A stretch of 64,000 nt of DNA from an uncultured bacterium (GTDB taxonomy: Bacteria > Patescibacteriota > Minisyncoccia > Phycocordibacterales > UBA2100): the NCBI GenBank assembly GCA_903824595.1, contig CAIJXH010000004.1, forward strand, positions 40,697-104,696, given 5' to 3'. Below the pieces are notes generated by a model. The model had not been told where the DNA came from, searched no databases, and saw only the letters and a list, made by a program, of their open reading frames with translations. Positions 1 through 64,000 of this stretch are shown here, in pieces; positions within the stretch are counted from its first letter, which is position 1, and each line of letters starts with the position of its first letter. The position numbers and the translations under genes are program-made.

Positions 1-186
1 GCCGTCGTAAACAAGAAATCAAAAAACCCTAAGTAAAATGCAACCAACACAGAAAAAGCGACGACGAGCATCGTGTATTGTATCGTCTGGGTACGGGTCG
101 GCCATGCCACGTGCTGCAATTCTGCTCGCGTATCTTTTAGATAGGTGAAAAAACTCATACGAGACAACATTATATACTATGCAATA

Positions 187-208
187 ATAAAACCCCTCGC
201 GGGGTTTA
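187..208. terminator. Short GC hairpin (aaaaCCCCtcgcGGGGttt) flanked by A/T runs. Possible intrinsic terminator; the better U-run is on the minus-strand reading.
   Basis: Read directly: 4-bp GC stem extended by A·T pairs, T-rich tract on the minus-strand side. Upstream of the first plus-strand gene. Confidence 0.3.
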
Positions 209-347
209 CGCAATACTATACGAACGCGGGAGGAAGTCAAGCAACTTGCATATTTTTAGGAACATTGTACAATAGCACCCATATCAGCGTTATGTAATCA
301 TGTCGGGCGGGCAGAGCGCAGCTCACGCCACCCACCGCACATCAGAA

Positions 348-1778
348 ATGAACGCAATAAGTCTCGAAGAGACAATCCAAAAAAATAACAAGAGAAAGAA
401 GTCTCGTACTAAGAAAAAGAAAAACGGTTACAAAAAACTGTGGCTTCTTGGGCGAGAAGACGTGAATACTGGTCACTGCGACATCTCACCCGAGGGTGAG
501 CTTATCGTCCGCGAAGGCAACTTTCAATACAACATCCACGATATCATAAAAAAATACGGATCGCCTGCAAAAATATTTTTTCCGAGCATCATCAGTAATC
601 GAGTGCGCGATCTTATAGAAACATTCAACGCGTACATAAAAGTGACGGGGTATCGTGGTCGGTTTGCATATCATTACCCAATGAAAGCAAATCAAAATCG
701 CGAATTTGTACTGCCCGCCGTTGCCGAGGGTGCAAATTTGGAAACATCATCCGCCAATGAACTTTTTTTGGTGAAACGAATGATTGAGCAAGAAAAATTC
801 AACACGAGAATCAGAGTCATTTGCAATGGCCCAAAAACGGAACGGTATATCGAACTTATCGAGGAACTGCGCGCAAAGGGACTTTCGGTCATCCCCATTG
901 TCGAAAACGCCACAGAACTCGAACGTCTCAGTAAATTCAAGGGAGAAATCGGAGTGCGCGTCGACCTGAGCGTCAAGACAAATGGTCATTGGGACAAACA
1001 ATTCAGTCAGTTCGGATTTGCAGAACACGAAATTCTCGCGTTGGGAAAAGTGCGCAATCTTGCAGTATTGCACTATCATATTTCGAGCCAAATGCAGCAC
1101 ATCACCGATTTTATTCAACTCTTGAAACGCGCTCTCGAACTATACGCGAAGCTGCGCGAGAAAAATCCTGGACTTGATACTCTCAATATTGGCAGCGGCG
1201 CTTCTGTGCCATACGACAAACGAAAACGTCTCTATTCTGGAAAATCGCTCATAAGTCAAATCATTCGATCAGCAAAAAAACAATGCGAGACGCTCGGTAT
1301 ACGTCACCCCAATCTCATCGTTGAATGGGGGCAATACGTTATGGCACCTGCACAAATGACCATCTACAAAGTCATATCGGAAAAACAAGCATACAACAAA
1401 GGCGGTAACCACTGGTACACGATCGATGGCAGCTTCATCAACGACCTCACCGATACATGGGCGATCAAACAAAAATGGCACGTGGTTCCTGTCAACCATC
1501 TGCACAATCGTAAACTAACGCATACGTGGCTCGTTGGATCGACGTGCGATAGCGACGATCGGTATACGGCAGGCGGCTCATACATTCCGTTGCCTCGTCT
1601 TGAAGACTGCGATGAACTTTTCATTGCGCTCTTCGACACGGGAGCATATCAAGACACCCTTGCGTCACATCACTGTCTTTTGTCTGCTCCCATCAAACTC
1701 ATGGCGGCAAATGGCGAGGTCAAGGTCGTGCGCAAGCGCGAAACACCAGAAGATGTTGGCAAGCAATTTGGATGGTAG
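348..1778 (+). CDS. speA: Biosynthetic arginine decarboxylase (SpeA-like, alanine-racemase-fold PLP decarboxylase).
   Basis: Motifs HYPMKANQ (PLP-lysine region), LETSSANEL and VICNGPKTERYIEL parallel E. coli SpeA VYPIKVNQ / LEAGSKAEL / IVCNGYKDREYIRL. Start chosen at an internal Met (MNAISLEE); the ORF track starts at 300. Confidence 0.7.
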   Translation: MNAISLEETIQKNNKRKKSRTKKKKNGYKKLWLLGREDVNTGHCDISPEGELIVREGNFQYNIHDIIKKYGSPAKIFFPSIISNRVRDLIETFNAYIKVTGYRGRFAYHYPMKANQNREFVLPAVAEGANLETSSANELFLVKRMIEQEKFNTRIRVICNGPKTERYIELIEELRAKGLSVIPIVENATELERLSKFKGEIGVRVDLSVKTNGHWDKQFSQFGFAEHEILALGKVRNLAVLHYHISSQMQHITDFIQLLKRALELYAKLREKNPGLDTLNIGSGASVPYDKRKRLYSGKSLISQIIRSAKKQCETLGIRHPNLIVEWGQYVMAPAQMTIYKVISEKQAYNKGGNHWYTIDGSFINDLTDTWAIKQKWHVVPVNHLHNRKLTHTWLVGSTCDSDDRYTAGGSYIPLPRLEDCDELFIALFDTGAYQDTLASHHCLLSAPIKLMAANGEVKVVRKRETPEDVGKQFGW

Positions 1779-1833
1779 TATAGTGGAAGATTTGTACAAA
1801 TTTGATCGCATTATTTTGTAATTTTGTATCATC

Positions 1834-3066
1834 ATGACAAAAAATACCGGGTGCGTCCTTATTATCGGCGCGGGCGGCGTGGGAAGCGTTGTCGCGCACA
1901 AATGCGCACAAAATAAAGATGTATTCACCAAGATTCACCTCGCAAGTCGCTCGATCGGCAAACCCAACGCAATCAAAAAAGACATCAAGAAACGCTGGGG
2001 CGTTTCCATCACCACGCACATCGTCGACGCCGACAAATCCAAGCAGGTCGCCGCACTCATTCGCAAGATAAAGCCCGCGCTCGTCATCAACGTTGCGCTT
2101 CCCTACCAAGACCTCGCCATCATGGATGCGTGTCTTGCAACTGGCGTGCACTACGTCGACACCGCCAATTACGAACCGCGCGATAAAGCAAAGTTCGAGT
2201 ACAAGTGGCAGTGGGCGTACCAGAACAAATTCAAAAAGAAAGGCATCATGGCAGTCTTGGGAGCCGGATTTGATCCTGGCGTAAGCAACGCGTACTGTGC
2301 ATACGTCTTGAAAAAACACTTTGATACGGTGCGTTTCGTCGACATTCTCGACGCCAATGCCGGCAGCCACGAGAAGGCGTTTGCGACCAATTTCAACCCA
2401 GAGATCAACATTCGCGAAGTTACCCAAACCGTACGCCACTGGGCAAACGGGAAATGGATTGAAACTCCCGCGGTGATGGATAAAGGTAGCGTACATTTTT
2501 CTTTCGACTATCCAATCGCCGGACCAAAAGAAAGTTACCTGCTCTACCATGAGGAGATGGAATCGCTCGTCAAACATCTTCCCGGACTGGAACGCATGCG
2601 TTTCTGGATGACCTTCTCCGAAAATTACCTCAACCACTTGCGCGTCATGGAAAACATTGGTATCTCGAGCATCAAGCCAATCGACTTCCAAGGTAAAAAA
2701 ATAGTGCCGATTGAATTCCTGAAAGCGATCCTCCCCGATCCAGCTTCGCTCGCCACCAAATACACCGGCAAAACGGTAATCGGCTGCATCGTCACTGGAG
2801 TGAAAGACGGAAAAGAGAGCACGAAATACATTTACAACGTCTGCGACCACGAGGAATCATTCAAAGAAGTCGGCTCACAGGCGATCTCCTACACCACCGG
2901 CGTACCCGCGATGTCGGCAGCACTGATGGTGATGAAAGGCATCTGGAGCGGCAAAGGAGTGTTCAACATCGAACAGCTCGATCCCGAACCATTCCTCGAA
3001 ACAGTATCCAAGAACGGACTCCCCTTCACCGTCGTCGATTACACGCCATTGCCGGAGAAGATATAG
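1834..3066 (+). CDS. Carboxynorspermidine/carboxyspermidine dehydrogenase (saccharopine-dehydrogenase-like, NAD(P)-binding).
   Basis: N-terminal Rossmann motif VLIIGAGGVGSVVAHK. ~410 aa, the size of the CANSDH family. Sits between polyamine decarboxylases. Confidence 0.75.
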   Translation: MTKNTGCVLIIGAGGVGSVVAHKCAQNKDVFTKIHLASRSIGKPNAIKKDIKKRWGVSITTHIVDADKSKQVAALIRKIKPALVINVALPYQDLAIMDACLATGVHYVDTANYEPRDKAKFEYKWQWAYQNKFKKKGIMAVLGAGFDPGVSNAYCAYVLKKHFDTVRFVDILDANAGSHEKAFATNFNPEINIREVTQTVRHWANGKWIETPAVMDKGSVHFSFDYPIAGPKESYLLYHEEMESLVKHLPGLERMRFWMTFSENYLNHLRVMENIGISSIKPIDFQGKKIVPIEFLKAILPDPASLATKYTGKTVIGCIVTGVKDGKESTKYIYNVCDHEESFKEVGSQAISYTTGVPAMSAALMVMKGIWSGKGVFNIEQLDPEPFLETVSKNGLPFTVVDYTPLPEKI

Positions 3067-3089
3067 CGTGTTTGTGGTATAATACAGGG

Positions 3090-3314
3090 ATGGAATTCCG
3101 CCGCTCACTCTTCTGGGACGTTGATCCCTCGACCATCGACGAGGAGAAACATGCGCGCTACATCATCGAGCGCATTCTCGATTTCGGCACCGACAAAGAA
3201 GCCCGGTGGATGTATCAGCGGTATCCGCACACCATCATTCGCGACGTACTGAATCATTCTCGCGTGCTGATTCCAAAGACACGAGCGTTATGGAACGAAC
3301 TAATTCCTCAATGA
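3090..3314 (+). CDS. Small conserved protein (LFWDVDPSTID...YIIERILDFG). Putative cognate antitoxin/partner of the downstream AbiEii-type nucleotidyltransferase.
   Basis: 74-aa ORF whose stop overlaps the next start (ATGA). The motif resembles small partners seen next to DUF1814/AbiEii genes; function inferred from context only. Confidence 0.45.
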   Translation: MEFRRSLFWDVDPSTIDEEKHARYIIERILDFGTDKEARWMYQRYPHTIIRDVLNHSRVLIPKTRALWNELIPQ

Positions 3315-3976
3315 CATTACATCTTGATGCACTGCCGGCAGCCACGCAACGCGCGTTTGAGTTTTTCTCCAACGCAAAGTGGTTAGCCGACGACACATGG
3401 TACCTTGCGGGTGGCACCGCACTCACCCTTCAGGTCGGACACCGTAGTTCTGAAGATCTTGATTTCTTCACGCAACATAAAGAATTTTCACAAACAAGCG
3501 TATTGAATCATCTGTCTGAGCCGGATTGGGTGACGAACGACATGTGGGAAGGAACAATCTACGGCGCATATAAACATGCAAAGGTGAGCTTTATCGCCTA
3601 TCCATTTTTCGTGCCGAAAGCGGAAAAAATAGCTCATGGCGCGCTTTCAATGCTATCCATGCGCGACATCGCCGTCATGAAAATTATTGCGACCAGTCAG
3701 CGCGGACGCAAACGCGATTTCCTCGACCTCTATTGGTATGCAAAAAACGCCGAGCCGCTCCTTGACATCATCCTTCGCCTGCCGGAACAGTATCCGACAG
3801 TCGCACACGACTATCAGCATATTCTCAAAAGCATGCTGTATTTCTCCGACGCCGACAACGACCCGATGCCCACCCTCTTCTTCAAAGCCGACTGGGACGA
3901 AATCAAATCCTTCTTCCGTCGCGAGATTCCTCCGATTGCGAAACGATTGATGGGATTAGAAGAAAACAACATATGA
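3311..3976 (+). CDS. Nucleotidyltransferase AbiEii/AbiGii toxin-family protein (type IV TA toxin-like).
   Basis: Motifs LAGGTALTLQVGHRSSEDLDFF (GGTAL...R.SEDLDF) typical of the DUF1814/AbiEii NTase fold. Start at MTLHL, overlapping the upstream stop; its stop overlaps the nspC start (ATGA). Confidence 0.6.
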   Translation: MTLHLDALPAATQRAFEFFSNAKWLADDTWYLAGGTALTLQVGHRSSEDLDFFTQHKEFSQTSVLNHLSEPDWVTNDMWEGTIYGAYKHAKVSFIAYPFFVPKAEKIAHGALSMLSMRDIAVMKIIATSQRGRKRDFLDLYWYAKNAEPLLDIILRLPEQYPTVAHDYQHILKSMLYFSDADNDPMPTLFFKADWDEIKSFFRREIPPIAKRLMGLEENNI

Positions 3977-5196
3977 GTATTCGTCCCGCGTCTCGCTTAA
4001 TTCCAGAGCACGTACCCACCCCCGCCTTCGTCATCGAAGAACATGTACTTCGACATAATCTTTCGATTTTGAAGCGTGTGCGGGAGGCAACGGGCTGCAA
4101 GATGTTCCAAGCGCTCAAGACGTGGGCGACGTGGGAGCTATTCCCCATCGTGCGCGAGTACCTCGACGGCACGGAGGTGAGCTCGCTCAACGAAGCGCGG
4201 CTCGGCTACGATGAATTCAACCACAACGTGCACATGTACGCGCCCGCGTACAAAGATGAGGAATTTGCCGACATTCTGAAATACTGCTCAACCATCATTT
4301 TCAACTCCTTTGGTCAGTGGAAGAAATTCAAGCCGCAGGTGGAAGCATTCGAGAAAGAGACAGGGCAAAAGCGCGAGTGCGGCTTGCGCATCAATCCCGA
4401 GCACACCGGAAAAAATGAGCATGGCGGCTTGTGGAGTCCGTGCGCACCCGGCTCGCGTCTTGGCATCCGCATCAGCGAGTTTGAAACAGCGCTTGCGGCA
4501 GATCCGCACGCACTCGACGGCATCAGCGGATTCCATTTCCACATCTTCTTCGACAAGCAGCTACCCGACCTCGCCGATGCACTGCCAGTGATTGAAGAAA
4601 AATTTGGGAAATATTTCGCAGAGATGCAGTGGATCAACTTTGGCGGCGGTCAGCAGATCACCAACGACGAGTACGACGTGGAAGGACTCATCACACTGAT
4701 TACTGAGTTTCAGAAAAAACACGGCGTTGTCGCCCACCTCGAACCGGGTGCCGCCACTGTAAAACTCGTCGGCGCACTAGTCGCTTCCGTGCTCGACATC
4801 GTGCATCGCGACGATGTTCCGTATAAAATCGCCGTGCTCGACATGTCGTTCAATGCGCACACGCCCGACTTCCTCCTCTCCCCCGATCTCGATATGCCGA
4901 TACGTGGTGCACGCATCGTGCGCACCGCTTCCGACATCACGCAGGACGAGCACGCCTACCAGCTCGCCGGAGGCACCTGTGTGACCGGCGACAAACTCGC
5001 ACAGTTCCACATCTTCGACCAGCCACTCAAGCACGGCGACCGTATCGTGATGGAAGACGGCATCCAATACAACATGGTACAGTGCACAATGTTCAACGGC
5101 GTCCAGCATCCCGCAATCTACTTTCTGAAGGAAACCGGCGAAATGCACTTGATTCGCCGCTTTACGTACGACGATTTCCGCGCGAGAATGGGCTGA
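3973..5196 (+). CDS. nspC: Carboxynorspermidine decarboxylase (NspC/CANSDC; PLP-dependent, Orn/DAP/Arg decarboxylase fold).
   Basis: ~407 aa. N-terminal PAFVIEEHVLRHNL and GGGQQ / HLEPGAA motifs of the fold III decarboxylases. Adjacent to CANSDH. Confidence 0.75.
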   Translation: MSIRPASRLIPEHVPTPAFVIEEHVLRHNLSILKRVREATGCKMFQALKTWATWELFPIVREYLDGTEVSSLNEARLGYDEFNHNVHMYAPAYKDEEFADILKYCSTIIFNSFGQWKKFKPQVEAFEKETGQKRECGLRINPEHTGKNEHGGLWSPCAPGSRLGIRISEFETALAADPHALDGISGFHFHIFFDKQLPDLADALPVIEEKFGKYFAEMQWINFGGGQQITNDEYDVEGLITLITEFQKKHGVVAHLEPGAATVKLVGALVASVLDIVHRDDVPYKIAVLDMSFNAHTPDFLLSPDLDMPIRGARIVRTASDITQDEHAYQLAGGTCVTGDKLAQFHIFDQPLKHGDRIVMEDGIQYNMVQCTMFNGVQHPAIYFLKETGEMHLIRRFTYDDFRARMG

Positions 5197-6245
5197 TGGA
5201 AAAAGATTTTGATCCCAATGGAATCGGGCAAGAAAACGCAGGCATATTTGGATTACCATTCTCACCGAGCGAAGCGCAATTGGTACTTATCCCCGCACCG
5301 TGGGGCGTGACAGTTTCATATGGTGGAGGAACGCAAGAAGGACCGCGGGCAATCTATAAAGCGTCGCCGCAAATAGATTTCTACCACCCGAGCTATGGAT
5401 CAGATTCATGGAAACTCGGTATCGCGATGCTGCCACTACACGAGTGGGACGACGCATACCAGAAAGGACTCGCGCTGCGCACGCGCGCCGAGGCATACAT
5501 TGAAGAGCTCGGTCGCGGCACACCGAGCGATATGGAAGATGCGCTCGCCTCGATCAACACAGGATGTGGAGAATTCCACGCGCGCATAGAACGCACCGCT
5601 ATTGATCTCCTCAACCAAAACAAACTCGTCGGAATTGTGGGAGGCGATCACTCCACATCACTCGGACTCATGCGGGCACTCGCCAAGAAGCACGGCGACT
5701 TCGGCATTCTTCAAATCGACGCACACTGCGATCTGCGCGACGCGTACGAAGGATTCACGTACTCACATGCCTCGATTATGCACAACGCCCTGAAAATGAA
5801 CGGGGTGCAAAAACTCACACAGGTCGGTATTCGTGATTATTCTATCGGCGAGTACGAAACCATCGCCACATCCAACGGCCGCATCCACACGTTCTTCGAC
5901 ACCGATCTCACACAGCGGCAGTTCCGCGGAGAATCCTGGCACACGATCGTGGAGAGTATCGTGGAGACACTGCCGCAAAACGTATACGTCAGTTTCGACA
6001 TCGACGGACTTGATCCTGCGCTTTGTCCGCACACCGGCACTCCTGTACCGGGCGGATTGCAATTCCATGAAGCACTGTATCTTATCCGAGCTGTCGCGGA
6101 GTCTGGAAAACACATGATTGGCTTTGATGTGAACGAAGTGTCCCCGTCGCACGCAAACGAGTGGGACGCCAACGTCGGCATGCGCATCCTCTGGAACATT
6201 GCGCTCTGGGCGGCAAAGTCCAATGGACTCAACCCGCTTTCATGA
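5196..6245 (+). CDS. speB: Agmatinase (ureohydrolase/arginase family).
   Basis: Mn-binding motifs GGDHSTSLG, DAHCDLRD, SFDIDGLDP. Start at MEKDF overlaps the nspC stop (ATGA). Confidence 0.8.
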   Translation: MEKDFDPNGIGQENAGIFGLPFSPSEAQLVLIPAPWGVTVSYGGGTQEGPRAIYKASPQIDFYHPSYGSDSWKLGIAMLPLHEWDDAYQKGLALRTRAEAYIEELGRGTPSDMEDALASINTGCGEFHARIERTAIDLLNQNKLVGIVGGDHSTSLGLMRALAKKHGDFGILQIDAHCDLRDAYEGFTYSHASIMHNALKMNGVQKLTQVGIRDYSIGEYETIATSNGRIHTFFDTDLTQRQFRGESWHTIVESIVETLPQNVYVSFDIDGLDPALCPHTGTPVPGGLQFHEALYLIRAVAESGKHMIGFDVNEVSPSHANEWDANVGMRILWNIALWAAKSNGLNPLS

Positions 6246-6301
6246 CCTCACGCGCCCATACATTGATCTCGTCGCTTGAAAATGTTGTTCGCATATTCTT
6301 T

Positions 6302-6333
6302 TCTTTTGTTAATTGACTAAGGTTAACAAAAGA
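6302..6333. other. AT-rich perfect hairpin (TCTTTTGTTAA-10 nt-TTAACAAAAGA) between speB and tRNA-Ser. Possible terminator or structured spacer.
   Basis: 11-bp perfect inverted repeat read directly. No clean U-run follows, so terminator function is uncertain. Confidence 0.25.
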
Positions 6334-6372
6334 AAGCTGTGCCCCGTGTCCACTTTTTGGGGTACAGATCAC

Positions 6373-6460
6373 TGGCGGAGGGGGTGGGATTCGAACCCAC
6401 GGTGCCTTGCGACACACCTGTTTTCAAGACAGGAGCACTAGACCACTATGCGACCCCTCC
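6373..6460 (-). tRNA. tRNA-Ser (anticodon TGA) with long variable arm and encoded CCA.
   Basis: Reverse complement folds as acceptor GGAGGGG/CCCCTCC, anticodon stem CCTGT/ACAGG with loop CTTGAAA, long variable arm, T-arm GTGGGTTCGAATCCCAC, discriminator G, CCA. Confidence 0.8.
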
Positions 6461-6503
6461 TACGAGTCTTTTGTACCATACAACCACCCACCCCACCACT
6501 GCT

Positions 6504-8477
6504 CTACCGCACCGTTACCAATGCCGTCGCGCTTCGCGTGTTGCCGCCGAGCGTCGCGCATTGAATGGCAAACGTGGTCGATGTGGCAAGAGCAGGGGTG
6601 ATCACCGTCCCGTTGACCGCAGTATTGCTTGCGTTGGAGGCAGTGAAGCTGGGCAGATCGGGACTCGACACCACGCACGAGCTCATCCCCGACGTAACCC
6701 ACCCGAGCGTCGATTTGTCGCCCGCGACGATCGCTGCTGGATTTGCCACAAATATCAGTGACACGCGCGCCACCTGCACCGAACACTGCGCCGTACCCGT
6801 GAGCCCACTGTCTGTACACGTGAGACCAAACGTCGCCGTGTTGCTGCCTGCGAGAGGATTGGGCGCTGCCACCGTAACAGGACTCGAGCTTGCCGCCGAA
6901 AACCCTCCGCCCACCGCCGTCCCCGACGAACACGAATACGATACCGTAACAGGCGCGCCCACATCCGCCACGCTTGGCGCACACGCAATAGATGCCGTCG
7001 GGGTCGTTTTGGCTGCCACCGTTGCCGACGCAGCACCAGGCACACACTGCCATCCCGATATGCACGATCCGCTATACGTCGCACGCCACGCTCCACCTGT
7101 GCACGAGCTACTATCGGGCTGCGAGGGCTGATTACCACACGACGAAGCGGAAGGATAGGGAGAATACCCATACCCGCTATTGGCATTCTTGTTGCCAGAA
7201 AAGAGCCCCGATACCATGCTTCCTATCGCATATATGCCCGCCCCCTGAATGATGCCGTTCATCAACCCTCCGCTCTCACCACCCAAAAAGCCCGAGTAGT
7301 TGCCCTTCCCAAAGTCACCGCCAGGTCCTGCACCTATCTTGATGCAATCTTTGCCAATGAGCGAGTAGCCGTCGAGCAACGTACACGCGCCTGATTGCTT
7401 GTTCCTTTTCATACACGGCACATCGGGTGTACACGCTCCACCCGTGGCACCTTCAGCAATACTCTTTCTTTCTCCATCACCATTCAACTTTGGAGGAGGT
7501 TGATTGGGATTAGCTGGAGCAGCTGGATCAGGTGAGGCTGGAGATTGAGCGGGCTTCGGTTGAATGTTTTCTGCCTGCGTGCCATTGTCTGCTTGTGTAT
7601 CACCAAGGTAAGTCTCGCGTACGTAAGATCCCTGAGGGGTCCTGCTGTTAGGATTGGTGCAGACTCCCTCTCCATTATTAGCATGATCTTTGCACACAAG
7701 TTGTGCCGGCGGAACAACGGGAGCCGGTGGACGCAAGAAATCTCCACATGTTCCTGCTGTGCGACTGGAGATTCGACTAACCGGTTCTTTTCCGTCTCCT
7801 GTGTAACGGCCTTCTTTATTATAATCTGGAATATTTGTAAACTCACACACCGTGCTAGCTCCTGAGTTGTCCTTCACCAACAATCTGCATTCTGTTGCGT
7901 TAATGTCTGCACAATCGTTGTCTTGTTTCGCACGTTCACATCTAGCTTCAAGAATATCTTTTGAATTTGAAGAAGGTGGTGTGCAGGAAACGTTTCCAAA
8001 ACTACAATAATTATTCTGATATTTTTTCCACTCCCCCCCCGTAAATACACCTCTGGAGTTCTCGCTTTCGTAGGTAACGTTGCCTAGAGTACACCTTTCG
8101 TTCCGAGAATTAGCGCTCCATTCAGGAATTAGGTTCTGATTTCCTTTTACATAATAGAAACATTGTGTCGATCTGGCTTTTGCAATAATACAATTGTTCA
8201 TTGTATCAGGTGTGTCACTTGCGAGACACTCAGTAAATTTCTGCTTGTAAATAACTCGCACCTCTCCAGGAAAACAATTCTTGATTGTAATTTTATCGTT
8301 GTTTGATATCGACGCGGCCTCTGCGGCCGCGGTCTGCGACGCGCGGTTGAGCTGTGCAAACTGCGCAGTGGCGGTGGCGCCGAGCATGCCGACAAGCATG
8401 ATACCTCCCAAGATCGAAGACCCGCGCGCTACCCGAGATGAACACCGATACATCTCGTCATGATCGCGCGAAAGCAC
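6504..8477 (-). CDS. Large secreted/membrane-anchored Gly/Ser/Thr/Cys-rich low-complexity protein (hypothetical).
   Basis: 657-aa ORF with N-terminal hydrophobic segment and many Cys. Its C-terminal ~80 aa share a module with ORF 33387..34841 (see findings). Confidence 0.5.
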   Translation of the reverse strand: MLSRDHDEMYRCSSRVARGSSILGGIMLVGMLGATATAQFAQLNRASQTAAAEAASISNNDKITIKNCFPGEVRVIYKQKFTECLASDTPDTMNNCIIAKARSTQCFYYVKGNQNLIPEWSANSRNERCTLGNVTYESENSRGVFTGGEWKKYQNNYCSFGNVSCTPPSSNSKDILEARCERAKQDNDCADINATECRLLVKDNSGASTVCEFTNIPDYNKEGRYTGDGKEPVSRISSRTAGTCGDFLRPPAPVVPPAQLVCKDHANNGEGVCTNPNSRTPQGSYVRETYLGDTQADNGTQAENIQPKPAQSPASPDPAAPANPNQPPPKLNGDGERKSIAEGATGGACTPDVPCMKRNKQSGACTLLDGYSLIGKDCIKIGAGPGGDFGKGNYSGFLGGESGGLMNGIIQGAGIYAIGSMVSGLFSGNKNANSGYGYSPYPSASSCGNQPSQPDSSSCTGGAWRATYSGSCISGWQCVPGAASATVAAKTTPTASIACAPSVADVGAPVTVSYSCSSGTAVGGGFSAASSSPVTVAAPNPLAGSNTATFGLTCTDSGLTGTAQCSVQVARVSLIFVANPAAIVAGDKSTLGWVTSGMSSCVVSSPDLPSFTASNASNTAVNGTVITPALATSTTFAIQCATLGGNTRSATALVTVR

Positions 8478-8806
8478 CGCAAGCGCAATACCACCCCAGT
8501 GGAAATCCTAGGGCGTATCCCCTCACGACATGTTCAATGATCCCGATCGTTGACATCTGTCGTATCCCCTTGCCTAATTCAAACCCCCTTGACCCGCAGG
8601 TGCAGGGGGGGTAGGGTGAACAGGTTGGGAGCGTTTCTGCATCTCGGTACCGTGTGGTGTGCCTCCGTGACAGCGAGGCATAGCGACACAATTTCTGCTT
8701 TCCCCTACGCGCAACCACACAAAAAAGGCTTATCATCGTCGGCACACAACATCCTTCCACGAGCGTGGCATGCTCGCGTGCAAGGAACCATACAGTCGGG
8801 CACGTC

Positions 8807-9850
8807 ATGCGGCGAGCTTTTTTGCTTGTGTCGATACTACTCGTATGCGGATCCGTCGTCCCATCCACGACGCACGCTTCGGCACTTTCCGACATCCTCG
8901 ACTCACTGCAAAAGAACATCCTTCCCATGCAATCGAGCACCTCATCGGATGGTAATTTGCAGACCATATCCGTTTTGAAACCTGCTTCCAACATCGACCC
9001 CGCAGCGACGCGCAACACGAGCACCGTTACCATTGTGGATGATTCGGCATTGCTGCCCGACGAAGGACCTGCGGGCACAATGGCAAGCATTGACGGATCG
9101 AGAGGCGGCACCATCAGCACATACACCGTGCGCACGGGCGATACCCTGTCGAGCATTGCGGCGATGTTCAAAATCCCCGTCAACACGATCCTCTGGGCAA
9201 ACGATCTCTCGCGGTCGTCATCGTTGCGCGTGGGTGAAACACTCACGATTCTCCCCATTCCTGGAGTGCCGTATACCGTCAAGAAGGGCGACACCATTGC
9301 GCGCATTGCCACGCGATACGGAGGTGATCCTGCTGAAATCATGAGCTACAACGGGATCGACGAAACCACGCTCGCCGTCGGCACACAGATCATCATTCCA
9401 GATGGCGAAGCACCCGCGACACCACCCAAACAAAATACGAAAGCCACGCGAAGCAACAATGAGCCTGCACACAACGTGGGACCAGCGGGCACGTTGACAC
9501 AGATTGGCTACTACATTCGCCCGATCGTTGGCGGAGTGAAGACGCAAGGCATTCACGGCTACAACGCGGTCGACCTCGCCGCTCCTATCGGCACACCTAT
9601 CCTTGCTTCTGCCGAAGGCGATGTGATCGTCGCAAAAGAAGGCGGGTGGAACGGAGGCTACGGCAGCTACATCGTCATCCAGCACGACAACGGCAGCCAG
9701 ACGCTCTATGGACACGCATCGGGCGTCGTTGTAAACAGTGGGCAGCACGTGCGGCAAGGACAAGTGATCGGCTATGTAGGATCGACAGGCAAATCGACAG
9801 GTTCGCATGTTCACTTCGAGATTCGCAACGGGATTAGGAATCCGTTCTAG
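8807..9850 (+). CDS. Secreted LysM-domain M23 family metallopeptidase (peptidoglycan hydrolase).
   Basis: Signal peptide MRRAFLLVSILLVCGS. Two LysM repeats (YTVRTGDTLSSIAAMF / YTVKKGDTIARIATRY). M23 catalytic motifs HGYNAVDLAAPIGTPI and GSTGKSTGSHVHFEI. Confidence 0.8.
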   Translation: MRRAFLLVSILLVCGSVVPSTTHASALSDILDSLQKNILPMQSSTSSDGNLQTISVLKPASNIDPAATRNTSTVTIVDDSALLPDEGPAGTMASIDGSRGGTISTYTVRTGDTLSSIAAMFKIPVNTILWANDLSRSSSLRVGETLTILPIPGVPYTVKKGDTIARIATRYGGDPAEIMSYNGIDETTLAVGTQIIIPDGEAPATPPKQNTKATRSNNEPAHNVGPAGTLTQIGYYIRPIVGGVKTQGIHGYNAVDLAAPIGTPILASAEGDVIVAKEGGWNGGYGSYIVIQHDNGSQTLYGHASGVVVNSGQHVRQGQVIGYVGSTGKSTGSHVHFEIRNGIRNPF

Positions 9851-9954
9851 CGTTCATGCGCTAAAGTACTGATTTTGTTGCCCAAACATATCTCGCTTGC
9901 TATGGTTGTCGCGGAGCGTTCTTTTGCTCTTTGACACCGTATGGGAGAAACGCG

Positions 9955-11457
9955 ATGATCGGGTTTACAAAAGATCGCACTACCATCGCCGTTGTCGGCG
10001 CACAGTGGGGCGATGAGGGCAAAGGGAAAATTGCGGACATACTCGCGAGAGACGCGCACATCGTCGCGCGAGGCACTGGAGGCAGCAATGCGGGACACAC
10101 CATCATTCACGAAGGAACTGCACACGTACTCCACCAGTTGCCATGCGGAATTCTCTACCCAAACACGTTGAGTGTTATCGGGAGAGGTGCGGCGGTAAAT
10201 CCACTCGCGCTGACGCGCGAGATCAATGCCGCCACAGACGCGGGCATGTCGTGCCACGGATTACGTATCTCAAACCATGCGCGATTAGTGACACCGATCG
10301 AGATATTGATCGACAGAATCACTGAAGCAGAGGGCAGCGCGATAGGGACGACAGGTCGCGGCATCGGTCCGACCTATACAGCGCACGTGGAACGCCGCGG
10401 ACTGTTCGTCAATGACACGCTCAACAAGGAGGAGCTGAAAAAGAAACTGCAACATTCGGTAGAGGCAGTGATGCCCTTCTTGCGAGCATTTCATCCTGGA
10501 ACTACAAGACGTATCCTTGGCGCCGACGACATGGAGAAAGGCGCATTCTACAAAGACCCAGACTCTATATTCAACATCGACGCGATTATTGATGTATATC
10601 GTGAATTCGCGCGGCGCTTCAGAGAAAGAATCGTTAATACGGACAGACTCATACAGTCCAACGTGGGGAAACAGAAAATACTGCTCGAAGGATCGCAAGG
10701 CATATTGCTTTCGATCGAGCATGGCACGTATCCATTCGTCACCTCGTCTGACAGTACGCTGCCCGGGCTTGCAGAAGGGGTCGGCATTCAGAGCAGAGAC
10801 GTTGATCACACCTATGTGGTAGCGAAAGCGCCCTACATGACTCGCGTCGGAGACGGTCCATTCCCCACCGAACTCGGCGGAAAGACCTCGGCACAGTGGT
10901 GCAAAAACAACACCAAAGAGCGAGAAATCGAGGAGTATCCCGAGCCCGATATCAATTCAGACGAAATGTTCGAGCGCGGCGTCGCCATACGCCGACTTGG
11001 TAACGAATATGGCTCTACGACGAAAAGACTTCGACGCATCGGATGGCTCGATATCCCTCTGTTGCATCATGCGCTCACGTGCGGCGGTGGATTTCAGAGC
11101 GGTCGCGCCAGCATAATACTTACCAAGCTCGACATGGGCGACACCATGGATGATGTGCGGCTATGCATTGCCTATCACTACGCTGGCAAAAAAGGATACG
11201 CCATAGGCAGCTCGCGCCTCCTCCCGGGAAAACGGATGTGCGTCGCACCTATGGATCAATACGCCCTCGCCAATTCAACACCACTCTATCGCGAGTGTCG
11301 TGGATGGAAATGTTCGTTGCGTGGCATAACCTCTGCCAATGATCTACCGCGCGCCCTGCTTGAATACATCGCGGCAATACAAGAATACGCAGGCGATGAC
11401 GTGAAGATCGATGCTATCTCTGTCGGCCCACGAGGACACGAGACAATCGCCCTATAA
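9955..11457 (+). CDS. purA: Adenylosuccinate synthetase.
   Basis: P-loop GAQWGDEGKGKI, GSNAGHT, TTGRGIGP motifs. Longer than typical PurA (~500 aa), so likely carries insertions. Confidence 0.85.
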   Translation: MIGFTKDRTTIAVVGAQWGDEGKGKIADILARDAHIVARGTGGSNAGHTIIHEGTAHVLHQLPCGILYPNTLSVIGRGAAVNPLALTREINAATDAGMSCHGLRISNHARLVTPIEILIDRITEAEGSAIGTTGRGIGPTYTAHVERRGLFVNDTLNKEELKKKLQHSVEAVMPFLRAFHPGTTRRILGADDMEKGAFYKDPDSIFNIDAIIDVYREFARRFRERIVNTDRLIQSNVGKQKILLEGSQGILLSIEHGTYPFVTSSDSTLPGLAEGVGIQSRDVDHTYVVAKAPYMTRVGDGPFPTELGGKTSAQWCKNNTKEREIEEYPEPDINSDEMFERGVAIRRLGNEYGSTTKRLRRIGWLDIPLLHHALTCGGGFQSGRASIILTKLDMGDTMDDVRLCIAYHYAGKKGYAIGSSRLLPGKRMCVAPMDQYALANSTPLYRECRGWKCSLRGITSANDLPRALLEYIAAIQEYAGDDVKIDAISVGPRGHETIAL

Positions 11458-11470
11458 CCAGTACACAAAA

Positions 11471-11500
11471 GCGGAGGACACAAACCTCCGCTTTTTCTTT
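11471..11500 (+). terminator. Intrinsic terminator after purA.
   Basis: GCGGAGG-acacaaa-CCTCCGC stem followed by TTTTTCTTT. Confidence 0.6.
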
Positions 11501-11534
11501 ACCATTCCCTCGCCCGATACTGAAGTGCTTCGAG
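11501..11534. repeat. Direct repeat copy A (33/34 nt). Duplicated 3' end of comM (encodes ...LEALQYRAREW*) delimiting an inserted segment.
   Basis: Sequence acCattccctcgcccgatactgaagtgcttcgag is identical (1 mismatch) to 12771..12804, which is the genuine comM 3' end. Confidence 0.8.
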
Positions 11535-11555
11535 CTGCGCCAATTGCATAATATT

Positions 11556-12686
11556 CTATTGCACAACATCTTCTCGCAAGAAATCGTCTGGAGTTACCAC
11601 TCGTGTGATCGCCTCGGGATAATATTTCAGGAACGTCGCAAAATTGACACTACCAGAAGTCAGCTTGCATTCGTAGGCACGCAACACACGACCATCCATT
11701 CGTATAAAATCGATTTCCTTCTTATCGCGCGTGCGCCAAAAATACGTCTTCGGCGGAAATGACACGAGAGTATCTCGTTTCATAAGCTCTATAAAGAATA
11801 GTGACTCAAATAGAATGCCGCGCTCCACGTCGTTTGTGCCACTCGAAAATCCGCCCACGAGTGCATTGCGTACGCCGAGATCCAAGAAATATACTTTGTA
11901 GGATTTCTTAAGTTCGTTGGCATAATTGCGCGCAAATGAATACACGCGCTTAATAACGAAGGACTGCTCCAAAAGCCGAATATATTTTTCCACTGTGACT
12001 TGCGTGATTCCAAGCTCTTTCGAGAGATCGTTGGTAGAAACCGTGCTTCCAATACGCATTGCCAGATGCGTGAGCAAATCTTCGAACGCTTTCGGATTGC
12101 GAATCGCCTCAAACGTAAAGACGTCTTTATACAAATAGTTCGTCGCAATGTTCTTAATCTCCTCCTGTTTTTCAAGAAAGGTGGGAGCTGTTACGACCGC
12201 AGGATACGAACCAAACGCCATAAGATCATCGAAAATTTTCTGGGTGATCTCACAAGCACGACGAATCTCGAGAAGCGACAATGGATACAATAAGTATTCC
12301 GAGGCACGGCCAGTCAATGGTTCTTTCACCTTATTGGCAAGATCAAACGCAGAAGAACCAGTCGCAATGATTTTTATATCAGGATATGTGTCATAGAATA
12401 TCTTTAATATCTTGCCTATATTTGTAATAGTTTGTGCTTCATCAAAGACCACAATTTTTTTGTCAGCTATAAGCTGCAAGAGCTTCTCTGGTTTACCAAG
12501 CGCGAAATGACGTCGGACGTCTGCATGTTCGCAATTGAAATATCCGCCACGGTCTCCGTATGGAACGAGTAGTTTTTTTGCAAGTGTTGTCTTGCCCGAC
12601 TGTCGCGGTCCTAAAATGATCACAATACCCTTCCCTTGAAGACGTTCTGTAATAGAGTTTTCTATTTCACGTTTGAAAATATGCAT
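11556..12686 (-). CDS. AAA-family ATPase with C-terminal DUF4143-like domain (ATP-binding protein often found as single-gene insertions).
   Basis: Walker A GPRQSGKTTLAK, Walker B IVVFDEAQ, C-terminal region typical of the DUF4143 ATPases. Lies between the two comM 3'-end repeats. Confidence 0.75.
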   Translation of the reverse strand: MHIFKREIENSITERLQGKGIVIILGPRQSGKTTLAKKLLVPYGDRGGYFNCEHADVRRHFALGKPEKLLQLIADKKIVVFDEAQTITNIGKILKIFYDTYPDIKIIATGSSAFDLANKVKEPLTGRASEYLLYPLSLLEIRRACEITQKIFDDLMAFGSYPAVVTAPTFLEKQEEIKNIATNYLYKDVFTFEAIRNPKAFEDLLTHLAMRIGSTVSTNDLSKELGITQVTVEKYIRLLEQSFVIKRVYSFARNYANELKKSYKVYFLDLGVRNALVGGFSSGTNDVERGILFESLFFIELMKRDTLVSFPPKTYFWRTRDKKEIDFIRMDGRVLRAYECKLTSGSVNFATFLKYYPEAITRVVTPDDFLREDVVQ

Positions 12687-12721
12687 ATTTCAACAAAAAC
12701 AACAATTTATGACTATACTCA

Positions 12722-12750
12722 TATATTGCTCTATCATCTATTTTTGTCAA
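12722..12750 (-). promoter_or_regulatory. Putative sigma70-like promoter for the AAA ATPase gene (-35 TTGACA, 17-nt spacer, -10 AATATA).
   Basis: Read on the minus strand: cTTGACAaaaatagatgatagagcAATATAtg, ~35 nt upstream of the ATG. Confidence 0.25.
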
Positions 12751-12768
12751 GCACTGTACTGTGCGTAA

Positions 12769-14313
12769 TTACAATTCCCTCGCCCGATACTGAAGTGCTT
12801 CGAGCATGTGCGCGGGCTCGATGGTGTCGGACGCGGCGAGATCGGCGACAGTACGCGCGAGTTTGATGGTGCGATGATATCCGCGTGCCGAAAGCTTCAT
12901 GGTGCGCGCCGCCTGCTGGAGTGTTTCTTCTGCCTTCCGCGACAGATTGGCAAGAGATTCGATATGTTTTGCTCTCATGTCGGCGTTGGTGGAAATGCCG
13001 GGAGACGACGCAAAGCGCGCTCGCTGACGCTCGCGCGCGCCTGCAACAGCGGCGCGCGCCGCATGCGTCTCTCCTCCTTTGCCCTTTGCATCCGCTTTGA
13101 GCGACTCGGGTGGCATCTCGCTCACATGTACCCACATGTCTATGCGGTCGGCGACAGGTCCTGAAATCTTGCGGCGATATTTTTCGATCGCATGGGGCAT
13201 GCAGCGGCAACGTGGTGTATGGGCAAATCCGCACGGACACGGATTGAGAGCAGCAATCAACATGAAGCTCGCGGGAAATATCGCGGAGCCCTTGGCGCGT
13301 GAAATGGATACAACGCGATCTTCGAGCGGCTCGCGCAACGCGTTGACCACATCGCGATGAAATTCCGGGAACTCGTCGCAAAAAAGCACTCCTCGATGTG
13401 CGAGCGTCGCTTCGCCCGGACGAATCCCCGACGATCCGCCGCCGATGAGCGACGCATAGGACGACGTGTGATGCGGAGAGCGAAAAGGAGGACGAAAGAT
13501 CGGCGCGCCCGAGAGGTTGCCAGAAAGCGAATGAATAGTCGTCACCTCGATCATTTCATCCTCAACAAGATCGGGAAGAATAGATGCAGCGGCGCGCGCG
13601 AGCAACGTCTTCCCCGTACCGGGCGGTCCGTAGAGCGCAATGTTGTGTCCGCCCGCGGCTGCGATGATCATGCCGCGTTTAGCGCTCCCTTGACCGCGAA
13701 TGTCATCGAAGGCGGTGTCGTCGAGCACACCGCGCACGGATGATTGCTTTGGCGCGTACTCTTCGTGTTCGCCTCCGAGCAACGAGAGCAATTGCTTGAG
13801 TGAAGAAACGGGATGAATACGAATGGTGGAGATGAGCGATGCTTCTTCGTAGTTATCTTCGGGAATGTAGAGATCGGTGAATCCCGCCTCGCGCGCGGCA
13901 CTCGAGATCGAGAGCGCGCCAAGAATTGGGCGCACGGTGCCATCAAGCCCCAACTCTCCTGCAAAAAGCTTGCCCGACGGATCAAACGCAACCTGCTCCG
14001 ACGCGAGCAGAAAAGCCAGCGCGAGCGACACGTCAAACACCGCGCCTTCTTTTTTGAGTGCAGCCGGCGCGAGCGAGAGGACGATTTTTTTATTGCTTCG
14101 TTTGGGCGATTCTAAATCATCGGTGTTCTTTATCGCCGCCGCAATGCGGTCTTTCGCTTCCTCAACCGATTTGTCAGGCAATCCTACGATCGTGAAGGCG
14201 TGCAATCCTTTCACAATATCGCACTCAACCGACACGACCGCCGCCTTGGGAAGCATCGGCTGCGCGCCATACACCCGCGCAAATCCCGACTCTATTTTCT
14301 GCTTCGCGTTCAC
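12769..14313 (-). CDS. comM: Mg-chelatase-like AAA+ ATPase ComM/YifB (competence-associated).
   Basis: N-terminal Lon-like domain, Walker A GPPGTGKT, FCDEFPEF, Cys cluster CPCG...C, C-terminal helix ...LEALQYRAREL. Confidence 0.85.
   Translation of the reverse strand: MNAKQKIESGFARVYGAQPMLPKAAVVSVECDIVKGLHAFTIVGLPDKSVEEAKDRIAAAIKNTDDLESPKRSNKKIVLSLAPAALKKEGAVFDVSLALAFLLASEQVAFDPSGKLFAGELGLDGTVRPILGALSISSAAREAGFTDLYIPEDNYEEASLISTIRIHPVSSLKQLLSLLGGEHEEYAPKQSSVRGVLDDTAFDDIRGQGSAKRGMIIAAAGGHNIALYGPPGTGKTLLARAAASILPDLVEDEMIEVTTIHSLSGNLSGAPIFRPPFRSPHHTSSYASLIGGGSSGIRPGEATLAHRGVLFCDEFPEFHRDVVNALREPLEDRVVSISRAKGSAIFPASFMLIAALNPCPCGFAHTPRCRCMPHAIEKYRRKISGPVADRIDMWVHVSEMPPESLKADAKGKGGETHAARAAVAGARERQRARFASSPGISTNADMRAKHIESLANLSRKAEETLQQAARTMKLSARGYHRTIKLARTVADLAASDTIEPAHMLEALQYRAREL
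12771..12804. repeat. Direct repeat copy B: the genuine 3' end of comM.
   Basis: Matches 11501..11534. Confidence 0.8.
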
Positions 14314-14334
14314 GCAAAGTATTGTACTACACGG

Positions 14335-14694
14335 TTACGCATGCGCCACGCACGTACGCGCGGCGGGATTGGCTTCGAGACGCTCGGTGGCGATTGGTTC
14401 GCCGCCCACTTCGCACACACCATAGGTGCCATTCTCAATTTTCTTGAGCGCGTCATTCACATCACCGCGACGCATTTCCAACTCTTCTACAAGTGGAACG
14501 TTGATCATCAATTCTTCTATGTTGTCGGCAGCGTCTGTCGGGTCAGCTTCTCCACCAGACACTCCGTGTATCGAACCTTGCCAATCGCCATTTTTCCGCG
14601 ACCCGTGTTGCATCAAATCTTCGTCGAGCGTATCGCGTTCCGTCAAAAGGCGCGCGCGGAACGCTTCTATATGTGCATGAGTACGTGTATTCAT
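14335..14694 (-). CDS. DksA/TraR-family protein with degenerate zinc finger.
   Basis: C-terminal GTYGVCEVGGEPIATERLEANPAARTC resembles the DksA zinc-finger region (only 2 Cys); coiled-coil N-terminal part. Start at MNTRTH. Confidence 0.5.
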   Translation of the reverse strand: MNTRTHAHIEAFRARLLTERDTLDEDLMQHGSRKNGDWQGSIHGVSGGEADPTDAADNIEELMINVPLVEELEMRRGDVNDALKKIENGTYGVCEVGGEPIATERLEANPAARTCVAHA

Positions 14695-14727
14695 ATGCTC
14701 ATATGATACCAGACTCGCGAACATCGT

Positions 14728-15990
14728 CTACAGCGCCTTCCCCACTCGCAAACGCGCCAATACTTCTTTGAGAGAATACGGGCTCTCACCTATGATCAGC
14801 AGGTGTTTTGTAGGAAACACGTAGTACAGCACGATGTCTCCAGAATCATCTTTGAGAGTGCGCGCATCATAATTTTCAAGCACGACATCACCAAAGCGAC
14901 GTTTTTCTGGCAGTCCGTTACTTCCTACAACTTGATCGGGCACGCCCGCACTTGCAGGCTGAAGATCGGCATTGATGGTTTGTTCCCACGCGAGCATACC
15001 CGCAAACGCACGCTCATACGATGTTACCGGCACCACAAACACCAACGCATTGCGATCGGTCGCATGAATGCCAAAGAAGAAGTCGTCGCCAAGCGCTCGC
15101 AAAAGATCGTCTGGAACATGGGTATCCAATGCCGTGATAAATTCTGAAAACGTCGCTGGTCGCGCCGCATTTTTACCAGAAACATCGTCTTCGGGAGACA
15201 CGGTGGGGACAATACGAACCAGTGATCCAAGCGATATGTTTGGATGTTGTCGCGCCTGCATCAGCATGTTCTTGAGATCAAATCCCGATCGATGTTGAAT
15301 AGGTAGCACCTCCGAGCGTTCGGCAAACATGAGTGAGCCATCCGACGGCGGAGGCGCTACATACAGCGACTGTATAATCCCCACACCCACAAGCAGCAGG
15401 ACGATCACACACACAATACCCATGACTTTCCACGCGATTCCCTTTTTCCCCTGTGGCACCTCGAGAGGGACTGATTGTTTTTTCTCACTATTGCGATCTT
15501 CTTCGAGTGTCGCGGCGCGCACGAGAGAAATTTTCTGTTCTTTGATGACCATCTGCAAATCATCCTTGAGCGTGTGGAGCGGGACAACCGATGAGTGATC
15601 TTGAGCGCTGCTGGCTTGTTCAACTGAATGCGCTTCATGCGCGATTGCCGTCGTACCATCTTCTGCTATCGCATGCTGATGCGGCTTTGTTGCGCCTAGT
15701 CGTGTATCGTAGACGACCATATCGCCCTGCGTGCCGACATCATCCGATACCGCACGCCTCTCTGGAAGCCGCGTCTCGCCAACCACACGTTTCATCTCGT
15801 CTTTTTCAGAGATCACGATCGGCGCGTCTATATTGACCACGTCGTTAGATTCTACGCCTAAAAGATTTTTCGCCGGTGTGTCTTGCATGATCGTGTCCTC
15901 CACCGCTATCGTCTGGGGTGAGCCCTTTGCGAGCAGCCCATTCAGGATCAGCAGCTTTGATAGAGAGATTATACCTCCCTTTTTCATCAA
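14728..15990 (-). CDS. Hypothetical membrane protein (one TM helix GIVCVIVLLLVGVGII). The track start overlaps the pnp 3' end, so the true start is probably internal (e.g. ~15795).
   Basis: Long ORF with a single TM. No recognisable motif. Confidence 0.4.
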   Translation of the reverse strand: MMKKGGIISLSKLLILNGLLAKGSPQTIAVEDTIMQDTPAKNLLGVESNDVVNIDAPIVISEKDEMKRVVGETRLPERRAVSDDVGTQGDMVVYDTRLGATKPHQHAIAEDGTTAIAHEAHSVEQASSAQDHSSVVPLHTLKDDLQMVIKEQKISLVRAATLEEDRNSEKKQSVPLEVPQGKKGIAWKVMGIVCVIVLLLVGVGIIQSLYVAPPPSDGSLMFAERSEVLPIQHRSGFDLKNMLMQARQHPNISLGSLVRIVPTVSPEDDVSGKNAARPATFSEFITALDTHVPDDLLRALGDDFFFGIHATDRNALVFVVPVTSYERAFAGMLAWEQTINADLQPASAGVPDQVVGSNGLPEKRRFGDVVLENYDARTLKDDSGDIVLYYVFPTKHLLIIGESPYSLKEVLARLRVGKAL

Positions 15991-18040
15991 TTTCTTTTAT
16001 GACAACGGGAACAATGTCACCGATCTGTACGGCATCGGTTATTTTGCCAATTCGGAATGGCGCAATCTCTGATACATGCACCAAGCCGTCGGCATTTGCT
16101 CCAATTTTCACAAACGCACCAAAGTCGAGCAAGCGTACCACCGGTCCCTCGAAACGGTCACCCACCATGTATTCGCGCGTGAGATCTTCCACCTCCTTGA
16201 GCGCTGCTTCCGCCGTGCCCTTGCTGCCGGTAATGAAGATGGTTCCGTCTTCTTCAATCGTGATGTCGTCGCACTTGGTACGCTCGCGGATACCGTTGAT
16301 CGTTTTGCCGCCAGGACCGATGACGAGTCCGATCTGATCGACTTTCACGTGCGTTGTGAGGATTTTTGGCGCACGCGGCGAAATATCGGCACGCGGCGCG
16401 GGGATCGCTTTCGTGATAACGTCAAGAATCTGGAGACGCGCTTTTTTCGCCTGCGCAAACGCCTGCGAGAGCACGAGGAGCGGCACACCTTCTACCTTTA
16501 CGTCCATCTGCACGCCCGTTACGCCTTCTGACGTACCTGCAACCTTGAAATCCATATCGCCATGATGGTCTTCTGGACCTTGGATGTCGGTGAGAACTTT
16601 GTACTGCTTTGAAGCCGCGTCCGACATCATACCCATCGCGATACCAGCCACAGGACGCGTGATCGGTACGCCCGCATCCATGAGCGCGAGCGTCCCTGCA
16701 CATACCGTTGCCATTGAAGTGGATCCATTTGACGCAAGACATTCCGAGACGATGCGGATGGTGTATGGGAAAACATCTTTCGTCGGCAATACCGAGCGCA
16801 GTGATTTTTCCGCGAGCGCACCATGCCCAATCATACGGCGATTCATGCCACCCACACGACCCGTTTCTCCCACGGAGAACGGCGGGAAGTTGTAGTGCAA
16901 CATGAACGTCTTTTTTGTCTCCTGAAATTCGATCGTATCGAGAAGCTGTGCGTCTCCAGGACCGCCCAAGGTAAGCGCAGCCAAGACGTGTGTTTGTCCG
17001 CGGAAGAAAAGTCCTGTGCCGTGGATCACTGGCGAGATGCCGCCTGCTTGTGCCGAGAGCTGTCGAATCTCATCAAAGGCGCGACCGTCCACGCGCTTGC
17101 CTTCTTTGATCGCAATATCGTGCACATACTCATCCATTTTCTGCTCGTACAAATCGCCGACGATTGAGGGCGAAGCCGTTGGAAATTTTTCGAGTGCGGC
17201 CTTCACCCATTCCTGTTTCCAGCCGGTGATGTCATTTTTCGCAATGAGACCGTTCGATGATTTCATTTTCGGCTCTACCAATTCCGCAAACGCTGCTTTC
17301 AGCTCATCGCTCGCTTCCGGCGTCTTGAAATCAATCTTCTTTTTACCCATCTCGGCGACGATTTTCGCCTGCCACACCTGGATTTTTTCTATTTCTTCGC
17401 TTGCTTTTGCGAGCGCTTTTTCAAGCACGTCCTCGCCCACTTCGCGAGAGTTTACCTCGATCATGTTGATCATGCCGTCTTTGCCGCAAACCGTGAGATC
17501 AATCTTGGCACGGGGCGGCAATTCTTCGCTGCGCTGCGCATACGTGGGCATGACGATCAGCTCGGGATTTTCTTCGTCGAGTCCGATACGGATTGCCGAC
17601 ACAGGACCGTTCCACGGTATGTTGGACGTGGCAAGCGCGAGTGACGCCGCGTTGACCGCGAGAATGTCGTTGTCGTACTCTTCCATCGAGAGCACCGTAA
17701 TGATCACTTGCACGTCGCGCTTGAGTCCTTTTGGAAAGAGCGGGCGGATCGTACGATCGACAATACGACCAGAGAGCACCGCTTCATCCGATGGACGACC
17801 TTCGCGGCGCATGAAACGGCTTCCGAGAATCGCGCCTGCGGCATAAAATTTCTCCTCGTATTCCACCGAGAGAGGAAAATAATCAAGATTCGACTCTTTA
17901 CTCCCCATTACGGCAGTCGCCAAAACAGCACTGTTGCCATACCGCACCAACACCGACCCGTTTGCCTGATCCGCCCACTCATTGAATTCAGCGGATAATT
18001 CTTTCCCCGCAATATCGAGGGAAAACACTTTTTTTTCCAT
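15845..18040 (-). CDS. pnp: Polyribonucleotide nucleotidyltransferase (PNPase).
   Basis: Two RNase PH-like domains plus C-terminal KH and S1 domains (GGKTINGIRE...; MVGDRFEGPVVRLLDFGAFVKI). Start at MEKKVF. Confidence 0.9.
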   Translation of the reverse strand: MEKKVFSLDIAGKELSAEFNEWADQANGSVLVRYGNSAVLATAVMGSKESNLDYFPLSVEYEEKFYAAGAILGSRFMRREGRPSDEAVLSGRIVDRTIRPLFPKGLKRDVQVIITVLSMEEYDNDILAVNAASLALATSNIPWNGPVSAIRIGLDEENPELIVMPTYAQRSEELPPRAKIDLTVCGKDGMINMIEVNSREVGEDVLEKALAKASEEIEKIQVWQAKIVAEMGKKKIDFKTPEASDELKAAFAELVEPKMKSSNGLIAKNDITGWKQEWVKAALEKFPTASPSIVGDLYEQKMDEYVHDIAIKEGKRVDGRAFDEIRQLSAQAGGISPVIHGTGLFFRGQTHVLAALTLGGPGDAQLLDTIEFQETKKTFMLHYNFPPFSVGETGRVGGMNRRMIGHGALAEKSLRSVLPTKDVFPYTIRIVSECLASNGSTSMATVCAGTLALMDAGVPITRPVAGIAMGMMSDAASKQYKVLTDIQGPEDHHGDMDFKVAGTSEGVTGVQMDVKVEGVPLLVLSQAFAQAKKARLQILDVITKAIPAPRADISPRAPKILTTHVKVDQIGLVIGPGGKTINGIRERTKCDDITIEEDGTIFITGSKGTAEAALKEVEDLTREYMVGDRFEGPVVRLLDFGAFVKIGANADGLVHVSEIAPFRIGKITDAVQIGDIVPVVIKEIDEKGRYNLSIKAADPEWAARKGLTPDDSGGGHDHARHTGEKSFRRRI

Positions 18041-18215
18041 TACTTTTTTGGGTGACGTTCGGATTTCAGCATGAGTTCTCGTGCTTTGCACTCAACTCAT
18101 TCTGCCTATCCGAGCGCCACGATTACAATAATACATGCACGATACCACGCCACCACCGATTCGCCAAAAACACCAGCACAGAATGCAAAATCCTCGAGCG
18201 CAACACATTCGACCG

Positions 18216-21200
18216 CTACATAAACTGTTCGGCAACATCATCGACAACTCGATTCACATCCACTGTTCTACCCGCGCGAATATCGGCGGAAAACGCCATG
18301 AGCATATCCTGAACACCCGTGATCACCGCGGGAAGCTTTTCTTCTTCTACTATACCCTTGAGTCTCGATGTCGCAATGGATGGTATCGATTCCCACAGAT
18401 TGGTAAAGGTTTTCTGCCACGGCGCGTCTGGATCCGCCACGATTGCGCGAACTTCCCTCGATTTCAGAAACGCCGCGGCTTTTCTCTGAAGCTCATCGTT
18501 TTTGCCTACCAACCGATCACGATCTTTGAGTGTGACCATCGGCGCGCGGGCGACTTCATCGCCAAATTCAGCCAGGCTTGCCAGAATTTCTTTTTTCTTC
18601 GCGACAACCTTGTTGGTCGCTTTTTGTATCTCTTCAACCTCCTTACTATACCCGCCCTCACGTTCTACTTTGACAGGAATCGCGCGCACAAGCGCTTCCG
18701 CCATCTTCACTTTGGACAATATTTCCGATCTTGCCTGTATCGCTTCGCGAGCTTCCACGCTCCGTTCGACGGAAGAAGACGCAACAACATCCGCACGGAT
18801 TGCCTCCGTCTTTGATGTCGCCTGCCCTTCTTGCTTGTCCCATTTTTTTGCGCGAGTGAAAGCTTCGGCAAACACTCCAGGTCCGCTCGTCCCCGCACTC
18901 GCGATCACTGTCCCCTCATCGCCCACATACCCAAGCCGCGCCGCGGCATGCGCGCCAACCGCACCACTATATCCCGCGAGCTCGCTCTGAAGTCGCATCA
19001 AGATGCGACGCGCTCCATCCGGATCAAACGCAACGCGAGCACGCAGCGACGCGTTCGGATCCAGGCGCTGCTGCGCCTCTTGCAAATCACTTCTCATGCG
19101 AGACTCTGTTTCCCCGTAGATGCCATACATAGGCGCATTGTTGAGTTTTCCGTTTGCAATCGCATATACCGAGTCATACAGAGAACGCGTGTCCGACAAT
19201 ATATTCATACGCCTTTCAACCTCACCCGGCATGGCACGAAGAGTCTGCTGTACTTCTTCAAATAGCGCGATGGCACCGCGAGGATCAGCATCTGCACGGA
19301 TGCGCCCGTGCCGTTCGAGCAACGCAACCGCTTTCGAATATAGTTGCGTCAATGCGAAAAAATCATCGGCAGTCATACCCGAACGATGAATCATCACAGG
19401 ATCAGCTTTTGCTTCAGCAACAGCATCTTCAACGGATTTCATGAGTGTGCGAGCCGGCTCGAGCAACACCTCCCTGTCTTTCCGCTGACGCTCTTGCTCA
19501 TTATCAGCTTCTTTTTGTTGTTCCGCATCGCGCTGATTACGCAACGCTTCTTCTTGTGTTTGGAAATATCGCACGATGTATCGATGTTCAAACACACCTG
19601 CCATGCTGTCGTACGTCTGATACGTGACGATTGCAGGATACGCATACAGCGCCTCACCACTGCGTCTCTCGGCGTATTTCATTGGAGACATGCCGAGACT
19701 CTCGACTGACGGCAGCGGACGCAACGCGACAGCCTCTACTACTTTCTCAGATCTGCCCGACCACCACGCTTCCCACTCCGCATTACATCGGTGCTCGTCA
19801 ATCGCATTTTTCAGCGACTCGATATCCTTCTGCTCGAAGCTCGTGCGTCCGATAGTGGTCCTATAGCGCACCTGCAAATCGGTGCCATGCACACCAATGA
19901 CTGGCATATCAGAATTCTCAATGCTCAGTACCGCATCAGCGGGAATAGTTATGACTGCACCGAATGTTTCCGGAGTGTTGTGCCACGGCGAATGGATAGC
20001 GGGAGTGAGATGATACTTCACCGAACATACGAAATCTCGCATGCGCACGCTTGTAGGATAGTAGTTGTTTAATTCCTCTTGCATCGTCTCATCGCAATAG
20101 TCTCGCAATGAAAGCCTGAGCCGATCATCGATACGCACCGCATCTTCTTTCGTCGAAATGCCGCCAAGACGATCTGCATACCATTGATCCATATTCGGCT
20201 TCTGTACGCGACCTCGCGAGCGAGCGTACAGCGCGTCAAGCTGTCCCAGCACATCACGATTGTATGATTCGCACGGGAGACCGATTATTCCGCTACTCAT
20301 CGCGCGCGCAAATACCTCAACAGCGCGCGCGCCCGCGATAACACGCTTCTCAACACCGAGCTGCACGCCACCACGTACCGTAGTGTACGTAACACTCGCA
20401 ACACATGTGTCCGTTGAAGGATCGTACGCTGGACTCGATTCTTGTTCGCGCACCAAATGCGGATGTATCTCACGCAGCAGCACTCCCGACACAGGATGTA
20501 CATCCGACGCGTAATTTCTCGTGATTTCGTGTCCACCGTGGGTGCCACGTCCCTCCGCTATAGAACCTGCCACACACAGCGCAGGTCTGGCATGAAACGC
20601 CGCCGATCCCGGCGAAAGCGTGATTTCTTGGTTGCCCCCCAGTGCTCGTATATAAGTCGGGAGACCGTATCCACTAGTCAGACACAACACATCAGCGGGA
20701 TATCCTGCCACAATCGCAGCTCCAAGGGACTCATCGTCGACCGTGCGCAACGAATCACCTAGCATCGAATAATCCAGACGCATCCCCGCATAGTGGGCAT
20801 AATCCTGGAGCCGATACGCGATATGCTCCAATGCTGATGCTTTTAGATAATACTTGTTGCACCACGCACGAAATTGATTTCGAGCAACTATTCCTTCGGG
20901 GATACCATCGCTTCGCATCGCCTCGATTACCCCGTTATCGATAGCAGCAATGAATATGTTGAGAGACTGGAGCAGATCGGAATTACCGCGCGAGAACACA
21001 TTTCGGATATCGCGGATGCGATCTTGCGCGCCCCGTCTCTTGTCCTGCCATGATACCCCCGCGGTACGCTCTATATCGGCATGCGATGGCAAAAGGAGTA
21101 CATTCTGCTCACGCTCAAACGCCGCAATGACCAACGCTGCCTCAATACATCCACGCCGCTGCGCTTCCACAACCATGCGGGCGATATGCGGCTCAAACGG

Positions 21201-22619
21201 CAGCTCCTTCATCTTCAATCCAATGTCGGTCAAGTGCTCCTGCTCATCAAGCGCGCCAACCATGATGAGTGTCTTGATGCCATGATCAATCGCCCCCTCC
21301 TGCGGCGCCTCCATAAATGGAAACGTACGAGGATCAATGCCCTCTCCCTTCAGACGCATCACCACCTGACTTAGATTTGCCCTCCTTATTTCCGACGCCG
21401 GATACTCCGGCAGCGCGTCGAATTCCTGCGCTGACAGTATGCGATAACACACCCCCGGCGCAACGCGACCAGCACGACCGGCGCGCTGAATCGCTTGAGA
21501 GCGAGAAATGAGCCCTGTCCCTCGCTCCACGATACCGGTGCTAGGATTGAAGACGACGGAGCGTTCGCGACAGGAGTCCACGACAATCTTGATACCGGGC
21601 ACCGTGACCGATGTCTCTGCGATATTCGTCGATACGATCACCCGCCTGCGACCGCCCTCATGTATCGACAATGCAAAATCGCGATCCTGCGGGCTCAAGC
21701 TGCCGTGAAGCGGCAATACGTCCGCCGCATCGGTCTGAATGCCAGCTCGCACGCCATTGATTACTTGCTGAATCTCACGCATACCAGGCATGAACACCAG
21801 CACATCTCCTTCTTGATCCGAACGACATACTTCAATCACCTTATCCACAACCAGGCTAATATATCCGTATTTGACACCACGATCATCCAATACCGGACGC
21901 TCGCCAGGCGAACAGTGCCGATGATCAATCGGATGCGATCTGCCCTCGACTTCCATGTGATCATCGCCTTGTGAACCAAAAAATGCATGCATTCGCTTCG
22001 CGTCAAACGTTGCACTTGTCAAGAGCACCGGCGGCGCACTACCTTGTTCGCGCATATATTTGATAAGACCGAGTGCAAGATGATTATCGAGTGAGCCTTC
22101 ATGCACTTCATCGAGTATCAAAGCGCCGATACTATCTTTTGAAACTGCACCTTCCTGGAGGTACCGGAGGAGAACACCCGGTGTCACAACCACAATGGCG
22201 CTATCCGACTTTCCAACCTTCGCTTCCGACGTACGAAATCCGACACCCTTGCCTAATTCTTCCCGCGACACTGCGGCAACTGCGCGAGCAATGCCACTTG
22301 CCGCATCGCGACGTGGCTGCATCATGAGTATTCGATCAGGCAATCCGAGCTGCTGTATTGCCGCGCGCACGGCAACGGGAGAAAAGACGGATTTTCCCGA
22401 CCCTGTGGGTGCAAGGAGTGTGAAAACACCAGATCCACAAGCGGCAGCTGCGAATCTATCGGTCAATTCGCGCATACGATGTCGTATCGGCAAGTCCTGC
22501 GCTTCAATGCGTCGCCGTAATTCTTCTTGACGATCGAAACTCGCGTACTTCATTTCTCCCGTCTCAAACGAAACCGTATTACGTCCCATTCTATTGGGTC
22601 TTGCCTCAAGTCCATCCAT
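18216..22619 (-). CDS. HrpA-like DEAH-box ATP-dependent helicase with long coiled-coil-rich C-terminal extension (~1470 aa).
   Basis: Motifs APTGSGKS (I), ILDEVHEGS (II, DEVH), SATFD (III), TNIAETSVTVPG (V), QRAGRAGR (VI), followed by an HA2-like region and ~650 aa of Glu/Arg/Gln-rich sequence. Start uncertain (22619 or 22679). Confidence 0.7.
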   Translation of the reverse strand: MDGLEARPNRMGRNTVSFETGEMKYASFDRQEELRRRIEAQDLPIRHRMRELTDRFAAAACGSGVFTLLAPTGSGKSVFSPVAVRAAIQQLGLPDRILMMQPRRDAASGIARAVAAVSREELGKGVGFRTSEAKVGKSDSAIVVVTPGVLLRYLQEGAVSKDSIGALILDEVHEGSLDNHLALGLIKYMREQGSAPPVLLTSATFDAKRMHAFFGSQGDDHMEVEGRSHPIDHRHCSPGERPVLDDRGVKYGYISLVVDKVIEVCRSDQEGDVLVFMPGMREIQQVINGVRAGIQTDAADVLPLHGSLSPQDRDFALSIHEGGRRRVIVSTNIAETSVTVPGIKIVVDSCRERSVVFNPSTGIVERGTGLISRSQAIQRAGRAGRVAPGVCYRILSAQEFDALPEYPASEIRRANLSQVVMRLKGEGIDPRTFPFMEAPQEGAIDHGIKTLIMVGALDEQEHLTDIGLKMKELPFEPHIARMVVEAQRRGCIEAALVIAAFEREQNVLLLPSHADIERTAGVSWQDKRRGAQDRIRDIRNVFSRGNSDLLQSLNIFIAAIDNGVIEAMRSDGIPEGIVARNQFRAWCNKYYLKASALEHIAYRLQDYAHYAGMRLDYSMLGDSLRTVDDESLGAAIVAGYPADVLCLTSGYGLPTYIRALGGNQEITLSPGSAAFHARPALCVAGSIAEGRGTHGGHEITRNYASDVHPVSGVLLREIHPHLVREQESSPAYDPSTDTCVASVTYTTVRGGVQLGVEKRVIAGARAVEVFARAMSSGIIGLPCESYNRDVLGQLDALYARSRGRVQKPNMDQWYADRLGGISTKEDAVRIDDRLRLSLRDYCDETMQEELNNYYPTSVRMRDFVCSVKYHLTPAIHSPWHNTPETFGAVITIPADAVLSIENSDMPVIGVHGTDLQVRYRTTIGRTSFEQKDIESLKNAIDEHRCNAEWEAWWSGRSEKVVEAVALRPLPSVESLGMSPMKYAERRSGEALYAYPAIVTYQTYDSMAGVFEHRYIVRYFQTQEEALRNQRDAEQQKEADNEQERQRKDREVLLEPARTLMKSVEDAVAEAKADPVMIHRSGMTADDFFALTQLYSKAVALLERHGRIRADADPRGAIALFEEVQQTLRAMPGEVERRMNILSDTRSLYDSVYAIANGKLNNAPMYGIYGETESRMRSDLQEAQQRLDPNASLRARVAFDPDGARRILMRLQSELAGYSGAVGAHAAARLGYVGDEGTVIASAGTSGPGVFAEAFTRAKKWDKQEGQATSKTEAIRADVVASSSVERSVEAREAIQARSEILSKVKMAEALVRAIPVKVEREGGYSKEVEEIQKATNKVVAKKKEILASLAEFGDEVARAPMVTLKDRDRLVGKNDELQRKAAAFLKSREVRAIVADPDAPWQKTFTNLWESIPSIATSRLKGIVEEEKLPAVITGVQDMLMAFSADIRAGRTVDVNRVVDDVAEQFM

Positions 22620-22621
22620 AC

Positions 22622-23284
22622 CTATTGCATCAGGATACTGTCTTCGTACCACACAGACTTCGACCCGACAGCAAACCAATCAAACGCGAGCAGCGCGGGT
22701 AGTGTCGGGCACACACCACGCAACATAACGTGCTCTTTGTATGGTGAGCTCTGATAGAGAATCGTGAGAAATGCACGCAGACGATCACCCGAACCACTCA
22801 TCCCTGCCTCATCCCATATTTCATGCAACAACATGACACATTCACCATTTTTCTTGTCGACATCTTGCGCCGCAACAAAGGAAAGCAGTTCGTCTTTCGT
22901 CCATTCTGTCGGGAGAATGACGTCAAGCGGCTGGATACATGCACCGGTATCCATCAGAGAATACAGCAGTGTGGCGGGGGCGGTGTCGGTATTTCGATAC
23001 GTGCACGCCGCCGCAATGTTCTTCACCGCAGCAAACAGCGGCATCATGAAGAGAAGCGGCGCATCACCACACAACTCAACCGCCTCGCTCGAAATTGAAC
23101 GCACGAGCATATCTATTTCATATCGCACGCGCGCCGCATCATGCACCCATGCACCTGCAACGCCAGGGATACGTACTGTACAGTATTCAACAAGAGACTC
23201 CGTACATACAGAATTCCCCATATCGCACCAGTATATCACGCACCGCTTGTGTCTCGAGTATTCTGCACCTCTCCGCCTCCACAC
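22622..23284 (-). CDS. Hypothetical protein (no recognisable motif), co-directional and overlapping upstream of the helicase.
   Basis: ORF only. The real start may be the internal Met at ~23221. Confidence 0.3.
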   Translation of the reverse strand: MWRRRGAEYSRHKRCVIYWCDMGNSVCTESLVEYCTVRIPGVAGAWVHDAARVRYEIDMLVRSISSEAVELCGDAPLLFMMPLFAAVKNIAAACTYRNTDTAPATLLYSLMDTGACIQPLDVILPTEWTKDELLSFVAAQDVDKKNGECVMLLHEIWDEAGMSGSGDRLRAFLTILYQSSPYKEHVMLRGVCPTLPALLAFDWFAVGSKSVWYEDSILMQ

Positions 23285-23835
23285 ATATTATCTTGATAAT
23301 ATCGGAACATCGGACTCTCGCGCAAATTTTGTTCAAGCTCCATAAAACGCTGGAACTTGTCGCAAAATTGCCGCGCGATGTTTTTGAACTCATCGCTTTG
23401 CCTCTCATCGACTTCGAGGAAAGAATCGTCAGCGCCACACGCAAGCTGGTCGCATTCTTCAGAAATCACAGCGATCTGTCTGATGTCTTTGCGAAACCTG
23501 AACAGTGTCCTCTGATTTACTGTCGTAGAACCATGAAGAGGATCGATAAAATTACCATTGACCATCTGGTACATCGGGAAGATTTCTTTCGCGAAAGACG
23601 ACATGTGTCGGATGCTTTCTACCATATGATCAAAAGCCTCAATAGGCCTCATGGTTTCCGGAATGGTCAGTTTCTCGGCGATCGAAGTCGATTCGCCCAT
23701 TTCGCTTTCCGGAACAGTACGCAAGTGACGTGCAGTATCCATCGTATGTGCACCAAGAGCTGCTGCTCCAAAACCAACCATACCAGCTGCCTTAATAAAC
23801 TGACGACGATTCAAATGTTCACCCTCAATACTCAT
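23236..23835 (-). CDS. Hypothetical exported protein with twin-arginine (Tat) signal peptide.
   Basis: N-terminus NRRQFIKAAGMVGFGAAALGAHT fits the S/T-R-R-x-F-L-K Tat consensus plus an h-region and AxA site. Confidence 0.45.
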   Translation of the reverse strand: MSIEGEHLNRRQFIKAAGMVGFGAAALGAHTMDTARHLRTVPESEMGESTSIAEKLTIPETMRPIEAFDHMVESIRHMSSFAKEIFPMYQMVNGNFIDPLHGSTTVNQRTLFRFRKDIRQIAVISEECDQLACGADDSFLEVDERQSDEFKNIARQFCDKFQRFMELEQNLRESPMFRYYQDNMCGGGEVQNTRDTSGA

Positions 23836-24086
23836 GCAATCATAGTATCATATAATTTCGCATCGATGAGTGCTGCCCGCATATCCCACGTGGAAGCAAA
23901 GACGAGCGCGGGCTGCGCGAGGATGAGGCAGAGGGCAAGGGTGGTGAGGTGAGGAAGGGTTTCGTTGGGTTATTTTCCGAATGTATTTTTGTATTCATCA
24001 GCATGTTTCTGAAAAAAGGTCAAAAATACTTCTATGGGGATAGTAGCATTGGAAAATACGGTGGGTTCTACGATAGATATCTCGCT

Positions 24087-24947
24087 CTACCGCTGTAATA
24101 CCTGCACTCTTTTGCCATCCGACTGAAACGTGATGGTACCCTGATCGCACGTATCAAGCGCCTGAACACCAAACCGATGGAAGATCGCTACCGTCTCCGC
24201 ATGCGGAAAACCATAGGTATTTTTGCATGCTCGCGAATACACCACATACTGCGGATCAACATATCCGACAAACAGAGGCGATGATGATGTTCTTGAACCA
24301 TGATGCCCTGCTTTGAGCACATTTGATTTGAGTGTCGCGCCGTCCAGAGAAGCTATGTAATTTTCAACCGCTCGCGGCGCGTCGCATGAAAACATGAACG
24401 ACGTCGTCCCATACACGAGCCGTGCGATCACGCATCCCACATTCGTGTCCACCGATGATACACGACGATCAGGCGACAGTATTTCGAGATACGCTCCCTT
24501 TCCTAAATCGATAATTTGTCCGCGCTGTGCCGTCACACGCAACGCACCCTCCTCATCTGCTTCTTTTTCAAACGTATTCCACGCCGCAGTACTACCCTGT
24601 ACGCTCGATTGCATAATCATGCCTATTCGATAACGAGGCAACACATCGATAAGTCCACCGATATGATCCATGTCTGGATGCGTCGCAATCATCACGTCTA
24701 TCGAGCGACTCCTCCAGGACATACGCGCACCGAGCTCGCGTACTACGCTCACATCCGGTCCGCCGTCGATAAGCACAGTCCTCCCAGACGGACTCACCAT
24801 AAACACCGCATCACCTTGCCCTACATCAAGAAACGATACGGTGAGCAATGTGCCATTTTCTTGCGACAATACGACATACCAAATACACACAACCCCCAAC
24901 GCCAATATCCCCACTACGATTCCTGCAACGCGAGCACTCGTGCGCAT
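24087..24947 (-). CDS. Membrane-anchored metallo-beta-lactamase-fold protein of the ComEC/Rec2 C-terminal type.
   Basis: One N-terminal TM, then VSFLDVGQGDAVFM...IDGG and the HPDMDHIGGL motif typical of the ComEC MBL domain. Confidence 0.65.
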   Translation of the reverse strand: MRTSARVAGIVVGILALGVVCIWYVVLSQENGTLLTVSFLDVGQGDAVFMVSPSGRTVLIDGGPDVSVVRELGARMSWRSRSIDVMIATHPDMDHIGGLIDVLPRYRIGMIMQSSVQGSTAAWNTFEKEADEEGALRVTAQRGQIIDLGKGAYLEILSPDRRVSSVDTNVGCVIARLVYGTTSFMFSCDAPRAVENYIASLDGATLKSNVLKAGHHGSRTSSSPLFVGYVDPQYVVYSRACKNTYGFPHAETVAIFHRFGVQALDTCDQGTITFQSDGKRVQVLQR

Positions 24948-24992
24948 CCTTGTATCATATACCCACGCGAACGCGAAACATCACCCAATCGC

Positions 24993-25259
24993 CTATTTCG
25001 TGATCACGGCAATGCGTTTCGTTATGCGCGATTTTATGCGTGCACCTGCGTTTTTCTTGATAAGACCCTGCTTTACCGCTTTATCTACCGCCTGATAGAG
25101 CGACGGGAGCTGTTTTTCTGCTTCGCTGCCTTTTTTGGAGACAATAGATTTTGAAACTTCTTTGATAGAAGTCTTCATGGTTTTCTTGCGGCGCGCATTG
25201 AATACGGCGCGGCGATCCGCCACGCGCTGTGCTTTCTTTGCCGAACTGGTATGTGCCAT
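24993..25259 (-). CDS. rpsT: 30S ribosomal protein S20.
   Basis: MAHTSSAKKAQRVADRRAVFNARRKK... basic, ~88 aa. Confidence 0.85.
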   Translation of the reverse strand: MAHTSSAKKAQRVADRRAVFNARRKKTMKTSIKEVSKSIVSKKGSEAEKQLPSLYQAVDKAVKQGLIKKNAGARIKSRITKRIAVITK

Positions 25260-25312
25260 GCCGAGACTGTACACGAAATGCGCTTCTCGCGCAACCGCGC
25301 TATGATAGTGGC

Positions 25313-25885
25313 ATGATCGGACACATACAGGGCACGGTTTTTGCCGCTCGAGCGGGGTTTGTTATTGTCTCCGCGGGGGACGTTGGATACAAAGTGGCAG
25401 CTACCAACGAAACCATACGCCAATCCCCCCCGGGGGCACGCGTCGGACTATGGACGTATCTTGCGGTACGCGAAACAGCGCTCGATCTCTACGGGTTTGC
25501 AGATGAATCGGAACTCCGCATATTTGAATTACTTCTCACCGTCTCCGGGATCGGCCCCAAGTCGGCACTTGCCATCCTAGACATTTCTCACGCTGAAACA
25601 CTTCGAAGCGCCATTGCCAGCGGTAACGCAGGATACCTTACGAAAGTCTCTGGTATCGGCAAGAAGACTGCCGAGAAGATCGTCCTTGAACTTCGCGACA
25701 AGATCGGTGCCAGCATCGATACACGCGGGCACACGCTGTCGGGCGACGAAGAAGCACTCGAAGCTATGAAGGCGCTTGGCTATGCGAGCACTGAAGCGCG
25801 CGATATATTACGAACCGTCCCCCCCACTTTCGTCACGGGAACAGAACGTTTGCGAGAAGCGCTTCGTATTGCAGGAAGAGCATAA
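25313..25885 (+). CDS. ruvA: Holliday junction branch migration protein RuvA.
   Basis: MIGHIQGTV...GYKVAATNET...LYGFADESELRIFELLLTVSGIGPKSALAIL (HhH motifs). Confidence 0.85.
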   Translation: MIGHIQGTVFAARAGFVIVSAGDVGYKVAATNETIRQSPPGARVGLWTYLAVRETALDLYGFADESELRIFELLLTVSGIGPKSALAILDISHAETLRSAIASGNAGYLTKVSGIGKKTAEKIVLELRDKIGASIDTRGHTLSGDEEALEAMKALGYASTEARDILRTVPPTFVTGTERLREALRIAGRA

Positions 25886-25892
25886 CCACGGT

Positions 25893-27167
25893 ATGCAACC
25901 CAACACCACCGCGTTCAAGAAAATCATTCACTCGTGCGGGCGCATGATTCAAACGGCATATCACTATGCGCTTGCGTGGCTTGGCGATGTCGTCTACGAA
26001 CATCCTTCCGCGTCGATCATGGTAATTGCAGTAACAGGCACCAAAGGCAAATCGAGTGTGACGGAAATGATCAATGCGATTCTTGAAGCCGATGGGCGCG
26101 TTACGGCAGTCTCAAATTCAATTCGTTTCAAAATCGCCCGTACATCTACACCCAACACAACACGCATGTCGATGCCGGGGCGTTTCGCTCTGCAGAGATT
26201 CCTCTCCGACGCAGTCGATGCGGGATGTTCGGTTGCTATCGTGGAAATGACATCGGAGGGTGCGCGACAATATCGGCATCGATTCATAGAGCTCGACGCG
26301 CTCGTATTTACCAATCTCGCGCCAGAACACATTGAATCGCACGGATCATTCAGTGCATACGCCGATGCAAAATATCGCATCGGATCCAATCTTGTTCGAT
26401 CGTCCAAGCGGCCGCGCATAGTGGTTGCAAATGCAGACGATCCAGAAAGCACGCGTTACCTCACCCTACCCATCGAGCAACCACTTCCCGTTACCCTCAA
26501 AGACGGCTCGCCCTATAGCGCCGATGGAAGAGGGGCGACGTTCACATTTGATAACACAAGCATTCATATTTCGTTTCCCGGGGAATTTTCGATTCGCAAC
26601 GCGCTCGCCGCAGCAACACTCACGCGCGCTCTTGGCATATCCACCGCAACAATCGCGCGTGGACTACGCGCGCTCACAATCATACCGGGCAGAGCAGAAC
26701 GCATCGAAGCGGGGCAGAACTTTACCGTCATCGTCGACTACGCGCACACGCCCGACTCGCTCGAGGCTCTCTATTCCGCGTATGGCAGCATGCGCAAAAT
26801 TTGCGTGCTTGGCTCATGCGGCGGCGGACGCGACACATGGAAAAGACCGCTCATGGGTCACATCGCGAGTACTCATTGCGATACCGTTATTCTCACCAAT
26901 GAAGATCCGTACGATGAGGATCCGAGAGTCATCGTAGGCGACCTCTCGCATGGCATGGGAAGCAAAACACCAGAGATCATCATGGATCGCCGTCTTGCCA
27001 TTCGCCGCGCGCTCGAACTCGCTCACGCCAGTGATGTGGTATTGATAACAGGCAAAGGAACCGACCCGTCGATCATGGGACCACGCGGCACTCACTCTCC
27101 ATGGAGTGACGCAGAAGTTACACGATCAGAAATAGAATCACTCCTCAAGAAAAGGAGCGCGCTATAA
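25893..27167 (+). CDS. Mur ligase family protein, MurE-like (UDP-MurNAc-tripeptide synthetase), short form.
   Basis: ATP-binding VIAVTGTKGKSS, DYAHTPDSLEAL, CGGGRDTWKRPLMG (MurE-type GGDRDKGKRP region). Confidence 0.65.
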   Translation: MQPNTTAFKKIIHSCGRMIQTAYHYALAWLGDVVYEHPSASIMVIAVTGTKGKSSVTEMINAILEADGRVTAVSNSIRFKIARTSTPNTTRMSMPGRFALQRFLSDAVDAGCSVAIVEMTSEGARQYRHRFIELDALVFTNLAPEHIESHGSFSAYADAKYRIGSNLVRSSKRPRIVVANADDPESTRYLTLPIEQPLPVTLKDGSPYSADGRGATFTFDNTSIHISFPGEFSIRNALAAATLTRALGISTATIARGLRALTIIPGRAERIEAGQNFTVIVDYAHTPDSLEALYSAYGSMRKICVLGSCGGGRDTWKRPLMGHIASTHCDTVILTNEDPYDEDPRVIVGDLSHGMGSKTPEIIMDRRLAIRRALELAHASDVVLITGKGTDPSIMGPRGTHSPWSDAEVTRSEIESLLKKRSAL

Positions 27168-27175
27168 TACGCACC

Positions 27176-27514
27176 ATGATACTCAAGATTTTGAAGTGGA
27201 TCGTTATCACCATAGTCGTCGGACTGTTTCTGCTGTGGCTCGGCACAGGAGGCTTCAGTGCCATAATTGCCAATGCAAAAAAATTCTCAAACCCGATACA
27301 AAGCGTACCCGATGTTGGCTCTCTCGTTGCCAAAGGATTGCAGTGGAATTTTGTATTGCCGTGGCAGCCCGACCTGACTCAACTCGGAGCCCACCTCTCT
27401 CCCGATACCACCGATTCGAGCACTTCCCTCGACAGCGCCGCGATTCAAGAAGAAGTGTCGTCCATAAAAAACCAGGTTGATTCCCTTGAGTCGTATATCA
27501 ACCACAAAAACTGA
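27176..27514 (+). CDS. Small hypothetical membrane protein (N-terminal TM).
   Basis: ORF with hydrophobic N-terminus WIVITIVVGLFLLWLG. Confidence 0.35.
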   Translation: MILKILKWIVITIVVGLFLLWLGTGGFSAIIANAKKFSNPIQSVPDVGSLVAKGLQWNFVLPWQPDLTQLGAHLSPDTTDSSTSLDSAAIQEEVSSIKNQVDSLESYINHKN

Positions 27515-27965
27515 AGAGAATAACGCCTGCCGCAACAGAAACATTGAGTGATTCCTTTTGCCCGTGCATGGGAATTTCGATGAGTGCGTCGCACCGATCG
27601 CGGAGTGCGGGAGCGATACCACGCACTTCGTTGCCAAAAATAAACAGTGTGCGCGCAGCGGCGACAAACTTCCGATAGTCGATTGATCGCGCGTCTTGCT
27701 CCACTCCCACGATTGTCCATCCTTCTTTCTTGAGTCGTTCAATAACGACGACAGGCGACGTGGCATATTCCCAGCGCATAGATGTCTCCGCACCGAGCGC
27801 CGTTTTTGCAATCTCCTTTTGCGGACGACCGAAGCGATCCACGGGCACTGGCGTATAGCCCGAAAGATAGACGGCAGACGCACCGGCGCCGTCGGCACTC
27901 CGAAGCACCGATCCCACATTGTGAGCGCTTCGCACATTATGCAACAGCACCGCGATTTCACGCAT
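27498..27965 (-). CDS. SpoU/TrmH-family RNA 2'-O-methyltransferase.
   Basis: LHNVRSAHNVGSVLRSADGAG, IFGNEVRGI, NVSVAAGVILF (SPOUT motifs). Start at MREIAV. Confidence 0.75.
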   Translation of the reverse strand: MREIAVLLHNVRSAHNVGSVLRSADGAGASAVYLSGYTPVPVDRFGRPQKEIAKTALGAETSMRWEYATSPVVVIERLKKEGWTIVGVEQDARSIDYRKFVAAARTLFIFGNEVRGIAPALRDRCDALIEIPMHGQKESLNVSVAAGVILFSFCG

Positions 27966-27999
27966 GGCGACACAGTACCATGCCGTGTATAATCGTGAC

Positions 28000-28335
28000 A
28001 TGTTTGCGATATTTCCAAATATTCTATTCCTCGCGCCGCTTGCGCCACTCATCATCCGCGTCGCTCTTGCGGTGGTTTTTGTCTACTGCGCATGGCAACA
28101 CATGAAAACACGCAGTCTCTTGGCGTCGGCACTCATTGAAACAATCATCGCCACCGCTCTTGCCGCCGGCGCATGGACACAGCCCGCCGCACTGCTCGCT
28201 CTTTTTGTCCTTGGCACTATGCTGTTGCAATCCAGTCGCCCCCTCGCCCGCCCCACTCTTTTCCTCGCACTCGTCATGTGCCTCTCCCTCATCCTCACCG
28301 GCGCAGGAGCGCTCGCTTTCGATCTACCGCTCTGA
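28000..28335 (+). CDS. Small polytopic membrane protein (DoxX-like, hypothetical).
   Basis: ~110 aa, 3-4 predicted TM helices. Confidence 0.35.
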   Translation: MFAIFPNILFLAPLAPLIIRVALAVVFVYCAWQHMKTRSLLASALIETIIATALAAGAWTQPAALLALFVLGTMLLQSSRPLARPTLFLALVMCLSLILTGAGALAFDLPL

Positions 28336-28350
28336 TTCGCGCCGACGCAA

Positions 28351-31300
28351 TCACGCCGCTTCTGTATGCACAGTCTGATTCTTCTGTCTGTCAGCGACGC
28401 TCTTTAGATACTCCTGAATGACGGGTATCTTGCTGATGTACTTTTCGTACATGTCGACATACTGGGAATTTTTGATATTGGGCGTGCCTGCATATTCACC
28501 CGCTTGATCGCTATACTCATACCGCGGAGTAACAAGATCTCCGGCTTCAACCCATTTGTTCTGAAGACCCATAGAATTTACCCGATTCGTTTTATTCACC
28601 TTCATCTCAATGTGACCTATCCACGCCCTGCCCGATTCATCTCGGCAAAACGTATATCGGAACCGCCCATCTTTCGAATCGAAAGTTTCCATGAACATTT
28701 TTCCATAAAGTTCATTGCTTACTTCCCAGCTACCGACCGGTTTAGCGAACACTGGGGATTCTTTTTCTTGTATCACGAGCTGTTCCGGTGCTATTTTGCC
28801 ATCACGCGAAATTGAGACATCTTTTAATTTCACGCTGTCATCTGTGACCTGACCATAGAACGTAGCTTCTTCCTCATCGCGAGCTATTGCCCTCGCAGTA
28901 CCGGCAAAGACAAACTCCGGATTAATATCCGAGAGTACTTTTTGTACTCCTTGTTTACTGATTCCGGACAGTGCTTTTTGCAGATCGGATGGCAACGTTA
29001 CACTTTCTTCTCGATAACCTTTACTGAACCAGCGCATAACGCCGTTCGTCGCAACATATTGCGGCAAGTACCGCCACATACTCTGCGAATTACTCAAATA
29101 ATATGACCGTGCGACATATTTATCTCTCTCCTCGGGTATATATGCAATCACGGCTACGCGACCGCCACCCAATTCATAACACGAAGAAAATCGTATCTTC
29201 TTATTACCACCAATAGTAACCTCGTATTTCGGACCAAGACCGGCACGAGCAATCGCGCCGGAATCCAACGTGACACCATTGAACGCACTACCATTGATTG
29301 AAAGTTTTTTCAGTATTCGAGAACTAACTTTTTCATCAATTTGTTTCGGTATCCCTGTGTTCAGGTTGTCATTTGCTTCGATACCGACCATCGATGTCCG
29401 TGGTGCGGATTCTTCGACAGGTGCCTCCACAGAAGACACGCGTGGGATATTATTCTCTGCAATATTTTCATTTCCTTCTGTGACAGACGCTTCCGATTGT
29501 TCCACCTGAGGTGGCGAAGACACATCTTGCGCTTCGACAGAAGGATTTACCCCGCGCACACGCTCCATCGCGCGACGCGACACAAACGGAATGAGCCACG
29601 GCGTCTCAATCGCGAGCCCGCGCGCAACGGGAATCTGCGGAGCCGGAGGCACTGGCAAAGACGGCGGGAGCGGTACGGTGGTTGTCTCTTGATGCGATTC
29701 GGTTATTGTGCTTGTGATAGTGCGTATCGCATTAGCTCCGCGATCAGTCGCCCATATACGCGCCGCAAGACCGCGCGGTGTATTCCTGAATTCCCCAACC
29801 TCCGCGGCTTTTCCTTGGAATTGGAAGATGTGCCGACCACCCGATCCAACATCCTTGAAAAGAAGCTTACCTGCTTCACTGTCTACCGGAATGCGCGCCC
29901 TACCATTGGCATCAAACTTGAAATCAAACGCTCTGCCCTGCGTATCACCCGAGAGTGTGAGCAGGAGTCTGAAATCCGCATGAGACTGGTGTAAGCGTGC
30001 CAAACCAGCGCGATGCATGCCGCGCATACTCATCTCGTAGTATTGCTTGCCGTCTGCACCGGTGATCAGCTTTGCCCCTTCCTTGCCCCCGCCACTCAGA
30101 CCAAGCTCGTCGAAATCGGGATGACGCGTCCCCCAATCCTGCCAGCCAAACCTGCGATTCACATCAATCATACCGTGCCTTTGAACGGCATACTGTTGTG
30201 GATTTAGAGATATGTCTCGAGTCGACTGTATGGTGACGGTACGCGTCGTCGGTGCTTGAACCGAAGCTTCAACCGAAACAACAGGTGCAGCATTGACTGT
30301 CGAATCTCCGTGAAGCCATGCGCCCAAGCTCTTCAAGAATGTCTGCTTGCCCGCGCCCGACTCAAACACCCCGACCTGATCCGCACTTACCGCCGCCACG
30401 GCTTCCTGCGCCGCCGTCCCCACCGTGAGACCAACCGCGGTACCGATCACCCCCATCTTCCACGCGCGCTTCTTGCGCATGGCGTCGAAGAGCTTGTCTT
30501 TTGCATTGATGCCTTTCTCGTGGCCGGTGAGATAATGCTTCGCATGGAAGATACGTTGATCAATACTCGTAGGCGTAAGACCTGGATACTCCTTGAGCCG
30601 GGCCTTTGCCGTCGCACGTGCTATATCGAGTGCCAGACGCTCCTGCGCGACACTTGATACACCCGAATACGATATCAGGTCTATCTTCTGACGATCAGAA
30701 AGCTGAATACGCGCTTCGATCTCGCACAGCGTTGCCAATACGCTCTCAGCATCGCCTTCGTCCACAGCCGTATTGAGCGTATTCGTGAGTACGATCGCGG
30801 GTATCATCTCGTGCGCATACCGCTCCATGTCGGCGCGACGCGGACGCATAGTCTCGGGAACACCCGCCACATCCTTGCCCACCGCCTTTTCACGCGCATG
30901 CATGCGACGTTCTTCCTTGAATCGCTTTGACTCCTGCGCATACGCCAACGCACCCGCTCCCGCGCCGGCGGCGCCAAATGTCGCCCACGCCATCGCCCTG
31001 CTGAATGCCGCCTTGCTCGCAATGGTCGCCACCGCCGCTGCAGCACCCACGGCAAGCGGACTTGCAATCGCCGCTCCAAATCGGGTGCTCTGCATTTTCT
31101 CGAGTATCCTATCGGCGGTATTGAATCCCGCTTCTGTACGCGCTCCCAATCGAGCACGCCCGATCACGATTTCGTAGTCCTTCTTGATGTCCTCGACTCC
31201 TTCGTAGTGAGCTATATTTGCGCGAATGTGAGTGGCGACCTCGACGATATTGTCGGCAAACATCGTTCCCTGATCCAACACATTCTTGTCGCCAAGCTGC

Positions 31301-31824
31301 TGGACAGCGATCTTTACATTCTCACGCAAATGATTCTTTATGACATCTTCCTGACCAGGATCAGTCGCATCAATCGGCCGCGTCGCGAAATCATAGAGCG
31401 CATTGTAAATCTGCTTCTGAAGTCTGCTCTCCTCCAAAACCTTTCTCATCTCGCCCGCCTCTTGATGAATAGCCGCCTCGACGGCATCCGAGCTAAACTG
31501 CTCGACCACCGCTTTCATGGTCGCCTCGTGCTGCTCTTCCGTACCACCATCTCTGACATAGATATTTCCTTTCTCGGCGATTTCCTTCCGCGCGGCGACG
31601 ATCTCCTTCTGGCGATAGTACTCGCGAGCAAGATTGTTCTTCCATATATTCCTCCCCATGTCTTTCCATCCCTTTGCCGTGAGAAGACTCGCCTTTTCAT
31701 TGGAATCGACGGTGAGCGACGCATCTGCCGCATCGCGTGCGGCACTCTCGAGCGCGTGCGATACGTCGGCGATGACGATTTTTTTCTTCACCCCCTCACG
31801 TTTGTTATACGAAGGTCTTTCCAT
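28351..31824 (-). CDS. Giant hypothetical protein (1157 aa) with central hydrophobic/TM segment. No identifiable catalytic motif.
   Basis: Continuous ORF with a central Ala/Gly-rich TM pair (AIASPLAVGAAAAVATIA...WATFGAAGAGAGALAYA). Confidence 0.55.
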   Translation of the reverse strand: MERPSYNKREGVKKKIVIADVSHALESAARDAADASLTVDSNEKASLLTAKGWKDMGRNIWKNNLAREYYRQKEIVAARKEIAEKGNIYVRDGGTEEQHEATMKAVVEQFSSDAVEAAIHQEAGEMRKVLEESRLQKQIYNALYDFATRPIDATDPGQEDVIKNHLRENVKIAVQQLGDKNVLDQGTMFADNIVEVATHIRANIAHYEGVEDIKKDYEIVIGRARLGARTEAGFNTADRILEKMQSTRFGAAIASPLAVGAAAAVATIASKAAFSRAMAWATFGAAGAGAGALAYAQESKRFKEERRMHAREKAVGKDVAGVPETMRPRRADMERYAHEMIPAIVLTNTLNTAVDEGDAESVLATLCEIEARIQLSDRQKIDLISYSGVSSVAQERLALDIARATAKARLKEYPGLTPTSIDQRIFHAKHYLTGHEKGINAKDKLFDAMRKKRAWKMGVIGTAVGLTVGTAAQEAVAAVSADQVGVFESGAGKQTFLKSLGAWLHGDSTVNAAPVVSVEASVQAPTTRTVTIQSTRDISLNPQQYAVQRHGMIDVNRRFGWQDWGTRHPDFDELGLSGGGKEGAKLITGADGKQYYEMSMRGMHRAGLARLHQSHADFRLLLTLSGDTQGRAFDFKFDANGRARIPVDSEAGKLLFKDVGSGGRHIFQFQGKAAEVGEFRNTPRGLAARIWATDRGANAIRTITSTITESHQETTTVPLPPSLPVPPAPQIPVARGLAIETPWLIPFVSRRAMERVRGVNPSVEAQDVSSPPQVEQSEASVTEGNENIAENNIPRVSSVEAPVEESAPRTSMVGIEANDNLNTGIPKQIDEKVSSRILKKLSINGSAFNGVTLDSGAIARAGLGPKYEVTIGGNKKIRFSSCYELGGGRVAVIAYIPEERDKYVARSYYLSNSQSMWRYLPQYVATNGVMRWFSKGYREESVTLPSDLQKALSGISKQGVQKVLSDINPEFVFAGTARAIARDEEEATFYGQVTDDSVKLKDVSISRDGKIAPEQLVIQEKESPVFAKPVGSWEVSNELYGKMFMETFDSKDGRFRYTFCRDESGRAWIGHIEMKVNKTNRVNSMGLQNKWVEAGDLVTPRYEYSDQAGEYAGTPNIKNSQYVDMYEKYISKIPVIQEYLKSVADRQKNQTVHTEAA

Positions 31825-31827
31825 ACC

Positions 31828-32139
31828 TCAAGCGATTCCCAAGTACGCGTTTCTAAAGACAAGCAGCTCTTGAGCGATCCGCTCTTCGAGATCGGGAATT
31901 GTGGTTTTGCAAAAAGCTTGCACGTCTTCTTCTTTGCCACTATCGAGCAGCGTCTCAAATTCTTCATGCTTGTCGGCTGGCATCTCGGCAACAATCATCG
32001 CATTGATCCGATCATGCACGCGCACAGCAAGATCAGACTCGAGCTGCGCTTTTACATCGACATCCATTTCGAGCTGATCGATACCCTGCTCGGCGAGAAG
32101 CTTTCTGACAAACACGTGTACATTTTCGTCTGGATTCAT
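31828..32139 (-). CDS. Small acidic hypothetical protein immediately upstream (co-transcribed) of the giant protein.
   Basis: 103-aa ORF whose stop abuts the giant ORF start (4-nt gap). Confidence 0.4.
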   Translation of the reverse strand: MNPDENVHVFVRKLLAEQGIDQLEMDVDVKAQLESDLAVRVHDRINAMIVAEMPADKHEEFETLLDSGKEEDVQAFCKTTIPDLEERIAQELLVFRNAYLGIA

Positions 32140-32289
32140 ACGTTATTCATTTTTATATAAACTCATAAAAATCACGAGAGCGACCTGTGACACAGGATAG
32201 CACCCCCCCCAATTTCAACAACGCAATTCTTCACACCTTGCTCCGCGAAAAATGCAAACCCGCCCGACAAGTGGTATATTCTTCCCTAT

Positions 32290-32362
32290 CCGCCCGTAGC
32301 TCAGTCGGTAGAGCAGCTCCCTTTTAAGGAGACGGTCGTTGGTTCGATTCCAACCGGGCGGA
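32290..32362 (+). tRNA. tRNA-Lys (anticodon TTT). 3'-CCA not encoded.
   Basis: Acceptor CCGCCCG/CGGGCGG, D-arm GCTCAGTCGGTAGAGC, anticodon stem-loop CTCC-CTTTTAA-GGAG, T-arm GTTGGTTCGATTCCAAC. Confidence 0.75.
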
Positions 32363-32433
32363 CAATCAGGAGCGAAGCGGATGATTGTCCGCCCGAGCAG
32401 GGTGCCTGCGCACCCTGCGTGTTGGAATCGAAG
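32352..32433. repeat. Inverted partial copy of the tRNA-Lys 3' half (T-arm + acceptor strand) with an inserted 9-bp-stem hairpin. Forms a 14-bp hairpin with the tRNA's own 3' end.
   Basis: cgggcggacaatca...tgattgtccgcccg; gttggaatcgaa is the revcomp of the T-arm ttcgattccaac; internal GCAGGGTGC/GCACCCTGC hairpin. Confidence 0.6.
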
Positions 32434-32451
32434 CCCGGAACTATTTCTAGT

Positions 32452-33390
32452 TTATTTTTTGTTGATCAATCCACCAACGGCAACAAGTAAATCTTTTGCC
32501 GAAGCCAAACTTGATTTCACCGACTCGATGAGTTTACTCACCAGAGCAAGACTTGCCGTAGCAATGCCGATGACAGATTGCGGCTGATTTGGAACACTAC
32601 CCGTTGATACGATTACACCCGATTGAGCAGTTCCTGCTGATGACACGCTTGTGGCTCCTGACAACGGACTTGTTTGAGATGATGCCCCATAATCAGACGG
32701 CATACTGTAATTGAGCATCGACGTCGAGAGCACCGAGGATACCGTCGCGGGCGCGGCGGCGGTAACGACAGACGTCGCGACAGTCGATACCGTCGTAGAA
32801 GAAACCGCAACACGTGAGGCGGTTGACCCTGATAATCCTCCCGATAACGAAGACAAAAGACTCGACACCGCACTGTTGGCATCAGATGCCGCTGATGAGC
32901 TATTGAGTAACGCGCTAGAACCAGAAACGTTTGCCGTGCTTCCAAGAAGTGTGCTTGCCACGCTATCGGCAAGAGGTTGGGGTCCGCCAAACGCCTGTAC
33001 CACCGCGTTGTTGGCATCGTTGGCGCTCGATCCAGAAAGACCGCCGCCGCTCAAACCCATAGCCAGCACACCTGCGCCGACCACATACGAAAGACCGAGA
33101 CAAAATTGTGGAAACGCGCAAATGCCAATCACTCCGAGCGGATCGTAACATGGAAGCTCTGGGCAAAACGGCGGAGTTTGTATTTCTGGATCCATTTGAC
33201 ACACGCACTGCGCATCTGCCACCGTACTCGCCGCCCCTCCCGCTGCACCAGAACTAACGCTAGTCATTGCCGCATCACCACCAGTCACGAAATTGCCACC
33301 ACCCACTAATGTAGGATTATACTGTGCGCATGTAATCATGGGCATCCCCACAAGCAAAAGCAGTGCGATGAATCGATGCGTCATACTCAA
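32452..33390 (-). CDS. Secreted Ser/Gly/Ala/Thr-rich low-complexity protein (hypothetical).
   Basis: Signal peptide MSMTHRFIALLLLVGMPMITCA, extreme S/G/A/T bias. Confidence 0.45.
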   Translation of the reverse strand: MSMTHRFIALLLLVGMPMITCAQYNPTLVGGGNFVTGGDAAMTSVSSGAAGGAASTVADAQCVCQMDPEIQTPPFCPELPCYDPLGVIGICAFPQFCLGLSYVVGAGVLAMGLSGGGLSGSSANDANNAVVQAFGGPQPLADSVASTLLGSTANVSGSSALLNSSSAASDANSAVSSLLSSLSGGLSGSTASRVAVSSTTVSTVATSVVTAAAPATVSSVLSTSMLNYSMPSDYGASSQTSPLSGATSVSSAGTAQSGVIVSTGSVPNQPQSVIGIATASLALVSKLIESVKSSLASAKDLLVAVGGLINKK

Positions 33391-34841
33391 ATCGCCAAAT
33401 CAACCTCCGTACTATCGGTAATCGTCGTCCCGTCGAGCGTCGTGCATGTTGCGGTAAATGTAGTAGCATCGGTGATAGGAACAGTCGATGCGCCACCCGA
33501 AAGTGTCGTTTCGTGAAAACTCCCGTCCGACGATGTCACCACGCATGATGCCGTATCTTTTGAATTCCAAAATATTGAGGTACGTCCCGAGAGCGCGACG
33601 TGGGTAGGCGAAGCCCATATGACAATCTCTGGATGCAGCCCTGTAGGAGTCGTGGTGGCAGTTGGCTTCGCGACGATTCTCTTGCGCGCGATAGATGGAG
33701 TGGTCGTCGCAGAGGAATCCCCCACGCGGTAGCCGCCCCATGAACACAGTCCGTCAAAAAATGAAGGAGGAATGACGAAAGAAATAATGGAGTTTGCCCA
33801 CGGTCGCCACTGACACAAACTGCCAATAAATCCTTTGGGAGTATCGCTCAATGTATCGCCGCCATAAAATCCAGCCACTTCGGTATTTGCATCAAGATCG
33901 CGCGAATTGGCAACAATAGTACCGCCTAGTTTCGTATATACAATCGAACCCGTGAGCTTGGAAACCACCGATGTGGTGCCGATGGCGCCCGCGGACACTC
34001 GCACTGCCGGCTGACCATTGGTGGTTGTCGCATCTTCTGCCGGAAGCCCCAACAAACTATCGCTCACCGAGCTCGCGTCGGATCCCGTGTCTGTATATTG
34101 TGAAAGATAGTCACTCGCGCCAGAGCTTGCGTCGACAAGATCGCTCGACACAGTCGTCGTGTCCAGACCTCCCAACAAATCGGACGACACGCCTCCCGTG
34201 CCTCCAGGGACATAGTAAGCGCACGGGTCTGCCGATGGCACCGACACGGCATAGTACGACGAGCATCCCGATTGAATGTCGGCGTAGGGATTTGATCCAT
34301 ATCCGCTCGTATCGTTACTTCCTTTCGACCCACTTCCGCTGAACAACGACATGAGTTGCGACGCGGCGACAGAACCAATGATTTGTCCGATGGTGCCACT
34401 AGAACCGCCCAAACCGAGAGAATCGAGAAAACTAAATCCAACAGCATGACACGTGAGTGGCGCCACGCATTCTCCCCACACTTTGCCTCCCGGCATCGTT
34501 TGACCACACGGACACAGGTGCATGTTTGCTTTTGGTCCTGCCGGCGATGACACACATCCACCGTTTCCTTCAATAAATCCACATGGACACTTTATATTTA
34601 CAACGGCACACTCCACATTTGCCGCCTGTTGGGCTGCTGTATCAATAGCTTGGCTCGCCGCAGCACTACTTGCGGCATCTCCCGCCGCAGCAGCAGGTGC
34701 TTGGGCTGCATTACTTACTCCTGGTACATATGTATATTGTTTGATGTCTACACTACTGATGAAAGGACTTGTGTCCGCAGCCCCTACAGTAGGAGGAAAA
34801 ATCATCATCAAAAAAAACAACACGCATATACGCATCCACAT
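33387..34841 (-). CDS. Secreted Gly/Ser/Thr-rich protein with conserved C-terminal ~80-aa module (hypothetical).
   Basis: Signal peptide MWMRICVLFFLMMIFPPTVGA. C-terminus (...WNSKDTASCVVTSS...TTFTATCTTLDG...) is shared with ORF 6504..8477. Confidence 0.45.
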   Translation of the reverse strand: MWMRICVLFFLMMIFPPTVGAADTSPFISSVDIKQYTYVPGVSNAAQAPAAAAGDAASSAAASQAIDTAAQQAANVECAVVNIKCPCGFIEGNGGCVSSPAGPKANMHLCPCGQTMPGGKVWGECVAPLTCHAVGFSFLDSLGLGGSSGTIGQIIGSVAASQLMSLFSGSGSKGSNDTSGYGSNPYADIQSGCSSYYAVSVPSADPCAYYVPGGTGGVSSDLLGGLDTTTVSSDLVDASSGASDYLSQYTDTGSDASSVSDSLLGLPAEDATTTNGQPAVRVSAGAIGTTSVVSKLTGSIVYTKLGGTIVANSRDLDANTEVAGFYGGDTLSDTPKGFIGSLCQWRPWANSIISFVIPPSFFDGLCSWGGYRVGDSSATTTPSIARKRIVAKPTATTTPTGLHPEIVIWASPTHVALSGRTSIFWNSKDTASCVVTSSDGSFHETTLSGGASTVPITDATTFTATCTTLDGTTITDSTEVDLAI

Positions 34842-34885
34842 ATCTTCATGCTACAAGACACAGGGCTTTCCGCAACGTACAAACA

Positions 34886-35524
34886 TTAGGCTTTGTTGAT
34901 ACCCAAAACATACCGTTCCAGCGCGTATTCAAGATCGCATCCGCGACGTCGTGCTTCATGCGGCAGCTCGGCGAGGGAGGCAATGAGGCGGGAGGCGCGA
35001 CCCCGCTCCGTGGGTCGCGACTTGAGGAACATGTCTTTCGCACCCCAAAAGAGCACCCCGTGAATCGCCTCTGGCACGTCGCCGCGAGCAAGTGCGCGCT
35101 GGTATTCCACCCAGAGCGTCTTTTTGTCGCCACGCTTGAGCGCATCCGCCAAAACAAAAATGCCACTGTCTTTTTTCTTTCCACCCGGCAGATCAAACAC
35201 TTCTATCTTCTCCGCATACTTCCCCACCGTTTTTTTCGTCACCGCATCCATCTTTTCTTCGAGAATGAAGAATTCATCGGGCGACGATTTCATCACGGGC
35301 ATCATGCCAAGGACGGTCCTTGATAAGTCGTCGTTGCACAGTACGCCGTCCAAGACCACCGCCCATTGCTCGCCAAACATTCCCGCGCCTTGCAATCCAG
35401 CGCGCACATCATCGAGAGAATGTGCATCGGTAATGCGCACAATTTTCAGTCCGCTTTTTTCCACCGCCGCATTCATCGCCGCGCGCGACTTCTCCCGATC
35501 GGTGCCTGTGTAGACATACAACAT
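34886..35524 (-). CDS. Possible DNA polymerase III delta subunit (HolA-like), short.
   Basis: N-terminal LYVYTGTD... and overall helical clamp-loader-like composition. Weak. Confidence 0.35.
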   Translation of the reverse strand: MLYVYTGTDREKSRAAMNAAVEKSGLKIVRITDAHSLDDVRAGLQGAGMFGEQWAVVLDGVLCNDDLSRTVLGMMPVMKSSPDEFFILEEKMDAVTKKTVGKYAEKIEVFDLPGGKKKDSGIFVLADALKRGDKKTLWVEYQRALARGDVPEAIHGVLFWGAKDMFLKSRPTERGRASRLIASLAELPHEARRRGCDLEYALERYVLGINKA

Positions 35525-35565
35525 ACCTCCATCATACCGCATCACATTCCCGCACGAAAAAAGAA

Positions 35566-35595
35566 AACCGCCTCCGAGGAGGCGGTTGAGTTTCG
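35566..35595 (-). terminator. Intrinsic terminator (minus strand) downstream of the small membrane protein gene 35667..36041.
   Basis: AACCGCCTCC-gag-GAGGCGGTT perfect stem followed on the minus strand by TTTTCTTTTTT. Confidence 0.55.
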
Positions 35596-35666
35596 CGAGG
35601 TAAGACAGCCAGCGAGAAGATATCAGATTTCTTTTTGAAAATCAAATTTATTACTAGCTACTTCGA

Positions 35667-36041
35667 TCAAACTCGCGCTCTTACCATCGCTGGTATGCTG
35701 TAGAAAGACACGATTCCCGTGCCAATCCACAGCCACGAAACCCACGACCCCACTCTACATACCATCACCACTCCTGTGATGGTCATGACTGTGCCCGCCA
35801 TAAGAGCGCATGTCATGAAAATCATAAACCGGAGGAAAATTTCACATTCACACCCGCCTATCCATGTTTCCATGGATTTCATTTCTAGATAGATGACCGC
35901 CGCTGACGCGACACTGCCAAACATCCACCAATACAAAAACCATGTAATTCCGCTTTGCGGAAGAACAAATACTCCACCGAGTGACCCGAGGATCACTTCC
36001 GCGACGACAAATGACACAAGTCCGCTCATCAAGCCCTCCAC
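35667..36041 (-). CDS. Small polytopic membrane protein (hypothetical).
   Basis: 124-aa ORF, 3-4 TM segments. Confidence 0.35.
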   Translation of the reverse strand: MEGLMSGLVSFVVAEVILGSLGGVFVLPQSGITWFLYWWMFGSVASAAVIYLEMKSMETWIGGCECEIFLRFMIFMTCALMAGTVMTITGVVMVCRVGSWVSWLWIGTGIVSFYSIPAMVRARV

Positions 36042-36134
36042 AGTTACCCATTGAAACTAAATACACTATGCCACGTATGCAATCATCTTGCAATCTTCCC
36101 CGCATCCATCCTAGAGGCGACACCTCTAGGATTT

Positions 36135-38522
36135 TCAGAATCTTGTCATCTCCCCCCAATTTTTCCCCACTGCAATCTCGGCGACGATGGGCACGCCGCC
36201 GAGCAGGGCGGGTGCGACGACGGATTCCATGATGCCGCGCAGCTCGCGTGCGATTGGTTCGGCTTCATTCTCCGCGACTTCGTAGACGAGTTCGTCGTGC
36301 ACTTGGAGAAGGAGTTTCGCTTTGTCGCGCCAGTCATTTTTTTCTATCAACGCATCGGTCGCTACCATCGCAAGCTTGATGATGTCGGCTTGCGTGCCTT
36401 GGATCGGCGCGTTGGTCGCCATACGTTCGGCTTGCGCACGCATGGTGGGCAACGCAGATGTGAGCGCAGGAAAATAGCGACGACGACCGAAAAGTGTCTC
36501 GGTGTAGCCGAGGCGCGCCGCGTCTTGTTTCGTCTTCTCGATGTATTTCTTCACACCAGAAAACCGCTCAAAATACTGCGCAAGAAAATCCGCCGCCTCC
36601 GCGCGGGTCACTTCCGCTCCCAAATTCGCGCGGAGCGCGTTGACACCCATGCCGTAGAGGATACCGAAGTTGATCACCTTGGCACGACGGCGCATTTCGT
36701 AGTCAACCTTCTCGTGTGGCACACCAAACACGCCAGATGCGACCGCCGTGTGCACGTCGCCACCCTCCTTGAACGTGTGAATCAGCGTCTCGTCGCCCGA
36801 AAGCCCCGCCGCGATGCGAAGCTCGATTTGCGAGTAATCAATCGCCGCGAACAGCTTGCCCTCGGGCGCGACAAACGCGCGGCGGATTTTTTTGCCGTGC
36901 TCGGTTTTCACGGGAATGTTCTGAAGATTTGGATTCTGGCTCGCCATGCGCCCTGTCGTCGTCCCCGCCTGCAAAAATTCCGCGTGCAACCTGCCATCGC
37001 TTGCCACGAGCCCGGGGATTTTTTCGATGTAGGTGGAGAGCAGTTTCTGCAGCTCGCGATACGCGAGCACATCGGCGATGATCGGATGCTGATCGCTTAT
37101 CTTGGCTAATTCTTCTTCGCGCGTGGTACGCGCGCCGGTTGCCGTTTTCTTTTGTTTTTCCGGCACGATTTTGAGCTCGTCGTACAGCACAACACCGAGC
37201 TGCTTGGGAGAATTGATGTTGAAATCATGCCCTGCATGCGCGACGATCTTCCCAACCGCATTACCAAGCTCTTTACCATACTCTTTTGCGAGCGTCGCAA
37301 GATAGGCAGTGTCGATCGCTACGCCGGTTGCGTTCATCCGCTCCACTACCGAAATAAGAGGTTTCTCGATGTCCTCGTACACTGCCGCGAGTCGCCCTGT
37401 CTTGTGTAGTTCCGCAAAGAGATTCTTGCGCGCCGTGGCAAAATCGTTCGCATGCCCATCGCGCAAAATATCGTCGAGCACCGGACTGGTCGTATCGGAA
37501 TGCAAAAGCCAAAGCGCGATCGCCGTTTCCTTCTGCTCGCGCGCATCAATCTCCTCCCTCATTACTGACTGCGGCTCCTGCGGCACGCCGGATGAGCGTT
37601 CCACGGCGGCGAACACGCGGCTCTTGAGCGAACCGAATTCCAGCTCTTCGCACAAAGCGATGATCGTGTCGACATGCTCACTCATACGCCACGAATGATC
37701 GGGCAGTGAGAATGAAATTGGCGCATCGGTGCGTATGGTAGCGAGATGTTTGGAAAGTTTCGCTGCCTCCTCGCCTTCGCGGATTTTATCCGCCATCTTT
37801 CCTTTCACACCCGACTCTTCGAGCGCCTTTGGATCGGCGTTGATCGCGCGGTACATATCTTCGATCGATCCGAATATCCCAATGAGCTCTTCGGCGGTCT
37901 TCTCACCTACGCCCTTGATGCCGGGGATATTGTCGGAAGGATCGCCGCGAAGCGCCTTGTAATCCACTACATGCTCCGGTCCAAAACCGTATCGTTCGCG
38001 CACACGATCAGCATCATAAAGAATCGTATCCGCCAAACCTTTGCGAAGCGTGTACACTCGCGCACGATCCGACACCAATTGCAGTGCATCGAGATCGCCC
38101 GTCGCAATGACTGATTCAATGTCGGCGCGATCTTTGAGCGCATGCACGATCGTCCCGATGCAGTCGTCTGCCTCAAACCCCGGTGCGGAGTACACAGGAA
38201 TGCCAAACGCCGTGAAGATCTCGGGCGCTTTCTGAAGCTGCGCGATGAGCTCTGGCTCGGCTTTCGCGCGCGTACCTTTGTAGTCTTCAAACACCTCGTG
38301 CCGCATCGTCTTCCCCGGCAGATCGCGACACGCCACCACATAGTCGGGCTTGAGATCGTCGATGATTTTCAGGAGCATGGAGACGAGTCCGTAGAGCGCA
38401 CCCGTCGGCTCGCCTTTAGATGTAGAAAAATCCGGCACCGCATGGTACGCGCGATGCAGAATCGCGTGCGAGTCGAGGATGACGAGGCGTTTGGTGTCAG
38501 TGCGTTTGTTAGTTGATTTCAT
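36135..38522 (-). CDS. polA: DNA polymerase I (5'-3' exonuclease + polymerase domains).
   Basis: N-terminal 5'-nuclease motifs (LVILDSHAILHRAYHA, GIPGIKGVGEKTA). C-terminal Pol A motifs (DYSQIELR, RRRAKVINFGILYG, QVHDELV). Confidence 0.9.
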   Translation of the reverse strand: MKSTNKRTDTKRLVILDSHAILHRAYHAVPDFSTSKGEPTGALYGLVSMLLKIIDDLKPDYVVACRDLPGKTMRHEVFEDYKGTRAKAEPELIAQLQKAPEIFTAFGIPVYSAPGFEADDCIGTIVHALKDRADIESVIATGDLDALQLVSDRARVYTLRKGLADTILYDADRVRERYGFGPEHVVDYKALRGDPSDNIPGIKGVGEKTAEELIGIFGSIEDMYRAINADPKALEESGVKGKMADKIREGEEAAKLSKHLATIRTDAPISFSLPDHSWRMSEHVDTIIALCEELEFGSLKSRVFAAVERSSGVPQEPQSVMREEIDAREQKETAIALWLLHSDTTSPVLDDILRDGHANDFATARKNLFAELHKTGRLAAVYEDIEKPLISVVERMNATGVAIDTAYLATLAKEYGKELGNAVGKIVAHAGHDFNINSPKQLGVVLYDELKIVPEKQKKTATGARTTREEELAKISDQHPIIADVLAYRELQKLLSTYIEKIPGLVASDGRLHAEFLQAGTTTGRMASQNPNLQNIPVKTEHGKKIRRAFVAPEGKLFAAIDYSQIELRIAAGLSGDETLIHTFKEGGDVHTAVASGVFGVPHEKVDYEMRRRAKVINFGILYGMGVNALRANLGAEVTRAEAADFLAQYFERFSGVKKYIEKTKQDAARLGYTETLFGRRRYFPALTSALPTMRAQAERMATNAPIQGTQADIIKLAMVATDALIEKNDWRDKAKLLLQVHDELVYEVAENEAEPIARELRGIMESVVAPALLGGVPIVAEIAVGKNWGEMTRF

Positions 38523-39012
38523 ACGAGAACGATCGCACAAACTCATCGAGCGTGTCGAGTGTCACGTACAGTGTACCAGGCGGCAATGCTTCACTCACCC
38601 TCTCCGGCCATTCGATGAGAATGAGATTGCCCGGATCGGCGAGTAATTCTGCCCAACCGAGCTTTTTCAATTCATGCGCGCCTTCGAGGCGATACGCGTC
38701 GACGTGCACGAGACGATCAAAAGATTGCCCTGCCGCGCGAGATTCCGCGCCGAGGACATTGTTCGAGCGAAGCGAGTCCCGCAGGCGCGGAATCTCGCGC
38801 GGCAGGGCATAGACTTTTTGTATGACAAACGTGGGACTCACGACCACCTCTTCCACCCCGAGCGCTCGCGCCACATGCTGCGTGAAGGTGGTCTTCCCCG
38901 CACCCAAATCGCCCGAGAGCGCGACCACCGTCGCCCGCTCCCCGCGCGCAAGTCGCGCGAGCAATGCTTCTGCTTCGGAAGCAAGATCGTCGTGATGGAC
39001 TCGTTTCTGCAT
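38509..39012 (-). CDS. tsaE: tRNA threonylcarbamoyladenosine biosynthesis protein TsaE.
   Basis: VVALSGDLGAGKTTF...SPTFVIQKVY...HVDAYRLE...LIEW. Start at MQKRVHH; the track ORF extends further as an unlikely N-terminal tail. Confidence 0.75.
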   Translation of the reverse strand: MQKRVHHDDLASEAEALLARLARGERATVVALSGDLGAGKTTFTQHVARALGVEEVVVSPTFVIQKVYALPREIPRLRDSLRSNNVLGAESRAAGQSFDRLVHVDAYRLEGAHELKKLGWAELLADPGNLILIEWPERVSEALPPGTLYVTLDTLDEFVRSFSYEIN

Positions 39013-39045
39013 GCGAGCAGTGTAGCGCAAAAAAGAAGCGGGCGC

Positions 39046-39080
39046 CTTCGGCGCCCGCTTCTTTTTTATATCATTCAAAA
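39046..39080. terminator. Strong bidirectional intrinsic terminator between rpsG and tsaE.
   Basis: GAAGCGGGCGCC-ttcg-GCGCCCGCTTC with A-run upstream and TTTTTTAT downstream. Confidence 0.6.
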
Positions 39081-39082
39081 CA

Positions 39083-39544
39083 TTACCACGCGAAGTGGGC
39101 AAACGCTTTGTTGGCTTCTGCCATCCTATGAGTCGTTTCTTTCTTGGTGACAGCGGCGCCTTCACCCTTGTGAGCGGCTTTGATTTCGGCGAGGAGTGAT
39201 TCGTGCATCGGTTTGCCCTTGGTGCCTTCTGCAGCATCAACGATCCAACGCAAACCAAGCGCCAAACGACGCTCCGGACGTACTTCGCGAGGAACTTGGT
39301 AATTTGCACCACCCACGCGACGCGAACGAACCTCGACGGTTGGCGACGCCTTATCAAGCGCTTCTTCGAGAATCACGAGCGGATCACCTTCTTTTTTTAG
39401 CTCATCCATCACCTTGTATACAATTTTTGTGGCGGTATCTTTCTTGCCACGTTCCATCACGTAGTTGATGAGCTTGGACACCTTCACCGAGCCATACACA
39501 GCATCTGGCGAAGGCATATTACGATTTTTTACGGGGCGACGCAT
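39083..39544 (-). CDS. rpsG: 30S ribosomal protein S7.
   Basis: ...VEVRSRRVGGANYQVP...LRWIV... canonical S7 sequence. Confidence 0.9.
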   Translation of the reverse strand: MRRPVKNRNMPSPDAVYGSVKVSKLINYVMERGKKDTATKIVYKVMDELKKEGDPLVILEEALDKASPTVEVRSRRVGGANYQVPREVRPERRLALGLRWIVDAAEGTKGKPMHESLLAEIKAAHKGEGAAVTKKETTHRMAEANKAFAHFAW

Positions 39545-39565
39545 AGGATTTTAGATTGTTTTACA

Positions 39566-39979
39566 TTATTTCGCCGCCTTCGGTTTCTTCGCTCCATAGA
39601 GCGAACGACCACGACGACGTTTCTCTATACCGGCAGTATCGAGCTTGCCACGGACGATTGTATAGCGCAAGCCGATGTCTTTTACGCGGCCACCGCGCAC
39701 TAAAACGACGGAGTGCTCCTGCAAGTTGTGCCCCTCTCCCGGAATGTACGCCGTGATTTCCATACCGTTGGTGAGACGCACGCGGGCGATTTTACGAATG
39801 GCGGAGTTTGGCTTGCGGGGCGTCTTGGTGGTAACGCGCGTACACACACCGCGCTTGAAAGGCGCAGGATAGAACGACGGACGGTTTTTGAGCGTATTGA
39901 AACCGCGCGAAAGCGCGATGGTCTTGGTGCGCCACGTCTTCTGTGTGCGACCTTTGCGAGCAAGTTGATTGATAGTTGA
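39566..39979 (-). CDS. rpsL: 30S ribosomal protein S12.
   Basis: [58 protein letters not shown]. Start at MSTINQL. Confidence 0.9.
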
Positions 39980-40257
39980 CATGATTGACAATGAAAAATC
40001 CCCATGAGGGTACGCGGAGCATACTATCAATCCATATTTCACGCAAGCTTCTCGCCAGACGGATCCTAAAAAGCTAGTGCACGTCGGTTATGCACGTGCG
40101 CGCGTAGGGAGAGCAAAGCTTGTAGTGCTGTCCTGTACTTTCGTAACGATATGCACTCATGTCGGCTGGAGGCAGCGCAACATCGGACATTTGAATATCT
40201 GAAGCAACAATACTCCAATCTGCAGCAAGTTTAGATAATGTCGTCCCAAAAAATCGT

Positions 40258-40276
40258 CCGCAGGTTTAACCTGCGG
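40258..40276. repeat. REP-like palindrome copy 1 (CCGCAGGTTTAACCTGCGG).
   Basis: Exact 19-nt hairpin-forming repeat, 13 nt upstream of the HuH transposase start. Confidence 0.8.
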
Positions 40277-40289
40277 AATTGGTGTTAGA

Positions 40290-40985
40290 ATGGATAGCAT
40301 GTCTACCCGACCACCCATGGCGATTGGCGAATGGTACCACTGCTACACTCGCGGGGTCGACAAGCGAAAAGTATTTGAATCGCAGGAAGATTATGATCGT
40401 TTTCTGGTGCATCTTTACGTCGCCAATGGAACGCGAAATATTCGCGTATCCGATATGCGCGACACGCGACTTAAGAGGGTTTTGGAGGATGAATCGCTCG
40501 ATCGAGGTCATCCGATTGTTGAAATTGGAGCGTACTCGCTCATGCCAACCCATGTTCATTTTCTGTTGCGGGAAATCAGAGACGGCGGTATTGCGCTTTT
40601 CATGCAAAAGACCTTCACCGGGTATACGATGTATTTCAATAACAAGAACGAGCGCACTGGGGCGCTTTTTTCCGGCACGTTCAAATCGAAACACGTAAAC
40701 GAAGATCGGTATCTGAAACAAGTCATTCCCTACATACTCCTCAACCCCGTGGAATTGTTCTATCCCGACTGGAAGAACGGCATCGGCGATATTGATTCCG
40801 TGGAGAAAAAATTGCTCGCGTACCCCTACTCAAGTTTGCAAGAGTTTCAGAGTGTTAGCATCGAACGCCCGCATAAAAAAATCGTGAACGGCTCCTTTGA
40901 AATGTATTACGAGCAACTCCCCACACTCTCACAAATGCTCAGTGACGCGCAAGAGTATTATCGGGAACGCCGTCCGCAGGTTTAA
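40290..40985 (+). mobile_element. IS200/IS605-family HuH (Y1) transposase of the REP-associated (RAYT, TnpA_REP) type.
   Basis: EWYHCYTRG...YSLMPTHVHFLL (HuH motif) and C-terminal Tyr-containing helix. 231 aa. Flanked by identical REP palindromes; its stop codon TAA is the loop of REP copy 2. Confidence 0.75.
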
Positions 40986-40993
40986 CCTGCGGA
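40975..40993. repeat. REP-like palindrome copy 2.
   Basis: Exact repeat; encodes the transposase C-terminus RPQV* (stop lies in the hairpin loop). Confidence 0.8.
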
Positions 40994-41071
40994 AGCTGAA
41001 AACTCTCCATGTTTTACTATCTATCATAAAACTACGACCTGGAACTTTCGTTCCAGGTCGCCTCCAATCTC

Positions 41072-41674
41072 TCAATCAGAGAGAGGAGCTAGTTTCCTCA
41101 ACACATCGAGGTCGTCTTCAATATCCCATCCGTGTTCACGCAGCCCTTCCGCGATTCGGATGACCAACTCGTGATCCATCAATTCAGACAACCCCGAGAA
41201 CGACAGAATGATCCACTCGGATATTCGACCCTCACCATGACGCGCGCACACGGTAATTGCACCGGCATATTTTTCAGTCGCCCGATCCCGCGATTGACAG
41301 GATGCTCGATGTTGCTCATTGAAAAACCCTCCATATAGGCGCAGAGCTTTTTCCGTCGCAAATCGGATATATTTTTCCATTTTGCCCCGGTTTACTCCAT
41401 CAAAACAACATGCGAACAAGGGCTCTGGGGTAGTGATCGAACCTCGATTGCATGGCACTGGGGTCACATGGAATACCTGCAAACAACCACCCTTACCTTG
41501 TTCTGTCTCGTTTCCTGCGACCAATTTAACCAGAGCTTGCTCGGCAACGTCTCGTACAAGACGAGACCGTTCTTCAGTGAGGCGCATATCCATCTCCTCC
41601 AAATCACAAAATGCCCAACCTCCACAGCTGGAGATTTCTCCAGCAACAATATCGCATAACGGCACATGGGTCAA
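41072..41674 (-). CDS. Hypothetical protein located between REP copies 2 and 3.
   Basis: 200-aa ORF, no recognisable motif. Confidence 0.35.
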   Translation of the reverse strand: MTHVPLCDIVAGEISSCGGWAFCDLEEMDMRLTEERSRLVRDVAEQALVKLVAGNETEQGKGGCLQVFHVTPVPCNRGSITTPEPLFACCFDGVNRGKMEKYIRFATEKALRLYGGFFNEQHRASCQSRDRATEKYAGAITVCARHGEGRISEWIILSFSGLSELMDHELVIRIAEGLREHGWDIEDDLDVLRKLAPLSD

Positions 41675-41687
41675 AACTACGAATCCT

Positions 41688-41706
41688 TTTCCCGCAGGTT
41701 TAACCT
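41688..41706. repeat. REP-like palindrome copy 3.
   Basis: Exact repeat. Confidence 0.8.
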
Positions 41707-41721
41707 GCGGATTTTGTTCAA

Positions 41722-41841
41722 CTTACTACCACTCAATCTCCTTCTGCCCGTGCTCTTTCAGGTACGCATTCGCCTTTGAAAAGGGTTTGGATCCGAAGAA
41801 ACCGGAGTGGGCGGAAAAGGGCGACGGGTGCGGCGATTCGA
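41722..41841 (-). pseudogene. Diverged duplicate of the ung 3' end (fragment encoding ...[39 protein letters not shown]).
   Basis: ~65 nt almost identical (ggtttggatccgaagaaaccggagtgggcggaaaagggcgacgg(g/a)tgcggcgattcgatgacga) to 43362..43425 inside ung, then ~55 nt of diverged but alignable sequence including a stop codon. Confidence 0.65.
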
Positions 41842-41855
41842 TGACGAAAGGAGTG

Positions 41856-43196
41856 TCAGTAGATCGGGACACAATTCGAGTCAAATTGAGATAAGTCGAC
41901 AGTCTGATTATTCCAGATCTTCAAGTCACCAGATCTCGGAAGACAGCAGTTACGACGCATAGTATTCGATGGATTGCTCTCCACGCGTGCCCGCTCTCGA
42001 CAACTTACTTGCCACTGGATGGAACCGACAAAATGGGCTAAGCAGTAATGCTCACCAGCTTGCCAATCGGACCAGGTAGCGTTTGCAAGATTATTTTCTT
42101 TAAATATACAGAGTGTTGGATCATTATTCTGAGTTGCTTTAAATGTTCGATTGCGAGAGACACATCTTATATAGTACCTCTGTGCATTCTTCATATTCAC
42201 CTCCATATCCTCGTTATCCATGTTATCAGCATCAATAATCGATACCGCAGGGTTGTTTTGAGGTACATCCTGTACTTGATCCCACCCATCTTTCATTATT
42301 ATCGTCGCCGATGGGATAACTTCGAGACCCGTCACGCCAGGATAAAGCGCTTCACAATTTGACTGCCCCGATTGTGCAGCAGCCTGTGATTTTGAATCCT
42401 TACAATTGAGATTATATTGATTGTCTCGCAGCGTACAGTCTTTTAGATTTTGTTCATACTGCGGATCCGCCTGATCAAGACACTGGGTCAACTGCCTGCG
42501 CCCTTCCTGAACCACCACGCCCTCCGTATCTCCACCCGAAAGATAGCATAGTGATGGCAGATGTATCTTCGTAGCAATGGCAAATATGAGATCTCGTCCC
42601 CCCATTACAGGTGCGAAAGGCCCCACGATCACTACGATCATGAGTGCGGTCAGGACGGACGCGTATTGTGTGCGTCGTATCGGATACTGCGCGCCACGTA
42701 TCACTCTCGATACTAGTATCGAAAGACCCGCAAAAAGCGCTATCAGCAAGCAAGCGGCCATGTTTCTAAAAACAAATACTACTTCACCGGCAGCAGCCAT
42801 TGCTGCAATGAGAGGAAATGGAAGTCTAGTGCCGCTGCCAAGACGTACATCTACATCTGCGAGGAGGAGGAATAAACATGAAGACAATACCAGCACCAAT
42901 AGAGTTAAGAAAACTGAAACCAATCCCCCAACTGAATAAACAAGTGCATCCGATACCGGACGGGAAGTATCAGGAGATATAGAGCGTGCGACGAGGAATG
43001 GTCCGCAGAGCGCCAATATGACTAAACCAAGATAATAAACTTCCTCCCCTATTACCCGATATAAGACAAGGTGTGCGATTGTATACACTGGCAAGAAAAC
43101 AAAGATAAAAAAGAAAGTTAGCGCGCTGAAAAAAAGTATGTGTCTATATTTTTTTTTCATCAGCACAAATATAGCACGGGTGCATGCACGAGACAA
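41856..43196 (-). CDS. Polytopic membrane protein with Cys-rich C-terminal extracellular domain (hypothetical). Cargo gene between the ung 3' fragment and ung.
   Basis: 446-aa ORF, ~6 N-terminal TM helices, C-terminal domain with ~10 Cys. Confidence 0.45.
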
Positions 43197-43252
43197 ACAT
43201 GACTCCCCTGTCGCCGCGCGACGATGAATCCCGCTTTCGTCCGCAGGTCGTC

Positions 43253-43271
43253 CGCAGGTTTAACCTGCGGT
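43253..43271. repeat. REP-like palindrome copy 4 (preceded by a partial tandem half-copy gtccgcaggtc).
   Basis: Exact repeat, 30 nt downstream of the ung stop. Confidence 0.8.
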
Positions 43272-43300
43272 TTTTGATCCGATACTTGAATGTGCAAAAG

Positions 43301-43966
43301 CTACCACTCTATGGGCGCTTTCCCGTGTTTGCCGAGGTCGGTATTTGCTCTGGAGAACGGTTTGGATCCGAAGAAACCGGAGTGGGCGGAAAAGGGCGAC
43401 GGATGCGGCGATTCGATGACGAGATGGCGCGCGCGGTCGATGTGCGCGCCTTTGTGCCTCGCGTAGTTGCCCCAGAGGATGAAGACGATATGTTCGCGCT
43501 CTTCGGCAAGTTTTTGTATCGCCGCGTCGGTGAATTGTTCCCAGCCTTTGCCTTGGTGCGAGCAGGCTACGCCGGCTCGCACCGTGAGCGTCGCATTCAG
43601 AAGCAGCACACCCTGCTTCGCCCAGCGCGACAGATCGGTATCGCGACTCACCGGATGCCCGAGGTCGGATGCTAGTTCCTTGAATATATTTTGAAGCGAT
43701 GGTGGCGTCGCTACACCCGAACGCACCGCAAAACACAGCCCGTTCGCCTGTCCTTCTCCATGATACGGATCTTGCCCGAGAATCACCACTTTCACCTCAT
43801 CAAACGGACACTCATCAAATGCACGGAACACCTGCTTGGGCGGCGGAAACACTCGCGCACTCTTGTATTCCTCACGCACGAAACTCGCAAGTGATTGAAA
43901 GTACGACTGTTCGAACTCTGCCGCCAGTCTCTCTCTCCATCCTCCACTTATTTTTACTTCTACCAT
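43301..43966 (-). CDS. ung: Uracil-DNA glycosylase, family 1.
   Basis: GQDPYH (water-activating loop), [11 protein letters not shown] (Leu-intercalation/His motif). Start at [10 protein letters not shown]. Confidence 0.85.
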
Positions 43967-44031
43967 CGTATCATCGTACGACACTCGACAAATTTTGCCA
44001 TGCCAATACACCAATGCTACACTCCCCGTAT

Positions 44032-44622
44032 ATGAACACCACAGCACAAATGCTCGTGCCGATGGTCGTCGAGAAGACGTCTATGGGCGAACGGGCGTAC
44101 GATATTTATTCGCGTTTGCTCAAGGAGCGCATTGTCTTTCTCGGCGGCCCCATCGACAGCGACGTCGCCAACCTCGTCGTTGCACAGCTCTTATTCCTCG
44201 CCAGCGAAGACCCTAAGAAAGATATTTCGTTCTACATAAATTCCCCGGGCGGACACGTCTCGGCAGGACTTGCCATTCTCGACACTATGAATCACATCCA
44301 GCCCGCAGTTTCTACGGTATGCGTTGGCATTGCCGCTTCTATGGGTGCCGTGTTGCTTTCTGCGGGCGAAAAAGGTAAGCGATTTGTGTTGCCCAATGCC
44401 GAAGTGATGATCCACCAACCATCGGGCGGCGCGGAAGGACAGGCGACCGATATCGAAATAACCGCCAAGCACATCATCGCCACACGCGCCCGTCTCAACA
44501 AAATCCTTGCAAAAAACACATCCCAGAAACTCGACAAGATAGAACAAGACGTTGATCGCGACTTTTTCATGACTGCCGAAGAGGCAGTTACATACGGCAT
44601 TGTGGATAGCGTGCTCGTATAA
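44032..44622 (+). CDS. clpP: ATP-dependent Clp protease proteolytic subunit.
   Basis: [20 protein letters not shown], catalytic Ser in GIAASMGA, His in MIHQP. Confidence 0.9.
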
Positions 44623-44683
44623 AACCACCCTCAACGTGCTGATGTGATTTTGAAAATAGCTCTACATATGGTACATAGACAGG

Positions 44684-45151
44684 ATGGAATCTAAATCTAT
44701 CCTAAAAGAATTGCTCGAATCTGCCGGATTGCTTCATTCCGACATCCTTATAACAGAGCTCGCGGGACAAACGATACTCACTATCGAGACCGAAGATGCG
44801 CCCGCTATTATCGGCTCACACGGTGACGCGCTGCACGCTCTCGATCATCTCGTGCGCAAGATTGTCGAGAAACGCACCGTTTCTTCCGAACATGCACCTC
44901 ACGACACGCATCATCCACTCGTAGACGTTGACGGGTATCGCACCAAACAAATCAAAGATTTGCAAGCAAAAGCAATCATGATGGCAGAGCGCGCTCGCTC
45001 GTTCCAATACGACGTCGAGCTGACACCCATGAGTTCCTACGAGCGTCTCATCGTGCACACCACACTTGCCGATGCCCCACACGTAAAGACAGAATCCCAA
45101 GGAGAAGGTCGCGACCGACGAGTCGTCATCCGATATCGCGAGCACGCATAA
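44684..45151 (+). CDS. khpB: Jag/KhpB-type RNA-binding protein (KH + R3H domains).
   Basis: IIGSHGDALHALDHLV (KH-like) and C-terminal R3H motif LTPMSSYERLIVHTTL. Confidence 0.65.
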   Translation: MESKSILKELLESAGLLHSDILITELAGQTILTIETEDAPAIIGSHGDALHALDHLVRKIVEKRTVSSEHAPHDTHHPLVDVDGYRTKQIKDLQAKAIMMAERARSFQYDVELTPMSSYERLIVHTTLADAPHVKTESQGEGRDRRVVIRYREHA

Positions 45152-45169
45152 CCAAAACCGTTACGGCAT

Positions 45170-45604
45170 TCACGTGCGCGCAGGCAAGTACGTCTGCAGA
45201 TCGAGTATGTGCGGATTGATTTGATTGAGAATAATCCATACCGCAATAAGAAGGACGATGCCGAGCATCGTGTCTTTGATTATTTGCTTTGCTTTTTCTT
45301 TGTCTGTCCACAAATCACTTGCCATATATTCATATCCTGCCCACACAAGACGAATGACCGCCAACATGCCACCAATCGAGATCGAGGCGAAGAAGAATCT
45401 GTTTACAAACCCGCTCAAATCGCCCATAGCGCCTTGGTTGTATAGCGCATCAAGCTTGGTTCCTGAATAACATACCAGCGACACAAATCCATCGGTCCTC
45501 TGATTTTCACATGAATCACCGTACACGCCGTATGGTATGCCACACAAGAATGAGGCGACACCTGTCATACAGAAGATCACAAAGTAATTGAGTGTCTTTT
45601 TCAT
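45170..45604 (-). CDS. TrbC/VirB2-like pilin-type membrane protein (putative T4SS pilin). Start assigned to an internal Met.
   Basis: Signal/TM segment, conserved central region, C-terminal TM (MLGIVLLIAVWIILNQI). First gene of a minus-strand T4SS-like cluster. Assignment by architecture and context. Confidence 0.4.
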   Translation of the reverse strand: MKKTLNYFVIFCMTGVASFLCGIPYGVYGDSCENQRTDGFVSLVCYSGTKLDALYNQGAMGDLSGFVNRFFFASISIGGMLAVIRLVWAGYEYMASDLWTDKEKAKQIIKDTMLGIVLLIAVWIILNQINPHILDLQTYLPART

Positions 45605-45608
45605 TGTG

Positions 45609-46814
45609 TTATGCGTCAATGCGCAGCGACCACAGAGATTGATCGATTGCATTCTTGAAGATAAGATACTTTCCGCGCACGTCAATAGAAGGGTCTTGCA
45701 CATCCACGGGCGTATCGGGCACAAACAAAGTTTCCACGACTCCCGTACGAACGTCAATCTTCCACCACTGATCAGCAAGATGCACCTCACCACGATACCA
45801 CATATCGAGAAAACCATGATTCATAATAGGTGGTGCTGCACAAAATACGACAAATTGATCCGTCGGCGACCATACACATTTATCAGCTATTGTCTTGAGC
45901 GAGACGGGTGTCGTCGTACCATTCACGCGAACAAACAGGGTTGGCTGCTCATCAAAGGTGCTGTACACCATTGACGTGGAAGAGGCGCGCGGCAATACCG
46001 CAAGACCATTACCTCGCGCAAGCGGAACAAGAACATTGTTTTTTTGTACCTCATACGCGTATCCCGCAACACCATCAGCAGGATTTTGTGCGACGATGAT
46101 ACGCCCGTCGGCAAGCCACCGTACGTTCCACCCTACAATATTTGATGAAAATATCTGCATAGGCTTCGATCCGTCGACCCCAGAACGCACGCCCACTAGT
46201 TTGCCTTGTGACGGCAAGAGCGCGACAATTTCTTTTCCAGAAGCACTAAACGCGACAGACTGTACAGTTTTGGCAAGCGGTTTGACGATGAGGGGAGCTA
46301 TTTCAGCGCTCGTGATCTGAACCGTGCCCATACTCGCGCCATCAGCGTTGCGTTCAATTACTCGTCCATCAGAGCTGATAATCGCATCGTATACCGATGG
46401 GACGAGGGTGTTGGTAACACGGACGACCGTGTTCGTATCTAAAAACGCATCAAACACGTTGCCCGTTGCCCGTTCCACAAATCTCACCCGTGTTGAAGAT
46501 GTACCCATGGCGACAAAACCATCCCCTGCGACTGGCTCCGCCGCAATATGCCACGCGCGCGGGAGCGTCGAAGACGCAACAACGTGCGGCGACACATCGC
46601 GCACAGACTGGGCACCACTCGACGATGAGACGAGTTCTTTCGTTCTTTGAGTAGGTCCAAATGACACATCGCCGCCAAGCGCACTCCCCGTGTGGTCATT
46701 CTGAATCCCACGAATTTTTGATTGCAAGAATATATACCACCCGGCAAGCGCCACCACACTCAACACCGTCATGCTGATGAGAAATATTTTTGAGTATTTG
46801 ATGAGAGATTCCAT
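45609..46814 (-). CDS. Membrane-anchored hypothetical protein (N-terminal TM), T4SS-cluster member.
   Basis: 401-aa ORF, single N-terminal TM, beta-rich repeat-like body. Confidence 0.4.
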   Translation of the reverse strand: MESLIKYSKIFLISMTVLSVVALAGWYIFLQSKIRGIQNDHTGSALGGDVSFGPTQRTKELVSSSSGAQSVRDVSPHVVASSTLPRAWHIAAEPVAGDGFVAMGTSSTRVRFVERATGNVFDAFLDTNTVVRVTNTLVPSVYDAIISSDGRVIERNADGASMGTVQITSAEIAPLIVKPLAKTVQSVAFSASGKEIVALLPSQGKLVGVRSGVDGSKPMQIFSSNIVGWNVRWLADGRIIVAQNPADGVAGYAYEVQKNNVLVPLARGNGLAVLPRASSTSMVYSTFDEQPTLFVRVNGTTTPVSLKTIADKCVWSPTDQFVVFCAAPPIMNHGFLDMWYRGEVHLADQWWKIDVRTGVVETLFVPDTPVDVQDPSIDVRGKYLIFKNAIDQSLWSLRIDA

Positions 46815-46824
46815 ACGCTGAGTA

Positions 46825-47877
46825 TTATCGTGCTACGTTCGAAAATAAAATAGTTCCCGCGCCCGATGAATTGAGAAACATGTTGGCGGAAGACGTGAGA
46901 GATACACGCACTTGAGCTTCGTGAGTCTTTGCTCCCTCCGCGCCAATAGTCAGACGATTTGGCTGTGAGCGATTGAAAGGCACCTGCGCACCATTGAGCG
47001 TCCAATCGTACTGAAGCGATGCGTCTCTGGGATCAGATGCAAGATAATACGGGACCGCCACAAGCGACATTTCCACATCATGTGCATCTTCTTGCGCGCC
47101 AATGGCACGATAATAGGTAACGCCGAGCAACGGATCGTCCTGATATAAAACAATATATGGCTCTTTCGATGCAATACGCACCGATGATTCTGTGGCAAGC
47201 GTCCCATCTGTCGTGTGCGCCTCCACCGAAATAGTGTCCGATCCAAACAACACGGGACTTGGAATAATCGCTGATGATTTTCCCACACCAGATACCGACT
47301 GAAGCACCGACACCCCTTTGCGCCACGTAAATATAATGTCTTGTAGCGGCACGAGATGACCATCAGGACGCTTGAAACGCGGGATTGCTTCGAGATGAAG
47401 CATTGAACCAGCAGAAGGAAGCGCACGGCCGCGGAAAGCTTGCGGTACGTACGAGTCTGATTCCCACAATAAATCGAGTTCGGTGGGGCGAATCACCGTG
47501 CTCGCTCGCCCCACTCCATCGACTACTGCATCGACTGCTGTCTCCGATCCAAGGGGACCTGCGGTTACGTCGATTGCGCGCGAGGTGTTTGCGCTTTTTT
47601 TTCCATTGACAACCCATGTCACCGTTCCACTTCCAGCGCCATCAGTAACACTATCAACCGTGATATGAACACTATCACCGGGCCGCGGATATTTCGGCGA
47701 TACTGTCAAAGACACGTCGCCCCCGTCAATCGCTTGCGCATGTGCCAATACAGTCAACATCGCCCACATAAACACACCGTACATCATCATCTGTCGTCTT
47801 CGTGCCATGCGTCTAGTATATCGCGCCGCCAGCAATACCGAGTGATAGGTAAAGTCAAATAGGGTAACTGTGCCCAT
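46825..47877 (-). CDS. Secreted hypothetical protein, T4SS-cluster member.
   Basis: 350-aa ORF with hydrophobic N-terminus MMYGVFMWAMLTVLAHA. Confidence 0.4.
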   Translation of the reverse strand: MGTVTLFDFTYHSVLLAARYTRRMARRRQMMMYGVFMWAMLTVLAHAQAIDGGDVSLTVSPKYPRPGDSVHITVDSVTDGAGSGTVTWVVNGKKSANTSRAIDVTAGPLGSETAVDAVVDGVGRASTVIRPTELDLLWESDSYVPQAFRGRALPSAGSMLHLEAIPRFKRPDGHLVPLQDIIFTWRKGVSVLQSVSGVGKSSAIIPSPVLFGSDTISVEAHTTDGTLATESSVRIASKEPYIVLYQDDPLLGVTYYRAIGAQEDAHDVEMSLVAVPYYLASDPRDASLQYDWTLNGAQVPFNRSQPNRLTIGAEGAKTHEAQVRVSLTSSANMFLNSSGAGTILFSNVAR

Positions 47878-47884
47878 CTACACA

Positions 47885-49111
47885 TTATTGTACTGTGCAA
47901 AGATGGTTTATTCTGCTTACACTGAACCGAAAAGATTGCAAAAATGTACACCTTGGCAATGAAGCAGGGACAGTTCCATCAATATAGGTAAAAGTACCCT
48001 CAGTCAAACTACCTGTTGTTCCTGATAATGGTTTATAAGAATACGTGTTCGGTTGCTGTTTTGGAACACTCACAGAATCGCCAATGTTCACAACATCTCC
48101 AACAAAATATCTTTGTGTTAAATCTCTCAGACCAGATCCGTTTTGCATTGATTGAACTGTTTGCAATCCCACAATCCCATCTACTGTTAAATTATGTGCT
48201 TGTTGATATTGCCTTACCGCTGCTTCAGTTTTTGGACCAAATACACCATCTGATTTGCCGGTATTATATCCATTAGCTGTCAGAAAATCTTGCAAATTAG
48301 ATACATTTTTACCACGATCCCCAACACTCAACACATCCCCGTTGTTCTGGATATCGTTTAGAGTTTGCCCTATGGCACTTGGAGAAACTGGCTTCGCTGT
48401 TCTGGCAGCTTGTGGTATCGGGGCGAATCCCGCCTTCTTGCACTGCGCATCCACCAAAGCCTGGACTTGTTTGATACACGTCGCACACACAGTATTAATC
48501 TCCCTGAATTCTTCTTTAAAACCATTGCCTTTGTACACACCATTCTCCGATCCATCGGTACACCTACACTCCTCGGCGGTTGAATCTGATAACACGGCGA
48601 CATTTGGCTTGAGCCACAAAAACCACACCGCTCCATATCCTTGTTGCGCTTGCTCTTCGGAAAGGTGGTACTGGGTGCCACATAGATCCATGCTCTCTTT
48701 GCTTATCATGGCCCCTGCTTCATTATTCGACAATGTCAGACGACTTTTTATATTTGTATTCTTGTCAGCCCGATACGCACCTTTCGCATCACGAGATGAG
48801 ACACGAAAACACTCAAGATTCTTTGCTAAGCTAGCTGGCCTATCCTGAAAATCCCTTGAAACAGCAACTACTCTCCCCACCTTGATTCCGACAGACTTTC
48901 CCTCAAAATTCTCCGCAATATGTTCGTGACACCTGAACAAGCTCTGGAGCAGATTCGCATCAACACCCGATGTACTCGCCCCCCCCGCCACCTGACCCGC
49001 ACTCGGCACCGACTGCGAAGAAACGGCGATGGTGAAGAAAAGCGCGGCGGCAATGATACCAGCGGGGAGCGTGGGAAGGATGGTGGTTTTATATCGCACG
49101 GTGTTACTCAT
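47885..49111 (-). CDS. Secreted protein with C-terminal peptidoglycan-binding (PG_binding_1-like) domain.
   Basis: LQDFLTANGYNTGKSDGVFGPKTEAAVRQYQQAHNLTVDGIVGLQT matches the PGRP/PG-binding_1 repeat consensus. Confidence 0.5.
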   Translation of the reverse strand: MSNTVRYKTTILPTLPAGIIAAALFFTIAVSSQSVPSAGQVAGGASTSGVDANLLQSLFRCHEHIAENFEGKSVGIKVGRVVAVSRDFQDRPASLAKNLECFRVSSRDAKGAYRADKNTNIKSRLTLSNNEAGAMISKESMDLCGTQYHLSEEQAQQGYGAVWFLWLKPNVAVLSDSTAEECRCTDGSENGVYKGNGFKEEFREINTVCATCIKQVQALVDAQCKKAGFAPIPQAARTAKPVSPSAIGQTLNDIQNNGDVLSVGDRGKNVSNLQDFLTANGYNTGKSDGVFGPKTEAAVRQYQQAHNLTVDGIVGLQTVQSMQNGSGLRDLTQRYFVGDVVNIGDSVSVPKQQPNTYSYKPLSGTTGSLTEGTFTYIDGTVPASLPRCTFLQSFRFSVSRINHLCTVQ

Positions 49112-49166
49112 GCCGTATATACTATCATTGTTGCGCTCGCGCTACCACCCCCATGTGTATTACGAA

Positions 49167-49286
49167 GTGCCTATCCCCTCACGACATGTTCGACGAGGTC
49201 TTTGCAGCGCGACGGCGCGAAACAGAGGGATTTTTCAGCAGAAAAATCCCGACCTCGGAGAATCGTGTCGTGAGGGGATAGGCACC
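49167..49286. mobile_element. MITE-like palindromic element copy 1 (120 bp; 21-bp terminal inverted repeats GTGCCTATCCCCTCACGACA; flanked by TATTACGAa / TATTACGAc).
   Basis: Near-perfect long hairpin with nested stems. A second near-identical copy at 52489..52608 has a different flanking duplication. Confidence 0.7.
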
Positions 49287-49307
49287 TATTACGACACGCG
49301 TATCCCA

Positions 49308-51272
49308 TTACGACGTGGGAGCAGTATCAGCGCGCGCCACTTTTGCCGCTGACGCAATGTTCCCACTGTCGGGAACAGCAGAAAGACGTGAGTGTGGAGG
49401 TTGTATGCGCGAAGAAGAAATCGGAGCGGAAGAGGTCTCTACAGCTGCTGCGTTCGTTTCTTGCGTCGCTTCCATTTCTTGTTTTGCTTTTTTGATTGCG
49501 AGAATCTGCGACGGATCGGAGGTTATGATCTGATCTTCGGTGTACGATGCGACCACCTTGATCGCGACATGCTTCAATCCCGCAAAGAAAATCCCCTCTC
49601 CCACATCACTTTCGAGCAGAAGGTACTTCTCTTCATCGGAAAGCTTGAAGGTGCTCTGTACAAGATCCACCGAAGTCGGCGACTGACGCAACAGCATCTG
49701 GATTGAGGAGTTGGTAATCATCGGGACGCCGTACGGAGAATTGAGGAAGTCGGAGACGTCTTGCGTGATCGTGGAGACGCCGAGGAAATATTTGCGTCCG
49801 CGCTTGATGATGCCGAAAAGGAATGAGGCGGTATCTTGGCTTCTCATCATCCACCATGCCTCGTCGATGATGAGGAGGCGTTTGCGTAGCTCTTTTCTCA
49901 CCGTGTTCCAAATATGATGCGTGATGATGTACATGGCGACCGGCTTGAGATCGTCTTCCATGTCGCGCACCGAGAAGACGACGAGCTTTTTGTTCATGTC
50001 GACATTGGTCGGACGATTCATAAAGCCAGACCACGTGCCTTTTGTATATTTCGAGAGGCGCGCAACGAGCGAGTCACTCCCCTCCATACCCGACAGCACG
50101 AGTTCGAAATCGGAGAGAAGAGGCGGTTCGACTGCGGCAAAATTAGAATCCGGGGTTATGTCTTTGAGCGCGTAGGTCTCGGTGATGGCTTTATCGATCA
50201 CGGCATCTTCTTCTGGAGTGAGTCCGCCGAGCATGATGCGGAAAAGTCCCACAAGCGTGATAATGTTGTTGCGCAACACATCGGACGGAGCTTCGTCTTC
50301 GCGCGGGATCGGAAGATCGAAAGGATTGATATGGTGTTCGGACGAAAGCGAAATATTGAAGTAACGTCCGCCCACCGTCTCGGCGAGATACTCATACTCA
50401 CGCTCTGGGTCGATGACGATCACCTCCACGTCAAACATGAGCGAGCGCAAAATCTCGAGCTTGGTCATGTATGACTTCCCTGCGCCCGATTTCGCAAAGG
50501 TGACGGAGTTGTAGTTTTCGAGCGAGAAACGATCGAACAGGATGAGTGAAGAATTGTGACGATTGATGCCGTAGAGAATGCCGCGATCCGAGGTGAGGTC
50601 AAAAGATATGAAAGGAAAGATCGACGACAATGGCGCTGAATTTAGTTTTGTATGCACGTCAAGCTCATCAGTACCAAGCGGCAACGTGGAACGAAATCCC
50701 TGCTCCTGCTGAAACAGCGCCGGACGTATATACACAAGCCGCGACTCCAAAACCGATCGCACATCACTTTCTATTTTGTCGAGCTCGTCTCGCGTTGCCG
50801 CGTAAATCGTGATGTACAAACCAACATCAAAGATACGTTCCTGTGCTTGCTGTAAACTATCGCGAAGCTGTTCAATATCCGCATACGCCGTGTCGAGCAT
50901 CGGATCACGCACCATGCCCGATTCTTCACGCGTGGAAATCTGACTTTGCACCTCCGCCACCTTTTTCTGGAATTTGCGCAACATTTCATTGGTATCCATG
51001 GGGTGAATGAACACTGAAATATCTATCACCTTGTCCATGTTGATGATCGGCGCAAACCATCCTGTCGTGAGAAAACGCGGATACGAGATGACAAAAAATG
51101 TACGAGCTATTTTTTCGCCAAGATCAAGCTCGCGCGAATGTATCTTGAGCGCATGCGGCGCAATAACATCTTGTAAATCCAAAATACCCGTGCGATAAAT
51201 CTCCTCGGGCAATATAGGCAATATCTTCGCCGTATCCTGCTTCTTTGTGACAAATAAATCAAGAAATGACAT
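49308..51272 (-). CDS. VirB4/TrbE/CagE-like type IV secretion ATPase (ATPase domain; N-terminal domain encoded by the separate upstream ORF).
   Basis: Walker A FAKSGAGKSYMTK, Walker B VIVIDPEREYEY..., C-terminal motifs of the VirB4 family. Confidence 0.7.
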   Translation of the reverse strand: MSFLDLFVTKKQDTAKILPILPEEIYRTGILDLQDVIAPHALKIHSRELDLGEKIARTFFVISYPRFLTTGWFAPIINMDKVIDISVFIHPMDTNEMLRKFQKKVAEVQSQISTREESGMVRDPMLDTAYADIEQLRDSLQQAQERIFDVGLYITIYAATRDELDKIESDVRSVLESRLVYIRPALFQQEQGFRSTLPLGTDELDVHTKLNSAPLSSIFPFISFDLTSDRGILYGINRHNSSLILFDRFSLENYNSVTFAKSGAGKSYMTKLEILRSLMFDVEVIVIDPEREYEYLAETVGGRYFNISLSSEHHINPFDLPIPREDEAPSDVLRNNIITLVGLFRIMLGGLTPEEDAVIDKAITETYALKDITPDSNFAAVEPPLLSDFELVLSGMEGSDSLVARLSKYTKGTWSGFMNRPTNVDMNKKLVVFSVRDMEDDLKPVAMYIITHHIWNTVRKELRKRLLIIDEAWWMMRSQDTASFLFGIIKRGRKYFLGVSTITQDVSDFLNSPYGVPMITNSSIQMLLRQSPTSVDLVQSTFKLSDEEKYLLLESDVGEGIFFAGLKHVAIKVVASYTEDQIITSDPSQILAIKKAKQEMEATQETNAAAVETSSAPISSSRIQPPHSRLSAVPDSGNIASAAKVARADTAPTS

Positions 51273-51289
51273 ACGGTAATGATAACGTA

Positions 51290-51934
51290 TTACGCTTCAA
51301 GCGGCATCGGTTTTCCTTCTTCTCCAGGATTGAACATTTTGTAGAGGAGCTCGATCGTCTCTTCAGTCCCCAAACGCACCGTGCGCACTCCCGTGCGTAT
51401 CAGCCCCTGTTGCACAACACTGATTCGCTGCTCAAGCTGAGAAAGCTGTTCTTCGAACGATCGATTTGCAGCCTCTGTGCTGCTTTCTTTTTTGAACGAG
51501 AAAAACGACGCCGCTTCCGCGACAGTCGTCGCGCCGCCCGCATAAGGAATGACGACAAAGAAATTCTTGGTCATGATACTTGCTGCTTCAGTGAAGTTTT
51601 TTATGAACTCGATGTATTCGCGGATTTGAATGCGCATGAGGTCGTTGAGCTGTGCTTTGTATGCTTCCTCCAGCGTGGCAACATACGGACGGATGTCGAG
51701 CATGCGCGATTGCACAAAAATTTGTATGGTGAAATCGAGCGCATTGAGACAATTTTGAAACTGCACGATGAACGCCGTCTGCTCGTCTTCAGACTTGAGT
51801 GCGAAGTTGATCGACGACGCAAGAAGAATGGCGCGGAGACTCCCGTCTTTCAAAACGATGATCCCATCACGGACTTCACGCACAGGGACGAAATCTTGAG
51901 TCGATTTGCTTGCGTTTGTGGTGGAATGCGGCAT
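51290..51934 (-). CDS. VirB4 N-terminal-domain-like protein (split from the ATPase domain by a 17-nt gap and a frame change).
   Basis: DFVPVREVRDGIIVLKDGSLRAILLASSINFALKSEDE matches the conserved N-terminal CagE/TrbE/VirB4 segment. Confidence 0.5.
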   Translation of the reverse strand: MPHSTTNASKSTQDFVPVREVRDGIIVLKDGSLRAILLASSINFALKSEDEQTAFIVQFQNCLNALDFTIQIFVQSRMLDIRPYVATLEEAYKAQLNDLMRIQIREYIEFIKNFTEAASIMTKNFFVVIPYAGGATTVAEAASFFSFKKESSTEAANRSFEEQLSQLEQRISVVQQGLIRTGVRTVRLGTEETIELLYKMFNPGEEGKPMPLEA

Positions 51935-51946
51935 AGGTATATACGA

Positions 51947-52435
51947 TTATACACGCATCGTCCGCGATGCTGGCAATGGCACGCCATCCATGCCGCGCTC
52001 CTCGTCTCGCGCAATACCCCCCGCGACTCGCTCCTTGATATCGAGTGACCACGCCAAATCACGAAGCTTGCTTTCAGACAGTTTGGGCACATACGTTTCC
52101 GTCGTAACGATCCCCGCTTTTTTCTGCTCCCCCACGCCATCTTTCCACTTCATGCGACGCTGATTGCTCCAGAGGTAGAATTTTGTTCGCATAAGGTACC
52201 GCAAACCATTTTCGAGCGCGTCGATAAACGGGCGATCGTTGTATGTGATAAACGCAAGCGCAAGCGCGAAAGCTGCGAGTATAATCATGCACGGGATCGC
52301 GATCAAAGACGGGAGCAACCTCCACACCAGGTACGACGCCCCCGCCCCTCCCACCACAAACACAAACTGCTTGAACGTAAGAGGACCAAAAATCTTGTCC
52401 TCGACTTCAATAAACTGCGGAACCTGAAACTGCAT
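51947..52435 (-). CDS. VirB3/PrgI-like small membrane protein (putative).
   Basis: MQFQVPQFIEVEDKIFGPLTFKQFVFVVGGAGASYLVW: N-terminal motif plus two TM helices, as in VirB3-like proteins preceding VirB4. Confidence 0.4.
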   Translation of the reverse strand: MQFQVPQFIEVEDKIFGPLTFKQFVFVVGGAGASYLVWRLLPSLIAIPCMIILAAFALALAFITYNDRPFIDALENGLRYLMRTKFYLWSNQRRMKWKDGVGEQKKAGIVTTETYVPKLSESKLRDLAWSLDIKERVAGGIARDEERGMDGVPLPASRTMRV

Positions 52436-52488
52436 ATTGCCAGTATACCAAGCGTATCGACGTGCTCATGACCTGTTTGTGCGTATCA

Positions 52489-52608
52489 GTGCCTATACCC
52501 TCACGACATGTTCGACGAGGTCTTTGCAGCGCGACGGCGCGAAACAGAGGGATTTTTCAGCAGAAAAATCCCGACCTCGGAGAATCGTGTCGTGAGGGTA
52601 TAGGCACC
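52489..52608. mobile_element. MITE-like palindromic element copy 2 (flanked by a perfect 9-bp duplication TGCGTATCA). An adjacent partial third copy lies at ~52623..52666.
   Basis: Identical to copy 1 except one compensatory pair of substitutions in the terminal stem (C->A on the left arm, G->T on the right arm). Confidence 0.7.
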
Positions 52609-52671
52609 TGCGTATCACCATCACACGACGCGTTCGACGAGGTCTTTGCAGTGCGACGACGCACAGGTTAT

Positions 52672-53202
52672 TCACGCCGCTTCTCGATACGGGTCGTCGG
52701 CGACCGAGGCACGCGACACACTCGTCTCTCCCGGTCGATACCCATCGTTGACTATCGGCACACGCATGACACGCATGGCGTGAGGCGCGGGAGGGGGTGT
52801 CGCGGGCACAGGAGGAGCTGGCGCGACCACCGACTCACGCGACGAAACGGGCGCGCTCGGCAATGGTGCCGCCTCTTTCTTTTCAAGCTCATGTTCAAGC
52901 GCTACGCGAATCGGCTCGAACACAACGCGTGAAATATCTCGCACAAGCGCGGTTGCCACATCGGCAGGAACGCCCACTTCCTTTTCCACGTTTGCCGCGA
53001 GAGCATCTACCGACTGAATGCCCAGCATCGCGAGCATCACCTCGTTCTCGAGTTGCTCCCATTGATCAATATGAAGTTTGTATAGAGTGGAAAGCTCGCG
53101 CAAATGATGCTCGACATCGGCAGACACAATCGCCTCTTGCACAATGCGTGGCAACGTGGAGAAACGCTCTTGCAATTGTTGTTGAATATCCGACGTGGTC
53201 AT
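52672..53202 (-). CDS. Hypothetical helical protein with Pro/Ala-rich tail (T4SS cluster).
   Basis: 176-aa ORF. Confidence 0.35.
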   Translation of the reverse strand: MTTSDIQQQLQERFSTLPRIVQEAIVSADVEHHLRELSTLYKLHIDQWEQLENEVMLAMLGIQSVDALAANVEKEVGVPADVATALVRDISRVVFEPIRVALEHELEKKEAAPLPSAPVSSRESVVAPAPPVPATPPPAPHAMRVMRVPIVNDGYRPGETSVSRASVADDPYREAA

Positions 53203-53225
53203 AGAAGATGAATATGGTAAGTATA

Positions 53226-55514
53226 TTATTTTTTAGCGGACGTTGGGTCTTTGGTCTCTTTCAGTTTCTCTCTCAATCCTTCGAGAAGTCTGTCCGCCTC
53301 TTTCTTCTCCTTACCCTTTTTTACCTGATCGCGTGCAAGCTGCGCCAGAGAATCATCAGACTCGTTGCCGAGAAGCCCAAATAATCTCGCGGCGCGCCCA
53401 TGCGCCAGTGTAGCAGCGTTGTCTGCAACGGAGTACTCCAGATTACCTCCTTCGGTGACCCGTAGCGCACGATACTTGTCTGCAACCGCATTTTTGAGTA
53501 CGTCTGTTTCAACACGCGTCTTGTCGCGTTGCGCATTCTCGTATATTTTCTGCGCATTCTCGAGTACCTGCTTCGTTGCCGCAGACGCGTCTTCAATATT
53601 TTTTGCTGCGGCTTTTATCCTGCTATCAACTGCGTCAATTTCGCCTTGCTTTTTGCTTATTGTTTTTTTATCCGCACCATTACGCTTGAGCTTGAGGTCG
53701 TTGAGCTCCGCTTCTTTTTTATTTTTCTCCAATTCGGCAGCCGCCTTTTCTGATTTATGTTGCCGAACTTCACGACTAGATTCGACATCATCGTGAGCCG
53801 CTCTTACGGTCACCAGATTTTTCGCGGCTTGTTCGAGGTGTGTACTTGCAACGCCAAGTCTCTCGTCATGTGATTGTTTGATAATTTTATCCCGAATCAC
53901 CTGTGTATTTGGCTTGAGACGTTCCGCTTGAGCGGCATATCCCTTCGCCTTCTCCGTGCGTACACCCTTGAACCCTCCATACGTGGTGATACCCGCGCCA
54001 TCCAAGCCCGAGAGTTTGGCAAGCTGTTTGCCCGCGGCGGTGTTCATGAAATTGAAATCGCTTTTGGCAACCGCACTGGTCGGTTTATGAAACAATTCAT
54101 CGACCATGCGTGCGCGCACGTTTTTCCCTTGTCCTGCAAGGTTACCTCTCCACCTCTCCGTTCTATTTGCTAAGCTCGAGCTCATCCCCCCCAGTACCGT
54201 ACGACCCGCAAACCCGCCAAACTTTGCCGCACCAAGCACGGGCACCATCAGCGACGCGGCACTCAGTACGCGCGAAAGCCCCCCGCCCGCCACACTGCCC
54301 GACACCATACTGGCGACGCGAAGCGAGACGAACAAGAGTGCAATAATAATCGTTGCGTTGACCAGCGCAGGGACCGATTGTTCCGCTTGCCCCGACGCCA
54401 GCAACTGACCAAGCGTCGACACGTTCCACGTACTATGCGCGTAATCTGAAAAAGCGTGCGCGATCATCAAGTTTGCCCACAAAAGCATCATGAGCAGCGG
54501 GGCGAGTACGGCGTTGTGAATAAGCGATCTCCACCATCGTTCCCACCCAAGCTCGATAAAGTCACCGGGAATAAGCCAGCTTGCAAACGCGATCGCCGAT
54601 ACCAACATGAGAAAAATAAGTGACACCGCTCGATACACGAGAAGAAATGATCCAAACACAAACACACACGCAATTGCCGCGAGAATGACGAACGATACAA
54701 GACCATACAGCAGACCGACCCACGCGTTTTGCGCCGAATATCCTACGCTAATCGCACTGCTATCGAATATGCCATTCACTCCTATGTATTGCATGAATTT
54801 CGCCGCAATGCCGCCCGTACCGGGAGACACAACGGTATTGGACGACGTGCGAGTGACGGGAGTGGCGATGTCATCACTTTTCAACATGCTCGTGTAAAAT
54901 TGCGCCGCGGTGAAATTGGAAACATCGACAATCATCTTGGTAAACAAAAGACTGAAATTGAGCAAGATTGCGATAATGAGCACGCGCGCGATGCGACGCT
55001 TGTCACCAAACTGAGTTATACCGAGAATGAGACACACGGCGGTAAATACGAACATACCAATGATGATAATGTCGGCAATATCGCGGAAAAATGTCCACCC
55101 CACGTCGATTCCGTTGGTAATAGCGCTGAACAACGAACCGAATCCGACCACCACGTGTCCCAGTAAAAACTCAAACATTCTTCCCGAAAATTCCGCAAAA
55201 AATACACCGACGGCGACAAGAATATTCCCGATCCCTCCTGTGATCCATCGCAGCCAACACCCCCCATCTACCCAACTCTTTGCACCAGTACACGCGCTCG
55301 ACGAAAGCACAGACGACGCATCGGCAGTATTGTAGTTAGCCGATCCTGTGCCGTTTGGGTCGAATGGTGTTTCCTGGGCTTGAGATTGCGTCTGTGCATA
55401 TGCAACGCGTGCGGGCACGAGTACCACGCTTGCAAACAAGAACGCAAGTATCACAAGCACAAAACCAGCTCGTATTCGCACTGCTCTCGTCGCGTGTGTC
55501 GTCATAATTTCCAT
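53226..55514 (-). CDS. Large polytopic membrane protein, VirB6/TrbL-like (putative T4SS inner-membrane channel component) with C-terminal coiled-coil.
   Basis: >=8 TM helices over ~450 aa followed by a Lys/Glu/Ala-rich coiled-coil tail. The topology and position next to VirB4 fit VirB6-like proteins. Confidence 0.45.
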   Translation of the reverse strand: MEIMTTHATRAVRIRAGFVLVILAFLFASVVLVPARVAYAQTQSQAQETPFDPNGTGSANYNTADASSVLSSSACTGAKSWVDGGCWLRWITGGIGNILVAVGVFFAEFSGRMFEFLLGHVVVGFGSLFSAITNGIDVGWTFFRDIADIIIIGMFVFTAVCLILGITQFGDKRRIARVLIIAILLNFSLLFTKMIVDVSNFTAAQFYTSMLKSDDIATPVTRTSSNTVVSPGTGGIAAKFMQYIGVNGIFDSSAISVGYSAQNAWVGLLYGLVSFVILAAIACVFVFGSFLLVYRAVSLIFLMLVSAIAFASWLIPGDFIELGWERWWRSLIHNAVLAPLLMMLLWANLMIAHAFSDYAHSTWNVSTLGQLLASGQAEQSVPALVNATIIIALLFVSLRVASMVSGSVAGGGLSRVLSAASLMVPVLGAAKFGGFAGRTVLGGMSSSLANRTERWRGNLAGQGKNVRARMVDELFHKPTSAVAKSDFNFMNTAAGKQLAKLSGLDGAGITTYGGFKGVRTEKAKGYAAQAERLKPNTQVIRDKIIKQSHDERLGVASTHLEQAAKNLVTVRAAHDDVESSREVRQHKSEKAAAELEKNKKEAELNDLKLKRNGADKKTISKKQGEIDAVDSRIKAAAKNIEDASAATKQVLENAQKIYENAQRDKTRVETDVLKNAVADKYRALRVTEGGNLEYSVADNAATLAHGRAARLFGLLGNESDDSLAQLARDQVKKGKEKKEADRLLEGLREKLKETKDPTSAKK

Positions 55515-57130
55515 GCCGCCGACCATCGGTTTATCACCGCAGGATTTTTGATGTTGCACCAGCCAACCGTCGCGTCGGTGTTGTCTCCCCATGCCGTGAC
55601 CGTATCTTTGAGGAGCGTGTTCATGGCATTTTGCGTATCGCTTTGTTTTTGTGCAGCGTTCTGTGCATCATACTGCGTATGCAGAGCCCCTTGCGCGACA
55701 AGCTGATCGAGCATCTGCAGCGATGCCTGCTGTTCGGCAACCGTCTTTGCATTGGCTATACCCGAGATCATCGTGTTGATTCTTGCGAGTGCCGTTTGTG
55801 ATGTGTGAATGTTGTCGATCGTTGTCGAAGCAAGAGGAGCAATTTGCGCGTCGATGACGCCTTGCGACGCGAGTGTCGACGTTGCGATCTTTTCTTTCGG
55901 AGCTTCTTGCGAAACACTTCCATCGGAAGCAGGTGTTGTCGAACCCATACACACGCTGTCTACAGGAGGCGCAACACACACATGCCTTTCTGGATGATCA
56001 TCTTTCTGATACGTGATCAAATCCCAGCATTTCGTTTCTGCAGCTCGTAACTGCCCGATTGTTTGCGTAAGATTTTGTGCGGTTGCATTCATTGCCGACA
56101 AATACTTGAGTTCATTCTGACGCGCCGCTGTCAGAATGCCAAGCGCCGCGTTGCCTGTGGCACCCACGACACCATTGCTCGATGCGGTGGTCATAGCATC
56201 CAGGAACGATGGTCCGCCGTTGTTTTGTGCAAGTCCTTTTAGTCCTTGCGCACTTGTCATCACTTGCGTCGAAACACCTGCGTACAGCGAACTAATCATC
56301 TGTCCGATATCGGTAGCATTTTCGAGTTGAGAAAACCCTGACTGTACGAGCTGATTTGCATTGCTCGCAACCATCGCACCAGGCGTAACCGTGATGGTAT
56401 TTCCATTATCGTCAAGCTGTTCGACTCCATAAATGCCATTGCCCGTTTGGAGTTTGAACAGCATCTGACCAACCGAGGTGTCTACTTGACGGTCGACCGC
56501 ATTTCGCACCAGCGATGCCGCACCCAATGGATTACATGCGGGATTCATGAAATTGTGAAAATCGTCAAACGAGAACGGGCGCGACGTGGGGTTGGTAATG
56601 TCTGCTTTGAGATCACCGCCGTAATTGCATACCAGCTGGTTGTTGGTGCGTGTTTCTGCCATGTATTGACGCGCGACAGTTGAGCGCACTTGATTGCGGA
56701 ACGCTGGATTGACTTCGTTGATGTTCATAAGCTGTGAAAGCGCCGCCTTATCCCCTGCTGCCACAATATCGGCATTTAGATCGACAGGCCACATAGGATT
56801 GCCGTTACGACCCGTGAGGAATCCTGAAAGACCTTTTTTCGTGAACGAAGCGGTCGCGCTTTCACGCAGACGACTCACCAGCGGGCGCAAGACGCACTGG
56901 AGATAATCCATAATTCCAGAATTGAGCGTCACCGCCGCGTCGTTGACAGGGACGAACGTGCCGCCCATCGCTGCAAACGTTCCAGAGCTTATACTCGCAC
57001 CACCAATGTTGCTGCACCCAAATATTCCATTACTTTGATACTGATACCCAGCGGTTTGCGCCGACACAGACGACGTCGTCAGCATCAAGCCGACCATTAT
57101 GATTCCCACGGTGCGAATGATCTGGCTCAT
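55502..57130 (-). CDS. Secreted hypothetical protein (signal peptide), T4SS-cluster member.
   Basis: MSQIIRTVGIIMVGLMLTTSSVSAQT signal. 542 aa, Asn/Gln/Ala-rich. Confidence 0.45.
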   Translation of the reverse strand: MSQIIRTVGIIMVGLMLTTSSVSAQTAGYQYQSNGIFGCSNIGGASISSGTFAAMGGTFVPVNDAAVTLNSGIMDYLQCVLRPLVSRLRESATASFTKKGLSGFLTGRNGNPMWPVDLNADIVAAGDKAALSQLMNINEVNPAFRNQVRSTVARQYMAETRTNNQLVCNYGGDLKADITNPTSRPFSFDDFHNFMNPACNPLGAASLVRNAVDRQVDTSVGQMLFKLQTGNGIYGVEQLDDNGNTITVTPGAMVASNANQLVQSGFSQLENATDIGQMISSLYAGVSTQVMTSAQGLKGLAQNNGGPSFLDAMTTASSNGVVGATGNAALGILTAARQNELKYLSAMNATAQNLTQTIGQLRAAETKCWDLITYQKDDHPERHVCVAPPVDSVCMGSTTPASDGSVSQEAPKEKIATSTLASQGVIDAQIAPLASTTIDNIHTSQTALARINTMISGIANAKTVAEQQASLQMLDQLVAQGALHTQYDAQNAAQKQSDTQNAMNTLLKDTVTAWGDNTDATVGWCNIKNPAVINRWSAAWKL

Positions 57131-58014
57131 GGTGTTCGTGAGCGCTCGTATTGCGCGAGGTCGTTGAACGCATTGAGCATCACTTGTTCCTTGTCCTGGT
57201 AGGTGCGCAAAAGCGCCGCGCTCGCAAACGGATCATCAACATGCGCGATCATCGCATCGAGTGTTGCCGAAAACGCCGCAAGCGCATTGATAATTGCAAC
57301 ATGGAACGAGAGAAGGTTTGCAGGGACGACAACAGCGCTCACGCCTCGAACAGCGAGCTGATAATTCGCAACCTCTTCCTTGAGCTGATCGAGATACGAA
57401 ACATCGTGTGACGCAATGTAATTGGCATAAAGCTTCAATTCGTAGTCGGGATTTTTGAGGAGTGGTGCGAGTGCCTCCCGCATATCACTCCGATACGTAA
57501 GCATGCGCTGATATGACGTATCGGGACTTGAAGAGAAGTCTGAAGCGGTATAAGTAGGATGCGAGACGTTTGCCTGAAGCGTCTGTGCAATATTTTGTGC
57601 AATAAGCGCTCCTTTTTCTGGAGTGAAACTGCCGCTTTTTTGCAGCACCGCATACGTTTCTGCGAACGTGCCCACCACATTGCCCGCAATGTTCGCAATG
57701 CCGTCAGGATCGTGAGTGTCGTGCAGCACAACAGGCGACGAACTTGAAATATCGAGCAGATCTCTCTGCCATGGCTCATCGTTTGATGGCGATGCTTCTT
57801 CAGACGTCACGCTTGATGTTGCCGCGAACACATTAGTGGCGACTACCATAGAACGTGCCGAAACAATGCGTCCCACAGCCACAATCAAAAGCGTGCAAAA
57901 AGAAATCGCGGCGAGAATTGCCATTGGAGAAAGCGCCTCGGTATGCGAGCGTTCGTCATTCATCTCCTGATTATACCAGTACAAGCACTGCAGTGCGTCT
58001 TCGCCCCAGAACAA
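57127..58014 (-). CDS. Membrane-anchored hypothetical protein, T4SS-cluster member.
   Basis: One TM (AILAAISFCTLLIVAV), 295 aa. Confidence 0.4.
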   Translation of the reverse strand: MFWGEDALQCLYWYNQEMNDERSHTEALSPMAILAAISFCTLLIVAVGRIVSARSMVVATNVFAATSSVTSEEASPSNDEPWQRDLLDISSSSPVVLHDTHDPDGIANIAGNVVGTFAETYAVLQKSGSFTPEKGALIAQNIAQTLQANVSHPTYTASDFSSSPDTSYQRMLTYRSDMREALAPLLKNPDYELKLYANYIASHDVSYLDQLKEEVANYQLAVRGVSAVVVPANLLSFHVAIINALAAFSATLDAMIAHVDDPFASAALLRTYQDKEQVMLNAFNDLAQYERSRTP

Positions 58015-58020
58015 GAACGC

Positions 58021-58869
58021 CTAAAATTGCGACGCGGAAAAAGAGAAAACCTTGCCGGGATCAGTGTCCCCGAACGACACGTCGTACGCCGAAAACATAT
58101 TCGCAAGCCCCACAACGGCACGTATATAATCATCCGCCGCTGTATCATAGGCGAGCATGGCATGTACGCGTTCGGTATCGGTCGTTGCGCGTGGAACCGA
58201 TGTGAGCTTTTCTGCCATGTGAACATATCCGACTGAAAGCTGCGTTGCAATCGACGTAATCTCGGGAGGCGCATCATACAGTGCAAGCGCGTGACCAAGA
58301 GACGCGTATTCGTCTGCGAGAGACTCCACCGCATGGCGAGCCGCACTATCGGCAGGGTGATCAATTTGATCTTTGATCGTCGAGAGAATGGCAGGGTGTG
58401 ACACCTCAAATTCATGAAGCTTCGCGCCTATCGCATTACCATACTCATAGAGTTTCTGTTGTTGCGGTGTACGCACTTTCTCAACAGGTATGGTCGCAAG
58501 CCCTCCAGGGATGAGCGCGTATTCTGGCATATCAAGACCAAAAGCAGCAGAACTCGATGCATGTTCAGAGGTGGAATCGTGCGTATGCACCATATCAGTG
58601 AGAGTTTCAGTATCGCCAGATACGATCGACACATGATCTGAATTGGTGGTGACAATTCCTACCGTGCGCACGTCTCCTACAACAGGAAGAGAAGGAGTGT
58701 GGTAGGTCTCTGATATCGTATGAGCAAATATCGCGTCGCTATGTTCCCATGACTGCACTGACGCAATCGGCACGGGAATTGTTTTCACAACAAAGATACA
58801 CAGAAACACCCCAAGTATTCCACCTATACCTACGCCATAGGGTCGCATGTATTTCCACGACATACACAC
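58021..58869 (-). CDS. Membrane-anchored hypothetical protein, first gene (5'-most) of the minus-strand T4SS-like cluster.
   Basis: N-terminal TM GVGIGGILGVFLCIFVV, 282 aa. Confidence 0.4.
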   Translation of the reverse strand: MCMSWKYMRPYGVGIGGILGVFLCIFVVKTIPVPIASVQSWEHSDAIFAHTISETYHTPSLPVVGDVRTVGIVTTNSDHVSIVSGDTETLTDMVHTHDSTSEHASSSAAFGLDMPEYALIPGGLATIPVEKVRTPQQQKLYEYGNAIGAKLHEFEVSHPAILSTIKDQIDHPADSAARHAVESLADEYASLGHALALYDAPPEITSIATQLSVGYVHMAEKLTSVPRATTDTERVHAMLAYDTAADDYIRAVVGLANMFSAYDVSFGDTDPGKVFSFSASQF

Positions 58870-58895
58870 AGTATATAGGAATTACAAATCAAGAC

Positions 58896-59243
58896 ATGGC
58901 GCGATGGTACAATGCACTCATGCAATGGATGCGCACAATGGGAATCACGCTACTTATGATCTTGTGTATAACCCCCTCAACGGCACGGGCTTTCCCCTTT
59001 GGCGGTACAGCAGGCGTTGTGCTCCCCTGCTTCAACGCGACCATCTACGTAGCCGTGGGACCTCCGCTTGGAGGCAGCTTCATCTGGACTACTGCAACAA
59101 AGACGTTCCCCAATGGCCCTCCCACACACAGCGGGCAAAAACTTCTCGGGCTTGCGGGACCTCCGTACTACTGCATTTTTTCTATCGCACCTGTTATTAC
59201 GTGGGCTGGCATTGCGATGACGATGGTCGGCACAAGCAAGTAA
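58896..59243 (+). CDS. Small secreted/membrane protein (possible pilin-like). Plus-strand ORF between the T4SS-like cluster and ksgA.
   Basis: N-terminal hydrophobic signal MGITLLMILCITPSTARA and a C-terminal hydrophobic segment. Overlaps the ksgA 3' end on the opposite strand. Confidence 0.3.
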   Translation: MARWYNALMQWMRTMGITLLMILCITPSTARAFPFGGTAGVVLPCFNATIYVAVGPPLGGSFIWTTATKTFPNGPPTHSGQKLLGLAGPPYYCIFSIAPVITWAGIAMTMVGTSK

Positions 59244-60039
59244 TAGAGGTGGTGAATCGTTTCCAATCAAGAATGGTGAGACGTTCAGCGCGTATGCACG
59301 GATCTATATTTACGCTACCACACGCGCGATGCACAATCTCCTTATCATAGAGGTGCGTCATATTACTTCCAAACATCTTCCGTTTTGCCGCAAATCCCGC
59401 GTGCACGATTTTGAAAAAATCACGCTCGGTGATGTCTGAAAAGAAATCGCGTGTAATGTCTTCGATGAGCAAAATCGCGGAATCCACCGATGGCGGTGGG
59501 GAGAAATTGCCGCGCCCGACTTTTGCGACAATCTTCGGCACACCATACACCTTTACCGAAAGTGACAGCATGCTTTCTTTCTTATCGCGCGCAATAATGC
59601 GTTCCGCGACTTCTTTCTGAACAAGCAGCGCCATCGCACGTGGCTGCATTTCCGCGGTGAGAAATTGTTTGATGATTTCGCCGGTAATGTAGTACGGAAT
59701 ATTCGCCGCAACAACATATGCTCCCGACGGCGTGAAATCGCGCACGTCACCTATCACAATAGTGAGCTTCCCCGCCACAACGTCTGACGCAAACGTTGTA
59801 TGTAGTTCTTCCGCAAGCGCCTCGTCTTTTTCTATCGCGATGACGCGCGCGCCCGTCGCGAGCAGTTTTTGTGTGAGAGCGCCCTTGCCAGGACCGATCT
59901 CGACGATCGTCTCCCCCTCGCGTACCGCCACCGACTTCGCAAGCACGTCCGCATAGTGCGTGTTCGTCAAAAAATGCTGCCCCAGCCGCGCACCCCGCTT
60001 TTTCACGGTTGCTTTATGACTTTGGTAAAGTCTGACCAT
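59197..60039 (-). CDS. rsmA: 16S rRNA (adenine1518/1519-N6)-dimethyltransferase.
   Basis: LGQHFL, IVEIGPGKGALT, AANIPYYIT motifs of KsgA/RsmA. Confidence 0.85.
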   Translation of the reverse strand: MVRLYQSHKATVKKRGARLGQHFLTNTHYADVLAKSVAVREGETIVEIGPGKGALTQKLLATGARVIAIEKDEALAEELHTTFASDVVAGKLTIVIGDVRDFTPSGAYVVAANIPYYITGEIIKQFLTAEMQPRAMALLVQKEVAERIIARDKKESMLSLSVKVYGVPKIVAKVGRGNFSPPPSVDSAILLIEDITRDFFSDITERDFFKIVHAGFAAKRKMFGSNMTHLYDKEIVHRACGSVNIDPCIRAERLTILDWKRFTTSITCLCRPSSSQCQPT

Positions 60040-60284
60040 TGTTCAATACGGAACGCGCGAATATCGCGCACGGAGAGCGTAAACCATGGCAGAGCTTTGA
60101 GCGCGATGATCGCCTGAAACAAATTCGCCATGTCTTCGCTCTTTGTTACATACACACTGCCCTGTATCCTCTCAAAATCAAAATGCTCAAGTGTCGCGGC
60201 GATGTCCGTGTATGCCTGCGTGACGTTCTTGGGATGATGCTTGCTCGCATCGGCGACGACAAGATCGAACGTAATGGCGAACAT
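60003..60284 (-). CDS. vapD: VapD-family endoribonuclease (Cas2-like fold).
   Basis: MFAITFDL...IQGSVYV...WF..SVRDIRAFRI...DFT parallels H. influenzae VapD (MYAIAFDL...TQGSVYV...WFKKSVRDIRAFKV..DFT). Confidence 0.75.
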   Translation of the reverse strand: MFAITFDLVVADASKHHPKNVTQAYTDIAATLEHFDFERIQGSVYVTKSEDMANLFQAIIALKALPWFTLSVRDIRAFRIEQWSDFTKVIKQP

Positions 60285-60286
60285 AC

Positions 60287-60466
60287 CTATTCGACGGGGT
60301 CTGTGGCAATGTCTTTGATCGGGTATGCTGTCTCCTCTCCGGTTTCCAATACGCGGATTCGCGCGGATTTTTCGTCTATTTCTTTCAACACTTCGTAAAG
60401 CACCCCGTAAGACCCGAAGCGCCGGATGGAACCGACAAGTCGATCAGAAGTTACAACGTGATTCAT
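60287..60466 (-). CDS. 59-aa ORF immediately upstream of vapD (not in the >=60-aa ORF track). Putative VapX-like partner/antitoxin.
   Basis: Translated by hand: MNHVVTSDRLVGSIRRFGSYGVLYEVLKEIDEKSARIRVLETGEETAYPIKDIATDPVE*. Ends 2 nt before the vapD start. Confidence 0.35.
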   Translation of the reverse strand: MNHVVTSDRLVGSIRRFGSYGVLYEVLKEIDEKSARIRVLETGEETAYPIKDIATDPVE

Positions 60467-60517
60467 ACGGTGAGTGTAGCATTGTCTTTGGTGGATGCAA
60501 TCTAATCGCCCAAAATT

Positions 60518-62419
60518 CTACAACAACTCAATCATCCGCTCGCCTTCTTCGGGACGTCGATTTGGACTCGCCCACTCGATGAGTCGTTGATCGATCTCGC
60601 CGAGGAATTCCGACGGAAGCGCGTGTTCGCGCGAACCGTACTTCATGCGCTCATTTGCATACGAGAGGAAAAGCCGCTTGCGCGCACGCGTAACGGCGAC
60701 ATAAAAGAGGCGGCGCTCTTCTTCGGAATCCCGATCGTTGTCGCTCTCACGCATGGAAGGGAAAAGCCCCTGCTCAAGCCCCGTGACAAACACCGCATCA
60801 AACTCCAACCCTTTTGACGCATGCACCGTCATGAGCGATACCGCATCTTGCCGCTCATCCAGATTGTCTTGATCACTCTGAAGTGCCGCTTCTTCAAGCA
60901 AACGCTCCACGCCTTCGGGCGGCGGAGCGTCGTTGTACCGGGCGGCGAGGTTGACCAATTCGTGGACGTTGCCGATGCGCTCCATTCCCTCTTCCGTATC
61001 TTTTTTCAAAAAAGCCTCGATGCCGCTGATTTCAAACGCAAAGCGCACCGCGTCGGCACACGGCACCGTCTCGATCGCTTTTTTGATCGCCGCAAGCATA
61101 TCGCGAAACGCTGCCGCCTTCGCACCCGCCGCGCCGGGAAGTGCCTCTCCGGCAATCATCTTATCGACCGTCACCTTGCCGATGCCGCGCGGCGGTACCG
61201 CAATGATGCGGCGGATGTCGACGCCGCTTTTCGGGTTGAGCGCCGCACGCAGATACGAGAGTACGTCTTTCACTTCTTTGCGCTCAAAGAATCGCGTGCC
61301 GAGAATCCGGTACGGAATCCCCGACGCAAGCAGTGCTTCTTCGAGTGCGCGCGACTGGAAATTCTCGCGGTACAGAACGGCGATTTCGCGCGGAGAAATC
61401 CCCTGCCGTATGAGCTCTTCCGTTTTCGCCGCGACGAACCACGCCTCATCCGTCTCATTGAATGCGCCATACAGGAGAATCGGGTCGCCGGTCGGATTCT
61501 CGGTGAAAAGATGCTTTGGCTTGCGGCGCACATTTTTCTCGATCACCGAATTTGCGGCGGAGAGAATCGTGCGCGTCGAGCGATAGTTCTGTTCGAGCAA
61601 CACAACGGCAGTGCCCGGAAACGCATCTTCAAATGATAAAAAGTTTTCAATATCTGCTCCACGCCACCCGTAGACCAGTTGGTCCCCATCGCCCACTACA
61701 CATAGATTCCGCCGCTCCCCGGCCAACAATCGCGCGATTTCGTACTGTGAACGATTCGTATCTTGATACTCGTCGATCGTAATATGCGTCCAGCGGTTTT
61801 GAAGAAGCGACAAAACCGACGGATTGTCGCGAAGCAGGGTGAGTGTCCGCAGGAGCAAATCGTCGAAATCCAGTGCACCCTCATCCCGCATCGTTTTCTC
61901 GTACGCATCCCACACCCGAGCGATCGTCTGTTCGCGGAAACTGCTCGCGCGTTCGGCATACGCCGCACCCGACATACCATCACCCTTCTTGCGCGAGATC
62001 ACGCCGAGCGCGCTCTTTGCCTGCAAATCCCCAAACCCAAGACTCTCGATAATTCTCTTGATCGCTTTCATACTGTCGTCGCGATCCCAGATGGAAAAAT
62101 TGCGCTCTATCCCTGCTTCCTGATGAAACTCGCGCAAAAGCCGCACGCCAAGTGAGTGAAACGTCGCCAGAAACGGCATCCCGCCCGATCGCTCCCCAAG
62201 TAATCGCATCACGCGTTCGCGCATTTCTCCCGCAGCCTTATTCGTAAAGGTGACCGCAAGTATATTTCTGCCCGGCACGCCGCTTTCTATGAGATGCGCG
62301 ATGCGGTGCGTAATTGTTTTTGTTTTCCCAGCTCCCGCACCCGCAACAATGAGAACGGGTCCTTCCATTTTCAACACAGCCTCTCGCTGGCGATCATTCA
62401 ATCCATCAACATACGTCAT
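60518..62419 (-). CDS. pcrA: UvrD/PcrA-type ATP-dependent DNA helicase.
   Basis: LNDRQREAV...GPVLIVAGAGAGKTKTITHRIAHLI (motif I), TFTNKAAGEMRER, DEYQDTN, VGDGDQLVYGWRGA, C-terminal VTRARK motifs. Start at MTYVDG. Confidence 0.85.
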   Translation of the reverse strand: MTYVDGLNDRQREAVLKMEGPVLIVAGAGAGKTKTITHRIAHLIESGVPGRNILAVTFTNKAAGEMRERVMRLLGERSGGMPFLATFHSLGVRLLREFHQEAGIERNFSIWDRDDSMKAIKRIIESLGFGDLQAKSALGVISRKKGDGMSGAAYAERASSFREQTIARVWDAYEKTMRDEGALDFDDLLLRTLTLLRDNPSVLSLLQNRWTHITIDEYQDTNRSQYEIARLLAGERRNLCVVGDGDQLVYGWRGADIENFLSFEDAFPGTAVVLLEQNYRSTRTILSAANSVIEKNVRRKPKHLFTENPTGDPILLYGAFNETDEAWFVAAKTEELIRQGISPREIAVLYRENFQSRALEEALLASGIPYRILGTRFFERKEVKDVLSYLRAALNPKSGVDIRRIIAVPPRGIGKVTVDKMIAGEALPGAAGAKAAAFRDMLAAIKKAIETVPCADAVRFAFEISGIEAFLKKDTEEGMERIGNVHELVNLAARYNDAPPPEGVERLLEEAALQSDQDNLDERQDAVSLMTVHASKGLEFDAVFVTGLEQGLFPSMRESDNDRDSEEERRLFYVAVTRARKRLFLSYANERMKYGSREHALPSEFLGEIDQRLIEWASPNRRPEEGERMIELL

Positions 62420-62494
62420 GGGCGTACTATACCAAACAAACCTATCTTGTGATTCACGATCTTCGTCGCATAACAAAAATGCTATCATGATTCT

Positions 62495-62962
62495 ATGAAC
62501 ACGGATGAGCATAGGCTTCGATGGAAAGCCCGAGAATACGAACATGTTGAACGTCCACGCGATTGGTATTGGGCACTGAGCATAGTTGCCTCCAGCCTCG
62601 CTCTCGTCAGCGTGTTTTTCAACGATTATTTTTTCGCCATCATCATACTTGTCTCTGCGGGCACATTTGCACTCCTGGCGCACCATCCATCACCTCTTGT
62701 CGACATCGAACTCCTCGAGCGCGGCATTATGATCGACGGTTCTTTGTATCTTTTTGAGGATATCGTCGCGTTTTGGATAACATATGAAGAGCCTGTTCCT
62801 CTCCTGCTCATCGACACTACCAAAATTTGGTCTCCAAATATCGTTATACCACTCGTTGATGTCGACCCTGATGAGGTGCAAGAATTTCTTGCCGAACGTT
62901 CCGAGGAGCGCCCCATGAAAGAGCCTATTCAGTACAAACTCATCGCCATGCTCGGACTGTGA
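62495..62962 (+). CDS. Hypothetical membrane protein (2 TM).
   Basis: 155-aa ORF, WYWALSIVASSLALVSVFF / FAIIILVSAGTFALLA. Confidence 0.35.
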   Translation: MNTDEHRLRWKAREYEHVERPRDWYWALSIVASSLALVSVFFNDYFFAIIILVSAGTFALLAHHPSPLVDIELLERGIMIDGSLYLFEDIVAFWITYEEPVPLLLIDTTKIWSPNIVIPLVDVDPDEVQEFLAERSEERPMKEPIQYKLIAMLGL

Positions 62963-63000
62963 TAGGAAAAAACAAAGTTTATGGTACATTAGTCAGCACT

Positions 63001-63077
63001 GCCCTCGTCGTTCAATGGATAGGACGCATCCTTGCGGAGGATGTAATGTGGGTTCGATTCCTGCCGAGGGCACCAAA
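63001..63077 (+). tRNA. tRNA-Arg with anticodon GCG (as read), encoded CCA.
   Basis: Acceptor GCCCTCG/CGAGGGC, D-arm GTTC-AATGGATA-GGAC, anticodon stem CATCC/GGATG with loop TTGCGGA, T-arm GTGGG-TTCGATT-CCTGC, discriminator A, CCA. Confidence 0.7.
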
Positions 63078-63110
63078 AGAAGAAGTGTTGCGCTGTGTTA
63101 TACTCAACGC

Positions 63111-63710
63111 ATGCAAGAATATCAGGTGCGTGATTTTCTATTACCTGCCCTTGAGGGGATTTCAGACACATCAGTAAAAGCTCATGTGGAATTGTATGCG
63201 GGATACGTAAAGAATTTCAATGCGATCACGACACTCATCAACACTCTTGCGACATCCAACGACACAAGCAGCACGCTTGCAATTGCTGAACTAACACGTC
63301 GGCAATCGTTTGAATGGGGAGGAATGCGCTTGCACGAGCTGTATTTCGAGCAATGTGAAGGTGGCGCAACCGCGCTATCAAAAGAAAGCGCATGCGCCAT
63401 GGCAATCAATACTCAATACGGAAATCTCGATACGCTCATTGCACAGCTAGTCCGCACGGGAATGATGCGCGGTCCTGGATGGTCCATAGCATATTACGAT
63501 GCACATGCGCAGAAGTTTCATATTGGCTTTTCCGAAGAACAGCACGTCGGTCATTTTGCTTCACTTCCTGTTATCCTCGCACTCGACGTATGGGAACACG
63601 CCTATCTTCTTGATCACGGAACACAAGGAAAGAGGGCGTACATCGACGCTTTTTTCAAGAATGTGAATTGGGAGGTGGTGGAGAAGAGGTTTGCGAAAGC
63701 GCAGCCGTAA
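63111..63710 (+). CDS. Fe/Mn superoxide dismutase.
   Basis: C-terminal DVWEHAYLLDHGTQGKRAYIDAFFKNVNWEVV (canonical DxWEHAYY...NW.VV). ~199 aa. Confidence 0.85.
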   Translation: MQEYQVRDFLLPALEGISDTSVKAHVELYAGYVKNFNAITTLINTLATSNDTSSTLAIAELTRRQSFEWGGMRLHELYFEQCEGGATALSKESACAMAINTQYGNLDTLIAQLVRTGMMRGPGWSIAYYDAHAQKFHIGFSEEQHVGHFASLPVILALDVWEHAYLLDHGTQGKRAYIDAFFKNVNWEVVEKRFAKAQP

Positions 63711-63996
63711 CACTGAACAGCATCCCGTAAACGATCGCGAGCCACCACGCGCCAAATGCGGGGATGGAAAGTGAGGCAAACGGAAGAGAGGCGAACAGTC
63801 GCGCAACTCCGATGACGTAGCCAAGGAGCGCATATGCAGGAAAGCCAATGAGCGGCGCGAGTGGACCAGCAGCCCATCCGGCAAGTGCGGCGATACCGGA
63901 GAAAAACATCGCGAGCGGCATTACAGGGAGAGCAAGAAGATTGGCAGGAAGTGCATACAGAGATAGCTGACCATTTTGATACAGAAGCAGCGGCAA
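63655..63996 (-). CDS. Polytopic membrane protein, probably partial (continues beyond the window end).
   Basis: Hydrophobic ORF running to the window edge. The first Met is at 63996 but the true start may be further right. Confidence 0.3.
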   Translation of the reverse strand: MPLLLYQNGQLSLYALPANLLALPVMPLAMFFSGIAALAGWAAGPLAPLIGFPAYALLGYVIGVARLFASLPFASLSIPAFGAWWLAIVYGMLFSVTAALSQTSSPPPPNSHS

Positions 63997-64000
63997 GACA

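Follow-up and report, generated by a model that had tools for sequence, protein, structure and literature searches.

Correia elements (CREE/NEMIS) of Neisseria and similar bacterial MITEs, such as ERIC/IRU and RUP, are roughly 100–150 bp long, have terminal inverted repeats (TIRs) and contain no ORF. Correia-type elements occupy intergenic gaps inside operons, where their transcript folds into one long hairpin that may undergo processing or influence expression. Correia and ERIC elements duplicate TA on insertion; their ends are the conserved part, and the interior carries, for example, an IHF site. REPINs, hairpins of about 100 nt in intergenic DNA, are instead built from REP sequences flanking their own RAYT gene, and the chemistry of IS200/IS605 and RAYT transposases leaves no target duplication. 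Patescibacteria (CPR) have tiny genomes.

We analyzed a 64-kb stretch of DNA from an uncultured member of this phylum (the window), in which a 120-bp sequence occurs twice within a T4SS-like operon. The two copies are probably members of a non-autonomous DNA transposon (MITE) family that has a conserved three-way-junction interior and occurs in Paceibacteria-type Patescibacteria. The element shares size, TIRs, lack of an ORF, location in operon gaps and a long hairpin with Correia, ERIC and RUP elements. It is unlike Correia and ERIC in its 8–9 bp duplication, an interior conserved across species, variable ends, strand-biased mismatches and its occurrence in another phylum.

Results

Two copies in a conserved operon

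Self-comparison of the window gave direct repeats of 122 nt (49166–49287 and 52488–52609) with 98% identity, and the 120-bp elements inside them lie where the first-pass annotation had placed them. In both, the core strand is the plus strand, antisense to the operon and to all neighboring genes. The copies and their surroundings are as follows.

49167..49286, plus strand: element copy 1, 120 bp, in the gap that separates the VirB4 stop (49308) from the PG_binding gene start (49111)
49158..49166, no strand: left target-site duplication of copy 1, TATTACGAA, whose first 8 nt match the right partner exactly
49287..49295, no strand: right target-site duplication of copy 1, TATTACGAC
52489..52608, plus strand: element copy 2, 120 bp, between the stop of a 176-aa gene (52672) and the PrgI start (52435)
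52480..52488, no strand: left target-site duplication of copy 2, TGCGTATCA
52609..52617, no strand: right target-site duplication of copy 2, TGCGTATCA, which doubles as the initial 9 nt of an older relic copy
52610..52666, plus strand: relic of an older family member, 90% identical to the element over 39 nt
49296..49315, plus strand: end-like relic ACGCGTATCCCATTACGACG, adjoining copy 1 and overlapping the VirB4 stop codon
8510..8540, plus strand: solo terminal-repeat-like sequence AGGGCGTATCCCCTCACGACATGTTCAATGA, matching the right end of the element on metagenome contig L109

Each copy has its own 8–9 bp direct repeat, as had been proposed; with AGTGCC taken as the start of the element, the flanks become exact 8-bp duplications. 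Matches at 8 or more of 9 abutting flank positions have a chance of about 1e-4 per copy. The unrelated contig L109 holds a third insertion with a different, perfect 9-bp duplication. Three insertions thus have three different duplications: TATTACGA(A/C) and TGCGTATCA in the window and CAATAAAGC in L109. A clear duplication is found in only 3 of about 20 family copies; most of the family, including most older members, has no recognizable one.

The TIRs, GTGCCTATCCCCTCACGACA and TGTCGTGAGGGGATAGGCAC, are perfect over 20 bp, and the pairing goes on inward. A concatenated six-frame peptide query, also aimed at spurious ORFs across other copies, found no homolog for any frame of the 120-bp element. 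The copies differ at only two positions, C49175/G49277 in copy 1 versus A52497/T52599 in copy 2, and these are the two partners of one base pair in the fold. By our own arithmetic, the chance that a second random substitution would hit the partner and restore pairing is about 1/119 × 1/3 = 0.3%, and the compensatory substitution described previously is upheld.

Copy 2 was inserted into the first 9 nt of the relic at 52610–52666. This relic, the partial third copy already seen to abut copy 2, comprises only a left arm, the junction strand J1 and a degenerate hairpin H1. In total, the window contains two full copies and two to three relics; the metagenome contig L138 likewise carries two members.

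The source samples are ERZ27313044, ERZ18622979, ERZ18623297 and ERZ27313051. Contigs from other samples (L001, L002, L212 and L213) are 99.99–100% identical to the window, so the arrangement is not an assembly artifact. Short contigs of four assemblies terminate inside the element, as expected of a repeat. Among the further contigs recovered for the window, all near-identical (99.99–100%), no strain without the insertion was found.

About 80 relatives keep the gene order p788-p176-PrgI-TraC-VirB4-p350. The adjacent TraC-like and VirB4 genes, previously taken for a split virB4, are part of this conserved arrangement. In these relatives, the element is absent from both gaps; the closest are only about 76–80% identical in VirB4 DNA, which precludes an exact empty-site alignment. 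We classify the element as a probable MITE because the window copies have their own duplications, a third duplication exists in L109, and about 80 relatives lack the element at these positions. The insertions are recent, have duplicated 8–9 bp of different targets, are bounded by TIRs, have no coding capacity and belong to a family dispersed to unrelated loci.

The interior is a three-way junction

The element folds at −84 kcal/mol, compared with −37 ± 3.9 for shuffled sequences (z = −12). The first-pass annotation had described a near-perfect palindrome; the hairpin GCGCGACGGCGC at 49207–49218 was overlooked, and the fold is instead a three-way junction, consisting of a long closing stem and hairpins H1 and H2, with a core of about 85 nt. 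H1 is GCGC-GACG-GCGC with a G.A-containing extension, and the loop of H2 is CAGCAG. The parts are these.

49167..49198, plus strand: 5′ arm of the outer stem and left TIR, copy 1, with a tandem G.A internal loop at 49192–49193
49199..49206, plus strand: junction strand J1, copy 1, TCTTTGCA, whose 3′ half pairs with J2 and extends H1
49207..49218, plus strand: hairpin H1, copy 1
49219..49226, plus strand: junction strand J2, copy 1, GAAACAGA, in which GAAA pairs back to J1, including the conserved G.A
49227..49250, plus strand: hairpin H2, copy 1, GGGATTTTT-CAGCAG-AAAAATCCC
49251..49252: J3, copy 1, GA, preceding the 3′ arm
49253..49286, plus strand: 3′ arm of the outer stem and right TIR, copy 1, following J3
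52529..52540, plus strand: hairpin H1, copy 2
52549..52572, plus strand: hairpin H2, copy 2

A family with conserved junctions and divergent stems

About 20 members were found in other Paceibacteria genomes (L006, L010, L017, L019, L021 and L040) and metagenomes (L097, L100, L109, L111, L113, L115, L138, L140, L158, L175, L188 and L201). They keep the junction strands and loops, and their stems are wholly different yet paired; the L019 member has an insert in its H2 loop. The metagenome search pattern fixed H1, GGG and CAGCAG, and the invariance of these is therefore partly ascertainment. Most of the 120 metagenome pattern matches were chance occurrences in GC-rich coding DNA and were dropped after folding and model scoring.

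In the family alignment (A4), which was fitted to the structure model, 91.4% of cells are paired, against 70.0 ± 1.2 in shuffles. Double changes occur in 24 of 31 pairs, and the covariation score is 0.636 versus 0.08–0.11 for slid registers. Pair 18–41 is UA in eight members, CG in seven, AU in two and GC in one, with none unpaired. The structural constraint on the hairpin that had been argued from a single compensatory pair is thus seen family-wide. Covariation of the outer stem is also expected from inverted repeats at the DNA level.

In each of the 17 members tested, the core strand gives the better fold. Mismatches in the arms across the family comprise 21 G.T, 3 A.C and 23 G.A, and the excess of G.T over A.C suggests selection for the folding of one strand, as RNA or single-stranded DNA. 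The interior is a conserved three-way junction with co-varying stems and mismatches biased toward wobble pairs on one strand.

A conserved interior with a variable TIR and outer stem is the reverse of a classical MITE. The outer stems, to which a transposase would presumably bind, differ completely between species; this calls for either a large set of co-evolved transposases or a different mode of recognition, which is a point against MITE status.

Members occupy many unrelated loci in both orientations. Their flanks are unrelated except in one group (L006, L010, L017 and L021), in which a member lies in the same rpmH-dnaA spacer, adjoining DnaA boxes. L006 and L010 have common flanks and junction strands, but their stems differ. 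The rpmH-dnaA spacers of six close relatives (L004, L007, L013, L016, L018 and L024) lack the element. The 20-kb loci of 6 out of 80 relatives contain a member. The neighbors are housekeeping genes, and none of them is consistently associated with the family.

Candidate transposases and known RNAs

A scan of ORFs with a minimum length of 150 aa revealed no DDE transposase, but the previous statement that no cognate transposase is visible calls for a qualification. The window does encode a Y1 enzyme, 8 kb from the element:

40290..40985: Y1 (IS200-like/RAYT-like; Y1_Tnp/REP-associated tyrosine transposase-like) gene

This gene is flanked by its own REP-like hairpin, TCCGCAGGTTTAACCTGCGGA / CCGCAGGTTTAACCTGCGG. 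Within 3 kb there are four copies of that hairpin, the element lacks it, and the enzyme would make no duplications. A transposase with matching terminal repeats had also been envisaged. The exact terminal-repeat pattern GTGCCTATNCCCTCACGACA had no matches in the viral, genome and metagenome collections, and no autonomous element with the same ends was found.

The element ends GGTGCCTATC and GGGCGTATC fit nnnGcnTATC, the end motif that ISfinder lists for the IS1595 family. Neither the window nor the surroundings of the family members yielded an IS1595-type transposase gene. IS1595-family (ISSod11-group) elements make 8-bp target duplications, and their Merlin relatives 8–9 bp (PMC8101967). The duplication size of our element is compatible with these values.

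At the gathering threshold, Rfam 15 identified only tRNAs in the window and nothing in six related loci; for the element itself, the best match was a snoRNA with E = 1.4. The element shares a closing stem with two hairpins, conserved junction nucleotides and G.A pairs with the three-way-junction RNAs of Rfam (such as hammerhead, twister-sister and purine-type aptamers). It differs from them in having no gathering-level score, no CUGAUGA/GAAA hammerhead core, a closing stem of 25–32 bp, and mobility. A hammerhead-like core was rejected (no CUGAUGA, no Rfam score), as were an integron attC site (the element has no outer R/L boxes, and its conservation lies in the interior) and an IS200/IS605 PATE or REPIN (duplications are present and the RAYT hairpin is different). 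Literature searches on Patescibacteria MITEs, structured RNAs and three-way-junction MITEs returned nothing relevant.

Discussion

The first-pass annotation is upheld in part, including its reading of the element as mobile but non-autonomous and bounded by TIRs and by target-site duplications that vary. If it is a MITE, a DDE-type transposase encoded elsewhere would cut at the terminal repeats and integrate the element with a staggered cut of 8–9 bp. This transposase may be IS1595-like, judging by the end motif GcnTATC and the duplication size. The long closing stem and the core would additionally be selected to fold as a single strand, most likely RNA from the strand carrying GCGCGACGGCGC...CAGCAG, and the core presumably serves the family as a conserved structured module that binds some factor. 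The window copies are antisense to the T4SS operon, so the operon mRNA carries only the less stable reverse-complement hairpin. There the element would probably form a long double strand in the gaps between genes and serve as a site of processing or pausing, and not as a dedicated T4SS regulator.

It is possible, though we think it unlikely, that the three-way junction is a functional RNA, either ribozyme-like or protein-binding, that rides on the DNA transposon or is required for it. The GNCG and AGCA loops, the conserved G.A pairs and the junction purines are the features of such a module. If true, the element would be a bacterial counterpart of mobile elements derived from noncoding RNAs, and the freedom of the ends to vary would be explained by a machinery that recognizes the folded core in their place.

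A conserved junction and loops with covarying stems could also mark a primarily vertically inherited structured noncoding RNA, or an origin-region DNA structure, of Paceibacteria, with the window copies arising by local duplication and not by transposition. The members beside DnaA boxes in one rpmH-dnaA spacer, two of which share flanks and junction strands while their stems differ, fit this explanation. We consider it quite improbable: the flanks of the window copies are unrelated and each copy has a duplication of its own, L109 has a third, members lie at many unrelated loci in both orientations, six close relatives have no element in that spacer, and few of the relatives' loci hold a member at all.

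We are slightly more doubtful that the element is REPIN-like single-stranded DNA moved by the HUH/Y1 (RAYT-like) transposase of 40290–40985, which would recognize the folded core on one DNA strand. The one-strand wobble bias fits recognition of single-stranded DNA, a RAYT-like gene lies close by, and intergenic hairpins of about 100 nt under one-strand structural constraint are what the element and REPINs have in common. However, the hairpin flanking the Y1 gene is a different one, and the three copies with 8–9 bp duplications of different sequence are at odds with RAYT chemistry. In addition, judging by GC skew, the lagging-strand template would not be the strand on which the window copies carry their core.

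It is very improbable that the T4SS operon merely has an ordinary terminator or mRNA-processing hairpin in its intergenic gaps that is repeated by chance. On the operon (minus) strand, the inner H2′ followed by TCTGTTTC passes a loose terminator scan, the only part to do so, and the L040 and L100 copies, which lie between genes, are flanked by A- and T-runs. Against this, the window copies have no U-run after the complete hairpin on either strand, as an intrinsic terminator would have, the same gaps lack the element in about 80 relatives with the same operon, the copies are 98% identical over 120 bp and bounded by duplications, and termination does not need a conserved three-way core.

On the MITE reading that we prefer, a family recently moved into a conserved T4SS-like operon, and transposition would be active in these lineages. 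The element could serve as a marker for strain variation, and it explains the recurrent assembly breaks at these positions. Its repeated presence beside the DnaA boxes of the rpmH-dnaA spacer is noteworthy. The three-way junction, conserved, covarying and strand-specific, is a candidate for a new motif of structured RNA (or single-stranded DNA), found only in this group and absent from Rfam. If this core is what the mobilizing machinery recognizes, it would represent an unusual mode of transposon recognition.

Sequence and Predicted Structure of the Element

The window carries a direct repeat of 122 nt at 98% identity (49166-49287 versus 52488-52609), which contains an element of 120 bp. The first-pass annotation had described this element as an almost perfect palindromic hairpin. 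It is not a simple palindrome. Folded as RNA, it reaches -84 kcal/mol, compared with -37 +/- 3.9 for shuffled sequences (z = -12), and both the MFE and the centroid structures predict a three-way junction with a hairpin, H1, that the earlier description overlooked. The arms of the closing stem, which are the terminal inverted repeats, form a tandem G.A/G.A internal loop in copy 1, five pairs off the junction.

Features of the element (window coordinates; parts are those of copy 1)
49167-49286: copy 1, element proper, 120 bp
52489-52608: copy 2, element proper, 120 bp
49167-49198 with 49253-49285: closing stem, ~30 pairs
49199-49206: junction strand J1, TCTTTGCA
49207-49218: hairpin H1, GCGC-GACG-GCGC
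49219-49226: junction strand J2, GAAACAGA
49227-49250: hairpin H2, GGGATTTTT-CAGCAG-AAAAATCCC
49251-49252: junction strand J3, GA

The sole differences between the copies are C49175/G49277 in copy 1 versus A52497/T52599 in copy 2. The change is compensatory, as had been proposed: both positions are partners of a single outer-stem pair. By our own arithmetic, two random substitutions would give such a partner change with a probability of ~0.3%.

Members of the Element Family

Searching for the element among 80 loci of relatives (see below) gave partial matches in L006, L017, L019 and L040. These have H1, the junction strands and the H2 loop in common with the window element, but their outer stems are entirely different and their H2 stems are different yet still complementary. 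A metagenome scan with the core pattern GCGCGACGGCGC-N6-11-GGG-N4-10-CAGCAG matched at least 120 contigs. Most matches listed arose by chance in GC-rich coding DNA; the true members among those listed were L097, L100, L109, L111, L113, L115, L138, L140, L158, L175 and L201. Of the members found, L109, L140 and L175 are closest to the window element, and their ends (...TATCCCCTGACGACATATTT...) are near its own. A covariance model built from eight members found all the true members of the scan again and added L188 and a second, divergent copy in L138. L010 was found by a second model and L021 was recognised by eye; both keep the architecture with different H1 and H2 sequences, and their loops (GUCG and AGCA/ACCA) mean that the family loops are better written GNCG and (C)AGCA(G). 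The L019 member (2320-2515, minus strand) has a 50-nt insert exactly within the H2 loop, itself two small hairpins, so this loop tolerates cargo.

Three loci also carry another conserved motif that appears to be structured, ...GAGGYGGGGCYGCGACCGAG-[CCGCGYGACGRCGCGG]-CGAGAGTTGT..., with a covarying hairpin ahead of it. It includes a GCGC-GACG-GCGC hairpin, the same as the element's, and had no Rfam match.

Second structured motif
L004, ~1880-1990, minus strand
L007, ~1040-1150, minus strand
L010, ~1260-1380, minus strand

Covariation and Strand Bias

We aligned 19 members (18 distinct) under guidance of the model. With H1, GGG and CAGCAG preset by the search pattern and the alignment fitted to the model, 91.4% of cells were paired in the structure versus 70.0 +/- 1.2% in shuffles (0/500 as high), which bears out the structural constraint first proposed for the hairpin. 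Both sides had changed in 24 of 31 pairs (shuffled mean 16.3 +/- 1.8), and the covariation score was 0.636, falling to 0.08-0.11 when partners were slid by 1-3 columns. DNA inverted repeats are also expected to give covariation in the outer stem. Outside that stem, covariation was especially clear where J1 and J2 extend H1: pair 18-41 is UA in 8 members, CG in 7, AU in 2 and GC in 1, and is never unpaired; pair 19-40 is UA in 12 and CG in 6; and pair 20-39 is a conserved G.A (17/18). The search pattern left free the junction strands, the extension of H1 and the stem of H2.

The strand carrying GCGCGACGGCGC...CAGCAG (the core strand) folds better than its complement in all 17 members tested, by 0.9-17 kcal/mol. 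Mismatches between arms comprised 21 G.T, 3 A.C and 23 G.A. Double-stranded inverted repeats that decay by transitions are expected to accumulate as many G.T as A.C mismatches. The observed bias of 7:1, together with the recurrent tandem G.A loops, points to selection acting on a single strand, whether as RNA or as ssDNA.

Insertion Sites and Chromosomal Setting

Copy 1 is flanked by TATTACGAA on the left and TATTACGAC on the right, and copy 2 by TGCGTATCA on both sides. The chance of at least 8/9 matches at abutting positions is ~1e-4. Setting the element start at AGTGCC makes every duplication an exact 8-mer, so we state the duplication length as 8-9 bp. The L109 element has a perfect duplication, CAATAAAGC, on both flanks and is a third independent insertion, into a third target sequence. 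The distinct duplications reported earlier for the window copies hold. Most members other than these and L109 have no clear one. The partial third copy reported beside copy 2 is real. Copy 2's right duplication doubles as the start of this relic; copy 2 therefore inserted into the end of an older copy.

Relics in the window
52610-52666: aligns to the element's left arm, J1 and a degenerate H1
49296-49315: end-like, spans the VirB4 stop codon
8510-8540: end-like, AGGGCGTATCCCCTCACGACATGTTC

At 8510-8580, a solo end-like GGGCGTATCCCCTCACGACATGTTC is followed by TTGACA-N17-CCTAAT, the spacer of which contains GTCGTATCCCCTTGC; the L019 element has a sequence like it, TATCCCCTTGC, in its flank.

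The window is chromosomal DNA. Its genes include PNPase, PolA, ClpP, S12, adenylosuccinate synthetase, RuvA, a Mur ligase and three tRNAs, and NusG, L11 and tRNA synthetases are present on an extension contig. The minus-strand cluster holding the element codes for PrgI, a TraC-like protein, a VirB4/TraG-P-loop ATPase, a T4SS pilin and a PG_binding protein. With VirB4 as the protein query, we obtained 80 loci, every one of them in a Patescibacteria MAG; the labels were Kaiserbacteria, Paceibacterota, Parcubacteria and some "Saccharibacteria". Across them the order p788-p176-PrgI-TraC-like-VirB4-p350 (p176 is the 176-aa protein) is kept, so the supposedly split virB4 is the normal TraC-like/VirB4 pair. 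In all 80 loci the element is absent both from the p176-PrgI gap and from the gap downstream of VirB4; because these relatives are just ~76-80% identical in VirB4 DNA, this is absence in relatives and not a base-exact empty site. The 408-aa PG_binding gene (47885-49111) adjoining copy 1, between VirB4 and p350, occurs in the window lineage only. Independent assemblies from other samples (L001, L002, L212, L213) are 99.99-100% identical to the window, and their short contigs terminate within or just beyond the elements, a pattern common at repeats.

Two C-terminal stretches find no alignment in relatives: 35-50 aa of VirB4 (49308-49470) and ~75 aa of the 176-aa protein (52672-52900). Both of these variable ends adjoin element relics. 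Elsewhere in the window, a 37-nt direct repeat (97% identity; 11499-11535 and 12769-12805) lies either side of a DUF4143/AAA_14 ATPase gene, a 93-aa gene (60003-60284, minus strand) has a weak Cas2 Pfam match in the precomputed L001 annotation, and an AbiEii toxin gene and its DUF6922 partner (3206-3976, plus strand) sit amid polyamine genes.

The family is dispersed. Members in L006, L010, L017 and L021 share one site, the rpmH-dnaA spacer, where each lies directly upstream of DnaA-box-like TTATCCACA repeats; the L040 member is one gene away from that spacer. This placing would suit an ncRNA or origin structure that is passed on vertically, with the window copies arising by local duplication, a reading we consider unlikely. 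L006 and L010 are ~90% identical in their flanks and identical in their junction strands, but their distal stems and H2 are unrelated. The close relatives L004, L007, L013, L016, L018 and L024 have no such hairpin in the spacer, and all remaining members have unrelated flanks. Their neighbours are housekeeping genes, with no recurrent partner among them. Unrelated large hairpins occupy the spacer in L009, L015 and L023, ~100-400 nt upstream of dnaA; these have perfect 25-32 bp stems of down to -80 kcal/mol beside DnaA boxes. The spacer seems to be a hotspot at which hairpins insert.

Candidate Transposases

The first-pass annotation saw no cognate transposase in the window. This stands for DDE transposases, none of which was found among the scanned ORFs of at least 150 aa, but a Y1/RAYT-like gene is present. 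It codes for a 231-aa protein (40290-40985) matching Pfam Y1_Tnp at E = 5e-5, just above cutoff, and the NCBIfam REP-associated tyrosine transposase at 26.5 bits, under cutoff. The palindrome TCCGCAGGTTTAACCTGCGGA brackets this gene; all four of its occurrences in the window fall within 3 kb.

Y1 gene and palindromes
40257-40993: Y1 gene with bracketing palindromes
41692-41711: palindrome
43251-43270: palindrome

The pair looks like a RAYT/REP-like system of its own in a Patescibacteria chromosome. Such a gene raises the prospect that the element is REPIN-like ssDNA moved by the Y1 protein. We think this improbable, since the TCCGCAGGTTTAACCTGCGGA hairpin has no sequence relation to the 120-bp element and Y1 chemistry is not known to make target duplications, whereas the element has them. 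Two further 122-nt stretches (41726-41847 and 43301-43422) form a direct repeat of 80% identity, each lying ~15-30 nt past one of the REP-like hairpins; what is repeated may therefore be a hairpin together with ~150 nt.

The element ends, GGTGCCTATC and GGGCGTATC, fit the motif nnnGcnTATC, which we take to be that of the ISSod11 group of the IS1595 family and treat as a lead only. Duplications of 8 bp are usual for IS1595 members (PMC8101967).

Interpretation

The core strand of the window copies is antisense to the operon, and core strands are likewise antisense between co-directional genes in L019, L100, L138 and L158; they are sense in L140, L040 and L115, and sense to dnaA in L006 and L017. 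The operon mRNA would hold the weaker reverse-complement hairpin (-78 kcal/mol), of which H2' together with TCTGTTTC is accepted by a terminator scan at loose settings; that the element is an ordinary terminator nevertheless seems very improbable to us. An effect on processing or pausing of the operon mRNA would be plausible.

We favour, with reasonable confidence, a Paceibacteria MITE family that inserts with an 8-9 bp duplication and is mobilised in trans by a putative DDE transposase. The three-way junction in its interior is conserved and specific to one strand, and it probably serves as an RNA module. No Rfam family matched the element, and the literature searched gave no description of it. 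MITEs themselves are an established type of element; what is new is a conserved internal three-way junction, covarying and strand-biased, with freely variable ends. The core may represent a novel structured RNA motif.

Follow-up and report, generated by a model that had tools for sequence, protein, structure and literature searches.

VapXD and related toxin-antitoxin modules have been described with respect to both mechanism and toxicity (PMC11980593, PMC3560280). In H. influenzae, the toxin VapD is a nuclease with a Cas2 fold that is active as a dimer, with a shared cleft that contains D7 and S43, and one VapX, a small SH3-like β-barrel with a C-terminal helix, binds one VapD dimer and blocks this cleft (PMC11980593). 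D7 and S43 are named as the putative catalytic residues of VapD in the same paper. The partner proteins VapX, VapY, and VapW were surveyed in mBio in 2025 (PMC11980593): VapY is also an SH3-like barrel, with five strands, a helix between strands 1 and 2, no C-terminal helix, and no sequence similarity to VapX, while VapW is an inactivated VapD paralog of toxin size. Some VapD genes elsewhere stand alone and are not obviously toxic (PMC11980593).

Here, we analyzed a pair of small adjoining genes in a 64-kb stretch of DNA from a member of the CPR/Patescibacteria (the whole stretch is referred to below as the window). The pair resembles H. influenzae VapXD (PDB 6ZN8; PMC3560280) in that the antitoxin gene comes first and the two genes almost abut, the toxin is 65% identical to the crystallized H. 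influenzae VapD (91 aa, without gaps) and carries D7 and S43, and the antitoxin falls in PF17375 and combines a β-barrel with a C-terminal helix (predicted, for the window protein). In contrast to the H. influenzae system, the window antitoxin is far more diverged than the toxin, with about 27 to 35% identity, its N-terminal tail has 10 residues before the domain instead of about 26, and it carries deletions of 3 and 2 residues. The host is also not a proteobacterial pathogen, and the module is chromosomal and lies inside a housekeeping operon. We interpret the locus as a canonical VapXD type II toxin-antitoxin module, with a probability of about 0.88 for family membership together with the VapXD mode of action, the latter argued by analogy with H. 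influenzae.

Similar pairs occur on the N. gonorrhoeae cryptic plasmid, Citrobacter pMobC, and Acidithiobacillus p4, where a DUF5397 protein of 61 to 68 aa is encoded directly upstream of a 92- to 104-aa VapD; the Neisseria and Citrobacter plasmid VapD proteins are 68 to 70% identical to the window VapD. Unlike the window module, these pairs are plasmid-borne. The vapX gene of pMobC is served by a classical AAGGAGG ribosome-binding site, unlike the window module and its nearest relatives, which seem to be leaderless. VapYD and VapWD have toxins of the same family as that of the window (PMC11980593). Identification of the locus as VapYD was considered and rejected, given the VapX layout of the AlphaFold (AF2) model and the VapX Pfam match of the window antitoxin, with VapY compared by its description (PMC11980593). 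At 59 aa, the window antitoxin is also not an inactivated, toxin-sized VapD paralog of the VapW kind (PMC11980593).

Layout of the locus

The module is encoded on the minus strand between a helicase gene and ksgA, as follows.

60518 to 62419, minus strand: pcrA/uvrD-type helicase gene, 633 aa in public-contig calls (the longest mechanical ORF reaches up to 62686)
60473 to 60500, minus strand: predicted module promoter, as read from the sequence
60287 to 60466 (including stop), minus strand: vapX, 59-aa antitoxin of the VapX family (PF17375/DUF5397)
60003 to 60284 (including stop), minus strand: vapD, 93-aa toxin with a Cas2-like ferredoxin fold
59197 to 60006, minus strand: ksgA/rsmA, 16S rRNA dimethyladenosine transferase gene, with its probable GTG start (the longest ORF begins at ATG 60039)

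Along the minus strand, pcrA is followed by a 51-nt spacer that separates its stop from the vapX ATG, then by the 59-aa ORF, a 2-nt gap between the vapX stop and the vapD ATG (TAG GT ATG), vapD, and ksgA. The pcrA product matched TIGR01073 (E = 2.8e-202) and the ksgA product matched TIGR00755 (190 bits; cutoff, 171). These matches and the ORF listing agree with an earlier note on this DNA, made from the sequence, as to ORF coordinates and sizes, the 2-nt gap, and the pcrA and ksgA flanks.

No CRISPR-like spaced direct repeats were found in the whole 64-kb window, and no cas domains were found among the ten large ORFs scanned (~41.9 to 58.9 kb). The description of the module as standing alone, without cas1 or CRISPR repeats nearby, thus held for arrays across the 64 kb and for cas genes within those ten ORFs. 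A CRISPR-Cas adaptation module (Cas1-Cas2) was rejected on the same two observations and on the identity of the flanking genes.

The VapD toxin

The 93-aa protein aligned with H. influenzae VapD (6zn8_A; PDB 6ZN8) with an E value of 3e-34, with the putative catalytic residues D7 and S43 in register, and the D7N crystal variant 6ZI1 was among its PDB matches. Both residues were kept in 15 of 15 distinct intact VapD homologs that we extracted; these homologs are 92 to 95 aa long with identical start and end points, and the C-terminal SVRDIRAFRIEQWSDFT block is conserved throughout. The protein also passed the Pfam Cas2 gathering score (27.8 bits versus 23.8) and matched the PADLOC Cas2 profile (E = 1.3e-11). 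The window VapD shares the ferredoxin-like fold of the Cas2 proteins of CRISPR-Cas systems and matches their profiles, but all of its nearest relatives by sequence are VapD toxins. Its identification as VapD with a Cas2 fold in the earlier note was therefore borne out, both by the 65% identity to 6zn8_A and by the Pfam Cas2 match.

The NCBIfam equivalog model for VapD, NF041506, was matched over its full length but at 39.9 bits (E = 4.1e-10), which is below its cutoff of 100. Evidently, this model centers on another VapD clade, and the shortfall probably explains why such genes are frequently labeled “virulence factor.” Despite this shortfall, we assign the protein to the VapD family because of its direct similarity to crystallized VapD.

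The upstream protein belongs to the VapX family

The 59-aa protein matched Pfam PF17375 (DUF5397) with 29.0 bits, above the gathering score of 26, and those residues of H. influenzae VapX that are ordered in the crystal (6ZN8 chain C) matched the same model with 92.6 bits. Both proteins cover the same model positions, 10 to 61. Since H. influenzae VapX and the 59-aa protein match this one model, DUF5397 is the VapX family.

Pairwise comparison alone detects this relationship poorly. A first direct search with the 59-aa sequence returned only 6 close homologs, searches of NCBIfam and PADLOC gave no match, and phmmer against the PDB gave VapX (6zn8_C) as its sole and weak match (E = 0.67). Profile comparison gave a different result: hhalign of a profile of 107 homologs with VapX returned a probability of 94.3%, an E value of 1e-7, and 35% identity. 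A profile built from the six closest relatives of the 59-aa protein recovered 272 representatives at 50% identity, which include proteins matching VapX at an E value of 1e-15; because the profile of these six relatives reaches such proteins, there is no gap between the window subfamily and canonical VapX. When clustered at 90% identity, the family of the 59-aa protein forms at least 415 clusters (272 representatives at 50% identity), and hundreds of homologs from metagenomes and genomes conserve its sequence at 51 to 70% identity.

Structure prediction gave a concordant result. The AF2 model of the 59-aa protein (mean pLDDT, 83) has strands at residues 14 to 17, 22 to 29, 34 to 39, and 45 to 49 and a C-terminal helix at residues 50 to 55, with no helix between strands 1 and 2. 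The best two PDB matches of this model in Foldseek were 6zn8_C and 6zn8_F (probability, 1.00; TM, 0.61 to 0.65), while the structural alignment showed only 27 to 28% sequence identity with H. influenzae VapX. The next Foldseek matches after VapX were SH3 and KOW domains. In an alignment of the 59-aa protein with DUF5397 proteins from six other sources (the gonococcal cryptic plasmid, Citrobacter pMobC, an Acidithiobacillus plasmid, two proteobacterial MAGs, and H. influenzae), the positions in common were G12, F17, G18, G21, Y24, I37, G43, E44, Y48, D56, and P57. VapX has no recognizable DNA-binding domain. From family membership, we infer that the VapX-VapD interface is compatible at the window locus.

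The 59-aa protein is thus a short member of the known VapX family and not a new partner. The earlier note had placed a small antitoxin ORF at this upstream position, which the Pfam match, the conserved homologs, and the adjacency to vapD all support. It had also seen no obvious similarity to VapX, which is true by eye, but profile and fold comparisons detect VapX clearly. Its further suggestion of a possible new VapD partner family is contradicted by the PF17375 score of 29.0 bits, the hhalign probability of 94.3%, and the Foldseek matches to 6zn8_C and 6zn8_F; comparisons of the HHpred and Foldseek type, which it had proposed, led to VapX and not to an unrelated family. By themselves, the direct-search, NCBIfam, and PADLOC results would have hinted at novelty, a hint overturned by the Pfam, profile, and fold searches.

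Co-occurrence of vapX and vapD

We examined 18 independent loci, not counting the window itself, that encode a homolog of the 59-aa protein. A vapD gene or a decayed vapD lay directly downstream in 17 of the 18. It was intact in 13 loci, where either no more than 11 nt lay between the vapX stop and vapD or the two overlapped by 1 nt; frameshifted in 2 (L012 and L016); and truncated in 2 others, to 19 codons in L007 and to 55 codons followed by an IS1595 fragment in L009. Only one locus (L018) had no vapD downstream. Hosts include Adlerbacteria, Saccharibacteria, Kaiserbacteria, a Nanoarchaeota MAG, several alphaproteobacteria, Parashewanella, and Mycoavidus. Identities to the window proteins ranged from 64 to 85% for VapD and from 37 to 68% for VapX, with VapD consistently more conserved, and the window VapD shared 77 to 85% of its residues with its counterparts in the nearest modules. 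The earlier note had reasoned that, if the 59-aa ORF were not conserved beside vapD homologs elsewhere, it would probably be spurious; pairing in 17 of 18 loci is the opposite outcome.

Insertion between pcrA and ksgA

The best named homologs of the window KsgA come from Candidatus Kaiserbacteria and Patescibacteria (57 to 63% identity); together with the named VapX homologs, they point to a Kaiserbacteria-like host. On the contig with the closest KsgA (P0127; 72% identity), pcrA ends 4 nt after the ksgA start and vapXD is absent; in a second relative (L027; 63% identity), pcrA and ksgA overlap by 14 nt. A third locus (L024) has a pcrA C terminus nearly identical to that of the window, and its gap holds a different ORF of 132 aa on the opposite strand. 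Genes downstream of ksgA are syntenic in these relatives. Related vapXD modules elsewhere follow a T2SS-type ATPase gene (L005), follow a glutaredoxin gene (L008), or lie beside an IS fragment (L009). Since pcrA and ksgA overlap in two relatives and other modules sit in unrelated contexts, the ~0.5-kb vapXD module is an insertion specific to this lineage, at a site of the housekeeping operon that is variable. Neither a recombinase near the module nor a compositional signature was found. A 24-nt direct repeat connects the vapX 3′ end with the region upstream of vapX (19 of 24 matches; equaled in 1 of 200 shuffles); it was not seen in ten related loci.

A GTG at 60006 to 60004 gives the KsgA N terminus MKKRGARLGQHFL, which matches that of the closest homolog, MKQRGARLGQHFL, and the resulting N-terminal length is the commonest among about 120 KsgA homologs. 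The 11 extra N-terminal residues of the longest ksgA ORF are not conserved, and ksgA calls in public contigs use both starts (269 aa and about 280 aa). With the GTG start, ksgA overlaps the TGA stop of vapD by 4 nt (GTGA). Most likely, then, ksgA starts at the GTG and the overlap with vapD is 4 nt; the overlap of ~37 nt given in the earlier note applies only to the longest ORF (ATG 60039), and homolog N termini favor the GTG. The GTGA overlap is of the same kind as the pcrA/ksgA junction in the closest relative.

Promoter and expression

Upstream of vapX, the sequence can be read as a −35 element TTGCAT (60500 to 60495), a 16-nt spacer, and an extended −10 element TGcTACACT (60481 to 60473) that ends 6 nt before the vapX ATG. 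No Shine-Dalgarno sequence precedes this ATG in the window locus. With the −10 element so close to the start codon and no Shine-Dalgarno sequence, a leaderless vapX mRNA is predicted. The motif TGnTAnnnT ends 5 to 8 nt before the predicted vapX ATG in 8 of the 18 loci (chance, ~0.004 per locus) and lies within 22 nt of it in three further loci; −35 elements of the TTGC type occur at 16- to 17-nt spacing in L008, L011, L013, and L014. This pattern suggests that the promoter moves together with the module; it would yield a leaderless vapX mRNA.

A generic promoter and terminator scan found nothing above chance and missed the proposed promoter because its −35 element matches at only 3 of 6 positions. 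The same scan showed no terminator-like site after pcrA, so that read-through from pcrA into vapXD is likely as well, judging from the sequence. A search for inverted repeats that could serve as an operator gave only short, weak pairs in the window. In two related loci (L010 and L011), palindromes overlap the −10 element.

Proposed mode of action and alternative explanations

By analogy with H. influenzae, the window VapX would occlude the cleft of the VapD dimer, with one VapX per dimer, and loss or degradation of VapX would leave free VapD nuclease to arrest growth. The two genes would be cotranscribed with the antitoxin first, probably from the module's own extended −10 promoter together with read-through from pcrA. 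Because the ksgA start overlaps the vapD stop (GTGA), translation of ksgA is probably coupled to that of vapD, as it would be to that of pcrA in relatives without the insert.

Alternatives to a canonical VapXD module concern either the small ORF or the function of the pair. That the 59-aa ORF is spurious and vapD an orphan is hardly credible. Its size is frequent by chance here, as 5.5 kb contained 70 ORFs of 30 aa or more, and its ATG lacks a Shine-Dalgarno sequence; however, chance does not account for 51 to 70% identity across hundreds of homologs, a Pfam match and a confident fold prediction, or the conserved position upstream of vapD, and a −10 element that is conserved and suitably spaced for a leaderless mRNA would explain the missing Shine-Dalgarno sequence. 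It is very unlikely that the 59-aa protein founds a new family of VapD antitoxins unrelated to VapX. The weak pairwise similarity to H. influenzae VapX (phmmer E value above) would fit such a family, as would its shorter length, with about 5 residues missing from one loop. Yet it passed the gathering score of the Pfam model that VapX also matches, its hhalign probability and best PDB folds pointed to VapX, and the profile of its closest relatives led through continuous sequence space to proteins that match VapX at 1e-15. Nor is its length exceptional, with the gonococcal and Citrobacter DUF5397 proteins, at 61 to 63 aa, in the same length class.

We also regard it as unlikely, though less remote than either reading of the ORF, that the pair is VapXD by descent but no longer a toxin-antitoxin module, with VapD attenuated or reused (for RNA processing or control of ksgA) and VapX acting as a regulator. 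In favor of this reading, about half of VapD homologs lack an antitoxin, and VapD has no established in vivo target (PMC11980593). In addition, the window pair lies within a housekeeping operon in close connection with ksgA, and decayed copies are common among relatives. Against this loss of function, both ORFs are intact in the window; D7, S43, and the C-terminal SVRDIRAFRIEQWSDFT block are conserved; and VapD retains 77 to 85% identity to the copies in the closest modules. Retention of the antitoxin is expected if the toxin is still dangerous, and where decay has set in (L007 and L009), it removes vapD and keeps vapX, which is the pattern of an active toxin. We therefore favor a functional VapXD module, in which toxicity of VapD and its neutralization by VapX are what we infer from the H. 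influenzae system.

A broader possibility, which we consider doubtful, is that VapXD of the Patescibacteria type is a self-contained, leaderless mini-cassette (promoter, vapX, and vapD, without a recombinase) that lands at coupled junctions of housekeeping genes and captures expression of the downstream gene. If so, coupling of ksgA to vapD through GTGA would replace the direct overlap with pcrA (4 and 14 nt in the two relatives), and a clean deletion of the toxin gene would disturb KsgA synthesis, which might amount to a second layer of addiction in tiny genomes.

Significance and database annotation

After profile and fold comparison, the novelty of the antitoxin family is gone, and the finding is a correct but ordinary toxin-antitoxin call. 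Points of minor interest remain: DUF5397 and VapX are one family, CPR genomes carry VapXD, the layout appears leaderless, and a presumably coupled junction with ksgA has been re-created. VapXD is present in reduced CPR genomes and, if one MAG is taken as a guide, perhaps also in Nanoarchaeota; no literature linking VapD with Patescibacteria was found in the library that we searched. The combination of a leaderless promoter layout with a clean operon insertion may serve to illustrate, on a small scale, how toxin-antitoxin cassettes become established in minimal genomes. For annotation, the practical use is to make DUF5397 explicit as the VapX antitoxin family, for which databases still state “unknown function” and which a 2026 gonococcal paper treats as uncharacterized (PMC13508793). 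RefSeq plasmids already label the pair “DUF5397 family protein” and “endoribonuclease VapD” or “virulence factor,” and a total of 179 plasmid records had a VapD match, 142 of them from Neisseria.

Identity and decay of the vapX-vapD module

The VapX family is still labeled DUF5397, "unknown function," in both Pfam and PGAP, and a 2026 genomics paper on gonococci treats DUF5397 as an uncharacterized protein associated with disseminated infection (PMC13508793). DUF5397 is an antitoxin of the VapX type, the partner of VapD. Eight family representatives (P0257, P0247, P0254, P0291, P0295, P0302, P0306, and P0342) are 129 to 225 aa long. They match the VapX profile in two or three separate places, which may mean that VapX domains occur in tandem or that gene calls have been fused.

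Related modules showed asymmetric decay, with vapX intact and vapD damaged or missing, as follows.

State of vapD in related modules that retain vapX
L007, 546-780: vapD truncated, 19 codons left
L009, 103-450: vapD truncated, 55 codons left, adjoining an IS1595 fragment
L012 and L016: vapD frameshifted
L018: vapD absent

This pattern fits selection against the toxin and retention of the antitoxin. One of these loci, L012 (contig JBBSYZ010000038.1), lies in a MAG binned to Nanoarchaeota, a DPANN archaeon, and its vapX-vapD pair shares 53% and 64 to 78% identity with the window proteins. The pair reflects either inter-domain transfer among episymbionts or a binning error.

Sequences flanking vapX

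Perfect or near-perfect palindromes overlap the predicted -10 element 5' of vapX at two loci encoding vapX homologues, L010 and L011. They may be operator sites; the window has no obvious counterpart upstream of vapX.

Palindromes overlapping the predicted -10 element
L010, 2950-2991: AGTGTACCAC..GTGGTACACT
L011, 2915-2958: CACATAG..CTATGTG

The window carries an imperfect 24-nt direct repeat (19/24 matches), a value attained in just 1 of 200 shuffles. One copy (60294-60317) comprises the final vapX codons (..IKDIATDPV), and the other (60467-60490) lies immediately 5' of the vapX ATG and also contains the -10 element. The repeat was not found in the ten related loci checked, and it may be a relic of a former duplication or recombination, or else a product of chance.

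The pcrA-ksgA site and its surroundings

On the other side of the module, the start of ksgA is ambiguous (60004-60039, minus strand), and public gene calls are split between two codons.

Alternative ksgA starts
60039, minus: ATG, ~280 aa, overlapping vapD by 37 nt
60006, minus: GTG, 269 aa, overlapping vapD by 4 nt (GTGA)

The ~37-nt overlap between vapD and ksgA reported in the earlier note thus holds for the ATG used in some public calls, whereas the N-termini of KsgA homologues favor the GTG at 60006, and with it the 4-nt overlap, as the better-supported start.

In L024, a close relative of the window organism, the same pcrA-ksgA gap (3249-4000) contains a terminator-like hairpin (AAAGCCCCGC..GCGGGGCTT) and, on the opposite strand, a 132-aa ORF with no Pfam match. 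These contents suggest that small accessory genes have a hot spot at this site. The pcrA product of the closest relative (on the contig encoding the KsgA homologue P0127) is 1,008 aa long and has a weak Intein_splicing match, so this helicase probably carries an intein; the window pcrA, in comparison, encodes 633 aa and has none.

Downstream of ksgA is a long block of genes on a single strand (~45600-58870, minus), of which those closest to ksgA are syntenic in L024 and in a second relative, L027. The 282-, 295-, 542-, and 788-aa proteins of the block, which precede an ATPase, had no match in Pfam, nor did the proteins of 350 and 401 aa listed after the ATPase and a protein with a peptidoglycan-binding domain. 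Possibly the block is a CPR type IV secretion or pilus-like cluster; its members include the following.

Genes within the block
49311-51272, minus: VirB4/TraC-like ATPase
47888-49111, minus: protein with a peptidoglycan-binding domain
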